The notes: generated by a model from the sequence alone, not told the origin. DNA of 64,000 nt from Takakia lepidozioides (GCA_030704615.1 CM060734.1:25544001-25608000), one strand, 5' to 3'. Positions 1 to 64,000 are shown, counted from the first letter of the stretch. Program-made: numbers and translations.

Positions 1-2386
1 CGGATTGTCATATGGAATCTATACTGAACATGAGTAACTTCAAATCCTACCTCATGATGGTAGCAACTACTTCTGAGAGCCTCTTCGAAAGCAATTGCAT
101 TGTGAATATTTTCATATTAGGTCAGCAATGTAGGAACATGTATGTAGCTGCAAGTGCATTTACGGGGTTTTAACAATCATGTGTAGTAAGCTGAAGGTGT
201 GAACTTCTAGCAAAGTTGAGTAGATCATCTTGACAATCACCATGTCATTTAAGATGCAGCTTCCATCTTTTCCATCCCTATGTCACAGTTACTCTGAACT
301 GGGTGGCCCAACAATCTTTGGCTGAAGAGACTTCTTCCTGCACCTTCCAGTGGGATTCCTGGGGCAGAATGTGATTTTCTAGTACATTCACATATTTGGC
401 TAAATTTGCATGTTATCTCACACTGGAAGGTTTGTCAATGAGTTATTTCAACTGCCTGTTGTTGTAACACGGGCGGAAGCGTTGTTTGCACGGATGAATT
501 CAGACACAAAAGTTGACACTGGATACAACCCGCTAAGGGAGCAGTCGACCCAAAGCATCATGTTTTTTGTGAGATCCCTCATGCTGATAGCTTTCCTTCT
601 GATCATCCGCCTTGCCGTGAAGGTGTGGAAGGAACGTATGGTAGCTGCCGCTCAGGCAGAGCTCAAATCAGCTGCAGTGGAACTCCCGAGAGAAAGCAAT
701 GTAATTTTGGTCTGTGGGATCACCTATGTTGTAAGTTTCCTGGTGGTGCTTCCTGTTCATGTTGCTATGACTAACCATGACCAAACAACATTGACCAAGG
801 AAGTCAATGACTTGCAAATGTCCGAGACTCATGCCCTGCTGAAGGAAGCAAAGGAGTATTGGGTACTGGTGGAGGACCTGGTCCTGGTGCCGTAGGTTGT
901 GGGTTCAGGTCTGTGGGTTGTGAAAGGGGAACCCCTTCATGTCATGTAATGAATTGGAGTTACAATGCTACGATTGCTGCCCCATATGTACGATAGGCTC
1001 CGCACACCTCCCTTCAACCCATACTTCAGTGATTATATATATGCAAACCCAGCCATGGATTTTTATTGGACAAAGCTGGTGATATGGTGATTCCGGTGTT
1101 TACATTGACTCTTGCAGCCATGGTCTACGTGTAGCAGATATGGAAGGGTTTGCTTGTGGTACAAACCCGAAGCTTGTACGATAGATTGCCTGCAATAGGT
1201 TAGTCCCTCTTGACCCGTATTTTGGCTTGGCTGGTTTCTCTCATATGGATCTGTTTCAATTCCAAAAAGTTGGCTGCGATGCGGGCCAATGCCGGGTGCA
1301 CAGGGTGAAAAAACTAGTGCCTCTGAACACATGGTACTCTTTCCCATTCTCATCAAGTTATTTGGCCTGGCAGCTGTCTCCCTCTAGTGTTGGTGCACTG
1401 TGTTCTACACCTTTGTGTGAGACCGCTTCTTCAATCTTTCTTACACTCCTGCTTTGCTTACAGACATTTGGCATTTGAAAATTTGAAGATTTTGTGAAGT
1501 ACGTCCATTTCCCAAAGTATCCTCTGATGCTCTCACTCACCTAGAACCTCAGACCCAGCCAAGGAGGGCTGCAACATTCAGTGTCTTTGTATGACTCTTA
1601 AGGTAGTCCTCAAGTTGTACGCTGTGGATAACTTCAGAGCATATCTCAGTTCCTCCTTTGAGCAGCATTTAATGCATGGGCCATTCTAATCTTAGCATCA
1701 ATGTCTGCTGGTAGAAGATGTTTACTTAGTTTGTCTTTTTCATGCTTTTATGGAGCAATCAATTTTGTATCCAGTTGTGAACCTGGAACTTTTGGGATGA
1801 CACAGGAGCCAATGTAAGAAACTTTGCAGAAAATATAGATATGTGGATTGGGCCATTTGGGTGATGCATGGCAAGCGAATACGTTGGAGGGTGGTGGAAA
1901 AAAGCCCATTCCCTCCCCGATGGAACTTGATGAGATAGAGTTCAAGTTAATGGCGTACCCCCTATCCTTGATTGGAGTGTCAATTCGTGCCATGCAGGTA
2001 GTTTCTTGTCCTTCAACCGCACTATCACATTTTCAACCGAGTCCTCTTTCCGTAGGATCGCAGTAACATTTTGCAATGTCCTTGGCTACATCCCACAAGG
2101 TATATTTGAATGCATGACGGATTTTGAAAACTTCAGTAGTCATGAGGTGAGAGCTTTTGTGTTTTTGCTATAGACGTTGTCTGTTTGCAGGCATAGTGGG
2201 GACACTTAGATTGCGTGTCATTGTCAGTGTCAGTGTCATGTCATTGTCATTAATATCTATCCTATCCAAAGACATGGTGTTTAAAGTATTTTGGGGCTTG
2301 GGGTGATCTGTATAGAGAGGTCCAGGATTGTTGGCATCACTTTACATGCAAGAAAAAATCCATCCAAGATAAATACAGTTTAACTG

Positions 2387-2603
2387 TCCAAAGTTTACAA
2401 GTAAATTTTGGAGGGCACTTTGGAAGAAAATGGGGACGAGGCTCAAGATGAGCACCGCCTTCCGACCTACGACGGACGGCCAAACCGAAAAAGTGAATTT
2501 TGTGGTGAAGCAGATCTTGCGGAATTATGTGTCAGTAGACCAATCAGACTGGGTGGAGCATTTGGATGCGGCAGAGTTCTGTTATAATAACACAAAACAC
2601 TCC
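2387..2603 (+). mobile_element. Isolated chromovirus integrase-core fragment (PKFTSKFW...YNNTKHS)
   Basis: Near-identical to the reverse complement of ~19713-19929 of the full element; sharp ends with unrelated flanks. Confidence 0.93.
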
Positions 2604-2767
2604 AGAATCCCACAGTCTATTGGGAAGGGCACCAATAGAGGCTTGTATTTGAATTGTTGGAAGAATGAATCTTTGTGTTTGATTACTAATTTGAAATATA
2701 GCCAGCTCTGGCCAAGGCATGCCAGTAGGCTGGATCTATGATATAAGGCCACTATAAGGCCACTATG

Positions 2768-4469
2768 TGCTAATCCCCCCCCCCCCCCACTAGCAAGCCA
2801 TGGAGGCCTAGGGGAGGGTGGGTTGTATTTTTTGTCTTGGGGTTTGGGTGGGATAATTTTGCTTGACAACAGCTGCCCCAAAGTCGCGAGCAGCCCGGGT
2901 GTTGCGCCTAGAGAGTAGGGACTCGATTACTAAAAGCGTGGAGGCAGCCGTGGCCCAGCCACGACGTATGGGAGCGGGGGCCCAGCGCTGACCTTAAGTC
3001 GTACTGAGATCAAGTACATCAGCCGCGTGGCTCAGGCGTGAGGCCCTGAAGCGTGCGAGCAGGGTGCGGGTCTTTACCCGTTGGATAACCAAAAGTTGAG
3101 ACGGACCAGCAGACGCTAGCGTTAACCGCAGCGGTCCACGGTTTGGACCGCTATGCGCGGATCTGCGCCCCGCCACGTGGCGGGGGCGTTTTACCCAGTG
3201 GACAATGCGTCTGCAAATTCCCTTAAAGGGGGGTATTCTTACCTTTAGCTATTAGATTCAATTTATACCCCTCTAAGGGTTAGGAGCCATTATCTAAGGC
3301 GCCAATGGTAGATAAAATCTAGGATTTTGGGAGGACATAGCCTTGGAGGGGAGCGTTCTTAGGACTCCAAGAGAGAGCCAAGCGGCCTGGGAGCAGTGAG
3401 CTAGAGGCGGAGACCTCGAGAGACAAGGGAGGAGAGAAAGTACTTTGTCCTAAAACCTCGGCTACAGTGAGCCTTTGTGTCAGAGCCCAAGGTAGAGGAT
3501 GACTTTTTCCACGGAGGGAAAGCGTACCAGCGCCTTAAAATAATGTAAGGGGGTGAAATCTGGCTTGGACCCACCAGTGGTTATTTTATTATTTACGCAT
3601 GCATGTTCTGGACTAACGAATGTAGTGGCAGGGATGAGCTCTCAGCGAGATTCATTCGTCCGATAGAGCCGCGGCAGTTCCCCGTGGCAGGGAACAGTTC
3701 CTGGGTGTTCCTCGGTTCTCATTGGGTTCCCAAGGGCATCTTTAGGCACCAAGGGTATCTTTGGATTCCCCACATGATTTCCCATAGGGGAGGTTTTTTC
3801 TGATTTTCTTAATTTCTTTTATTTTCCAGCATTTCTGATTTGCGAAATTGCTTAAATAGAATAGATGCACGTGGTGCTCGTTATAGCCTACAGGACGTTG
3901 ATTAAACTGATTGAACTTGTTGAGTTGAGGGGCTTAGAACCACCTTATTGAACTTGGTGAACCTATTGGATGACGATATTCATTTTGGCCACTCCTTTGC
4001 TAAAACAAAGTATTTAGGCACTGGGGTAGGAAGCGTTGGCCCTTCCATTAGAGGTGACTTGAACTCAAGCCCTCGGCGAATGAGGGGCATTGGGAGAGGA
4101 ACAATTTCCCTCTTCTTCCTAGGCTCGGCAGGTGTCTTGTGAAGGGATTAAAACATGTCCCGGCTATAGGCGGCTCGGGGGCCTAGGCGATAGGAATTAG
4201 ACAATAAAACACAAAGACTTGGAAGGCAGTTACTGAGTAGATTGTAGGATACCGTAGAAACGCAAACTCGCCCTGTGAAGAGGAGTACGTGATTTCTCTT
4301 TGCCGGTAGGACTTAGATAGTGATCATAGCCACCATGTACGACCACGGACCCCCCGTACTAACCGCAGTCGGGTAGGCGGTTTAGTGAGCCCAACCTACA
4401 CCGCAACTTACCACGACCCCCCTAGACAACTATGTCGTCACCCTGACCGCGCGCGCTCAGGGCTCGTCA
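2768..4469 (+). mobile_element. Long LTR of a non-chromovirus Ty3/gypsy element (family B, copy 1)
   Basis: Ends ...GGGCTCGTCA followed by a PBS; collinear with the reverse complement of 32401-33935. The 5' boundary is approximate. Confidence 0.8.
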
Positions 4470-4475
4470 TATGAA

Positions 4476-4490
4476 TGGTGCGTCTGCCGG
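4476..4490 (+). promoter_or_regulatory. Primer-binding site complementary to the tRNA-Gly(TCC) 3' end
   Basis: TGGTGCGTCTGCCGG lies 6 nt after the LTR end; plant tRNA-Gly(TCC) ends ...CTCCCGGCAGACGCA-CCA. Confidence 0.85.
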
Positions 4491-4704
4491 AAGGTAAGTG
4501 AATAGTCAGGACTTCTCCAAATTGTTATGGATGGACTAACAATATGTATTCTTGTCCTGATTTGTTTCTATGCAATACTTTACTGTTTATTCATGATCTT
4601 ACTCCATCAGGTGGAGATTGAGGAACCCCATGCACATGAAGATTAGAAGCTCTTACATGAGGGTGTTTGGATCAGTGTTCATTGAAATTACTAACGCCAT
4701 GGCA

Positions 4705-5145
4705 ATCATGACTACTCGACATACCCCCTTTTCATTGGTTTATGGGGTAGAGTCCATCATGCCAATCGAGACAGAAATCCCATCTCTACGATTGGCCATT
4801 ACCGAACGGTTGGCGACATCAGAGTCATTAAAGGAACGACTCGAGATGTTGGAAGGACTGGATGAACTCCGGCAAGCAGCAGCTCAGCACATTGAGGCAG
4901 TGCAACGGCAAAGGAAGGCTCGCTTCGATGCTAAGCGCAAAACGAGAATCTTCGATCTAGGAGATCTTATACTATTATTCGACAGTCGGAACGAGGAGTT
5001 CAAAGCCAAGTTCGACTCATATTGGATGGGCCCTTATCTCGTCAAGACAGTCTTTGACAACGGCTCATTATAACTAGAGACACTAAGGGGAGTGGAGTTC
5101 CCCAACCTGGTGAACGGTGTCCGGTGCAAGCACTACTATATGTGA
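4705..5145 (+). pseudogene. Gypsy (non-chromovirus) integrase C-terminal fragment
   Basis: TPFSLVYG...GDLILL...WMGPYLV (GPY/F motif); in-frame stop at 5071. Confidence 0.88.
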
Positions 5146-5739
5146 GTTCCATTAACCAATGAACTATTTCCCCACACTAAGGGAGAGATCTTTAGGATTT
5201 TGTCCCGGTTTGTCGGAAGGAAATGTTGGTATTTCCTACCCATTGACTCATTGGTTATTGGAGCTCCACAACGAGGTGGAGTGCGGGGCAACTAAGTTGC
5301 AATAATCCAATGAAACTTCTCCAATGGGAAGAAGTCAGTAGGACACTTACCCAAGTAGGTTATTGACACCCTTTCTTGGAGTTCCAAGGGTAGATCTTGG
5401 GATGCGGGGCAACGCAGTTGCATTAAAGAGGTGGTTTGTTCTCCAGAGTGAATTTTCGGGTAGTTATTGGAATCCACAAGGACAGACCTTGGGATGCGGG
5501 GCACATAGAGTGCAGTAATCTAACCCACCTTGTAGAATTAGAATTCGTTTGATATGGCATAAGCTATGAAAGCTATGACCATCCAATTGCCAAGTAGAAG
5601 ACTTCATACATCTTCGTTACTAATCACGTGTTTCGACTTTCTTTTCTTCTTCACCAAGTGAAGAACCACAGGTGCAGGAATGGGAACAATGGGTTGGCTA
5701 ATATATGCACTCTTGTTCAATGCACACTGTCGATCATCA

Positions 5740-7640
5740 TTTGCTTTTTTTTTTTTAATCACAGAGTTTATCTGTGTCTGATCAAAGCATATCTCGAGAA
5801 AAAATAAATGCTTGCTGTATCAAGCATTCTCTAGTATACTGATGCTCCCTGCATGGAGCACAACGACTTCCCGCACGGGGATTCTAAACCTTAAACCTTT
5901 TGTCATTTTCACCTTACCCCGCTGCAGCATTCGTCGTAGAGAGAGAAAAGTCAGAAGCAGTGAGGGGGTAAAAGGTGATTTGTAGAGCAGTGGTTGCTGC
6001 TCCCCTCACATGAGTGAAGGGCGTCAGGCACAGGAAAACCCAGAAGGGCCTGTGACCTCTTCAGATAGAATGTTACACTGTTCTAGAGTATGGTCCTCTG
6101 AGGTGCAGAATAGATCCAATCGTTTCTTAGGTCAACAATTTCATCATGAGCTCTGCGAAATCCATGAGAGGTCCCTGTGAGTCATGAACCAAGTTAGATT
6201 GATGGTGCGTTTATTTCATGGGTAGGGTCCTCGGGTATCCAATCTTTTCTGTTGTTATGTGAGCCAAGAATTAGGACTCCCAGAAGCATCCTATTTAGGA
6301 GTTTCTAGACCCTTCCGGATTCGAGTCGAGGTCGTAGTTCGCAGTGAGCGATTTACCATGAGCTGTGCACATCCATGAGAGGTCCCTGCAAGCCATGTCA
6401 AGTAGGGTAGAACCAAAAGTCCTTCCAAGGCTATTTTAGAGTAGAATCATCAATTTGCACCGCTCATATCTCTCTTACATCATCTAGGGGATTCGAACCC
6501 AGTCCGGTGGGGGAGAATGGCGGTTTTGAAGTATTTTTTATCTGGGAACTCCAACTCTCTCCGAAGAGGGCGAGCTGGGTGGTTTTGAAACATTTTTTGG
6601 CTTTTGCTTTTATTTCCTCCTCTCTCCCGGAAGACTCGAACTTTCTCCAAGGAGGAAGAGCCTGAGGGGAATTATTCTTATCTTTACTCAAGGGAGGCGT
6701 TGATTCCAAGGGATATCAGGGATACCCTAGTAGAGGGATTTTTACGAACCAGAGATCCTGGATTCTCTTACACTTGGGACGAGTGTTCCCCATTGGTTGC
6801 CATATATGTAGATGCATATATTGGTACACTTTTCTTTTCAGATCGTTTTTGATCATAAGACAAGCGGTTTTGGCATTGTACTGCCAAAACAGGTTAGTTT
6901 GTTAGTTGTCTGGAAATCGTTGGTAAAGCACGTAGGAAATTAGATAGTGTCTGCGACGACCATGGAGTGGAACTCTGGCGTCAAGATGACCGTAGGAAGC
7001 TGCATCGACAGCAGATTAGGCTGCCAATTCGGTACCAGAAACGACAAATTAATCTTGTTCAAACTATATAGGACGACTGTTCCAGTCCCAGATTGCGATC
7101 TCTCTTTTCTCCCGCCTCTCAAGTCCAGTAGGAACACACGGCGAGGAGCTTGGCAATTGGTGGAAGCGACATGTATAGCGATGAAATATCGCAACAAAGC
7201 AATTGGCCGCATCGGAATGACAGCAGGTCAGGACGACTTCGCACGGCAAAGCATGGACTTGTTAGCGGTACGGGACAACTGGAGGGGACTCCGGACAACC
7301 TATGACTCAGAGCCATCACCAGGGATTTGATTTCCAAAAATACCACAAAAGTCTGTGTTTAGCGAAAATACGACGAATGGCGAGAAGCACAACTTTTTAC
7401 CACCGATGGAGCTGAGAATTTACAGGCTGATACAAGGTATATAATTGTAGTTTGTCACCAAGTTTGGTGATTTATAGAGCTGATTAGTGGTGGGGCCAAA
7501 TTATTGAGTCGACGGCACTCACAAGGCCTATTATTTGCATTTCTACTTCTTGGATGGATGAAAAATCTTGGAATTCGCCTTGAGGAGCTGGATGGATGAA
7601 ATGAAAATTCGCGCCAACTGGTCATCCAATTGGATGTATG
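5740..7640 (+). repeat. Unclassified dispersed repeat, copy 1 (inverted copy at 44555-46140)
   Basis: Long high-identity alignment to the reverse complement of 44555-46140; shared ORFs 6604-6852 and 6947-7330. Confidence 0.88.
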
Positions 7641-7974
7641 TATTCGGGTAGGACTTGATGGAGGAGCTGGGCAAATCGGTGCCAATTTGCCTGAACCCAC
7701 TGATGCTCATAGCAATATGAGGTATGTGCTCATGTGAGCAAACAACAGGCATCCAAAGCGGGTGACAATGCCATGGAAAAAACTACCAGGACAACGACTT
7801 TTCACGCCAATCGGATAGAACACTGGTTGGACATATGCAATACAAAATCAACGCCAATTTGCTCAAGACAACTTCTGCTCACAAGTTAGAAGAAGGTATC
7901 TACTAATGTGAGCCAAAATTGGATAACTTATTGACAATGGATTCTCTATGCTTACCGCCCTTACAAACGTCCCC

Positions 7975-8438
7975 AACTATTTGTAGCGGTAGGTCCACCA
8001 CGACAACCAGCACTCCAAGGCAGGAACATCAACTAGCTTTGCAGCACCAGACGATGACCACCACGGTCTGATTATCATGAACGCCATCTCCGCTTCTTGC
8101 TCGGTCTTTGCAGCTCTCCACTGGGTAGCTAAGGACAGATGAGCGGAGTGGAACCCCTCCTGGATGTTTTTTTTCTGTGTATGCCTGGAGACTTTGCCCC
8201 CAATGGAAACCACGTGACCTTTCTCTTCCTTCCATTGGAGATCCGTCTCCGTAGACCTTCCAAACTGCCGCCCAGTTTGCATTCGCATTGTCTGCCATGA
8301 AACCCCTGAATTGCGGCCGCCTCTTCCCTACCCTCTGTTCATTAGTGCACTCCCACATCAGGACCTGTGACGCCGTGTCCTCCGATTTCATTTCGCAAAT
8401 TGCGATGGTCATTAACTTTTGGTAGAAGGGATGGTAAA
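7975..8438 (-). pseudogene. MULE/Mutator-like transposase, downstream part
   Basis: HPFYQKLMTIAICEMKSEDT...FRGFMADNANANW...GFHWGQSL (MULE D...CxxH-type core); frameshifted. Confidence 0.75.
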
Positions 8439-8551
8439 TGTCGCGCACCTCACTTCGGTAAGCTCCCCTTCAAGTCATAGTTACTCGCTTTGATGCGCGC
8501 GCCTAACTCCCAAACTGGCCGCCGGGCCAACTCGGAGTTTCGGCTGCTCAC
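8439..8551 (-). mobile_element. Chromovirus LTR piece 1 of a broken solo LTR
   Basis: Starts TGTCGCGCACC like the LTR at 17434; flanked by GTAAA (reverse complement of TSD TTTAC). Confidence 0.9.
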
Positions 8552-9128
8552 TCCTCATCCTTCTTGGTTTGCTGCAACGTGAAATTTCGCTCCTGCTCGG
8601 TGCGCGCAATTGCTTCGGAATTACGAAGCGCCAACACAACTTCCAAGCACACTCCGTAATGGTCTGCGCAATGGCTAGGTGATTGCATTAAGGAGCTTAA
8701 TGCGCGGGGGGTTTGCTAATGCGCGGGAAGCTCCACCTTGACAAAGTGGCTGCACAGCACATGTGGAACTTGTGCCACACATGCGCTTTTGGGAGTAATT
8801 TGCTGAGTTGGACATTTTATATTCTTGCTTGCATGGTATTTTCCACGACATTGCCCACATGTACAATTATGAGAGGAGGCCCCGCTCATGAACGAATCCA
8901 TTTATGCCATGCGTTCATGTTCTTTTTTTTCAGGGTGCCAACTCAGAAAATATATAGGGGTCAACCCTAGGTTTCATACCGTTGACTATTTTGGTGTGAG
9001 ACAAGGTGTGACACATCCGGTCCGGTTGTGCCACACTTTTTTCTAGTCCACACATGTGTCATATGAGCCGTGGATTCTGCAAAGTGTGACCCCCCCCCAT
9101 GCTGTGACAAAAACCAATCCCTCTTGTA

Positions 9129-9425
9129 GTGGTAAGACATAATGTACACAAAATGAAAGAACGGATGGGGCGGAGGGACGACATGAAAAATATTTTGAGT
9201 TTCAAGGGACACAGTCGGTATGATTACATACATGGAAGTAGGTTTCCAGGTCAAGGCTCCACGAAAGAGCTGTGTTTTGTATTCAAGATGTCCATAGTTG
9301 GCAGCGGTTCGGGTGTTCATTTGGTAGACATGATGAACACTGGGGGCGAGTTGGAAAATAGTTGGGTCATGTTCGACAACGTCAAGAGAATCCACGGCTG
9401 GAGCACCATGGCCTACCATGTTTAC
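9129..9425 (+). pseudogene. MULE-like transposase, upstream part (now inverted relative to the downstream part)
   Basis: ...WVMFDNVKRIHGWSTMAYHVY joins in frame through TTTAC to HPFYQK at 8438. Confidence 0.75.
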
Positions 9426-9912
9426 TTTCGCGGCCCTTTGCCTTGAGGGCAGAGGGTCGGGACACAAGAGGGGTTGCCCATGTGGTGGGGGCAGTGGCAA
9501 CATTAGGTACAGGGGCTGAAGCACCCTTGAGTGCCCAAGGCACTCAAGGAGGCGGAGGCGCTCACTAGGTGGAGCCCCGCACACCGGGTTGCGGTGGGGG
9601 TGGTTCCACGAGGGGTGGTGGTAGCTTAGTGGGTCTTAGTGGGGGCCAAGACTCACCGGGAGTCAATGGTGGTGGTTCGCCATAAAAGGAGGGTGTTGTT
9701 TGTGAAACCCCCGCGGACAGTCACAGAAGTATATATAGGGAGTAGTATCCCCGAGAACCGTACAAGCCCGTTGGTGACCAAAAACTAGTGAGTAAGCGTG
9801 CAAGCCAGAAAGCGACCAAGGTGTGGGGAGCTATTTTGGACTGCCAACAACCAAAGGGAATTTCCACTAGGCCCAAAGTGAGCGAGGATCTTGTGGAGGA
9901 GCAAAGGGGGAC
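9426..9912 (+). mobile_element. Chromovirus LTR piece 2 of the broken solo LTR (with an internal deletion)
   Basis: Reverse-complement match to the remainder of the family LTR; preceded by TTTAC. Confidence 0.9.
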
Positions 9913-12900
9913 TGAGGCGTTTACTTGTCATCTGGTTTTTGTTCAATGCGAAAAAGAAATCTTGCAATGCGTGCACGACTATTGTACCCATTGAATGGAT
10001 GTGGTTGAAGCCCCTATTTTGCCCGCATGTGCTTGAACATGTGTGCGACACATGTGCGGAGACACGACAGACAAATAAATCATTTGCCTCCCCATCGACG
10101 CGCTCCCCCCTCAAGCCATTCCACAATTTAATTGAATTTAAATTTATTTGCACAGCCTTTCATTGGGGGTTTCTAGCACGTATCGATTTTATTTTTGGCT
10201 CAATTTTGTTCTGCGGCTTCCAGCAACCCACCGCTACTCCCCCGCCAAAATTTGGACCAATCAAAAATGCCCCCAAAAACAAAATGTTCTGTTCGCTCAC
10301 TATTGCAGAACTCTCTATGAAGAGTGCATGAAGTAGAACACGAATCAAGTTTGGAGTGCAAAATAGGGAAGAAACTGTGGTTTTGGGTCCAAATGAATTT
10401 TGATAGCTCCCAAATTTGGCACGCACGTTGCATATGGCTACATTACACGCCCCATTAAAAAACGGAATGAAAAACAAATCGTGAGCACGCGAAACACAGT
10501 CCAACAGGTCCCAAAGCAATAGTAGATCCAACAAAATACATTCAATGGGTGAACGGATGGTTGCCCATCCAAATCATTTTTGTTTGCTTCCAAACTTTGC
10601 TAGCACGTTTGAGACACCTTCTCACAGGTCCCGGACTAATATGAGATCAATCGAAATTCATTCGATGGCTCAACGGATGGTTGGCCATCGAAATGATTTT
10701 GGTTTGCTTTGTGACTTGGCCAGTATGTTCAATGTGCCATGTAAGAGGCCCCAGAGTAATATGAAATCAATCGAAATTCGTTCAATGGGCCAACGGATGG
10801 TTGCCTATCCAAATGATTTTCGTTCGCTTTGAAACTTGGCCAGTGTGTTCAATGTACCATCTGATACATCCCAGTGTAATACCATGTCAATCAAAATTCG
10901 TTCAATTGTCCAATGAGGCGTTCACTTGTCATCTGGTTTTTGTTCAATGCGAAAAAGAAATCCTGCAATGCGTGCACGGCTATTGCACCCAGTGAACGGA
11001 TGTGGTTGAAGCCCCTCTTTTGCCCGCATGTGCTTGAACATGTGTGGAGACACAACAGACGAATAAATCATTTGCCTCCCCATTGACGCGCTCCCTCCTC
11101 AAGCCATTCCACAATTTAATTGAATTTACATTTATTTTAAGCCAATAAATAGGTTTGCACCGCCTTTCATTGGGGGTTTCTGGCACGTATCGATTTTGTT
11201 TTTGGCTCAATTTTTGTTCTGTGGCTTCCAACATCCCACCGCTACTCCCCCGCCAAAATTTGGACCAATCAAAAATGCCCCCAAAAACAAAATGTTCTCT
11301 TCGCTCACTATTGCATAACTCTTTATGAAGAGTGCATGAAGTAAAACACGAATCAAGTTTTGGAGTGCAAAACAGGGAACAAACTGTGGTTTTGGGTCCA
11401 AATGAATTTTGATCGCTCCCAAATTTGGCACGCACGTTGCATATGGCTACATTACACGCCCCATTAAAAAACAGAATGAAAAACAAATCGTGAGCACGCG
11501 AAACACAGTCCAAAGCAATAGCAGATCCAACGAAATACATTCAACGGGTGAACGGATGGTTGCCCATCCAAATCATTTTTGTTTGCTTCCAAACTTTGCC
11601 AGCACGTTTGAGACACCCTCTCACAGGTCCCGAACTAATATGAGATCAATCAAAATTCATTCGATGGCTCAACGGATGGTTGGCCATCGAAATGATTTTG
11701 GTTCGCTTTGTGACTTGGCCAATATGTTCAATGTGCCATGTAAGAGGCCCCAGAGTAATATGCGATCAATCGAAATTTGTTCAATGGGCCAACGGATGGT
11801 TGCCCATCCAAACGATTTTCGTTCGCTTTGAAACTTGGCTAGTGTGTTCAATGTACCATCTGATACGTCCCACTGTAATACGAGATCAATCGAAATTCAT
11901 TCGATTGTCCAATGAGGCGTTCACTTGTCATCTGGTTTTTGTTCAATGCGAAAAAGAAATCTTGCAATGCGTGCACGGCTATTGCACCCATTGAACGGAT
12001 GTGGTTGAAGCCCCTCTTTTGCCCGCATGTGCTTGAACATGTGTGCAACACATGTGCGGAGACACAACAGACGAATAAATCATTTGCCTCCCCATCGACG
12101 CGCTCCGCCTCAAGCCATTCCACAATTTAATTGAATTTAAATTTATTTTAAGCCAATAAATAGGTTTGCACCACCTTTCATTGGGGGTTTCTGACACGTA
12201 TCGATTTTGTTTTTGGCTCAATTTTTGTTCTTCGGCTTCCAACATCCTACAGCTATTCCCCCGCCAAAATTTGGACCAATCAAAAATGCCCCCAAAAACA
12301 AAATGTCCTCTTCGCTCACTATTGTAGAACTCTTTATGAAGAGTGCATGAAGTAGAACACGAATCAAGTTTGGAGTGCAAAACATGAAAGAAACTGTGGT
12401 TTTGGGTCCAAATGAATTTTGATCGCTCCCAAATTTGGCTACATTACACGCCCCATTAAAAAACGGAATGAAAAACAAATCGTGAGCACGCGAAACACAG
12501 TCCAACAGGTCCCAAAACAATAGCAGATCCAACGAAATACATTCAACAGGTGAACGGATGGTTGCCCATCCAAATCATTTTTGTTTGCTTCCAAACTTTG
12601 CCAGCACGTTCGAGTCACTCTCTCACAAGTCCCGGACTAATATGAGATCAATCGAAATTCATTCGATGGCTCAACGGATGGTTGGCCATCGAAATGATTT
12701 TGGTTCGCTTTGAGACTTGGCCAGTATGTTCAATGTGCCATGTAAGAAGCCCCAGAGTAATATGAGATCAATCGAAATTTGTTCAATGGGCCAACGGATG
12801 GTTGCCCATCCAAATGATTTTCGTTCGCTTTGAAACCTGGCTAGTGTGTTCAATGTACCATCTAATACATCCCAATGTAATACGAGATCAATTGAAATTC

Positions 12901-13908
12901 GTTCGATTGTCCAATGAGGCGTTCACTTGTCATCTGGTTTTTGTTCAATGCGAAAAAGAAATCCTGCAATGCGCGCACGGCTATTGCATCCATTGAACGG
13001 ATGTGGTTGAAACCCCTCTTTTGCCCGCATGTGCTTGAACATGTGCGGAGACACAACAGACGAATAAATCATTTGCCTCCCCATCGACGCGCTCCCTCCT
13101 CAAGCCATTCCACAATTTAATTGAATTTAAATTTATTTTAAGCCAATAAATAGGTTTGTACTGCCTTTCATTGGGGGTTTCTGACACGTATCGATTTTGT
13201 TTTTGGCTCAATTTTTGTTCTGCGGCTTCCAACATCCCAACGCTACTCCCCTGCCAAAATTTGGACCAATCAAAAATGCCCCGAAAAAACAAAATGTTCT
13301 TTTCGCTCACTATTGCAAAACTCTTTATGAAGAGTGCATGAAGTGGAACACAAATCAAGTTTGGAGTGCAAAATAGGGAACAAACTGTGGTTTTGGGTCC
13401 AAATGAATTTTGATCGCTCCCAAATTTGGCACGCACGTTGCATATGGCTACATTACACACCCCATCAAAAAATGGAATGAAAAACAAATCGTCAGCACGC
13501 GAAACACAGTCCAACAAGTCCCAAAGCAATAGCAGATCCAACGAAATACATTCAATGGGTGAACGGATGGTTGCCCATCCAAATCATTTTTGTTTGCTTC
13601 CAAACTTTGCCAGCACGTTTGAGACACCCTCTCTCAGGTCCCGGACTAATATGAGATCAATCAAAATTCATTCGATGGCTCAACGGATGGTTGGCCATCG
13701 AAATGATTTTGGTTCACTTTGAGACTTGGGCAGTATGTTCAATGTGCCATGTAAGAGGCCCCAGAATAATATGAGTTCAATCGAAATTCGTTCAATGGCC
13801 CAACGGATGGTTGCCCATCCAAATGATTTTCGTTCGCTTTGAAACTTGGCTAGTGTGTTCCATGTACCATCTAATACGTCCCAGTGTAATACGAGATCAA
13901 TCGAAATT
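9913..13908. repeat. Tandem array of four ~1.0 kb units, each with ~3.3 copies of a 120-bp subrepeat
   Basis: Units start with TGAGGCGTT at 9913, 10914, 11913 and 12915; subrepeats at ~10525, 10645, 10765 and 10885. Confidence 0.95.
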
Positions 13909-14347
13909 ATTTTGTGCTTTGATAACTTTTTGGGTATGTTCGTAGAAAGATCATAGATTTTGCGAATCGATTATGGAATACGTAGGGATCAGGCGAAATT
14001 TGTTTGGAAGACGACCGTTCGTAACTCGTTATAACTTATTGGTTAACATCAATTTTCCTTCTTCTCCAGCTTTCGGAGTTCATTGCAAATACCCACATAT
14101 ACGTCATGACAAAATATGACACCATTGTAAATTTGTTTACAGGGTGAACTACTTCTTCCCCATCACACGAGTGTAAATGTGAAGAAAACGTTGCTCATGC
14201 AATTGAAATTGGCAGGTGCCGCATATGTATTAACAAAATTGGTGATATACAAACTTGGCGGAATGCCATCACTGTGTTTTCCAACAATATTCAAGGTACA
14301 ACAAAAATGCATATTGTATATGTACTATGCCGTCAGTCATTAAAAGC

Positions 14348-14775
14348 CTAGTCGTCACTGTCCGAGGACAAAGAATTTGATGTTGTGGCCTGATTTGCAC
14401 TGCCAATTGCCAGAGCTTGCGATCGTGATCTCGTGGTCAATGAGGGGCCCAATGACATGTGATCAATTCTGGCCTGCATCCGCCTACTTCGCGGTGAAAG
14501 TTGATTTTCTTCTTCTTTCTCATGACGTGGCGGAGGTGGATCGAGAACAAGTGCTCGGGCTGCATGCAAATCGGCAACGAGGCCGTCCACATCCGGCAAT
14601 ACAGCCCCCGAAACACGATGATAACGGTCTGTCCATAGTCGCCTCCATTTCTCTACAACTGCCTTGATGGTACTTTTGAAACTCGCATCATTCATTCGGC
14701 GTTGACATATTATAGCATCTTCCAGTTCGGACAGCAACAAATGTCTCCCAATCGGTTGTCGGTCATACTCCCTTG
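14348..14775 (-). pseudogene. Orphan C-terminal coding fragment, probably transposon-derived
   Basis: Open, protein-like frame (GRHLLLSELEDAII...SDSDD*) abutting the hairpin array; family not recognised. Confidence 0.35.
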
Positions 14776-14776
14776 G

Positions 14777-16500
14777 CTTATATCCCCCCCCCTCCCGCCT
14801 TCTCATTCCTCGGGCCACGTGCAGGGCGAATCTTCTAGAAGCGACCGCCAACTTGGCGGTCGCTCCATTTTCCGAAAATAAAATAAATAAGCGACCGCCA
14901 ACACAGGCGGTCGCTTCATTTTCAAAAAAATTAAAATACAAGTGACCGCCAGTAATGGCGGTCGCTTGATTTTCAAAACAATTAAAATAAAAGCGACCGC
15001 CAGTTATGGCGGTCGCTCCATTTCCAACAAAATTTTAATAAAAGCGACCGCCAGTAGTGGCGGTCGCTGGATTTACAAAAAACAAAACAATTGCGGCGAC
15101 CGCCCGTAATGGCGATCGCTCGATTTTCCTCCAAAATATAGAGAAGCGACCGCCTGTAATGGCGGTCGCTTCATTTTCCAAAACATTTAAATAAAAGCGA
15201 CCGTCAGTAATGGCGGTCGCTTCATTTTCATTTTCAAAATAATTAAAATAAAAGCGACCGCCACAAAAGGTGGTCGCCAAATTTAAAAAAAAACGACCGC
15301 CACTAATGGCGGTCGCTGCAATTACAAAAAACAACAATACCGGCGACCGCCCCTAATGGCGGTCGCTCCATTTTCCTCCAAGAAACAAAAAAGCGACCGC
15401 CAGTAGTGGCGGTGTAATGGCGGTCGCTTCATTTCAAAAATAATTAAAATAAAAGCGACCGCCAGTAATGGCGGTCGCCCCATTTCCAAAAATAAAAAAA
15501 TAAAAGCGACCGCCGGTAATGGTGGTCGCTGCATTTAAAAAAATAACCATTACAGCGACCGCCAGAAATGGCGGTCGCTGCATTTTGTAAAAACTAAAAC
15601 TGCCAGTAATGGAAGTGAGGGGAGAATGACTGGGGGCTTATATCCCCCCCCCCCCCCCCGCCTCATTCCTCGCTCCACGCGTAGGGCAGACCTCGTAGAA
15701 GCGACCGCCACCATGGCCGTCGCTCCATTTAAAAACAAAATAAATCGACCGCTACAAATGGCGGTCGCTCCATTTCGCCAAAAAAAAGAAAAAAAACCAT
15801 TTAAAAAAAGAACAATTACAGCGACCCCCAGTAATGGCGGTCGCTGCATTTATAAAAACAAAAAAAAACTTCAAGCGACCGGAAGTGAGAGGAGAATGAG
15901 TCGGAGCTTATATGTCCCCCTCCCCCCGCCTCACTCCTCGCTCCATGCGCAGGGCACACTTCGTAGAAACGGCCACCACCTTGGCGGTCGCTCTATTTTC
16001 ATTTTCAAAACAATTAAAATAAAAGCGACTGCCATAAATGGCGGTCGCTCAATTTCCAACCAAATTTAAATAAAAGCGACCGCCACTAATAGCGGTTGCT
16101 GCAATTACAAAAAACAACAATACCGGCGACCGCCCCTAATGGCGGTCGCTCCATTTTCCTCCAAAAAAAAAAAAAAACGACCGCTAGTAACGGCGGTCGC
16201 TTCATTTCCAAAATAATTAAAATAAAAGCGACCGCCATGTATATCCCTCCCCTCCCCCCTCATTCCTCGCTCCACGCGGACGACAGACATCGTAGAAGCG
16301 ACCGCCACCTTCGCGGTCGCTCCATTTTTAAAAAATGGCGGTCGCTGCATTTTTAAAAATAACCATTACAGCAACCGCCAGAAATGGCGGTCGGGGAGAA
16401 TGACTGGGAGCTTATATCCCCCCCCCCCCTTCTCATTCCTCGCTCCACACGCAGAGCAGACCTCATAGAAGCGACCGCCAGCTTGGTGGTCGCTCCATTT
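14777..16500. repeat. Array of ~30 palindromic GCGACCGCC-N-GGCGGTCGC units with A-rich spacers
   Basis: Consensus AGCGACCGCCAGTAATGGCGGTCGCT at ~45-55 bp spacing, interspersed with five CTTATATCCCCC...CATTCCTCGCTCCAC modules. Confidence 0.93.
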
Positions 16501-17433
16501 AAATAAAAATGAATGCACAGTTGGAAGCGTGGCACAATTGTTCTTCATTCCAGAAGGTGAAATTGTAGTGGCAGGTTGTCATCATCCGAGGCTTCAACTT
16601 TTGCCCGGTCCAATGCAGCAGAATGATGCGTGCGTGTGAAAAACAGATCAACCCTGTTGCTCCTTAATGCCCGCTGTGTTGATGGGGAGCTGGATCGGTT
16701 TTGGCATTGTGGTGGAGCTGGTCGTATCGGTGAGGCATGATCTCGTCCCGTCGACTGTACAATGGGTTCGACACCATCGTTTGTATGAACAGGGACGTCG
16801 ATCGGTCCTGGCAGTACATCACCCCTAAGCTCTATTGGGGCACTACCGGTGGCTTCACCGTGTAGTAGGGGGCGAGGGTCGACCCCAACTTCATTTTGAG
16901 GACCATGTTCTGGGATGACACAATTGCAGCTTCACCTTCATCTGTGCTACACACTTCTTCAAGAAGGTCATCAAAGGTCGGCTGGATATAAGCATCATCC
17001 TCTGTGAATGTAAACGGGTCATACGCATTTTCGGGAGCATCATCGGATCCATCTTCACTATCGGAGGCAGATGATTCCCTCTGAGATGATTCTCTCTGAG
17101 GCTCAGTATCGTCACTCATCGAATCAGCCTCAGAAGCAGAGTCTTCGGAATGTAAATTCTTCTCATACCATGCTGCAGCATCATCCGCTGCCCTCTCATG
17201 TAGCAGTCGGCAATTGATATACACATACACCAATTTGTCAGCCCTCGCGGGATTCAACCTGTTACAAATCTTGTTGTGAACAAATGAGTAACTGCTCCAA
17301 TTGCGTTCGCAAGATGAGGCAGAGCACACTTGAGCAAGAATACACTTCGCAATGGGAGCCAATGTTCTTGCTCCAACTCCAATCAGATCCCACCATTCAT
17401 GTGGCAACATATTGAGCTCTTTTGGATCCGGCA

Positions 17434-18158
17434 TGTCGCGCACCTAACTTCGGTAAGCTCCCCTTCAAGTCATAGTTACTCGCTTTGATGCGCGCGCCTA
17501 ACTCCCAACCTGGCCGCCGGGCCAACTCGGAGCTTCGGCTGCTCACCGGGACATAACGGTCCCCCTTTACTCTTCCAAAAGACCCTCCACCAATTTGGGC
17601 CTAGTGGAAATTCCCTTTGGTAGATGGCAGTCCGGAATAGCTCCATACTCCTTGGTCGCTTTCCGGCTCGCTCGCTTATTCACTAGTTTTTGGTCACCAA
17701 CGGGCTTGCACCGTTCTCGGGGTTACTACTCCTTATATATACTTCTGTGACTGTCCGTGGGGGTTCCACAAACAACACCATCCTTTTATGGCGAACCACC
17801 ACGAAGACCCTCGATTCCCGGTGATGAGTCGCGGTGAGTCTTGGCCCACCCACCACGGCCCCATTGGACCGTGATGAGTCCCAAGACTCCCCACGACTCC
17901 CACCACAACATCTCCGCCCCATGGTGAGTCCTATGCCACCCCCACTAAGTCCCACTAAGCTACCACCACCCCTTGTGGAGCCACCCCCACCGCAACCCGA
18001 TGTGCGGGGCTCCACCTAGTGAGCGCCTCTGCCTCCTTGAGTGCCTTGGGCACTCAAGGGTGTTTCAGCCCCCCGTACCTATTGCTGCCACCGCCCCCAC
18101 CACAGGGGCAGCCCCTCTGCGTCCCGACCCCCTGCCCTCAAGGCAAAGGGCCGCGACA
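17434..18158 (-). repeat. 3' LTR of the chromovirus
   Basis: About 20 substitutions versus the 5' LTR by eye (~97% identical); purine tract GGTAGGGGTGTG just inside. Confidence 0.96.
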
Positions 18159-19063
18159 CACACCCCTACCAACTGGGAGTCGATGTCCTCATCGACTTGT
18201 CCATTTTGTAGAAACTAACATCCAAGTTGTGGCGTCCCAAATCAAGGAGTTTGTTTCCGCACCATGGACGCCATGGCAAAGAACCAAACCCCACACTTGA
18301 CTCTACTCTCCACTAGCTAGTTCGGCCGACTTCCTCCAAGTTCCGGCCAAGGGTGGAGCCTCTCAAGCTCCTCCCAGTGCACTCTTCTTGGCGTACTTCA
18401 AGGCCAAGGAACGATCCTCCCCGAGGATCGAATCGCCTTACTGGAACAACATTGCTTGCAACCGTTCATGATGCCGCTTTTGTCATCACTTTGAGCAAGG
18501 GTTCACCTTGAACCCCTTTGTGACTAGGAAGATAACCTTGAACCAACCGTGCGCCCCAATCACTACAATTGGGTCCGCCTTGGAATGCTGGCCTGAGGTA
18601 CGGGAACACGCCGAAGCCGCACTACGACTTCGTCCCGAGGCTACACGATTATAGTACGTGAACGGAAGCACATAGCTTCCGCGTTAGCCCGCACTACAAG
18701 GCAACCCCCTCGGTAGCGCAGTTATAGTACGCGCACGAGCCAGGTGCGCACTAGCACGTGAACTCCCAAAGAAGGCACAAGTTTCCTTGCCCCTTGGATG
18801 GGAGTTATCCGATTTTGGCACTGCGCAAACACACGATTAATCCAATTTACCTCTCCTACCTTTATAAGCTAGCATGCATTCTACACACTAGCCAACCATA
18901 CCATGCATCACCATTCCAAACAAAATAGGACACACAACATTTGGAAACCATTTCATTTATAACAAAATTTGTACAACACAAGTTTTTGCAATCGGATTCC
19001 TGAGCTACCTAAGCCGGGCTAAGCATGCATTTCCTCCCCTACGATCCAAGGTTGATGTCCCCA

Positions 19064-20945
19064 TCAGCGCTTCTTCCGCTTTTGAGGTCGCCCTTCGAAA
19101 GCTGCAACCGCCTTAGATGCGTTTCCCATTTCTGAGGCACGCACCCAAGATGCCTCCGCATGATGATAGCCCTTCCATTTCACGAGATACTCCGTTTCTC
19201 GATTCTTGAACCTCCACTGCCTCCACCTCGTACTCAGGTTCATTTTCATGATCCAACAGCACAGGTGGCGGACGCAACACTTGATGCCGATTCGGACGCG
19301 CTTCATCTTTGAAGTAAGGCTTCAAAAGGGAGACGTAAAATACCGGATGCACCTTGCTGTTTGCCGGCAGCTCCAATTCATACACATCCTCATTTATAAC
19401 CTTTCGGATGCAAAATGGTCTCGCATACGGAGGTATGAACTTCGGACTCACTTCCGGAGGTAGTCGGAAATTCTTGATGTTCAACCAGACCTCTGTGCCT
19501 GCCTCAAACTTAACTTCCTTCCGCTTCCGATTCGCCTGCCGTTCATATCGTTTCCTAGCTTTGGCAATGTTGTACTTGACGAGCTTCAACAAACGCTCGC
19601 GTTCTTCTAGCACCGCTGCTGCTGCCGGTTCCTCAACGTCTTGGGCGGCCCAACTTGTCGGCACCAGAGGTGCTTTTCCATAGACCAATACGAAAGGGGA
19701 AACTCCCGTTGCGGAGTGTTTTGTGTTATTATAACAGAACTCTGCCGCATCCAAGTGCTCCACCCAGTCCGATTGGTCTGCCGACATGTAATTCTGCAAG
19801 ATCTGTTTCACTTTGGAATTCACCCTTTCCGTTTGGCCGTCCGTCGTAGGTCGGAAGGAGGTGCTCATCTTGAGCCTCGTCCCCATCTTCTTCCAAAGTG
19901 CCCTCCAAAATTTACTCGTAAACTTTGGATCGCGATCCGAGACAATATCCTTCGGGAGTCCATGATGCTTGAAGACGTGGGCGAAGTAAAGTCGCCCCGT
20001 CTCTTGCGCCGTTGCCGTCTCCTTGGTGGGGATGAAATGGCCCATTTTACTGAACCTATCCACCACCACCATGATCGCATCGAATCCTTTTGACAGCGGT
20101 ATAGCAGTCATGAAATCTATCGAAACACTTTCCCAAGACCCCTCTGGAATCAGCAAGGGTTGTAACAGCCCCGCTTGCTTTTTGTACTCGCTCCGGTTTT
20201 GTTGGCATGTGGTGCATGTCTTGACATACTCCTCGACCTCCTCCCTTAGTTTGGGCCAGAAATACTCTTTCTTCAAGAGTGCCGCGGTGCGCTTGGCTCC
20301 GCCGTGGCCCGCAAGCGGGCCATCATGGCATTCTCTCAAGAGACTATCTCTGATCCCTCCCTTTGACACGTAGAGACGCTTTTGCTTATACTGGAGCAGT
20401 CCATTTTGCAAGTGGAATTGCGATTTAACCCCCATCCTCAAGTCCCGCATCACGGACTTCGCCATCTCATCCTTCCGGTAAGCCTTCCGGATCTTCCTTT
20501 GGAGTGCCGTCTCGCCCTTGTACACCATTATGAGCTGTTGCTTTCTGCTTAAAGCATCAGCCACCACATTGTCCCGTCCCGGGTTGTACTGGATATCCAC
20601 GTCGAACAGTGCCAAAGTGTCTTGCCACCTAATTTGTTTTGGGGACAACTTAGGCTGCGTGGCAAAATACTTCACCGTGACATTGTCCGTGAACACCTTC
20701 ACCGGGTTGGAACCAATATAGTGGCGCCAAAGCTCAAGGCAATGCACCACCGCCTTCATTTCTTTCTTGTGCGTAGGCCACCGTCGCTCCACTTCATTCA
20801 GTTTCTTACTTTCGTAAGCCACTGGACGTCCATCCTGCATGAGTACACCCCCTATTGTGAAGTTCGACGCATCTGTATGAATCTCAAATGGATGGTTGAA
20901 CTCCGGGATTTTGAGGACTGGAGCTTCCGCCATCCACTGCTTCAA
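19064..20945 (-). pseudogene. RNase H, integrase and chromodomain of chromovirus pol
   Basis: HTDAS, H..PLAGH...CTTC, SIDF, SDRD, DGQTE, EYLVKWKGY; an 11-bp deletion near 19215 (versus the copy at 43430) frameshifts the chromodomain. Confidence 0.95.
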
Positions 20946-20975
20946 CTCGACAAAAGCTTGGCCACAAAAGGTGTT

Positions 20976-21794
20976 TCATACCCAGACTTTGGATTTACAC
21001 AGAAGGTCTGACAGCGGCCCCGTGATCTTGGCGAAATTTCTCACATACTTCCGGTAATAGGAGGCGAGTCCCAGGAAGGATCGCACTCCTGGGACCAAAG
21101 TTGGAGGCTCCCAGTCCAAGATCGCCCTCACCTTTCTGTCATCCATTTTGATCCCATCCTGTGTAATCACATGCCCCAGGAACTCCACTTTTGTGACCCC
21201 GAATTCGCACTTTGAAGCTTTGGCATACAGCTTCCCTTCCCGCAATTTCTGGAACACCCTTTTGAGGTGCTCCAGGTGCTCCTCCTTTGTTTTCGAGTAC
21301 ACCAAGATGTCGTCAATGTACACGATCACAAAGTCATCCAACCACTTCTGAAAAAGGCTGTTCATCAGCGTGCTAAAGGTCGCGGATGTGTTGGTGAGCC
21401 CAAAAGGCATCACCGAGAACTCATATGAACCATACCTTGTCCTGCACGCGGTCTTCTTCTCATCTCCTTCCGCCACTCGGATCTGATGATATCCGGAGCG
21501 CAAATCGATCCGGCTGAAATACTTCGCTCCTGCCAACCGATCGAAGAGGTCGTCGATCCTTGCCAAAGGGTACCGGTTCTTGATAGTCACCTTATTCAGA
21601 GCCCTGTAATCAACACACATCCGCAGCGTCCCATCCTTCTTATCTGCGAATAGCACCGGGGCTCTGTAAGGTGACTTACTCGGCCGGATGTACCCCTTTG
21701 ACATTAGATCCTTGAGCTGAGCCTTCAGCTCGACCAACTCTCTGTGGCTCAACCGGTAGGGCGCCTTGGCAGGAGGCTCCGATCCCGGTATCAC
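20976..21794 (-). pseudogene. Reverse transcriptase of chromovirus pol
   Basis: [18 protein letters not shown] and YIDDIL motifs; bounded by premature stops. Confidence 0.96.
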
Positions 21795-21827
21795 CTCAAT
21801 CTTGTGGTCAACTCCTCTTCACGATGG

Positions 21828-23611
21828 CTAGCCGCTTGGTAAATCCTTCGGCATCACATCCTGATATTTCTCCAAAATCCCCTTGATCCAATCTGGGCTC
21901 GGCTCCCTATCGTCTCCTCCCTTCACTTGTCTTACGTAAAGCAAATACAGGGGCTCGTGTGGCTCCTCCACGGCCCACTCCTTTGCTGACAACAGGTGTA
22001 TTCGCCCTCCCACTGGGTTGGGCGTTTCTGACACTCTTAAAACTTCGCCACCATTCCCACACGGTAGCGTGACTATCCTCTTGCGGCCATCTATGACCGC
22101 TCCGGCTTTGCTCAAAAAAGTCATCCCCAAAATGAGATCCACTCCATCGATCTCGCAAATGGTGAATTTCTCGCGTCCCTCCCAACTCCCGAGCTGAAGA
22201 GGAACATCGAACGCCAACCTCGTCGCCAATTGTGGTTCTCCTTTGGCAGAACGCACTTCAATGGAGGCCCCCACATCACTTGTCGGGAGCCCCAGCTTCC
22301 GTGCCATTGCCGGTGTCATGAAGGAGTGCGACACTCCTGTGTCCACCAACAACGACACATTAGTTCCGGAGATTATCCCACTCACAAACATTAACTGACT
22401 CTTACGCAAGGCGCCAGTTTCCCGATACAACTCACAAGAGTAGTTGCCTAGCTTGCAAGTCTTGGTGACCACCGCCTCTATCAAACGGAAAATGGAATCT
22501 TCGGACAGCTCTGTGGCCGCCCGAGTCATGTTCAATTGTCGGGGTTTTGTGCACTTCTTGGCCATGTGCCCGGGCTCCCTGCAATTAAAGCACACTTCAT
22601 CAAAGGTCGCCTTTTGTTCGCCATAAGCCGTCGCACCTGATTTTCCTTTCGGAACACCGGGTATCGCCTTGGCGTGTGAAGGCCCTCCCTTTGATTTCCA
22701 TATGCCATTGTCGTCGCGTGGCCTATCCCACTTCTTTTCTGGTCGGAAGGAGTCACCCTCCCGCCGAGTCTTCTTGTGGTTCAGCTCCGTGCGGCCTTGT
22801 CTTTCGCCCTAGGGACATCCGAGAAACATTCAGCCCTTTCAATTGCCTCGTTCAAAGTCTTAGGTGGCTTCTCCTTCAACTTCCGCCTGGCCCATGGGGC
22901 CAGTCCCGCCACAAAGTTGAAGACCATTTCTGGTTCTGCCATGTCCGTGACTTTGAGCAACAGCACATTGAAAGCCTGAATATATCCCCGAATGTCATCC
23001 GTTTGCTTCAAATTCCTCATCTTGTCCCGGGCGAGCCAGGACGCATTGAGGGGCACAAACTGTCTCTTCATAAGTTCCTTGAACCCACCCCAGCTCAAGG
23101 TTTCTGTGTTTGGACCTTGGTCGTGAAGGCGTTTCTGCCACCATTGTTGAGCATAGCCCCTCAAATAGGTGGGAGCCACTTCCACCCGATCCTCGTCACT
23201 CAACTTGGCCGCCCGGAAGTACTGCTCTAGCTCCAAGAGCCAGGTGTTGAGTGCCTTCCGATTTTGGATGCCCTCGAAGGTGCCGGGTTCCTTAGGCTTC
23301 ACCTTAAACTTTGTCTTAGTGGAAGTGGCATTAGCTGCCTTCAACACGTCTTTCAACGTCCCGCCAAACTGCGCCAACAACCCTTCCCAAAAGGCTGCTG
23401 GCATGGGAGGCATCTGTTGGTCTGTCGGAGCTCTCAGGAATTCCTCAGGCTCCGACTCCTCAGATTCCTCCTGTTCTTGAGCGGCCTCGCTTCCAAAAGT
23501 ATGCATCGCTTCCTCAAATGGCCGCTTTGGTGACACGTCATCCCCATCGGGCTCACCAAGATCATTATCTTTCGGGCCGTTCCGCTTTCGTTTTGGCTTG
23601 CCCGACCCCAT
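21828..23611 (-). pseudogene. gag (capsid, CCHC knuckle) and aspartic protease
   Basis: EPGTFEG...AQQWW; CFNCREPGHMAKKC; LVDTGVSHSF; premature stop at 22781. Confidence 0.92.
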
Positions 23612-23652
23612 GATGAGGCCGATCCCAAGGACGATCGCGTACTGAACTCTAA

Positions 23653-23664
23653 GCTCTGATACCA
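23653..23664 (-). promoter_or_regulatory. PBS for initiator tRNA-Met
   Basis: TGGTATCAGAGC, 2 nt inside the 5' LTR. Confidence 0.95.
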
Positions 23665-23666
23665 AG

Positions 23667-24391
23667 TGTCGCGCACCTAACTTCGGTAAGCTCCCCTTCA
23701 AGTCATAGTTACTCGCTTTGATGCGCGCGCCTAATTCCCAACTCGGCCGCCGGGCCAACTCAGAGCTTCGGCTGCTCACCGGGACATAACGGTCCCCCTT
23801 TACTCTTCAAAAAGACCCTCCACCAATTTGGGCCTAGTGGAAATTCCCTTTGGTAGATGGCAGTCCAGAATAGCTCCCCACTCCTTGGTTGCTTTCCGGC
23901 TCGCTCGCTTACTCACTAGCTTTTGGTCACCAACGGGCTTGCACCATTCTCGGGGTTACTACTCCTTATATATACTTCTGTGACTGTCCGCGGGGGTTCC
24001 ACAAACAACACCATCCTTTTATGGCGAACCACCACGAAGACCCTCGATTCCCGGTGATGAGTCGCGGTGAGTCTTGGCCTACCCACCACGGCCCCATTGG
24101 ACCGTGATGAGTCCCAAGACTCCCCACGACTCCCACCACAACGTCTCCGCCCCATGGTGAGTCCTATGCCACCCCCACTAAGTCCCACTAAGCTACCACC
24201 ACCCCTTGTGGAGCCACCCCCACCGCAACCCGGTGTGCGGGGCTCCACTTAGTGAGCGCCTCCGCCTCCTTGAGTGCCTTGGGCACTCAAGGGTGTTTCA
24301 GCCCCCCGTACCTATTGCTGCCACGGCCCCCACCACAGGGGCAGCCCCTCTGCGTCCCGACCCTCTGCCCTCAAGGCAAAGGGCCGCGACA
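23667..24391 (-). repeat. 5' LTR of the chromovirus
   Basis: TG..CA ends, adjacent to the PBS, followed by the TSD. Confidence 0.96.
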
Positions 24392-26229
24392 CGGCATGAC
24401 CTCAGAAGGGTCTCGGCGATCTGAGAAGCATTGGTACTCGGATATAGCTCTCTCTGCATGATTCGGCGGAGCCAGTCGCATGAGCACTCGCACGAGGCCG
24501 GCCTTGGCATCAGCGTCGTCTCGGAGCATGGTATTGTCAAGCAAGAATGGATTGAGCAAAGCCCCCGCATAATGTAAGTCCGTTCGAACCATCGAACGAC
24601 AGTCGTAAAATGCATCCTCAGCACTGTCCACAAGTTCAGGTTCCAAGGAGAAGGGAGGATGCCTCAAGGATTGGACGTGCTTTTCAAGATTTTGTATTAG
24701 TAACCATGCCTTGCCCATTACTGGTTGCTTTCTATCAAACTCCCGCAAGACGATTAACACCGGCTCTACCATATAAACAAAGTTTTCACATTTCTTCCAG
24801 AAATCATCGCTGCGAATGCTATTTTGAACTTTTCGACTTTTGCCCAATGACTTGGCTTTTCTGGAGTCCCGCAATGTCGGTGTGTACGCATCCCATTGAG
24901 GATTGATGATGGTGTGCTCCAGACTGTTCTTCACCGTCACCAACCGATCCACCATCAAGAAGTTAGTGACAAAATGAGTTTCGCCTGGATTGCGGAGGCT
25001 GTATTTGGGTTCGTGCCTCCTATATATTGCCAAAGGGATGTGGTGTGTGCGGATGAACGACACAATAGTCTTCGCTCGCTTGACAAGTTGTTTCACCCAT
25101 TGTTCTTTTCCCCAATCTTCCAAAAGGAGGTCAAGGATATGAGCAGCACAACCTTGATAGTACATATGGGGATAACGTGCCAACAATATGTCTGCAATGT
25201 TTATCATGTTAGCGACATTGTCTGTGCATATTTGCATGATTCTATCACTTCCGATCTGTTCGATGAAGTCCGTCAATAGTTGGTATTGAGAACGTTCATC
25301 TTTCTTCTCGCCGCTAGTGTCGACCGATCCCAAAAATTGTTCCCCAGCTGGACATACGAGCATGACATTGAACAACGATATGTTTGTAATAGAACTCCAA
25401 CCATCGGCATATATAGTGCTTTCATATTTTCTGATGCACTCGCCCGTCCTATCGTTGACCTTTTGGGTAAGCTCGGTCATGGCGTCTTCTAGCAATCCTG
25501 TGCGGAGATTGTGATAAGTCAGAGGCACGTACGTGGATCTGGACTCCGAGGTTGCTCTAACGGCAGAAACAAATGCCGGAAGCCTTGTCACATTAAATGG
25601 TATGTTGGCCTCGAAGAAAAACTGCGCCCATTTTTTATCCAACTGTCTTTTCGCAGACAAATTAAGACCTTCCTGCATGGATTGCTGCCGTAATCCTCTA
25701 CTTCGTTGAAGTGGTAGGGGTACAAAGAGGTGTTGAAGCAGATGTTGCTCCGGCACAACCCACTTGTCCAAGGACACCCGAAGCCGCACAATAGTCGCCC
25801 TGGGTACTAATCGGGGCATCCTGACGGGAAGATGGAGTGTTCTGCTGAGAGGTCATGTCCAGATCCAAAGACATTGGAATATTGCCTCCACACTGGGCAA
25901 AGTGGCTTTTTACCTGCATAGATGCTTTAGGGCATAAACCCACCCGAGCGCTCTTCACACCTTTATAGCCGAGGTGAGCGAACAACCGATCCTTACGATA
26001 AGAAAGCTTTAATCCACATAGGTTGCACTCAACACTACCAGTGGCACTGACAGTGTTCGGGATTGCCGTATACCAAGGGCTCCATTCCTCCCTCATCTTC
26101 CCCCTGGGACCTAGCTATGCAAGCAACAAAAAACAGTCACCTATAAATGAACGTGTTGTGAATGTAGAGTGCAATGCGATAGCCCAACACTTCTACATCT
26201 GTCAGCAACCCAAGTGGGTCGATGTGGGT

Positions 26230-27330
26230 TGTAGTGTTGAGCTTATACACAATCTGCTGTCCATTTCTTAATATGGATTTTGGTATGGCTCATAGATGTA
26301 GTGGCTTGTTGATGGGCCTCCCTAGTAAGGGTGGTAAGGAGGTTGCGGACTGGTTTAGGATCGGGAGGGTTGGGGATGGGATGTACCAGCCAGAACGGGT
26401 GGATATGTGCAGTGTGGATAGGGTCGTTGGTGGGGTCGACAAAGGGTTCAAGAGCGCAAGTTTGAGCGAGGAGGTCAGCCTCCTCGTTACCAGCGATGCT
26501 GGTGTGTGAGCGGACTAGCGGATGGGTTGGTCCAGGGATAGAGCAAGAGAGGCTATGGCGGAAATAAGGTTGCGATCCAGATGGTGATGTTGTGAAGAGG
26601 GACAAGAGAGGTGGTTACGAATAAGATAGAGTGATGTAAGACTATCCGTGAAGATATAGTGTGGGGGGGAAAATGAGGGGAGTTGGGAGAGAGCTTCATA
26701 GATGGCCATAAGCTCAGCACGGAGTATGGTGGCAGGTCCAGGGAGTCTGTAAGCCGTGCCCTAGTTTGAGGCAGCATGATACACGCCATAACCGGCGTTG
26801 GATCCTTGAGGGATCCATCAGTATAGTGCGAGTGAAGCAAAGGATATTTAAGGGGCATAAGTTGGTGAGATGGTGGGGGGGGGTGTCCGGTGTAGGTAGG
26901 GGGTTAGGGGAGGGGCGTAGTGGCGCTTTGGCCCAGGCTTTGCTCTTGTTGATTTTGGGATTTGGTCCGGTTGGTGTTTGGACTATGGAGTGGGGAGTAA
27001 GGAGTAGGGTGTAGGTCGGCGGTGATCGTGAGGCCGTGCGTACTTGTGAGTAGATGGCCCAGGCGGGCGCGTATCGTTTGGGATATGGGAGGAGAGGATG
27101 CATGCTGGACATGTAGGAGTAGGGTGAGGGTTGGTTCTGTACGTTGGAGATATTTAGAGAAAAGTGGGTTATAAGAGTATTTAAGTTGGTCTGGCTCAAT
27201 GGAAGCTAGGAGTGTGGTGTCAGGCGGAAGTTATAGTAAGGGGTGGGGGTTGTCCGGGGAGCGCTGGAGGTTAGTATGAGGATAGTAACAGAGTAGGTGA
27301 GGTATGGGCCGTGTGATTGTGGCCAATGAT
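26230..27330 (-). mobile_element. Decayed non-LTR-like retroelement fragment with RNase H (copy 1)
   Basis: HYTDGS, ELMAIYEAL, YIFTDSLTSL and VRSHTSIAGNEEADLLA across frameshifts; upstream region homologous to 37345-37560. Confidence 0.82.
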
Positions 27331-27682
27331 GATGAATTGCGAGCCATGACTGCTGAGTTCAAGGGTGACACCTCATAGCCCTCTAACCAGGACTTAAGGG
27401 ATTTGATTCGTCGGGAACTCATTACGTAGTAAGTTAACCATATGCTATGTATTTGTCTTGCAGGAATCTATCCTTCTCTCTCTTTCCCTTTGCTCCTTCG
27501 GTGGATGGAATGAGTTTCTTTCCTGCTGCGTGGAGTTCATTTGTTTTTTGCTTGACAACTAGTTGTGATCGTTCAGTCCCTTTCTCTATCTCATGTCAGA
27601 CATTTAGCATTGTTGATGTCTTGTTCTCATCTACGTCCGTTAGATACTTGTTTTTGTGTAGAGGATGATTTCACTTGAACAG

Positions 27683-27823
27683 GGTGGATACAATTGGGTA
27701 ATCAATCTGCCCCAAGAATCGTTGGCATATATGCTGGCAGATCAAGGATTTGATGTATGGATCGGCAACACGCGTTGCAATTTGTGGAGCCACGGCCACG
27801 TTTCCTATTCAACCAGCGACGCA
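27683..27823 (+). CDS. Single exon of a triacylglycerol (acid/gastric-type) lipase, LIP1-like
   Basis: GGYNWVINLPQESLAYMLADQGFDVWIGNTRCNLWSHGH; 141 nt, AG/GT-flanked. No other exons seen, so it may be a pseudo-exon. Confidence 0.85.
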
Positions 27824-28217
27824 GTACGTTCTGTTGCCACCTGCTTGATGTCTTCCTGATGTTTACAAGGTTCTTGGGAGAGTCAGCTTGGTCTTAGCAG
27901 GCCGCGTTTCAATCTCTGCCCGCTCAGCTGCACCGTGGTGGTTCTCACAGACCAATCCGACATTACCTAACTACAGACACAAGCAACACACACAAGAGGT
28001 CCTCTTGGGTTCATGGTCAGTCAAATCCTCCATGGGTTATGACACAAGGTCGAGGACAATGTGGTGAGAGAACCTTCTTCTTTGACCTATTTCAACCTAA
28101 TTTGCCCTCTCATCAGACTCAGCCCTGAATTTGCATATTGAAGTATGTAAGTTAGCTCGTTGGGTGGATCTATGGTGGTTTGGAGTGACTTTGATGTTAC
28201 TGCCGATGTGGTAGCAG

Positions 28218-29853
28218 GAAAGTATCCAAAAACATATAACTGAGATGAGGAGAAGCTTTGGAATGAACACTTTTCCGACCCCGTCAATGGTGGGACAATG
28301 GAGACAAAAAGGTGAATGCCTGTTGGACTACAGAGAGAAGCAGATGCAATTCAGAATTTTGCAAGTTAGCTGGTTGAGTGAACCTTTCATAGTTTGGATT
28401 GACTTTGATATGATACTGCCAATGCGACAACATGAAACTATCCAGAAACAGGTAACAGAGACGAAGAGCTGTGGAATGAATACTTTTTTGACCCCAGTCA
28501 ATGGTGGGACAATCGAGGCAAAAAGGTGAATGCCTGTTGGATTACAGAGAGTAACAGATGCAATTGAGCATATGAACTAGTGTGAGAAGTTGAGTTGGGT
28601 GTTTCCTAGAACAAATGAAGGCTGTCACTGTCAGCTGCTAGCAGCAAGGCAATGATGTATGCATGATTTGTGCAGAGGCAGTGATAGCTGAAGGAACCAA
28701 CCCCAATAAATCGTGGGACAATGGAGACAAAAAGGTGAATGCTCCTTTGATTTTTCTTTATCATTAGTTGTTGTTTTCCCTTGGAGCCTTGGCACTCAAT
28801 CTGGGTATATTGTTCAATCTACTGGTTATTGTAAGGTTTGTGTGGCTTCTTTATGCAGTATCTGCAACTGCCTTCTTTCCTTCTTTCTATATGTCCAAGC
28901 AGCAGCTTGGTGGCTGTCGGTCGGTCTTGGCAGGTCAGATATCTCTCGCTGTTTATTTGCTTGATAGGCTTGGCAGACTCCAGATCTGTCCATGGGTCAT
29001 GAACACAAGGTCAAGGACAATGTGGTAAGGGCACCTTCTTCTTCGATCTATCAGCCTGTTTTGCCCTCTCATCAGACTCGGCCCTGAGATGCATATTGAA
29101 TTCTGTAAGTTAGCTTGTTGGGTGGATCTGTGGTGGTTTGGGGTGACTTTGACAAGTAGGGTTGGGTTGTTTGCTGGAAGAACTTCATGCCGTCAGTGTC
29201 AGCTGCTAGTAGCAAGGCTGGGGATGTATTCATGATTGTACATAGGCAAGGATAGCTGAAGGACCAGGGATAGAGGTCCAGATTCATCCAAGAGGGTTGG
29301 ATTTCAAACAAGTTTAGGGTCTGATTCCCTGTGGATCAGTAGCTACAAGTGGGTACATGGTCAACTGGAAACAGTAGCGGCAATAGCACAATTGGTAGAA
29401 CAAGGCACTGCTAATGAAGGTACCTTCTTCAACACACCTCCCCCCTATTTTTCCCTGCTATCAGAGTTCGTCCCTACATTTTTATGTTGAATTCTGCAAG
29501 TTAGCTCGTTGGTGGATCTATGGTGGGAGAGTTAGCTTGGTCTTAGCAGGCCATGTTTCAATCTCTGCCTGTTTTGCCACAACAGCATCGGCACAATTGA
29601 TAAAATTAGGCACTGCTAATGAAGGCACCTTCTTCAACACATTTCACCCTGTTTTTCCCTCTTATCATAATTGGCCCTAAATTTTCATGTTGAATTCTGC
29701 AAGTTAGCTGGTTGAGTGAACCTTAAACTTCGACATGATACTACCAATGTGACAATAGGAAAGTATCCAGAAACAGGTACCAGAGACGAGGAGAAGCTGT
29801 GGAATGAATACTTTTCTGACCCCAATCAATGGTGGGACAATCGAGGCAAAAAG
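28218..29853 (+). pseudogene. Repeated exons encoding the first half of an OSB-type PDF motif
   Basis: DEEKLWNEYFSDPNQWWDNRGKK|GT at 29759-29853 (intact), 28218-28311, ~28434-28525 and partial ~28700-28734, within a mosaic of duplicated intron modules. Confidence 0.7.
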
Positions 29854-29994
29854 GTGAATGCCTGTTGGATTACAGAGAGTAGCAGACGCAATTCAGCATA
29901 GGAACTAGTGTGATAAGTTGAGTTGGGTGTTTCCTAGAACAAATCTAGGCTATCATTGTCAGCTGCTAGCAGCAAGGCAAGGTTGTATGCATGA

Positions 29995-30488
29995 CCCATG
30001 GTTGTGGGAAACCAATAGGCATCGTTTAGTGCTTGGTTAGAATAACAACATTGAATAAAGCTTTTCACATGATACTCTGGGTTTTCATGTGCTTCCCCGG
30101 AGAACCAAGGCAAATGCTTGGGTAGCGTTAGCGGGGGCAGGCCTGCCGGAACCACAATAGGTACCTCAGGAGGTCCTGGGATATGTGCCATGGTTGACAC
30201 TAACGACGGCGAAGGGCTCCTTGACCTTGCCGGTGGTGTATAAGGGGGACTAGATATAGGGGAAACCACTCGTGAACACTCGATGTCCGAAGAGCTTTCG
30301 GTGTTCTCTCCTTCCCACTCTATCTTATCCAAACTTCTAGTTTCTGAGTCTGAGTCTGGACTTCATGCCGGGTTCTTCCCTAGCAACTGATCTCGGACGG
30401 CTTCTCTAGCCAGTCTTCTTTGCAACCTAGTATCAAAAGATATGCTATCTAGGCTTGGGAGTGTGGCTCTTGATCCTGAGCTAGACAT
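29995..30488 (-). pseudogene. gag N-terminus of the family B element (truncated)
   Basis: ATG at 30488, in-frame stop at 30363; LPKHLPWFSGEAHENPEYHV is a typical retrotransposon gag start. Confidence 0.75.
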
Positions 30489-30547
30489 ACACTCATTGCT
30501 ATGTTGATGAGGATTCCCCTACTTCAGCCTGCACTAAAAGACCTATA

Positions 30548-31048
30548 TTACCTTTGAACAACCATGTCAAGAATAAACGAGGTCGGATTCAAATACCTTC
30601 CATGGAACCTTGGCGATGGAGGCACGTCAACGTGCAATCTATGGTTTATTAAGGGATACCCAATTGGCCAAGGTCCCTCACAATGCGAGCACTCAGATCG
30701 GAGTATCAGATGTTGGCTTGCAAAGAACTGGCAATACTCACAGTGGGTAAAGAAATCAACTTGCCACCTTAGGTGGGCTACGAATGATGACCTTGGGTGT
30801 AATGCTCCTAAGTAAATACCTGGACAGGGACAACCCGGAAATACAAATCTATCTGGGCACCAGTAGAAATTCTGAGTGGTGCCGTCGGGCAGAGTTCGGG
30901 TGTTCCAAACTCGTTTGTCGGTCCAACATTTCTTATGCACTTTCTTCTCACCCAAATATCGGATATATTCCTCGATCCTCTCCCGGGGAGACCGTGGTTT
31001 ATGGAAGAACCGATGTTGGATGCGTTCCACTTTTTCATCAAAGGACAT
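30548..31048 (-). CDS. Extra ORF B upstream of gag (Cys/His-rich, 166 aa)
   Basis: Intact ORF between the PBS and gag; paralogous to ORF A. Confidence 0.7.
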   Translation of the reverse strand: MSFDEKVERIQHRFFHKPRSPRERIEEYIRYLGEKKVHKKCWTDKRVWNTRTLPDGTTQNFYWCPDRFVFPGCPCPGIYLGALHPRSSFVAHLRWQVDFFTHCEYCQFFASQHLILRSECSHCEGPWPIGYPLINHRLHVDVPPSPRFHGRYLNPTSFILDMVVQR

Positions 31049-31211
31049 TCCGAATGGGGTTCGACCCTTGCTTAGCAGTGACCCACTTCTGCATTTGTGT
31101 TAGTCATGTCATAAACAAGCATAAGATATAGTGGTGCTGGTTGGTACAATGGTGCTCACCGCACATCACTACCATACTCCTCAGCAATCAAAGCAAATGA
31201 GGTCTGGACCC

Positions 31212-32158
31212 CTATAGTAGGAGTTCCTGGATCAACCATACAAGGTCTCTAATCCGACCCACTAGAACGGCTACTAGTGGCGGGCTCGTCCTCTCCCTCT
31301 TCCGAGGAAGTGTACTTAGTGGGTCCACTCGGGCACTCTCTACTGAGGAGGTGGCATGTACCACTCGGGGCGGTAAACGAGGCAAATATGCCAAAGGAAT
31401 CCATAGGCCAAAAGGGAAAGCTACTGGCTGAACTGGATCTGGTGGGATCGTCCTACGAACTGGAGCAGGTGATGCAACAAAAGAACTCTCTGCTCGGCGG
31501 TCACTAACTGTGTCTAGCAGCGACAGTGAACCAGATGAAATCAACTCACGAATAAGAGCTGCTGACGTGGTCCCTCGGTGATAATACCGGGGTGGTAAGA
31601 ATGGCCGGCAGAACCTCCTCGGATGTGGGAGACTCTCACTCTCGAACCCGTCCTCTCTTGGGCCGACTCCAATCAGCCAATCTACAAAGGCGGGGCGCTG
31701 ACCGCAGATAGCACGTCCTACACACTCTCTCAATGGGGCTGACCGCCTAGCGATCCTGCTGCGCGTGTACAACAGGGTGTTTGTGATGGTGCGACACAAC
31801 GCACAACAAGCCAAGTAGGCCACCTGCCACGCAAGATGGACCTCAAGGGCCGAATCCAAATGAATATAAGCAAGAAAAGGTGGCTGACAATAGCCCGGCC
31901 AACGGGTGTTGAACCGGAAAAACATAGAAATAGGAGCCGTCTGGCTCCGGGGCCTCGGGGTCCAACCCGGGCTAAGATCCGATACCCACGATACTCCTCT
32001 GCAATGGTCAAGATGCGTCGTCGCATTAACGTGCAAATCACTGTGGCCTCGGGGCCAGGTACGTTGCCAGTCCCGATGCTAGAAATGATGCGATAGAGTC
32101 CGATCACCCGGTACTCAAAGGAATGCTCCCGGTGAAGGAACTCCAATGGTGCGGCCAT
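31212..32158 (-). pseudogene. Extra ORF A upstream of gag (one probable frameshift near 31920)
   Basis: N-terminus in ORF 31730-32227 (MAAPLEF...), C-terminus in ORF 31212-32036; shares HLxWQV..CxxC with ORF B. Confidence 0.65.
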
Positions 32159-32376
32159 ACTGCCACTCAAAAGTCTCCATGAGGTTAACAACATGCACCC
32201 CAAAGTGATAAATGTGTCTAAAAGCACTTAAATATTCCCTTGGCCCTTTCCTGCCGGAGACAAAAGATACAGAACAATAAACGTTAGATAAAGTGAAAGA
32301 ACAAGATCCAGGAAGAGAATGATAGGCGTCCACTCTTCTTCCATCCAAGGTGCGGAGAGCCTGACTATTCACTTAT

Positions 32377-32394
32377 CTCCCGGCAGACGCACCA
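32377..32394 (-). promoter_or_regulatory. PBS, 18-nt complement of tRNA-Gly(TCC)
   Basis: TGGTGCGTCTGCCGGGAG, 6 nt after the LTR end. Confidence 0.9.
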
Positions 32395-32400
32395 TTTATA

Positions 32401-33935
32401 TGACGAGCCCTGGTCGCGTGTGGCCAGGGTGACGACATACTAGCCTAAGGGGATCGAGGTAAGTTGCGGTGTAGGTTGGGCTTGATGAACCGCCTACCCG
32501 GCTGCGGTTAGTGCAAGGGGTCCGTGGAATGTTACTGGGGGTGATCGATGATTTCTAATTTCTACCGGCAAAGCAGGGTTTAGCAACTCTACTTCACAGG
32601 GCAAGTTTGCGTTTTCTAAGTCCTACGGGATTTCTACGTTTTATCAAGTAACTGCCTTCCAAGTCTTAGAGCCGCTTCTCCCACTGCCCCTTCTTCCCCG
32701 AGTGCTTGAGTTCAAATCACCCTCGGGAAGGGACCAATCCTCTCTCCCCCGAAGTTCTCTCTTAACTTCAAGGGACAAGAATCACTAAGCAATGTCAAAC
32801 AGATAAGGTGAAAAGTTCAATAAGTTTCCAACTACACCTCTCAAGTGTTCCTATTCCAAAAAGTTCAAACAAGTGCGGCAATCCTAATTGAGGAATTTCC
32901 CTCCACCAAAATAACAGGAAATGATAAAAAATACAATATTCCAGAAAAATACGTCCCTAATAGAGGCTCATGCAGAGTCTCCAGAGGTGCCAAGACACGC
33001 CCACTGGGGAACCCCCTGGGAACTCAATGGAACCCCGGGAACGCCCGAGATCCGTTCCCCCTTCGCGGGGAATTGCCGCCTCTTCTGCGGATGAACAGAA
33101 GTCGTCGGGTCGGACTCCGCTGCACATTCGTTAGTTGCAAAACGGGCTGTCGCCCCTCCTAAGACATTCCAGGGGTGGGACCAACCCTAGTTTCAACCCC
33201 CCTATATTACCACCAGCACCTTTCCTTCATGGAAAGCGTCATCTTCTACCCTTGGCTCTGACACGTGGGGTCACTTTAGCCATAAAACACAGACATAGTA
33301 CTTTTGGTTTGCTCTTGTCTCTAGCTACTTCTCTCTCTAACTCTCGTTCCTAGAGCCTCCTCCGGCTCTCCCTGGGCTTATCTGATTGGCCTTCCCAGCG
33401 GCCTTCTCCTCTCCAAAGCATGCAATTTTCTCACCAATAGATCACCCAAACCAGCCCCTTTCCCTTGAGAGGGGTCAACAAAAAAAGAAATAGTTGAGGG
33501 TCCAGAATACCCCCCTTAAACAAATGCCATCCGCTGTAACCGCGGGTCAAAGAAGCCCCAGCGAGGGCCTTGCGGGCCGGATAATAGCGCTGTCGCTTCG
33601 GATAAATACGGAGACCGCCGGTCCACAGGCCGGAGCTTTACCCAGCGGTTCATAACTCAGATTTGGCACGTGGCTGTTTTCGCCCCCGCGTGCTGGCCAC
33701 GCAGCCCGTCCTTTTGTGCACGTACGACTAGGGTCAGCGCCCCGCCTTCTCAGCGCCGAGGCGTGGGGCCGCGGCTGCTCCGTTGGGTCCCTGGCTCCCG
33801 GGCGCACCAGTCGGGGCTTTCCCGCACTGCTGGCGACCCGTGGGCAGCTCCTACACTCCAAAAAACTAGGGCCCAAAAAAATACAAACCTCTCTCCCCCC
33901 TTCCTTGTATTCAAGGTCCCTTAGTGGGGTAGCTA
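32401..33935 (-). mobile_element. 5' LTR of the family B element (copy 2)
   Basis: Diverged homologue of 2768-4469; ends GGGCTCGTCA next to the PBS. The outer boundary is approximate. Confidence 0.8.
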
Positions 33936-34525
33936 GAGAAGGTTATCAGCTTCTGGTTAGAACTTCTCATAGCTGTATATTAACTCATCTTCATCAATAA
34001 TAGAAATAAACAAGTACCCAATGCTTCTTTCCACTTCCAATGGTGCCAAAGCCTTTTGGCAAATCATGTCCTGGGGTTTTCCCACATCAAATCTCGCATG
34101 GACGGGTGCTTTTATGTGCATAGGGTTGGAAAGTAGATCTGCCTCGCTGTCCAAGGCCAGGACCAAGTGAGCCGGTCACTTGGCAAAGGTGGTCAGCGGG
34201 TTGGTACAAGGGGTGCTGGCAGCTTCATATCACATTGTGTGTGTGTCACCCAGTAGTTTGGGGTTCAAATCCCACTACAAAGGATGATGTCTCTTTCCTA
34301 CGGGCCCATGGCCAATACAAAAAAGAGGTTAAAATTCTCTCTTCCTCAATTGTGAGCAGCCGCTGCCAAGGATTCTTTGATTTTGTTTGTTGTTTACTGT
34401 GATAATAAAATTGAAACACGCACCCTGAGAGTGAATGGAAAGTTTTCAATTTCAATCATCAAATCGGGTAGCCTCTAAAAGGTATGTATGCTCTGCAATT
34501 GCCATTTGCAATTGTTGAGCCTCAT

Positions 34526-35110
34526 CTAAAGGCGCACCACGCATAATTTGTTCTCATCATGGTGACCCCAAAGAACAATCCCTTCATCTATTTCATCTAC
34601 ACGATCTATAATTATGTTATGTAGCAAACAACAAGCTACAACTAAACTAGGAAGCTTGCGCAAATCTGGGCGTGCCATAGTATTCTTCAAAATACGCCAT
34701 ATTCCCTTCAAAAGCCCAAAGGAACGTTCAACTACCATGCGAGTAGATGAGTGCTTGTAGTTGAGGTGCCGGTACATACGTGGAAGAGTAATTCCAGACC
34801 AAGGAACAAGTAAATTGCGATCCCCTGTGTAACCTGCATCGCCGTAATGGCATTGCTCCAAGAATAAGCGCTTTTATGAACCTTTTGCAAATGTTCACTT
34901 ATGTGCAATCAGCAACCCCAAATAACTCCCCTATGGACGTATGCGTGTCACCCATTCCAAACCGCCGCAAAGCGATTGCAACCTGTTTGGGAACGGTAAG
35001 TAGCCATCCAATTATGGTGATTAAACCAGGTGGTGGATTCCTTGTCATCTCCACTGTGACCAATTCACAAATATAGTGAAAGGTAGGGATAGAAACCCGA
35101 AACATGGATG
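34526..35110 (-). pseudogene. PIF/Harbinger transposase remnant (ALP1-like), internally deleted
   Basis: FRVSIPTFHYICELV...VAIALRRFGMGD; GDAGY; VVERSFGLLKGIWRIL; ACCLLHNIIID. Confidence 0.88.
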
Positions 35111-36834
35111 GTCTTCCATATGCCATGGCCGGAAAAATAAAACCTAATCTTAATTGCCAACAATCAACAAGCACCCTGCATAATTCTCTCTTCTTTTCAA
35201 TGTCTCCAAATTCATCCCCTAATTTGTGCCTAAACCATAATACAAGTAATAAGTATGTATCTTTACCTATACCTCTACTAATTGATTGTAATGGCAGTAT
35301 CCTAATCTGTCTCAAAGATTAATCCTCATCATTATATCATGTAACACATAACTAAAAGAGAATCATAATAAGTGGGGTCAGAGTGTACTTACTTGTAGTA
35401 GCCAAATGACAAAAGCTGGTGGGTCCCGACTCTTGTGAAGACTTGCTGATACAGAGCACAAAGCTTGGCAGGAGCGCAGGCCAAGCGCACTATAGTTGTC
35501 AAAGTACTAGATCTGGTGGGTCCCGGCAAGTGTGAAGAGCAAGTAGTTCTACATGACCATGAAGAGAGCCTGGCATGAGCACCCTCTAGCAGGTCCGAGT
35601 ATGAAGAGATTGTGAGTGTGATGAGCCTGGCACAAGCAAAGAGTGTGGCGGTCCCGGCAAGCAATGTGCACAACCTTCACAGCAGGTAGATTAAGAGACA
35701 TGGTCACCTGCTACAACAAGTCAAAAGCGATTACCGATTATAGGCCATGAACTCTGCGCGTAATTCCCAGGTATTGCGCTTACCAATGTCGGTCACCGAT
35801 ATCTGGGCGCCGGCGAAAATTAACGCATGGAAGCATGTCGTCATTTTTGCCATCTAGTGCCAACTTGGCCGATTGCCGGGACATGGAAGTTGTCCCTACG
35901 GCCATGGAGCGGAGAGGAGAGGAGAGGCCCGCAGGTGAAAGGGGAGGGGCCGGGCCCGCCGTATCAACATCCGTGGAGCCGCTTAAGAACCGGGCAATTG
36001 GCCTTGATGTGGCAAGTGCCATGATAGGAGTGGCACATAATATTGAGGAGCTCTTCTTTAATCATCATCGTGATGAAGGAGTTGTCGCGTGTCAGAAGCT
36101 TGATGGAAGGTGGAATGATGCTCGCCTCGAGCATCATGATTACTACTCTAGGCACACCAATATCCTTAAACATGGGGAGCTCCTTTGCATGGACATCAGC
36201 GTCAAACAATGAATCAAAGACGTTCCTACATCCAAGAGAGAGAAGACTCCGGCTGAAGCCAGCGTACAACTAAGAGCCACTTCACCTTTTGGCTATTGCC
36301 CCCTTTCGGGGGTGGGCCCTATGAGAGAACATATGTACTGTAGGACACCAAGTAACCGGGGGTATAGAAATATTTACGGTAACATAGGGTCGTAGGATTG
36401 GACTGGTTAATCGGCGGAAGTCATACATGCCAGTCTTGGAAGACCCCCTCTCCTCACCCTGTCATGCCACATGTCATGTCCAGTCTTCTCCACGTATTGT
36501 CCTGGGATTAATCTGCGGAAGTCGTATATGCCAGTCGTGAAGACCCTCTCGCCTTCCCTGCATTGTCGTGACACGTGGCATATCCCTTCTATTCCACGTG
36601 AAGCTGACATGGATTAGCAGTCATGTATTGCGGTCTTATCTATGACTATGATTAGGCGTCCCCGTTGCCACGTCAACAGTGAGCACCACGATTGGCAGAT
36701 ACGATTCTATGGCGCTTACGACTCATTTGTCACAACTGACTGGGTGTATCTGACTGGGCAGTCATGCAGTCATAAAAGGATGATACGACTGGAAAATTGT
36801 TGACCTAAAAGCCAGGATTTGTTGTAGTGGGTTG

Positions 36835-37881
36835 ACAATGGCTATAATGAGGTTGCGGTCTGGGTGATGATGGTGGGAGCAGGGAGATGTGATTCCGGAT
36901 AAGAAAGAGTGAGGTAAGACTATATGTAAAGATGTAGTATGGAGGAGGAAATGCATCTATCAGGGAGAGTGCTTCGAAAATGGCCATAAGTTCAACACAT
37001 AATATGGTGGCAGGGCCAGGAAATATGAGGGCGGTGCCCCGGTTAGTGGAAGCGTGGTATACTCCGTAACTGGCATTAGATATGGTGAGGGAGCCGTCGG
37101 TATAGTGGGAGTTAGATGGGGGGTATCTGAGGGGGATAGCCTGTCGATATAAGAAGGGGATAGGGGGTGTGGATATTGCGGGATGGCCTGGGAGGGGCGC
37201 GACAACGCCCTTAACCATGCTTTGTTTGGTTTAATTAAGGGGGAATGATACTAGTGTATGGTTACAGGACGAGGTGGGTGAGCGGTGGCTGTTTGGGTGT
37301 AGGGTGGTAGCCTTCACTTTGTGCGTCATGGTTAATAGGTGGTTTCAGTGATTCAGGAAGGGTATTGATATATTGATGGGGGAGGAGTGTTGGACATGTA
37401 AAATTAGGGTTAGAGTGGGTTCCCTCTGGCGGAGGTATTTGGGGAGGGGTGGGATATGCACGTATTTAAGCTGGTTTGGTTTGATTGTGGCTAGTAAATT
37501 AACCCCTGTCGGGAGGCGTAGAAGAGGATGGGAGTCGTTAGGTGATTTTTGTTGTGTGAATATGAGTATTGTGAGGGCATAGGGGGAGGAGTGAGCGGCG
37601 AAGCGTGCCCATTGGAGAGCTTCATGAGCGGAGGTACCAGGGGGAGGGTGGGCAAGGCCTCTGCCAGCCCAGGTGTGCTGAGTGGCAGTACCTGTGGCTC
37701 CGAAGATGCAATCCATGTGGTGTGGGCTTGCAAATGTAGTTAATTCCATAGGGCATATAAGCGGGCTGGAGTAGTATGAATGAGTGAGTTGGAATGAGTT
37801 GATGAGTAGTGCAAGAATGTCCTGGGGTATAGTGTTATGAGAGCATGCCGTTGCCAGTCTATTGAGGGTACGTGGTTAGCT

Positions 37882-37917
<36 letters not shown>

Positions 37918-38510
37918 GGCATGTTTGAGATAACGGTCTACGAGCCAACATAGTTCAGTGGCAAAAGTCTTGTTTGGGGGGTTGTAATGTTTGCAAGTAT
38001 GTGTTCGCGGCGGAGTAATTTCCCCATAACCATGTTAGTCCGTCGTTGGGGATTAGGCCAATGTAGTGGCCGTATTGAGCATAGATATTGGGAAAACGAG
38101 GGCCGATACATATCGTGGGGAGGTCATGCCCAATGTCTGTATTGGGGTTGCATTCGGTCGTGCATATGTGAATGTTGGGGGCAGTTATCGGGTTGTGTAC
38201 ATTGGGTGTCTACAGACTGGGCGGGGGAAACGTGCTGTTGATAGATGTATGTTAGGTAATTAATGTTGGTGCGTTTGTAAAAATTAGTAAGGAGGGCAAG
38301 GTTGTGGGCAGGATCACAATCATCGTGTGATCCAAAGAGGTCGTCTTCAATTTGCCATGTGTTGTCATCTGATGGGAAGCCAGCCCATTTACAATAGTAA
38401 AATGTATCTACACAGGTGGCTCCGAAGGGATCTATTGACGTATGGGTTTTTATTCCGAGGATAGCTTCTATGATGAAGGCATTGGGGTTTTCAGGGTTGT
38501 TTAGGCAGGT
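36835..38510 (-). mobile_element. Decayed non-LTR-like retroelement fragment (copy 2): chromodomain, MTase-like segment, RNase H
   Basis: FIIEAIL...YYCKWAGFPSDDNTWQ (38337-38477); YSSPLIC...FAS...DCIFG...AHPP (37540-37840); HYTDGS...ELMAIFEAL (36838-37107). Confidence 0.8.
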
Positions 38511-39982
38511 TGTGGGGCATTATGCCATGCCACACTTATGCCACAGATGACGTGGCTGGTGTGGCCGTGGACGTCTGTGACGTGGATGTTGACAAGGCCG
38601 CCATCATGTCAACGTGGACGTTGACATGGCGGGGTGTGGGAATGACATGGGTGTGTAATATCTCACACTTATTCTTATTCGGGATAGTACTCCAATACGT
38701 GGCACCCCCTGGATTGACGCGTGTAATAGCTGGAGTGTTGACACTTGGCACAATGAAATATGGACGTCTGTCTCCTATTAGGTAAGGCACGTGCCCTTGA
38801 CAACGTCTGTAATACATGCTACCGATGGCGACACGTGTCAAAAGGGGGAGGGTGACACATGTGGGTGGGTGTGGAATACGGTAGTGTGTGGTACTACATG
38901 TGGTGTATCTCACACCAATGTGAGGTTGTGTCCTCAGTTGCATAAGCGATACATGTCACAACAACATTGCAAGTATGTGTATGCATACAAATCTAACATT
39001 GCTACTCAATTCGATAGCCATACATACATGCTATATGCTGACAACACACCAACAAGGGCAGATAATACTTAAAATCAGAACTAAAAGGAGACGATGACCA
39101 AATAAATAAAAATTGGCACTTCATTTCAAGATCATAATCCGATTCTGAATAACCAAAACAAAAACCAGTGTGACACAGCAGAGTTTCGTAACTTAATATT
39201 CACCAATATTACAAAATAATTCGGATTTATTTATTTATTTTTGCATTAAATTTCATTTCTATGTGCCCACATCAGAAATATATATACGACGACACTGCAC
39301 ACCTGAAACTGCACACATTTCTTAAATGATCCATTTTAGGTGTTTCTACCTTACTGACCACAAGAAAGCCATGCCATAAACCAGCATATTAACCATCGGA
39401 AACACAAAATCCCTCGTTATGAACTATTTGTAACACTGACCACCTTCACCCGGCTTCACAGAGGGCATGTACCTACAAAACGAAGTGCTAGAGGCAAGGT
39501 TCCATCCTATGAAACTAATTTCAGGAATTTGCCTGACCAGATACTAGAGCCTCTGTACAATTGGCTTTTGCCACTAGCGATATCCCAATCTCAGGAGGGG
39601 GGGGGGGGGGGGGGGGGGGGTCATTCAGCCCATACACAATTGCAATCTTGCGTTTGATGCACTTCAATTCTAATCTAGTCTTCAAAGTATTGAACATGCA
39701 AAAGAAAGGTTGAAAGACACGGTTCCATCTTATGACAACACTTTGAGGAAAGTTGCAGACCTCATAGTGTTGTTGTTCATTATGTCGCAGAAGATGTATG
39801 GAGGAATCACTTCAATGTCTGGGCTGCCTCACTTTACTGAATCAAATCGAAGTTTTGGAACACAATAGCAATGTCCATCTTACTTTAGGATAAGGTCCAG
39901 ATTATTCATCTCAAGCAAACAATCTTGTTCAAGACCTGACTTCAAACTTGCAGAATATTCACTCTACGCCACATCTTTCTCT

Positions 39983-40061
39983 ATCGCGGTCCGAGAGAAT
40001 ATCCTTTGGGAGTCCATGATGTTTGAAGACGTGGGCGAAGTAAAGTCGCCCCGTCTCCTGC
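39983..40061 (-). mobile_element. 80-bp chromovirus integrase fragment (ETGRLYFAHVFKHHGLPKDILSDRD)
   Basis: Matches ~19929-20007. Confidence 0.88.
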
Positions 40062-40974
40062 CCGCAGAGGCAACTCCGAATCTGAGGATGGTGCCTTTTG
40101 TTGAGAGGGGAAAGCATGGGGGGGAGAGGGGTAGCTCACATACCAAGAGTGATGTAGCTGTAGCTGAGAAGAATGGGGGGAATGTGTGCCTGCATTAGTG
40201 TTGAATTGGTTTGATGAGCTCCTTGCAGCACTGGAGTCAGCCATCTTCGGTTGGTGCCACTCAACACGAGCCTCATCGCTCTCTAGCCTTTTCATTGTAC
40301 TTCGTCGGCCGCCACTAGCAACCTTAAGCCGCTGATGAGCCTCCACGCTGTTGAGGCGCCATAGCACAGGGCATCTGGGAACGGTATGGATTCTGCCGTT
40401 AATCTGGTTCCAAAGGGGGCTCGGTGTTGGCTGGAACAGAGTGGCCGGTGGAATCCGTTGCGCCGGGGATCTCGTGCACAACTCCAGCCTTTGCACGCAC
40501 ATGATGTGGTGTGTTGTAGGGATAGATTCGTCCGTGAAAAATCGCACTAGGGTTGATATGTTTCTTGTGCTGGTCAGTTTGGGATTCCAGGAGTGGGGGC
40601 TGGTTTGGGCGGCACTGAGAAGTAGCAAACTGAGCAAAACTTATACAGGTAAAGAGATGGAATGAGAGACCTGCATCCACCTTGTGGTGGGGATTAGTCA
40701 GTAAAATCGACTCTAAAAACGTCAAGAGAGAGAGCTTAAAAGATGCGCAAGGGGATGAGTGTAAGAGGTAATGTCAGAACGAGAGATGAAACGGCGAGAG
40801 CGCCTTGTGAAGGCACCATGGGCAAGCGCAGGAGCTATGGCGGCTGCCATGGCTAACTGTAGAGAGTTGGACAAAGTAGCGATACTGCTAAACAAGAGAA
40901 CTAAGATGAGAAGATTAAGAATTTGGCGGAACCCTATACAGTTAGTCATAGCTAAAAGTGTTACTAAGTCACAG

Positions 40975-41651
40975 TGTCGCGCACCTCACTTTGGTAAACT
41001 CCCCTTCAAGTCATAGTACTCGCTTTGATGCGCGCGCCTAACTCCCAAACTGGCCGCCGGGCCAACTCGGAGCTTCGGCTGCTCACCGTGGCATAACAGT
41101 CCCCCTTGCGCCTCCAAAAGACCCTCCACCACTTTGGGCCTAGTGGAAATTCTCTTTAGTAGATGGCAGTCCGGAATAGCTCCCCACACCTTGGTCGCTT
41201 TCCGGCTCGCACGCTTACTCACTAGCTTCTGGTCACCAACGGGCTTGCACCGTTCTCGGGGTTACTACTCCCTATACATACTTCTGTAGGTGTCCAGGGG
41301 GGTTTCACAAACAACACAGTCTTTTTATGGTGAACCACCACGAAGACCCTCAACCTTCTGTGGTGAGTCGCGGTGAGTCTTGGCCCACCCACCACGGCCC
41401 CAATGGACCGCGATGAGTCCCAAGACTCCCTACGACTCCCACCACAAGGCCTCAGCCTCGTGGTGAGTCCTATGCCACCCCCATTACGACTCTCTAAGCT
41501 ACCACCACCCCTCGTGGAGCCCCCACCACCGCAACCCGGTTTACGGGGCTCCACCTAGTAAGCGCCTCCGCCACCTTGAGTGTCGAAGGCACTCAAGGGT
41601 GCTTCAGCCCCCCTTTCCTATTTGTTGCCGCTGCCCCCACCACAGGGGCAG
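40975..41651 (-). mobile_element. Older chromovirus LTR interrupted by a second copy of the same family
   Basis: TGTCGCGCACC start; more diverged; lacks the last ~50 bp where the next LTR begins. Confidence 0.9.
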
Positions 41652-43931
41652 TGTCGCGCACCTCACTTCGGTAAGCTCCCCTTCAAGTCATAGTTACTTG
41701 CTTTGATGCGCGCGCCTAACTCCCAAACTGGCCGCCCGGCCAACTCGGAGCTTCAGCTGCTCACCGGGACATAACGGTCCCCCTTTGCTCCTCCACAAGA
41801 CCCTCTCTCAATTTGGGCCTAGTGGAAATTCCCTTTGGTTGTTGGCAGTCCGGAACAGCTCCCCACACCTTGGTCGCTTTCCGGCTCGCACGCTTACTCA
41901 CTGGTTTTTGGTCACCAACGGGCTTGCACCGTTCTCGGGGTTACTACTCCCTATATATACTTCTGTGACTGTCCGCGGGGGTTTCACAAACAACCCAGTC
42001 ATTTTATGGCGAACCACCACGAAAACCCTCGATTCCCGGTGATGAGTTGCGGTGAGTCTTGGCCCACCCACCACGGCCCCATTGGGCCGTGATGAGTCCC
42101 AAGACTCCCCACGACTCCCACCACAAGGTTTCCGCCCCATGGTGAGTCCTATGCCACCCCCACTAAAACCCACTAAGCTACCACCACCCCTCGTGGAACC
42201 ACCCCCACCGCAACCCGGTGTGCGGGCTCCACCTAGTGAGCGCCTCCGCCTCCTTGAGTGCCTTGGGCACTCAAGGGTGCTTCGGCCCCCGTACCTATTG
42301 TTGCCACTACCCCCACCACAGGGGCAGCCCCTCTTGTGTCCTGACCCCCTGCCCTCAAGGCAAAGGGCCGCGACACACACCCTACCAACAGGGAGTCGAT
42401 GTCCTCATCGACTTGTCCATTTTGTAGAAACAAACATCCAAGTTGTGGCGTCCCACATCAAGGAGTTTGTTTCCGTACCATGGTGTCCCATGGCAAAGAA
42501 CCAAACCCCCACTTGACTCTACTCTCCACTAGCTAGTTTGGCCGACTTCCTCCAAGTCCCGGCCAAGGGTGGAGCCTCTCCAGCTCCACCCAGTGCACTC
42601 TTCTTGGCCCACTTCAAGGCCAAGGAACGATCCTCCCCGAGGATTGAATCGCCTTACTGCAACAACATTGCTTGCGATCGCACATGATACCGCTTTTGGC
42701 ATCACCTTGAGCAAGGATTCACCTTGAACCCTTTTTGACTAGGAAGACAACCTTGAACCAACCGCGCGCCCCAATCGCTACAATTGGGTCTGCCTTGGAA
42801 TGCTGGCCTGAGATACGGGAACACGCCGAAGCCGCACTACAACTTCGTCCCGAGGTTACACGATTATAGTACGTGAATGGAAGCACGTTGCTTCCGCGTT
42901 AATCCGCACTACAAGACAACCCCCTCGGTAGCACAGTTATAGTACGCGTACGCGCCAGGTGCGCACTAGCACGTGAACTCCCAAAGAAGGCGCAAGTTTT
43001 CCTTGCCCTTTGGATGGGAGTCACCCGATTTCGGCATTGCGCAAACACACGATTAATCCAATTCACCTCTCCCACTTTTGTAAGCTAGCATGCATTCTAC
43101 ACATTAGCCAACCATACCATGCATCACCATTCCAAACAAAATAGGAAGCACAACATTTGGAAACCATTTCATTTATAACAAAATTTGTACAACACAAGTT
43201 TTTGCAATCGGATAACTGAGCTAGCTAAGCCGGCTAAGCATGTATTTCCTCTCCCACGATCCAAGGTTGATGTCCCCATCAACGCTTCTTCCGCTTTTGA
43301 GGTCGCCCTTCGAAAGTTGCAACCGCCTTGGATGCGTTTCCCATTTCTGAGACACGCACCTAAGTTGCCTCCACTTGATGATAGCCCTTCCATTTCACGA
43401 GATACTCCATTTCTGGATTCTTGAACCTCCTTGACTTAAGCACTGCCTCCACCTCGTACTCAGGCTCATTTTCATGATCCAACAGCACAGGTGGCCGATG
43501 CAACACTTGATGCTGATTCGGACGCGCTTCATCTTTGAAGTAAGGCTTCAAAAGGGAGACGTGGAATGCCGGATGCACCTTGCTGTTTGCCGGCAGCTCC
43601 AATTCATATACATCCTCATTCATAACCTTCCGGATGCGGAAGGGCCCCGCATACGGAGGTACGAACTTCGGACTCACTTCCGGAGGTAGTCGAAAATTCT
43701 TGATGTTCAACCAGACCTCTGTGCCTGCCTCAAACTTAACTTCCCTCCGCTTCCGATTCGTCTGCCGTTCATACCGTTTCCTAGCTTTGGCAATGTTGTA
43801 CTTTGTGAGCTTCAACAAACGCTCGCGTTCTTCCAGCACCGCTGCTGCTGCCGGTTCCTCAACGTCTTGGGCAGCCCAACTTGTCGGCACCATAGGTGCT
43901 TTTCCATAGACCAATACAAAAGGGGAAACTC
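41652..43931 (-). mobile_element. 3' part of a second chromovirus copy (integrase C-terminus, chromodomain, 3' UTR, LTR 41652-42375)
   Basis: Collinear with 17434-19706; abruptly truncated at VSPFVLVYG. Confidence 0.95.
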
Positions 43932-44554
43932 GCAAACCTTGTCACTTCTAGACATGAAATAGTGGGATTCCACAATGCACTCTCCTCTTTTGAAGAGCCT
44001 AAATCAGATTTCCAACTTCAAGCTTTGCTTGGAAAATAAATGAATCACATACACAAATGGTGAAATGGTAAGATGGGATCAACCTTTCTATGCGAGAGTG
44101 CTTGGGATGCTCTATCGACTCAAGTAATGGTACTCTATGCGGCCTCCACTTGGGCTCTCGTCCATAAGTCCACACCAGCCTCTCCTACTCGTCCTCAAGT
44201 CACTTTCCTCCACATGAAATTGCCCTCTTCCTTCACAAATGAAAATGGCTCAAAGGCCCACAAGCTAGGCCACTTGCCTTAGCTTACAAGAATCCTACCT
44301 AACTAGGGAGCTTCAAGCTCCACTCCCTAGGATCTAGCCTCTCCTCAAGCCAAAAACTATCAAGCACTACAACAACAAGCAAGAGGAAACTAAGCAAATG
44401 AGCTAGATGAAGAACAAGAGAAGCCTTGCCCCTCTTTTATACTGTTGTTGGGCTTAATAGACTAATGGAAAATATTCATTAAACTATTGTTTCCTTGGAG
44501 GATCTATAACATACTATTCCACATGGATGAAAAGTCTTAGAGGCAAATGAAAGC

Positions 44555-46140
44555 TGGATTTTCATCCATCCAATTGGATGACCAGTTGGCACGAGTTTTC
44601 ATTTCATCCATCCAGCTCCTCAAGGCGAATTCCAGGATTTTTCATCCATCCAAGAAGTAGAAATGCAAATAATAGGCCTTGTGAGTGCCGTCGACTCAAT
44701 AATTTGGCCCCGCCGCTAATCAGCTCCATAAATCACCAAACTTGGTGACAAACTACAATTATATACCTTGTATCAGCCTGTAAATTCTCAGCTCCATCGG
44801 TGGTAAAAAGTTGTGCTTCTCGCCATTCGTCGTATTTTCGCTACACACAGACTTTGTGGTATTTTTGGAAATCAAATCCCTGGTGATGGCTCTGGGTCTT
44901 TGACCCTGCCACTGAGTCATAGGTTGTCCGGAGTCCCCTCCAGTTGTCCCGCACCGCTAACAAGTCCACGCTTTGCCGTTTGAAGTCGTCTTGACCTGTT
45001 GTCATTCCGATGCGGCCAATTGCTTTGTTGCGATATTTCATTGCTATACATGTCGCTTCCACCAATTGCCAAGCTCCTCGCCGTGTGTTCCTACTGGACT
45101 TGAAAGGCGGGAGAAAAGAGAGATTGCAATCTGGGACTGGAACAGTTGTCATGTATTGTTTGAACATGATTAACTTGTAGTTTTGGTACCGAATTGGCAG
45201 CCTAATCTGCTGTCGATGCAGCTTCCTACGGTCATCTTGACGCTAGAGTTCCACTCCATGGTCGTCGCAGACACTGTCTAATTTCCTACGTGCTTCACCA
45301 ACGATTTCCAGACAACTAATAAACTAACATGTTTTGGCAGTACAATGCCGAAACCGCTTGTCTTATGATAAAAAACGATCTGAAAAGAAAAGTGTACCAA
45401 TATATGCATCTACATCTTTGGCGACCTATGGGGAAGACTCGTCCCGAGTGTAAGAGAATCCAGGATCTCTGGTTCGTAAAAATCCCCCTACTAGGGTATC
45501 CCTAATATCCCTTGGAATCAACGACTCCCTTGAGTAAAGATAAGAATAATTCCCCTCGGGCTCTTCCTCCTCGGAGAGAGTTCGAGTCTTCCGGGAGAGA
45601 GGAGGAAATAAAAGCAAAAGCCAAAAAAATGTTTCAAAACCACCCAGCTCGCCCTCTTCGGAGAGAGTTGGAGTTCCCAGATAAAATACTTCAAAACCGC
45701 CATTCTCCCCCCACCGGCTGTTCGAATCCCTAGATTATATAAAGAGATATGCGCGGTGCAAATTATGATTCTCTCTAAATAACCCGAGAAGGACTTTGGT
45801 TCGAACCTACTTGACATGGCTTGCAGGACCCCTCTCATGTATGTGCATATCTCATGGTAAATCTCTCACTGCGAACTACGACCTCGACTCGAATCCGAAA
45901 GGGTCTAGAAGCTGTCGTGTTCCACAAAAACTGACACACCCAATCCTGCAATACCCCGGTGAAAGTGACAAAGGGTTTAAGGTTTAGAATCCCCCGTGCG
46001 GGAAGTCGTTGTACTCCATGCAGGGAGCATCGTATACTGTCAGAATTCTTGATACAGCAACATTTACTTTTCTCGATATATGCGTTGAGCAGACACAGAT
46101 AGACTCTGTGATTAAAAAATAAAATAAAAATAAAATGATG
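44555..46140 (-). repeat. Unclassified dispersed repeat, copy 2
   Basis: Inverted copy of 5740-7640, lacking ~5914-6300. Confidence 0.88.
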
Positions 46141-46142
46141 AG

Positions 46143-48800
46143 CCTATCTACAAGGTCATTCCATGTGGACTTTGCAACGCACCAGCCACGTTTCAGCGAA
46201 CAGTATCTGAGATATTCAAGAATTATCTCAACGATTTTATGCAGGTATTTTTTGATGATTTCAGTGTCTTCGGATGGTATTTACCATTTCATGTACACAG
46301 TGATGCATCAGGCATTGCTTTGGGGGCAGTTCTGGCTCAGAATGTGACGGGCACAATAGTGTGATGTTTGCCAGAGGATGGGACTAGTAGAACGAACTAG
46401 GAAGGGTAGCTAGCACCCAATACGACCAACATAACCATTTCAACGATGGGGACTAACTTTGTGGCCCATTAAATCTCAGCAAATTCAACATAACCATACA
46501 TCCTCACAAGCCACTTACTACATTACCAAATGGGTAGAGGCCAAGGCACTAAGAGACAACACTGCCAGGTTGACAGCCAAATTCTTATATGAAAACATCA
46601 TCACACGATTTGGTTGCCCACGGAATTCGTCAGTGATCAAGGATCACCTTTTATGAATGATGCCATAAAATGCTTGACGGAGGAGTTCATGATCGTACAT
46701 CACAAGAGTATTGCTTACTATCCCCAAGGAAATGGCCAAGCCGAATCTACCACAAGATATTTGCACTATCTTAACCAAATAGTAAATGCCAATCGTACAG
46801 ATTGGGACAAACCAAATGAACACAGCACTATGGGCATTCAGGACATCAACAAGGTGACCACGAAACATACACATTTCAACTGTTGTATGGAGCAGAGGCA
46901 CTATTCCCATGAATGCGTGATACCCCCACTACGAAACGGAACCATAAACGATGGGGTTTAGAAATCTCTACGAGTCAGGGAACTGAGTTATTTCATCTGG
47001 AAGAAGTTCGGGCAGACTCTGCAGATACATGGCATGAATCAAGAACAAAGAAGAAAAGAATATCCTAAGGGAAAAAAAATCTTTCCAGGACGGGAAATTG
47101 TCTTCTGGTTACCAAAATCAAGAAATCAAACTGGGAGGAAAATTGAGAATGCCATGGATGGGACCATTTCAAATCAAACACGGTGAATCGGCATGTACTA
47201 AGACAGGTGGCAATACGAGTTCAGGGCACCACTACGGCTAGACCACCATTCATTTGGGGACAACATTACCACCCCGTATACCGTATGGTGAACCGTGGCC
47301 AACACATATGCCCTACAGAACCGTGAATGAATACGAACAGCCAACGAGTCACTGCTTGTGTTAAACTCCGAGATGTACGCTCCAGATTACCCCACCGACC
47401 GTGGTAATCATACACCAAACGAACCCCACACCTTTTCTTCCGCAAACTGGAAATTGCCGTCTACACATTTGCCAGTGTGCTTCATACTGCTTTTGATACA
47501 GGAATTGGTGCTCCAATTCCTTACAACAACAGCAAAACTAAGGGAAATGGCAGGCACCAAGCGGAAGACACCAAGTTCTTATGCGCAAGTGAATTTCAAA
47601 ATCAGCCCGGCGTTGCGGAAAATCGAGCAGGACACAGAGACACAAGAGACGTTGGACAGTCTTGGCCTGCGGTACTTCATCAGTATTCATATCAGGGGCC
47701 GAGTCTGATGAGAGGGAAAAACAGGTAGATTCAGCCATATTGTTGAACACTCCCTCCACATTTGGCATACATGTCCACAAGGGTATTGTTCAGAATTACA
47801 TTTGGTACATTTCCAGCTTTGACGATGCAACCATGGACCTCTTTGCCCTTTTCCAGGGCTGGACTGGAACCTTAAGCACGATGAGCTGTGCAGGGAGTTA
47901 ACACTAGCACTCGAAGCACAAATGTCCGTGACACACAGATTCTATTGACGGAGAAGTATTTGGCGGAAGTGTTTCACCTTCCCAGTCTGGACGTACCGGC
48001 GCACAGCGGCAAACCACACCAAGGTTTGTACTTGTGGACCTGTTTTTTGAGAATCTCACCAAGCCGATCAGGGCTACACATGCAGTCACAGCAAAAACCC
48101 CGGCTTTAAAAAGATAGCCCCGGTACTTAGCACGTTGTTTTGCCTCAGGAAAAACCACAGCTATTGCACCAAAGAGCTAATCAATCAAGTGTTGATTTGC
48201 CTCAATGGGCAAATCGTGAATTGGGCAGGCTTCTTATTGAAGAAGTTAACCCAAGAATTGACCAGGTTAACAAAGAAGAAGAAGGAAGCAACGGTTACAA
48301 TGGTTACTCCCCTGTTACTCCAAATGATTTGACACACTGTACACTTGACAGCAGAAGAGCAAACGACGTTGGGAATCATGCAGTGGGCAGAAACGATGGA
48401 GGAGGAAGGAAGCGAGACGGCAGCAAGTCAAGAGGAAGAAGAGGGCGGACTTGCAAGAGAGCCCGATCAACGAAGCAACCACAAGTGCAATAGCAAAAAA
48501 CATCTTCAACTCGACGGCTAATTCCACACTGCAGAGAAAAAAAAAGAATCAACAGCCAGAAGGAGGTAACCAGCCGCAGACCAATGAAGCAACACCCATG
48601 GAAATTGGCCAGGTTAACACCAAAATCTAGCAAACAACACCTGTAGAGGCCAACAACCAAGGAACAGAGGAGGGTTCCATAGTGGTGCAGGCAACAGCAG
48701 GTGGTGCAAGAGGTACAAAGTCAGCAGTAGCAAGACAATAATTCCAATTTGGAATTACTACTCGCACAACAGGTCCTGGATACAACAGCATGAGACATAG
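46143..48800 (+). mobile_element. Heavily deleted non-chromovirus gypsy remnant (RT, RH and INT pieces plus a 3' extra ORF)
   Basis: GLCNAPATFQR, HVHSDAS, TKWVEAKALRDNTA, WMGPF; extra ORF remnants at 47547-48330. Confidence 0.85.
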
Positions 48801-48813
48801 GTTTGGAAGAAAC

Positions 48814-49570
48814 TGTTAGAGGGCTGTCTGGGACTTAGATATTTTTACGGGTTCTGCGGGGTACCCTTATTTTTTGCGCAGACTTACGGATGATAGACTT
48901 AGACCAACACAGACCTTAGGGGTGACAGACAGGCTTACACAGTCAGTCACAGCCTTACACAGTTAGATACCGCTTGACACAACTTGTCACAGTCTTATAC
49001 AGCTTGTCACAACCTGACACGGCCTTACACAGTCTGACACAGCTTGTCACAGCCTTACACAGCCTATCACAGCCTATCACAGTCTGTCACAACCCGACAC
49101 AGCCCAACACAGCCTATCAGAGCCCAACACAGTCAGTCCCTGCCCGACACAGCTCGACACAGCTCGACACAGTCCAACACAGCCCGACACAGTTTGGCAC
49201 AGCCCGTCACAACATTCACAGGGAACGGTTATTATTGGCAGGGGACGACTGTGTGGGAACGACATCTGCAGATGAAACGTGCATTCTTTCTTGAATGACA
49301 GTTAGTTAGTTAGGCGGTTAGCACAGTTTGCAGGACAATAGGCAGAGTAGCAACAGGGAGGGAGACACTTCGGGGATCATGACTTGGTCATCGGGGAGGA
49401 AAGGACGATCTGGAGCAGAGGGATGGAGAGTGCAGTGGAGGAGGAGACACGATCTGTTTTGCTTCTTGATGAATGCAAGCTATAGAGTTGTACTGTAGAA
49501 CAGACTAGAGACACCATGGCTTCGACCTGATACTTGATAGATATTAATCTAATACATACTTCATACTCAC
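48814..49570 (+). repeat. Probable LTR containing a ~10-bp period ACACAGYCYG minisatellite (48905-49215)
   Basis: TG start, lies between two gypsy interiors, similar repeats at 56750-56860; no PBS found and the end is uncertain. Confidence 0.5.
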
Positions 49571-49772
49571 ACTATGTAGAGAGACCTGAGTGAAGCTGTG
49601 GAATGAATGGATGAGTGGATGGAAAGATTGCTGAAGCAATCTGATACTTAAATATAGACAGTGAGGTAACGTGCTAATATTAATGCGAGAAGGAATACAA
49701 ATAGGAAGCAACCCCATTGAAACCCATGAGACACTAGCTTTAGGTCATGATTGATTGTTCTGAGCGGGCTGA

Positions 49773-50930
49773 GTGCTTAGAGATATCCAACTCTTCTATC
49801 TTGGAGTTCCCACCTCGGATAGCGAAGGGATGTGCAGAATTCAAGCATGTCATCCTGACGAGGTGATACTTTGTGAGAAAGTTGGAGAACATCACGTCGC
49901 GGTGCTCGTTACAAGGATTTTGAATGGCGGTTCGACCACTCTCATGTGTATCGTGAATTGGCCATTGACGCAAATTTGGTTGATTGATAGTGGTAGGATA
50001 TTGTCACATGAGCTTCATAGGTTCATCAATAGCCGGGAACAAACATATATTGGTCACAACAAGAAAGATGTGAAAAAACCAGCATTCCGGCATTTCAACA
50101 GACAAAAAAAAAGCCGCTCGACATTTGGCGACCATACTGGGGAACTGAGTCAAGAACAACCAGATGTGATAGGCATCTGGTGGGATCATGGTGGTTGGAG
50201 AATCAAAAAATTTGATGTGAATCAAATTCCCTGTGGAACTGAGAAAGAAAGATTGTCTAAACAATTCTTTCAGATGTTCTTGGAATTGCCAGACGGTTGC
50301 AAAGAAAACATTCTTAAGAGAGTGCATGATGCTGATCCTGAGTGGGGTCTGGAGAAAGGAGTGATAAAGATTTATCAAGTGGCCTGTAGAGGGAGAGCAA
50401 GTTGGTTACCAACGCTGGTTTATGTGATAGCATTGCTATCCATTAAACGAGTGGAGTTTTGAAACTGGGAGGAACGGAAGGTGAATGTTTACACTCACAT
50501 GCATGAAGAACTTGTACTAGTAAAGAATTGGATTCCTAAGGATATCATGTGGATCAAACTTACACCAAGAACAGCTTTTCAGACGTGCTTGCCATATGGT
50601 TATATGGTAACGGAGTCTTCTAGTATAGCCAAGGGTGCATTAAAGCTTGAAAGAAATCCAGGCATATACGAGAGATACTACAGAAGAGAGTTTTGGTTAT
50701 TGCCTCTTGAAAGCTAATTATCCATATCTTTGGGAGAGAGGAATAGACATAGGGGAATCATCTGGACCTCTCACACCATTAAGACCAGAGAGTACATCAC
50801 CCATACCGAAGAACCAAAGTGGATGCCACTCCTTCTTATTCTTTACAAGAAAGATTAAGGGATTTGATATAGGAAGAAGATCAGCCACGAGGGGAAAGAT
50901 CTGAGGTACATCCCTGGATTAAAGATTTGA
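49773..50930 (+). pseudogene. Composite: CACTA TnpA-like fragment (to ~50110) fused to a 5' extra ORF preceding gag
   Basis: CRIQACHPDEVILCEKVGEHHVAVLV...WPL resembles the En/Spm TnpA C-terminus; the same frame continues through stops at 50460 and 50715. Confidence 0.4.
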
Positions 50931-53900
50931 CAGAAATATTTGATCAGAGTTGGTATGGAACACCAAAAGCAGGAACTCCAGTTTCTGAATCACAAGACAA
51001 AGAAGGAGAGGAAGATATGGCAAAGCTAGCGGAGAGTTCAGACTCTCCCACACCACTTCAGTTGAGTTATATGAGTGAGGAAGAAGAAATCCAAGATGAA
51101 AACAAAGAGAAAATTTTGGAAGATGAAGAGTATGAAGAGGTAGACCCAACAGTTGAGGTTGAGACTACAACCAGGATATCCCAACCTGTTGGACCTGGAT
51201 CAAGTGGAGCATTTGGATCACAGGCCAACAAAGGTGTCGGCTCAGGGGGATCAGGCGGGCAGCTTGGATCTGGCTCTGGGGGGACAGGGAGTGTGGGAAG
51301 TAATGCAACTGGAGCTGGGGATACTATAAGTACAGAGGGGCCAGTAGCAAGGAATGCTCAGGGGCCAACACCTGGTGGGAGTTCCACCACCACAACAGCA
51401 CAGGTCCGTCAAGGACCAGCACCACCAACAGGAGGACCAGCACCTGTCAGTAGGCAGGGTGTAGGGCCACAGATGGCGGTACCTCTAACACGGGCAAAAC
51501 CACCTTTTCCAATATATGCAGGAAAAGGGGATCCTGATGTACACATCAGCCAAATTGAGTACATGTGTATTGTGAACAATGAGAATGGCGATGATGCCAA
51601 GATGAGACTGTTTCTTTGTTCACTTATCAAGAAAGCAAGTGAATGGTATGCAAGGTTTCCTAATAATCATTTCCTAACCTGGAATGGCCTTGGTACAGCA
51701 TTCCGAAACAGGTTCAGGACAAGCAAAACTGAGGATGAAGTGTATGGGAGTTTACAACAGTTAAGGCAAAAGAAGCATGAAACTGTTGAAGAATATATGA
51801 GAAGATGGAGTTGATGATGAAAAAGCTGGCTGCTGTACCGGCACCAGGATTACAGAAGACCTGGTTTGTGAGTGGACTAAGACCAGAATTATAAAAGAAA
51901 ATGGATATGCTACCCCATAATACGGTGGAGGAGGCATTCAAAACAGCCAACAAAATTGAGCAATTGGGAATGCTCAGGAAGATAAAAGGATGATGAGGAC
52001 TCTGAAGATGAGTCAGATGAGGAAGAAGAGCAAGAGCTCAAGAGGAAGAGCAAGAAGAGAAAAGTTGAAGAGGGACAACTATGAGAAAAGACTGGAAGAA
52101 ATCTTGAAAAAGTATGCCACAGAGGCTGCAACACATTGGAGAAGGGTGTTTTGGTGTGCAAAATGCCAGAGTGAAGGCCGTACCACGGCTGAATGCCACA
52201 TGAAGGAGAAACACTGTACTATCTGTAAAATGGATAACCATTCTACTAAGAAGTGTTATTACAACAGAAGGACAGTTGCAAGAGAACCAAGGCAAGTGAG
52301 GGTGCATCAAGTGCAGCCCCAGCCAAGAAGAAACAATGATCAGGACCACTATGGTAGGCCTGGTGGATATAACAATGGTATGGCAGGGATAGGTAATCCA
52401 AAGGGAATTACCAGGCAATCCAGAGGCAACTATCAGGATAATCCAAGGGGGAATTACCAGCTAGGAACAGGATTATAGAAATAATCCAGAATAGACCAAG
52501 GGCGAGGACCCAATGGTGAAGAACTGTGTTACTATTGTAACCATACAGGACATCGCAAAGCAGCCTGTTCATTCTGGATCAGACACCAAAATGAGATGAG
52601 AGCTCCTGTGAACGAGGGCCCAGTGGTGGCAGCTCACATGGTTAGGCCATGTTTTGTACCAGAAGTAAGTACAATGATAGTTACCAGAAGCAAAGCTAAA
52701 CTAATACCTCCAGTGGATGAGGAGAAGATGTTAATGAAGATGGCAGTGATGTGCCTAAAGATGATGAGGCTTGGAGAGATGAGAAGGAACTGCCCACAAG
52801 GAAGTGGCTGATACCATAAGGGAAATGCAGAAGGATACTGATATCCCTATGGCAGATACTTCTGACTCTGAAAGAGAAGATGAAGAAGGTGAGGAGAAAG
52901 TGAAGCAGGAGGCTTCACAAGTGTAGGATAATGAAGGGACTTTGGCTGAAGTAATATGCCAGACCAAAGTTGAGATTAGCATTGGACAGCTATTGGCTGT
53001 GGCACCTCATTGTAGGCACAGGCTGTATCAAGCAATCAATCAGATTGCTCATGTGACAGAGAACACAGACCTGAGCAGCAAGGTGACAAGTTATAATGTG
53101 AAGCCTGAAGGGCGAGAAACAGTCTTGGACTTTGATGATTCTATGCCAGTAATCCAATTGAGAATTGGAAGCACAGACTTGACTGATGTACTGATTGATG
53201 GAGGCTCAGGAGTGAATATTATGACAGACCAATTAAGGCAGAAGCTTGGTCTAAGTAACATGAAACCAGCCCCATTTACAGTAACAATGGCAGATCAAAG
53301 GAGTGTACAGCCATTAGGCTTGATAAGAGGAGTTAAAATACAGATTCAGAAATGATATTAAGATCACAGTGACTGTGTTGAAAATGGATGATGTCATGGA
53401 AGCTTACTCCTTATTGCTGGGTCGACCATGGCTGAAACAGGCCAGGGTATTCCATGACTGGAATTCCCAGTTACTGCATGCATGATGGGAAGCACAAGAT
53501 ACAGGTCACCACTAAGAAATCTAGTAGGCTACCTGCTACCAGAAGACCTCGTGGAGTCAGAGAGTATGCTGGAGGGGAGGACTTGATGAGAGCAGGAAGC
53601 TACTCTGTTTGCTGCACACCCAGAGTGGGAGCAGTTTGCAGAAATGCAACGGGGAGGCCTGAGTTGCTTTAAAGGTATCTGTTGTGGTGCAGTAACAACA
53701 ACACCAATTGAGGGGGAAACAAGTAGTTACCCACCACATTTCTATGAGGAAAGAGAGGGAGAAATAGAAATCCTAGAAGAACCAGCCACTGTGAGTTTAC
53801 AGGATGAATTAGTGGCTGGGTGGACAATCACAGCTGAGGAGCAGGTGAGAGAAGTGAATGTGGGAACTGAGGAGGAACCAAGAATGGTGAAAGTAGGGGC

Positions 53901-56640
53901 TGACTTGGAGCCAAAATTCTTTGAGGAAGCTAAGAGTCTGTTTATCAAATACAAAGATGTATTTGCTTGGAGCTATGAAGATCTGAAGGGGATTCCACCT
54001 GAGATCTACCAACATAACATTGAACTGGAACCAGGGTCAGTACCAATCAAACAAGCAAGGTACAAGTGAATCCCAACTATGCACAGAAGGTTGGGGAAGT
54101 TGGCTGAGGCTAAGTTCAGATACCCGATAGAGTATACAACTTGGCTATCAACCATTGTGATAGTTCCAAAGAAGAATGGCAGGAACTGAGTTTTGTGTGA
54201 ACTATAAGAAATTGAATGCTTGTACAAGAAAGATCAATTTCCTTTGCCATTCACAGAAGCTGTATTGGACACTGTGGCAGGCCATGAGATATACTCATTC
54301 ATGGATGGCTTCAGTGGGTATAACCAGGTGCAAGTAGCGGAAGAAGACCAGGGAAAGACAGCTTTCATCACAGACCGGGGTGCTTATGCATACAAAGTCA
54401 TGTCTTTTGGACTTTGTAATGCACCAGCAACTTTCCAGCGAGTGATAAGTGAATCTTTCCATGAGTATCTGGATGATTTCATGCAAGTGTTTTTAGATGA
54501 CTTTAGTGTGTACAGCTCTAAGAATGAGCACTTGCAGAAGTTGGAGTTATGTTTGGCCAGATGCAGGATGAGAGGTCTTGGTCTGAATCCAGAAAAGTGT
54601 ACTTTCTGTGTGAACTCAGGGTACTTCTGGAACACATTGTGTGTAAGAAGAAACTGCTTGTGGATCCTAGAAAGACAGAGGCTATTAAAGCCTCACCACC
54701 ACCAAGTAACGTTAAAGGTCTAAGGAGATTCCTTGGACAAACCAGCTACTACAGAAGGTTTGTCAGACGGTATGCACATATGGCAGTTCCATTGAGCAAG
54801 TTTTTGAAGAAGGATGCAGTGTTTGGATGGACAGTTGAATGTCAACAGGCTTTTAAAGAACTTACATTGTCAGTGACAACTACACCTATACTGATTAACC
54901 CTCACTGACATGTGGTATTTCATGTACACTGTGATGCCTCAGGAGAAGCATTGGGGGCTGTGTTAGCCCAAAATGTCACAGGAAACATAGATTCACCTGT
55001 GTACTATGCTAGCAGATTGTTGAACAGTGCTGAGAGGAACTATAGTACTACTGAAAGAGAAGCTTTGGCAATGATTTATGCAGTCAAGAAATTCAGGCAT
55101 TACCTATTGGGAAGGAAGTTTATGTTTTATGTGGATCATCAGGCTTTGATTTATCTGGTGAACAAGCCTTTGATAAGTGGCAGGATAACAAGATGGTTGG
55201 TAATCTTGCACGAGTTTGAATTCGAAGTTGTTTACAAGCCTGGCCGTTTGCATCTTGTGGCAGATCACTTGTCACGGCTATCAACAGGAGAGGCCGCCAC
55301 GGGAGTAGATGACCAACTGCCTGATGTGAGTTGCAGTGGAAGTGCAGGGAAGTGCTGATGATTGGTTAGATTGGCAGTGGCCAATCAGATACTACCTTAC
55401 TCATGGTCAGTGCCCACCCAGTTATGGGAAGGAACAGAGGAAAAGAATAGCTATCAAGGCTTTACCATACACTAGGATAGGTGGAAGATTATATAAGCTA
55501 GGACCTGATGGAGTTCTTAACGATGCTTGTACCACCATGAAGTAAATAAAGTTTTGGAAGAAGTTCATAAAGGAGTGGCTGGAGGTCATTTCGGAGAAGA
55601 GACTACCAGTAGGAAAATACTACTTGCAGGTTACTGGTGGCCTACTTTGTTCAAGGATGTATACAAGTATTGCAAGAGTTGTGATGAGTGTCAGAGGCTA
55701 GGACCTTTGCAAAGATCTGGGAAGATGGCTTTGCATCCTACGATGTCTACTGAACCATTTCAGAAATGGGGACTAGACTTTGTTGGACCAATTAATCCAC
55801 CGCCAGGAATACACAGAACAAGTATATAATCACAGCCACTGATTATACTACAAAGTGGGTGGAAGCTAAGGCTCTGAGGGACAACACAGCTAAGTCCACA
55901 GCAAGGTTCCTATATGAGAACATACTCACAAGATTTGGCTGTCCCCTAGAATTTATCAGTGACCAGGGAAGTCATTTCATTAATGAGACCATAGAACTAT
56001 TGACTAAAGAGTTCATGATTGTGCACAGGAAGAGTACAACCTATTACCCACAGGGCAATGTGCAGGCAGAGGCCACAAACAAAATACTATGCACTATCTT
56101 GGCTAAGATAGTCAATGCAAACAGAACAGACTAGGATACGAAGCTGTTGACAGCTTTGTGGTCATACATGACTTCATATAAAGTCACCACCGAGTATACA
56201 CCATTCCAATTAGTTTATGGTATGGAAGCTTTACTACCAGTGGAATTCTTATTACCTACCATGAGAACTGAATGGGGAAGGAGAATGGAATTGGAGGATT
56301 CAATTAAAGTAAGGAAACATGAATTATATCATGTGGAAGAAGTACGTGCTGATGCAGCAGATAACATGACCAGAATTCAGATGAAGAGGAAGGATCAGTT
56401 TGATGAAGGTAAATTGAAGACTTTTAAGACGGGTGATTTGGTACTGTGGTTGCAGAAGAAAGGAAAGATTAAAGCTTCTAAGCTTAAGTCACCATGGAAA
56501 GGACCTTATGTCATACAGAAGATGTATGATAATAACACAGTCATGTTACAAACCATTAACAAAGAGATGCTTGGTAGAGTCAATGCCAATAAGTTGAAGG
56601 GATACAGTGGTATCCATGATAGACCATTGCAGCATGATTT
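50927..56640 (+). mobile_element. Decayed gag-pol of a non-chromovirus Ty3/gypsy element
   Basis: gag YAGKGDPDVHI with CCHC-like knuckles; PR LIDGGSGVNI; RT FMDGFSGYNQ and FLDDF; RH HCDAS; INT GGHFG..CDEC, WGLDF, GPY; many stops and frameshifts. Confidence 0.94.
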
Positions 56641-56879
56641 GCATCTTGAAACACAGATGCAGTCACAGACTACACCGGTAACACCAACGGAGCATGAAGC
56701 ACTTGTCGTAAAGCCGAATGTGTATGGCCATAGCAGAGAACACGGGTGTTCACACAGCCATCACAGCCCACCACAGTCTAACACAACGAATCACAGCCCA
56801 CCACAGTCTAACACAGCAAATCACAGCCCACCATAGTTTAACACAGCATATCACAGCTACAACCGTTCCAAGAAACGAG

Positions 56880-57975
56880 TTTATTTAGGAACCAGGGATT
56901 CACCTGCACCAAGGCCGAGTATCCAGGGTTGAGGGAAATTGGCCAAATACTGAACATTCTGTTTGCCATGAAACAGAACCAACAGTATCTTAGCAGATCT
57001 TTCACGGAGGAGGTACTGAAAGCTTTGAGAGGAGAGGATGTAGCTTGGGCAGAGATGATGTACAGTGGTCTGGTGGAGGAGATGAAGCGGTTACAAAATA
57101 CTACTGCTAAGTCCCCGATCATTGTGTCTGGCCCAATTATTGCGCAAATTATCTTTGACTCTTGTTTGCTTGATGCACGAGAACGCAAAGTAATAGGGGT
57201 GTTTGAGACAGCCACAACTGTAGTTGAGGAGCAGGGCTCTTCACAAGGTGAAGGGGGATTGGAGGGGCAGCGCTAGTCCAAGAGACAGAAGAGGGACGCA
57301 ACTATAGTGGTGGATCCACTGGCCACAAGAAATCCACAAGATGATATTTCCATAGCTCTTGTGCAGGATGAGGAGCAGCAACACAGGGGACTGTTGTTAC
57401 TGGAAGCACGGCCTTCAGCGAGGGAGGAAGAAGTCACCTCAGTACCACGGCCACCACAGCCAGTTGACCCGGTTGCCCCAAGGGTAGCTCAGGTTGTACA
57501 TGTTGTCACACCAGAGCCTCTTACTGTGGAGGGAGAGGGGTTGGACATTCCCACTACAGAGCAAGTAGTGAAGGAAATTGAGAAGGGTGACCTTCTCTAT
57601 GAAAACTTTGGCATGGTCGGAGAACCAATAGTACCAAAGATGCAGAGTCTGACCAACGAAATCCCTGCTGTGCAAGTTATGCCCAAACCTGTGGCGGAGG
57701 TTAAAGGGGTAGAGTGCAAGGGAACTGCAGCACCTGTGGAAGATGAGGTTGCTTAGGAAGAAGATCCTATGGGATCATGGCCTGACTGGTTTGTGAAACA
57801 TCAAACTGTGGAGGATCAGGAGCAGCAAATTCTCCATGAAGACCCACAGCAGGCCATGCTTATGAGTTCCATAAGCATGACACTTAATTTGTTGGGCACC
57901 TATGTGAAGTCCCATGTTCCTTCCACACAATTGGCAACATTGAGGGAGGAGCTCAAGCAAGAGTTTGAGGCAAGT
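56880..57975 (+). pseudogene. 3' extra ORF of the gypsy element
   Basis: GFTC...PGLREI...LRGEDVAWAE aligns with GYTC...PGF...LNGQIVNWAG at 48070-48330. Confidence 0.7.
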
Positions 57976-57979
57976 GACA

Positions 57980-58815
57980 ACAATTTCCCCATCCTGGAAA
58001 GATTTTTCTTTCCCTTCGGATATTCTTTTTCTTCGCTGTTCTTGAATTCGTGCCATGTTATCTGCAGCATCTGCCCGAACTTCTTCCAGATGAAATAACT
58101 CATGTTCCTCGTAGAGATTCCTCTAAACCCCATCGTTCATGAGTTCCGGTTCGTAGTGTGGGTATCATGCATTCAATGGGTAATAGTGCCTCTGCTCCAT
58201 ACACCAGTTGAAATGGTGTATGTTTCGTGGTCACCTTGTATGATGTCCTGAATGCCCATAGTGCTGTGTTCATTTTGGTGTCCCAATCTGTACGATTGGC
58301 ATTTACTATCTTGGTTAAGATAGTGCATAATATCTTGTTGGTAGATTCGGCCTAGCCATTTCATTGGGGATAGTAAGCAGTGCTCTTGTGATGTACGATC
58401 ATGAACTCCTCCGTCAAGCATTTTATGGCATCATTTATAAAATGTGATCCTTGATCACTGACGAATTCTAGTGGGCAACCAAATCGTGTGATGATGTTTT
58501 CATATAAGAATTTGGCTGTCAACCGGGCAGTGTTGTCTCTTAGTGCCTTGGCCTCTACCCATTTGGTAGTGTAATCAGTGGCTGTGAGGATGTATTGGTT
58601 CTGTGTGTACCTTGCTGGAGGGTTAATGGGTCCCATGAAGTCTAGTCCCCAGCGTTGAAATGGTTATGTTGGTAGTATTGGGTGCATAGTACCCTTCCCA
58701 GTTCGTTCTACTGGTCCCATCCTCTGGCAAACATCACACTATTGACAATGTTCATAAGTGTCTCCAAATACAGTAGGCCACCAGTAACCTGCTAATAATA
58801 TCTTCTTTGCTGTCA
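57980..58815 (-). mobile_element. Inverted gypsy integrase fragment, closely related to 46357-47100
   Basis: TATDYTTKWVEAKALRDNTARLTAKFLYE; high nucleotide identity. Confidence 0.9.
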
Positions 58816-58910
58816 GGTCAGAACTGATAGAGGACTTAGTGAGGCTGTGGCTATTACATCTTGTAGCTATCTAGAGTTAGAAAGACCTAACCACTAGCTA
58901 GGGGGGCGAT

Positions 58911-59359
58911 TGTGACAAACTGGTTTGTGTGTATGTATGTGTTGTGTGGTTTGGACAACGATGTAGTTGTGTAGCGCCGATGTGTATGCGCACGACAGCT
59001 GTTAAGTAAAGCTTACTAGTAGTGTGAAACTGACTAATAAATAACTAGTTCTTATATATTGACACTTGGGCTTGATCCAAGTGTCAACCCAGGGATCAAG
59101 AGATTTCTTGGCCCCTGGGCGTGGCTTATCTTCACGGCAGATGGCGGTGAGGCTCATCTCTCTCGAGTTGAGCCTCCCGCGTCGGCTATGGCGCGCGTAG
59201 TGTAGATTCCCCATAACTTTTGCGGTGTGCTTGGCTTGACGTAATTTATGAGTGATGGCGTTTAATTTTTTTTTTTGCCGGCAGACTGGTTGTGTGTATG
59301 TATGTGTTGTGTGGTTTGGATAGCGATGTAGTTGTGTAGCGATGTGTATGCGCACGACA
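58911..59359 (+). repeat. Pair of ~75-80 bp direct repeats preceded by a PPT-like tract
   Basis: ACTGGT(T)TGTGTGTATG...GCGCACGACA at ~58919-58998 and ~59285-59359; AGGGGGGCGAT|TG at 58900-58912. Confidence 0.7.
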
Positions 59360-60961
59360 ATCAGCTCTTCAACAAATTCAAATGCTCCTGGGGGGAAGAT
59401 GACATCATATGCAGCTGCTCTACGTTGTCAAGCATCATCTGGGCCCGGAGCCCACCAGACTCCTGGCAGGGTAGTTGCAGCCTCCAAAATGAAACACACC
59501 ATGAGTCCCTAAAAGTACATAAAGGGGGATGTGACGAATCCTCAACCATTGGATTCGCTTCAATTTACGATCTCAACCGGCTATTATTGACCATTAAAGA
59601 TTTTATTTTCAAATCGTGATAGTTTCAGATCACGATAGTTTTTTTCAAATTTGCACCCCGGGGGTCTACCCTTGGTCTATGTATTTAATGAGGTAGTGTT
59701 GATATTTCAAAGAATTCTATATGTAAAGGACTTTACGAAAATAGTTATTTTGAAGGCTCAAAATCGTACATAAAGTTTATTTTACTTAATATTTTTGAGT
59801 GGATGTTTTCATTCTAGATTATCCCTTAAAGCACATTTGGTCAAGTCATTTTTTCTAGTTTTCTATGAATCATGCTTTAAAAAAAGTCCATAATGCGCCT
59901 TTTATATGGACTATAACAAATCCTTACGGACTTGTTTAAAAGTCCATAATTTCTAACCATTTGTTTTTTTGGTCATGAGACTTGGAATAGGGGAAATATA
60001 TGTAGTTGAGCCTTCATAGCTTAGTCCCTTTTTACTATCAGCATTGCCATTTAGGAGTATGATAATTTACAACTAATCAAGGTCCCAAAAAAACAGTGTT
60101 GTGACAACATTTTTGATCCACCGTAGGCTTCAACTGCCCGGCAGGGGGCAATTATTACGCTTCCATGACTCACCGGAGTTCGACAGGGAAATCAACTAGA
60201 AACACCTCAAAAGCAAAAACTCGACTCGGCTTAGCTTCGGATAGTAACTAGTTGTTGTAGCTATTGTTGTTTCGTCCTTCCTCTACTCTGTCGCCTCGCA
60301 AGAATCGTTGGTCAGCTCTCTGGCTCCTCATGCTATGCCTTTTTTCTCTGTCTCCTATGTTATCCTCTAAATCTCTCTTCTCTCTCTGTTTTTTGCGGCT
60401 CTCCTGCCAATCCTGGGAGCTCTGCTATCATTTCCGCTCGGCTCCTGAATGCTCCACTCTTGATCGCCATGGTAGGTCTTAGTCTGATTTTGCTGGCATT
60501 GTTTCTAATCCTAGCCCTCATTCAGGAGTTCGCATCTCGTGAGCTTCTGCTATCGCTCTTGGCTTTTTCCTGCTATAACTCTCAATTGTATGATTTATCA
60601 TTCATCCTCTCGGATGGTTCTCTCTCCGTTAAAAGAACTCTGGGTTCGTCCCTCACCGTCAGGTGTGCATGCCTTATGGCCCACAGGGGTTTATTGGCTC
60701 CTCCCTATAAGGGAGAGACCACGCATTGGTGCCAAAAATGAGTAAGATCCTGATATGCCTCCACTAGATAGTACCTACATGAAGCAGATAATCCTCCCCC
60801 GCTTAGATCTTAACTTGAATGTACCTTGATTGGATAAGACCCATAAGTGAATCTTACACATGTGAATATTCATAAATGAAGACCCAAAATGAAGGGTATA
60901 TAGGAGACACATCTGAATTATAGAAAAACTATAAGAATAAAAGCAAGGTTTAATTTCCTTC

Positions 60962-60985
60962 ATATATATATATATATATATATAT
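60962..60985. repeat. (AT)n microsatellite
   Basis: About 12 AT units. Confidence 0.95.
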
Positions 60986-61589
60986 TGATTGTGGTGTGAT
61001 TTCAGCTGTTGAAACCTACCACATGAGTTGAGATTAGGGAAAACCTGGTGTTGGGAGGAAAGTCATTAAAGGTCTTAGCCAAATATGAGAAGGGGTGAAG
61101 TTTTGAGCCAGGGATGAATAAGTTTACATTGGATGCATAAGTTCATTCTTCGTCTTGTTCACGTAATGTTGGTGCTGGCATAGCTCGACGGGCTACTATT
61201 TCACAGAAGGATCTGGTATGTTGCACATACGACATCAAGGAGAAGGGGGCGGTGGGTCTGACAGCCTCTTGGCAATCCGAATTGATAAGGATCTGAATGA
61301 GAGACGGCTGCAGATAGGCTTTGTGTGAAGGTTTTTGGGAGGTAGCATGGAACTCGACGTCTTAGGTCCCAGACATCGTATGTTACCCTCCGTTCCACTC
61401 AACATTGCCCCCACGACAATAGGTCCTGCTTTTCCCATGGCTATAGGCTCCGCTTCCCTTATGTGCTCACGCTTAAGAAATTTGCTCACGCTTAACGAAA
61501 TCTGCTCACGCTTAGTGCGTTAAGCGTGAGCGCGCTCACATGCTAGCTTCCCTCCTATTCCATTCCCCTGATTCCAGGGGGCCCACGAC

Positions 61590-63350
61590 GACAACGAGAA
61601 AGAAGGGTGAATCCCAACCTCGCACTACTCATCAAAACATAAATTGAAAAGTTGTTGGCTGCATAATTCGTTTTCCTAGTGGAGACGTCGGCATGGGTGT
61701 CTCCGATGGTAATTGTCCAGAAGAAGAATGGAGGACTAAGGGTATGCGTGGATTTCCGCCCCCTTAACAAGGTAACACACAAGGATCATTTTCCCTTGTC
61801 ATTCATAGATACCCTGGTGGAAGAAGTAGTAGGGAAGGAGCTCTACTCTTTCATGGATGGGTTTTCAGGGTACAATCAGGTGTTGATTGACCCGAAAGAT
61901 GTGTTGAAGACCACATTTACTTCACCATGGGGAACATTTGCCTATACGAGGATGCCCTTTGGCTTGTGCAATGCACCTCTGACATTTCAGAGGGTCATGA
62001 CGTACGCCTTCTCAAACATCGTGAGAAGGAATTTAGTCATCTTTTTAAATGACTTTTGTTGCAATGGGGATGCAAAGGATCACGTTGCAGCATTACAAGA
62101 ATGTTTCATCAGGTGCAGAGACAACGAAATATCGCTCAACCCAATGAAGTGCGTATTTGTAGTCACACATGGACTGCTATTGGGACACGTAGTGTCCAGA
62201 GACGGTGTGGCGACAGACCCAGCAAAGGTGAGAGCCATAGTCGAGCTTCCCGCACCAGAGACATCTTCTAAGGTGAAGGGATTCATTGGCCACACAGGGT
62301 GGTATAGGAAATTTATGGACAAATATGCAGCAGAGGCCTTACCTCTAACTCGATTACTTAAGGAGAACTAGGTATTTTCCTGGGACACAGAATGTCAGGA
62401 GTCATTTGAAACGCTCAAGCAACGCTTGGTGTCTGCCCTAGTTTTGGCAGCTCCGGATTGGAAGAGGCCTTTCCATATTTACGTGGATGCTTCAGCAGTG
62501 GCAGTAAGCTGTGCCCTTTGCCAACCAGATACTGATGGCCACGATCATCTGATATCTTTCGCCAGCCGACAGCTGACATTAGCTGAGACTAGGTATAGCA
62601 CCACAGAGCGGGAGGCTCTGGGAATGATTTTTGCCGTGAAGAAATATCGGCATTATTTATTGGAGACACCTTTCACATTTTTCGTTGATCACATGGCACT
62701 GTGATACCTGATCAACAAGCCTGATTTGACGGGAAGAATAGCCAGGTGGGTATTCTGCTTCAAGAATTTGACGACAAGGTAGTCTACAAGCCAGGAAGAC
62801 TTAATGCTCAGGCCGATCACCTTTCCCGATTGTCGGAAAAAACAGGAGACGAGCCTATTGACGAGATTTTCCGGATGTGTTCTTGTTCTCCATAGAGACA
62901 GTTCCTCCATGGTATGAGCACATTGCTCAATATTTGAGCACCCTGGAATTTCCCCCAGGAATGGATCAACATGCGCGACGAAAGCTTCAACTGCACAACA
63001 TGAAGTTTGTTCTTCTGGGAGGGCAACTTTATAGAAGGGGCAATACGTCACCCCAGAAGAGGTTCCTCAGATTTTAGAGTTGGCTCATGACAGCATGTGT
63101 GGAGGACACTTTGCAGGGCGACTCACAGTGCAAAAGGTTTTAAGGGCAGGATATTACTGGCCCTCCATGTTCAAAGATGCGCACATGCATGTGCGAAAAT
63201 GACTCTTGTCAGAGGTACACAAAACGGGATAACAGGCTCGGAATGCCATTAGTTCCCACCCTCCCTCTTGCTCCATTTGAGAAGTGGGGGATCGACTATG
63301 TGGGGAAGTGCACCCAACATCGAGTCGACAAAATTGCTACATCATCGCAG
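61590..63350 (+). mobile_element. Non-chromovirus gypsy RT-RH-INT remnant
   Basis: LRVCVDFRPLN, FMDGFSGYNQ, YVDAS, GGHFAG, WGIDYVG; stops and frameshifts. Confidence 0.92.
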
Positions 63351-63794
63351 TTGCACATTTAAGTGATCAGGTAGGCCAGTTACAATCTGTTTGAAAGTGG
63401 GTGGATCTTCAAATACCACACACTGGTCTTACCCTTCAACCACTTGAAGCATGGTCCACTCTAATATTTAACGTTGTACATGTCATACTCAGTGTTCATC
63501 TCATGGCAATCCCGTGTGTGACAAGATTTGTTTCTCTCCTTGTGAATCCTGACTACATAAGAACTTGCCCAACCACTTCACAACTGATGCTGCGAAAACA
63601 GATGTAAACCACCCCTCACCCTCTTATTCCCCCCCAAAACCAACCTCCCCTATATTGTCTTTCTATCCCAAGTCTGACAAGTGAGATTGCTGCCTAGCAA
63701 ATCCAAAATCTTGAATGACTCTTCCACAACTCGGGTGATCACATTCATTCCCTTGCTCTTCCCTGCTCGACCAACTGCCCAGTTGACCCAGGTC

Positions 63795-63986
63795 TCAGAG
63801 ATCTAGAAGCAAACGGCGGGGATCTTCAACTGCGTCCTTGATGGCACGGAGAAATAAAACAGCCTCCCTCCCATCGATGAGCCGGTGATCATAGGTCAGC
63901 GCCACATACATCATGGGTCTTGCAACAATGTCAGTGCCAATAACCACAGGACGCTTCTGGATGGAATGCATTCCCAAAATTGCCGA
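63795..63986 (-). CDS. DLST: Last exon of dihydrolipoamide succinyltransferase (2-oxoglutarate dehydrogenase E2)
   Basis: SAILGMH...[19 protein letters not shown]...[10 protein letters not shown]; TGCAG acceptor immediately upstream; the rest of the gene lies beyond the window. Confidence 0.95.
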
Positions 63987-64000
63987 CTGCATCCGCACAT

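What the first reader, a model, noticed from the sequence alone, without database searches (positions are those of the whole stretch)
30548..32158. Two tandem paralogous Cys/His accessory ORFs between the PBS and gag of a tRNA-Gly-primed LTR retrotransposon
Seen: about 1.9 kb separates the PBS (32377) from gag (30488) and holds two sense-strand ORFs that align without gaps. ORF A reads CQPPFLAYIHLDSALEVHLAWQVAYLACCALC and ORF B reads CPGIYLGALHPRSSFVAHLRWQVDFFTHCEYC, giving C-x3-[FY]L-x2-[IL]H-x2-S-x4-HLxWQV-x5-CxxC. Further matches are SFE/SFD, EEY, EC..C, WLIG/WPIG and PHPRRF/PPSPRF. Known: Ogre/Tat elements carry one 5' extra ORF of unknown function. Inference: this is an old duplicated, probably metal-binding domain that I do not recognise, conserved at the protein level. 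It is a candidate accessory or anti-silencing factor.
Basis: partly seen in the sequence, partly recalled or inferred. Interest (0 to 1): 0.85.

Follow-up and report, generated by a model that had tools for sequence, protein, structure and literature searches.

The report
Two related orphan ORFs in retrotransposon leader
A dead, truncated plant LTR retrotransposon carries two ORFs between its primer-binding site and its gag remnant; they share a short Cys/His-containing block that is real but has no known relatives, making this one more orphan "extra ORF" whose function cannot be settled here.

Summary
The core observation holds. On the minus strand an ~1.5 kb LTR ends at an 18-nt tRNA-type PBS (32394-32377). 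A 1.9 kb leader follows, with ORF A (32036-31212, 274 aa) and ORF B (31048-30548, 166 aa).

The two ORFs share a gapless block of 52-56 residues:
- BLASTP E 2e-6; SW 73, reached by 0 of 2000 shuffles, p about 1.6e-5.
- The match appears only in the ORF frames. DNA similarity is nil and codon position 3 identity is 25%.
- Both ORFs are longer than dinucleotide shuffles allow (P 0.0005 each).

The element is a broken 5' fragment. Its gag is weakly supported, has an in-frame stop and is cut at ~29995. There is no pol and no 3' LTR.

The only other family copy in the window (2810-4535, +) loses homology about 25 nt after its PBS.

Nothing related turned up in Pfam, NCBIfam, PDB, 1.84 billion protein representatives, or the metagenome, viral and prokaryote scans. 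AlphaFold gave no confident fold.

Best reading: an old tandem duplication of a lineage-specific 5' extra ORF. Metal binding is plausible but untested, and anti-silencing has no support. Conservation across copies could not be tested.

The parts
32395..33905 (-). 5' LTR, about 1.5 kb. The outer boundary is approximate and the exact 3' end is not defined because there is no partner LTR.
   Evidence: Homology to a second, diverged copy at about 2810-4475 (+). It is patchy, reaching 79% near the PBS.
32377..32394 (-). Primer-binding site TGGTGCGTCTGCCGGGAG, complementary to a tRNA 3' end ...CTCCCGGCAGACGCACCA. The assignment to plant tRNA-Gly(UCC) is from memory.
   Evidence: Sequence read. There are exactly two matches in the window, both directly after the related LTRs, against 0.06 expected. 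The matching 5' acceptor half GCGTCTGTAGTCCAACGGT is an abundant wheat small RNA.
32355..32376 (-). Block conserved between the two family copies just 3' of the PBS. It reads GAG|ATAAGT here and AAG|GTAAGT (a 5' splice-site consensus) in copy 2. Homology between the copies fades after it.
   Evidence: Alignment.
31730..32227 (-).
   Evidence: Its similarity to the ORF B N-terminus is not significant (p 0.27).
31212..32036 (-). ORF A, 274 aa from a TTG (288 codons stop to stop). The first ATG is at residue 38. The tail is rich in Pro, Ser and Arg.
   Evidence: Length exceeds dinucleotide shuffles, P 0.0005. No Pfam, NCBIfam or protein-database relatives.
31734..31901 (-). Shared block in ORF A (56 codons). 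The core is CQPPFLAYIHLDSALEVHLAWQVAYLACCALC at 31889-31794.
30548..31048 (-). ORF B, 166 aa with an ATG start (183 codons stop to stop). The N-terminus is basic. It contains CxxC-x13-CxxC (CEYC...CSHC).
   Evidence: Length exceeds shuffles, P 0.0005. No relatives.
30671..30838 (-). Shared block in ORF B (56 codons). The core is CPGIYLGALHPRSSFVAHLRWQVDFFTHCEYC at 30826-30731.
29995..30488 (-). Putative gag N-terminus. It has an ATG at 30488 and an in-frame stop at 30365-30363, and is cut at about 29995 just before the point where a Retrotrans_gag domain would begin.
   Evidence: Frame reading. Weak match to the pre-domain segment of the gag ORF at 50927-51814 (E 0.076). No Pfam hit. The junction with repeat cluster 27875-29994 is shown.
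2810..4535 (+). Second, diverged copy of the same LTR family, with an identical 15-nt PBS core (4476-4490). Clear homology ends about 25 nt after the PBS, and an integrase C-terminal fragment follows at 4618-5073.
4508..4570 (+). Possible remnant in copy 2 of the ORF B segment just upstream of the shared block. RTSPNCYGWTNNMYSCPDLFL is compared with ORF B residues 50-69.
   Evidence: Identity is 11/21. tblastn E is 0.69 window-wide and the direct shuffle test gives p 4e-4. The DNA alignment is poor. Weak evidence.

Best explanation
The 1.9 kb between the PBS and the gag remnant of this LTR retrotransposon fragment is, or recently was, protein-coding leader sequence. It holds two lineage-specific sense 'extra ORFs' that descend from one ancestral ORF by an old tandem duplication of about 1 kb.

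What survives of the homology is a block of 32-56 residues, C-x3-[FY]L-x2-[IL]H-x2-S-x4-HLxWQV-x5-CxxC. Synonymous positions and the flanks have diverged to randomness, so the block was kept by selection on a protein.

Inferred, not shown:
- The proteins would be translated from the full-length element RNA ahead of gag, or from an alternatively processed RNA.
- They would act as small Cys/His-rich accessory proteins of the element that bind zinc and then nucleic acid or protein.

The copy in this window is a dead 5' fragment and does nothing now.
For: - A/B similarity: BLASTP E 2e-6; SW 73, 0 of 2000 shuffles, p 1.6e-5.
- The pair ranks 49th of 7543 ORF pairs. Most pairs ranked above it, and several just below, lie in DNA repeats or Pfam-supported pol ORFs.
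- The signal appears in one frame pairing only.
- There is no DNA-level similarity (p 0.76-0.96), dS is saturated and dN is 0.6-0.9.
- Codon-position identity in the core is 62/50/25%.
- Sense ORFs of 288, 183 and 165 codons compare with a shuffle mean of 111 for the longest, P 0.0005 for the first and for the second. The longest antisense ORF is 126 codons, within expectation.
- The ORFs have the same orientation as the PBS and the gag remnant.
- Five Cys/His positions are conserved, and ORF B has CxxC-x13-CxxC.
- Orphan extra ORFs are common in plant LTR retrotransposons: 314 mutually dissimilar groups in Ty3/gypsy, of which only 21% have a known domain (PMC6317226).
Against: - No relative was found anywhere.
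- AlphaFold gave pLDDT 34 and 38, so no fold.
- Codon usage of both ORFs scores about 0, like non-coding control ORFs, against 0.12-0.23 for pol ORFs. One real gag ORF also scores about 0.
- ORF A has no ATG ahead of residue 38, and its supposed N-terminus is in another frame.
- The flanking matches are not significant.
- ORF B's second CxxC is not conserved in ORF A.
- The only other family copy in the window lacks the region.
- With a window-wide Bonferroni correction over all ORF pairs, the Gumbel p becomes about 0.12. The significance therefore leans on the two ORFs being neighbours.
Confidence: 0.5

Rival explanations
1. The A/B segment is not a canonical part of the element family. It would be host or foreign sequence captured into the leader of this copy or sub-lineage (transduction, or an old insertion of an unknown repeat), itself holding a duplicated coding fragment.
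For: Clear homology between the two family copies stops about 25 nt after the PBS. Gene capture by plant LTR retrotransposons is documented and usually affects one or a few copies (PMC7264820).
Against: - Copy 2 is itself rearranged: an integrase C-terminus follows about 100 nt after its PBS. Its lack of the region is therefore uninformative.
- It may keep a 21-residue remnant of ORF B.
- No terminal inverted or direct repeats bracket the segment.
- No host or transposon protein resembles it in 1.84 billion representatives.
Confidence: 0.2
2. Chance: two fortuitous ORFs in a non-coding leader that happen to share Cys, His and Trp positions. There would be no homology and no protein.
For: - Corrected for all 7543 ORF pairs, p is about 0.12.
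- Codon usage is not coding-like.
- There are no relatives and no predicted fold.
- The extra motifs are not significant.
Against: - No pair that I could identify as unrelated scores as high in the window.
- The two ORFs are immediate neighbours on the same strand, so the fair number of tests is about 100, not 7500.
- Independently, both ORFs are far longer than shuffles allow.
Confidence: 0.15
3. The ORFs are decayed pieces of one long, internally repeated N-terminal extension of Gag rather than separate accessory genes.
For: ORF A and the gag remnant are in the same frame. Another element in the window has a 227-residue extension ahead of its Retrotrans_gag domain.
Against: ORF B is in a different frame. 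The ORF A frame has about 20 stops across the ORF B region, and all frames are closed between A and B and between B and gag.
Confidence: 0.1

Closest known systems
Sense extra ORFs in the 5' part of plant Ty3/gypsy elements (eORF-5'F of Neumann et al. 2019, e.g. Ogre ORF1)
   Same: The position (between the 5' LTR/PBS and gag) and the sense orientation match. So do the lack of any known function and the lack of similarity to other proteins, which is the rule for such ORFs (PMC6317226; PMC7264820).
   Different: - There are two tandem paralogous ORFs instead of one.
- They are much shorter than Ogre ORF1, and ORF B is below the 250-codon criterion of that survey.
- No plant mobile domain, Transposase_28 or Athila ORF-1 domain is present.
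- The PBS type is not among those listed for plant lineages in that paper.
- The lineage cannot be assigned because pol is missing.
Integrase N-terminal HHCC zinc-binding domain (Pfam Integrase_H2C2 / zf-H2C2)
   Same: The order of conserved ligands, H...H...CxxC, is the same. hhalign places the CxxC of the block on the integrase CxxC.
   Different: The spacing is H-x7-H-x10-C-x2-C, against roughly H-x3-7-H-x23-32-C-x2-C (the latter from memory). There is no Pfam hit at E up to 1, and hhalign probability is 0.2%. It is not a member.
Accessory proteins of retroelements encoded outside gag-pol, such as CERV of C. elegans Cer1
   Same: A small element-encoded protein with no relatives outside its lineage. 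CERV is needed for export of unspliced genomic RNA (PMC10309623). It shows what such an ORF could do.
   Different: There is no sequence relation. CERV comes from a spliced mRNA and has experimental support, whereas nothing is known about expression of ORF A or ORF B.

Membership tests
LTR retrotransposon 5' sense extra ORF (eORF-5'F) | Lies inside an LTR retrotransposon, between the 5' LTR/PBS and the polyprotein, on the same strand | tested here: met
   An LTR shared with a second copy and an 18-nt PBS lie upstream. A gag-like remnant lies downstream in sense, but it is weakly supported (E 0.076).
LTR retrotransposon 5' sense extra ORF (eORF-5'F) | ORF of at least 250 codons that is not made of tandem repeats (operational criterion of PMC6317226) | tested here: inconclusive
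   ORF A has 274/288 codons and meets it. ORF B has 166/183 codons and does not. There are no tandem repeats in the leader.
LTR retrotransposon 5' sense extra ORF (eORF-5'F) | Present in all or most copies of the family, as opposed to a one-off capture | tested here: inconclusive
   Only one other copy is available. It is rearranged and lacks the region, apart from a doubtful 21-residue remnant. No plant genome collection is reachable with these tools.
Ogre/Tat lineage extra ORF | Tat-type polyprotein with the additional archaeal-type RNase H domain | not testable with these tools
   The element is cut inside gag at about 29995, and no pol of this element is in the window.
Ogre/Tat lineage extra ORF | Extra-ORF domain typical of the lineage: plant mobile domain PF10536 in Ogre, Transposase_28 in Retand | tested here: not met
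   No Pfam family at E up to 1 for ORF A, ORF B or the overlapping ORF.
Integrase-type HHCC zinc finger | Match to the Pfam models Integrase_H2C2 / zf-H2C2, and their ligand spacing | tested here: not met
   There is no Pfam hit, while the same scan finds both models in the neighbouring element. hhalign probability is 0.2%, and the spacing H-x7-H-x10-CxxC is too short.
Gag CCHC zinc knuckle | C-x2-C-x4-H-x4-C motif / Pfam zf-CCHC | tested here: not met
   The motif is absent from both ORFs and there is no Pfam hit.
Any solved zinc-binding fold (e.g. C1 domain) | Significant sequence match to a solved structure, or a confident predicted fold | tested here: not met
   The best PDB match is the Vav C1 region at E 0.22, and ORF B alone gives E 1.2. 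The models have pLDDT 34 and 38, too poor for a fold search.

The most novel reading that the evidence does not exclude
ORF A and ORF B would represent an undescribed family of small zinc-binding accessory proteins (conserved C-H-H-CxxC). They would be encoded in tandem in the leader of a plant LTR-retrotransposon lineage primed by tRNA-Gly, and expressed with the help of a retrovirus-like splice donor just 3' of the PBS. They would serve the element's RNA export, translation or packaging, or counter host silencing.
Probability: 0.1. Interest if true: 0.7.

Novelty: new member of a known kind. Interest (0 to 1): 0.3.

Why it matters
Extra ORFs of plant LTR retrotransposons are numerous, and almost none has a known function. 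A pair of paralogues inside one leader gives an internal comparison: here it shows protein-level constraint without needing other genomes.

If the block proves conserved across copies and binds zinc, it would be a tractable candidate for an element-encoded regulator. As it stands, this copy is a dead fragment and the finding adds one more orphan extra ORF to a long list.

Tried and rejected
Searches that found nothing:
- Pfam (E up to 1) and NCBIfam on ORF A, ORF B and the overlapping ORF.
- Pfam on the antisense and LTR ORFs.
- The search for homologous proteins with ORF B, ORF A and the gag remnant.
- Exhaustive phmmer of ORF B against 1.84 billion representatives. The single hit, P0001, is a translated tandem repeat of about 55 residues matched in 11 stretches. 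I reject it as spurious.
- Exact look-ups of ORF B, the hAT ORF and eight other window ORFs. None is in the collection, so the source genome's ORFs are not represented there, and blanks say little about same-genome copies.
- DNA pattern scans for the LTR-end/PBS in metagenome and viral contigs.
- Protein-pattern scans with the A/B alignment in metagenome, viral and prokaryote genome contigs.
- PDB sequence searches: best E 0.22.
- Rfam on the whole window.
- The bacterial promoter/terminator scan, which is irrelevant here and at background level.
- A literature search for tRNA-Gly-primed plant elements.

Analyses that gave no usable result:
- AlphaFold on ORF B alone and on the two-row alignment gave pLDDT 34 and 38. 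I ran no fold search because such models give meaningless matches.
- The codon-usage discriminant trained on Pfam-supported ORFs of the window does not separate ORF A or B from non-coding control ORFs.
- An 18-nt direct repeat encoding IAEEY (31988-32005 and 31171-31188) is out of register with the duplicated block. I take it as chance.

Ideas rejected:
- Integrase HHCC origin.
- One continuous Gag extension.

Full report
**What is there**

Read on the minus strand, the region has five parts.
- An LTR of about 1.5 kb, roughly 33905-32395.
- An 18-nt primer-binding site, TGGTGCGTCTGCCGGGAG, at 32394-32377.
- A 1.9 kb leader.
- A short gag-like reading frame starting at the ATG at 30488.
- A break at about 29995.

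The LTR is recognised because a second, diverged copy lies on the plus strand at about 2810-4475. That copy is followed by the same PBS core at 4476-4490. Identity is patchy and reaches 79% over the last 300 nt. The PBS core occurs exactly twice in the window, at these two places, against 0.06 expected.

The PBS is the complement of a tRNA 3' end. From memory it is plant nuclear tRNA-Gly(UCC), and no tool here could confirm the isotype. The matching 5' acceptor half is an abundant small RNA in wheat.

I take the contig for a plant, not human. It contains chromovirus-type Ty3/gypsy elements, a hAT transposase with DUF659 and a DUF2921 gene fragment.

**State of the element**

This copy is a dead 5' fragment.
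- The gag-like frame (30488 to about 29995) has an in-frame stop at 30365-30363.
- It has no Pfam hit.
- It matches another gag ORF of the window (50927-51814) only weakly, E 0.076. The match does fall on the segment directly ahead of that ORF's Retrotrans_gag domain.
- At about 29995 it runs into a cluster of unrelated 200-300-bp repeats at 27875-29994.
- No pol and no 3' LTR of this element are in the window.

The lineage (Ogre/Tat or other) and the age of the copy therefore cannot be determined.

**The two ORFs**

ORF A is 32036-31212: 274 aa from a TTG, 288 codons stop to stop, with the first ATG at residue 38. ORF B is 31048-30548: 166 aa from an ATG, 183 codons stop to stop.

- BLASTP gives 15/52 identities, E 2e-6.
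- Smith-Waterman gives 73, against a shuffle mean of 32 and a maximum of 61. None of 2000 shuffles reaches it, and the Gumbel p is 1.6e-5.
- Of the nine frame pairings of the two DNA segments, only the ORF frames score (73 against 22-30).
- At the DNA level there is no detectable similarity, p 0.76-0.96.
- In the 32-codon core, identity is 62%, 50% and 25% at codon positions 1, 2 and 3.
- dS is saturated and dN is 0.6-0.9.

The codon-position pattern alone would also arise from an alignment chosen on amino-acid score. What matters is the significant protein score combined with random DNA. If the two blocks are homologous, they have been kept as protein.

As an empirical control I scored all 7543 non-overlapping pairs of ORFs of at least 100 codons in the window. 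The A/B pair ranks 49th. Most pairs above it, and several just below, down to a score of about 55, lie in DNA repeats or Pfam-supported pol ORFs identified. I did not check every one. A strict Bonferroni correction over all pairs gives about 0.12. For neighbouring same-strand ORFs the correction is about a hundredfold smaller.

**What does not hold**

The N-terminal parts give p 0.27 and the C-terminal parts p 0.52.

SFE and EEY of 'ORF A' lie in a different frame, the 165-aa ORF at 32227-31730, which overlaps ORF A by about 300 nt.

The shared domain is the 32-56-residue block only. Its conserved putative ligands are C-x8-H-x7-H-x10-C-x2-C. ORF B adds a second CxxC 13 residues on. ORF A has C-x5-C after 23 residues instead.

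**Evidence for coding beyond the similarity**

The sense strand of the leader has ORFs of 288, 183 and 165 codons. Dinucleotide shuffles give a mean longest ORF of 111, with P 0.0005 for the longest and for the second longest. The antisense strand has nothing unusual, its longest ORF being 126 codons.

A codon-usage score trained on Pfam-supported ORFs of the window does not help. ORF A and ORF B score about 0. Non-coding control ORFs also score about 0, and so does one true gag ORF. The pol ORFs score 0.12-0.23.

**The other family copy**

In copy 2, clear homology continues for about 25 nt past the PBS and then fades. An integrase C-terminal fragment starts about 100 nt later, so copy 2 is itself rearranged. 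It has no ORF A or ORF B.

Immediately after its PBS, at 4508-4570, it encodes RTSPNCYGWTNNMYSCPDLFL. This resembles ORF B residues 50-69, just upstream of the shared block. Identity is 11/21, the window-wide tblastn E is 0.69, and a direct shuffle test gives p 4e-4. The DNA alignment is poor. I treat this as a hint, not as evidence.

**Search for relatives**

Nothing was found.
- Pfam and NCBIfam.
- The word-indexed protein search with ORF B, ORF A and the gag remnant.
- The exhaustive phmmer search of 1.84 billion representatives. Its one hit is a translated tandem repeat, which I reject.
- PDB sequences: best E 0.22, to the Cys-rich C1 region of Vav.
- DNA and protein-pattern scans of metagenome, viral and prokaryote contigs.

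A caveat applies. None of ten ORFs of this window, including clear pol ORFs, is in the protein collection. The blanks therefore exclude a conserved, annotated protein family. They do not exclude other copies in the same or related plant genomes, and no plant genome collection is reachable with these tools.

AlphaFold gave pLDDT 34 for ORF B alone and 38 for the block with the two-row alignment. I therefore ran no fold search.

**Interpretation**

The best-supported reading is an old tandem duplication, with a period of about 1.06 kb, of a lineage-specific sense extra ORF in the leader of an LTR retrotransposon.

This is a known kind of feature. A survey of plant elements found extra ORFs in thousands of Ty3/gypsy elements. 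They fall into 314 mutually dissimilar groups, and only 21% have any known domain (PMC6317226). Their functions are unknown (PMC7264820).

Status of each step:
- Shown: the homology of the block, its protein-level character, and the unusual ORF lengths.
- Inferred: that the proteins are made, that the conserved Cys/His bind zinc, and that they serve the element.
- Without support: anti-silencing.

An HHCC ligand order like that of integrase N-terminal domains was considered and rejected, on spacing, on the absence of a Pfam hit and on an hhalign probability of 0.2%.

The rivals are capture of foreign sequence into this copy's leader, plain chance, and a decayed Gag extension. They are listed with their tests in the Rival explanations section.

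**Limits and omitted steps**

The decisive test is conservation and dN/dS across natural copies, and it could not be run. The breaks are only described.

Noticed in passing
window 17434-24392 (-), with 16832-17443 and 24371-26096: A near-complete chromovirus-type Ty3/gypsy element. Its LTR pair is 96-98% identical (17434-18159 and 23667-24392), and its gag, protease, RT and RNaseH-integrase ORFs are split into four pieces. It sits inside a hAT transposon: the DUF659 part lies at 24371-25819 and the hAT dimerisation part at 16832-17443.
   Followed up: partly
window 4491-4499 (+) and 32371-32379 (-): Directly 3' of the PBS, copy 2 reads AAG|GTAAGT, a perfect 5' splice-site consensus, inside the only leader block conserved between the two copies. 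Copy 1 reads GAG|ATAAGT at the same place. This is the position of the major splice donor in retroviruses, and could mean the leader ORFs and gag use differently spliced RNAs.
   Followed up: no
window 4508-4570 (+): A short peptide after the PBS of copy 2 resembles ORF B residues 50-69. Identity is 11/21, the direct shuffle test gives p 4e-4, and the window-wide E is 0.69. It may be a remnant of an ORF B-like gene in a diverged family member.
   Followed up: partly
window 49773-51814 (+): Another Ty3/gypsy element has an unannotated 229-aa sense ORF (49773-50462) upstream of its gag ORF. That gag ORF itself has 227 residues ahead of the Retrotrans_gag domain. Long 5' coding or extension regions thus seem common in this genome, with no similarity to ORF A or B.
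   Followed up: partly
window 9913-13861 and 14850-16265: Four tandem copies of a unit of about 1 kb that carries 186-aa ORFs without Pfam hits, followed by an array of 51-bp repeats.
   Followed up: no
window 40973-43940: Further LTR copies and a partial internal region (integrase SH3 plus chromodomain ORF at 43360-43935) of the same family as the element at 17434-24392, at 91-94% identity.
   Followed up: no
window 26243-26858 (-) and 36808-37230 (-): Two related (72%) RNase H-like fragments with the motif HTSIAGNEEADLLAQ. The Pfam RNase_H match is weak (E 0.16). They are probably remains of a non-LTR retrotransposon.
   Followed up: no
window 410-895 (+): An ORF with a DUF2921 (transmembrane E3 ligase-type) domain, probably an exon or fragment of a host gene. 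It is consistent with a plant source.
   Followed up: no
window 31171-31188 and 31988-32005 (-): A 16/18-nt direct repeat that encodes IAEEY in both places, upstream of ORF B and upstream of the ORF A block. It is out of register with the duplicated block (spacing 817 against 1063 nt). It is probably chance, but could be a trace of the duplication.
   Followed up: partly
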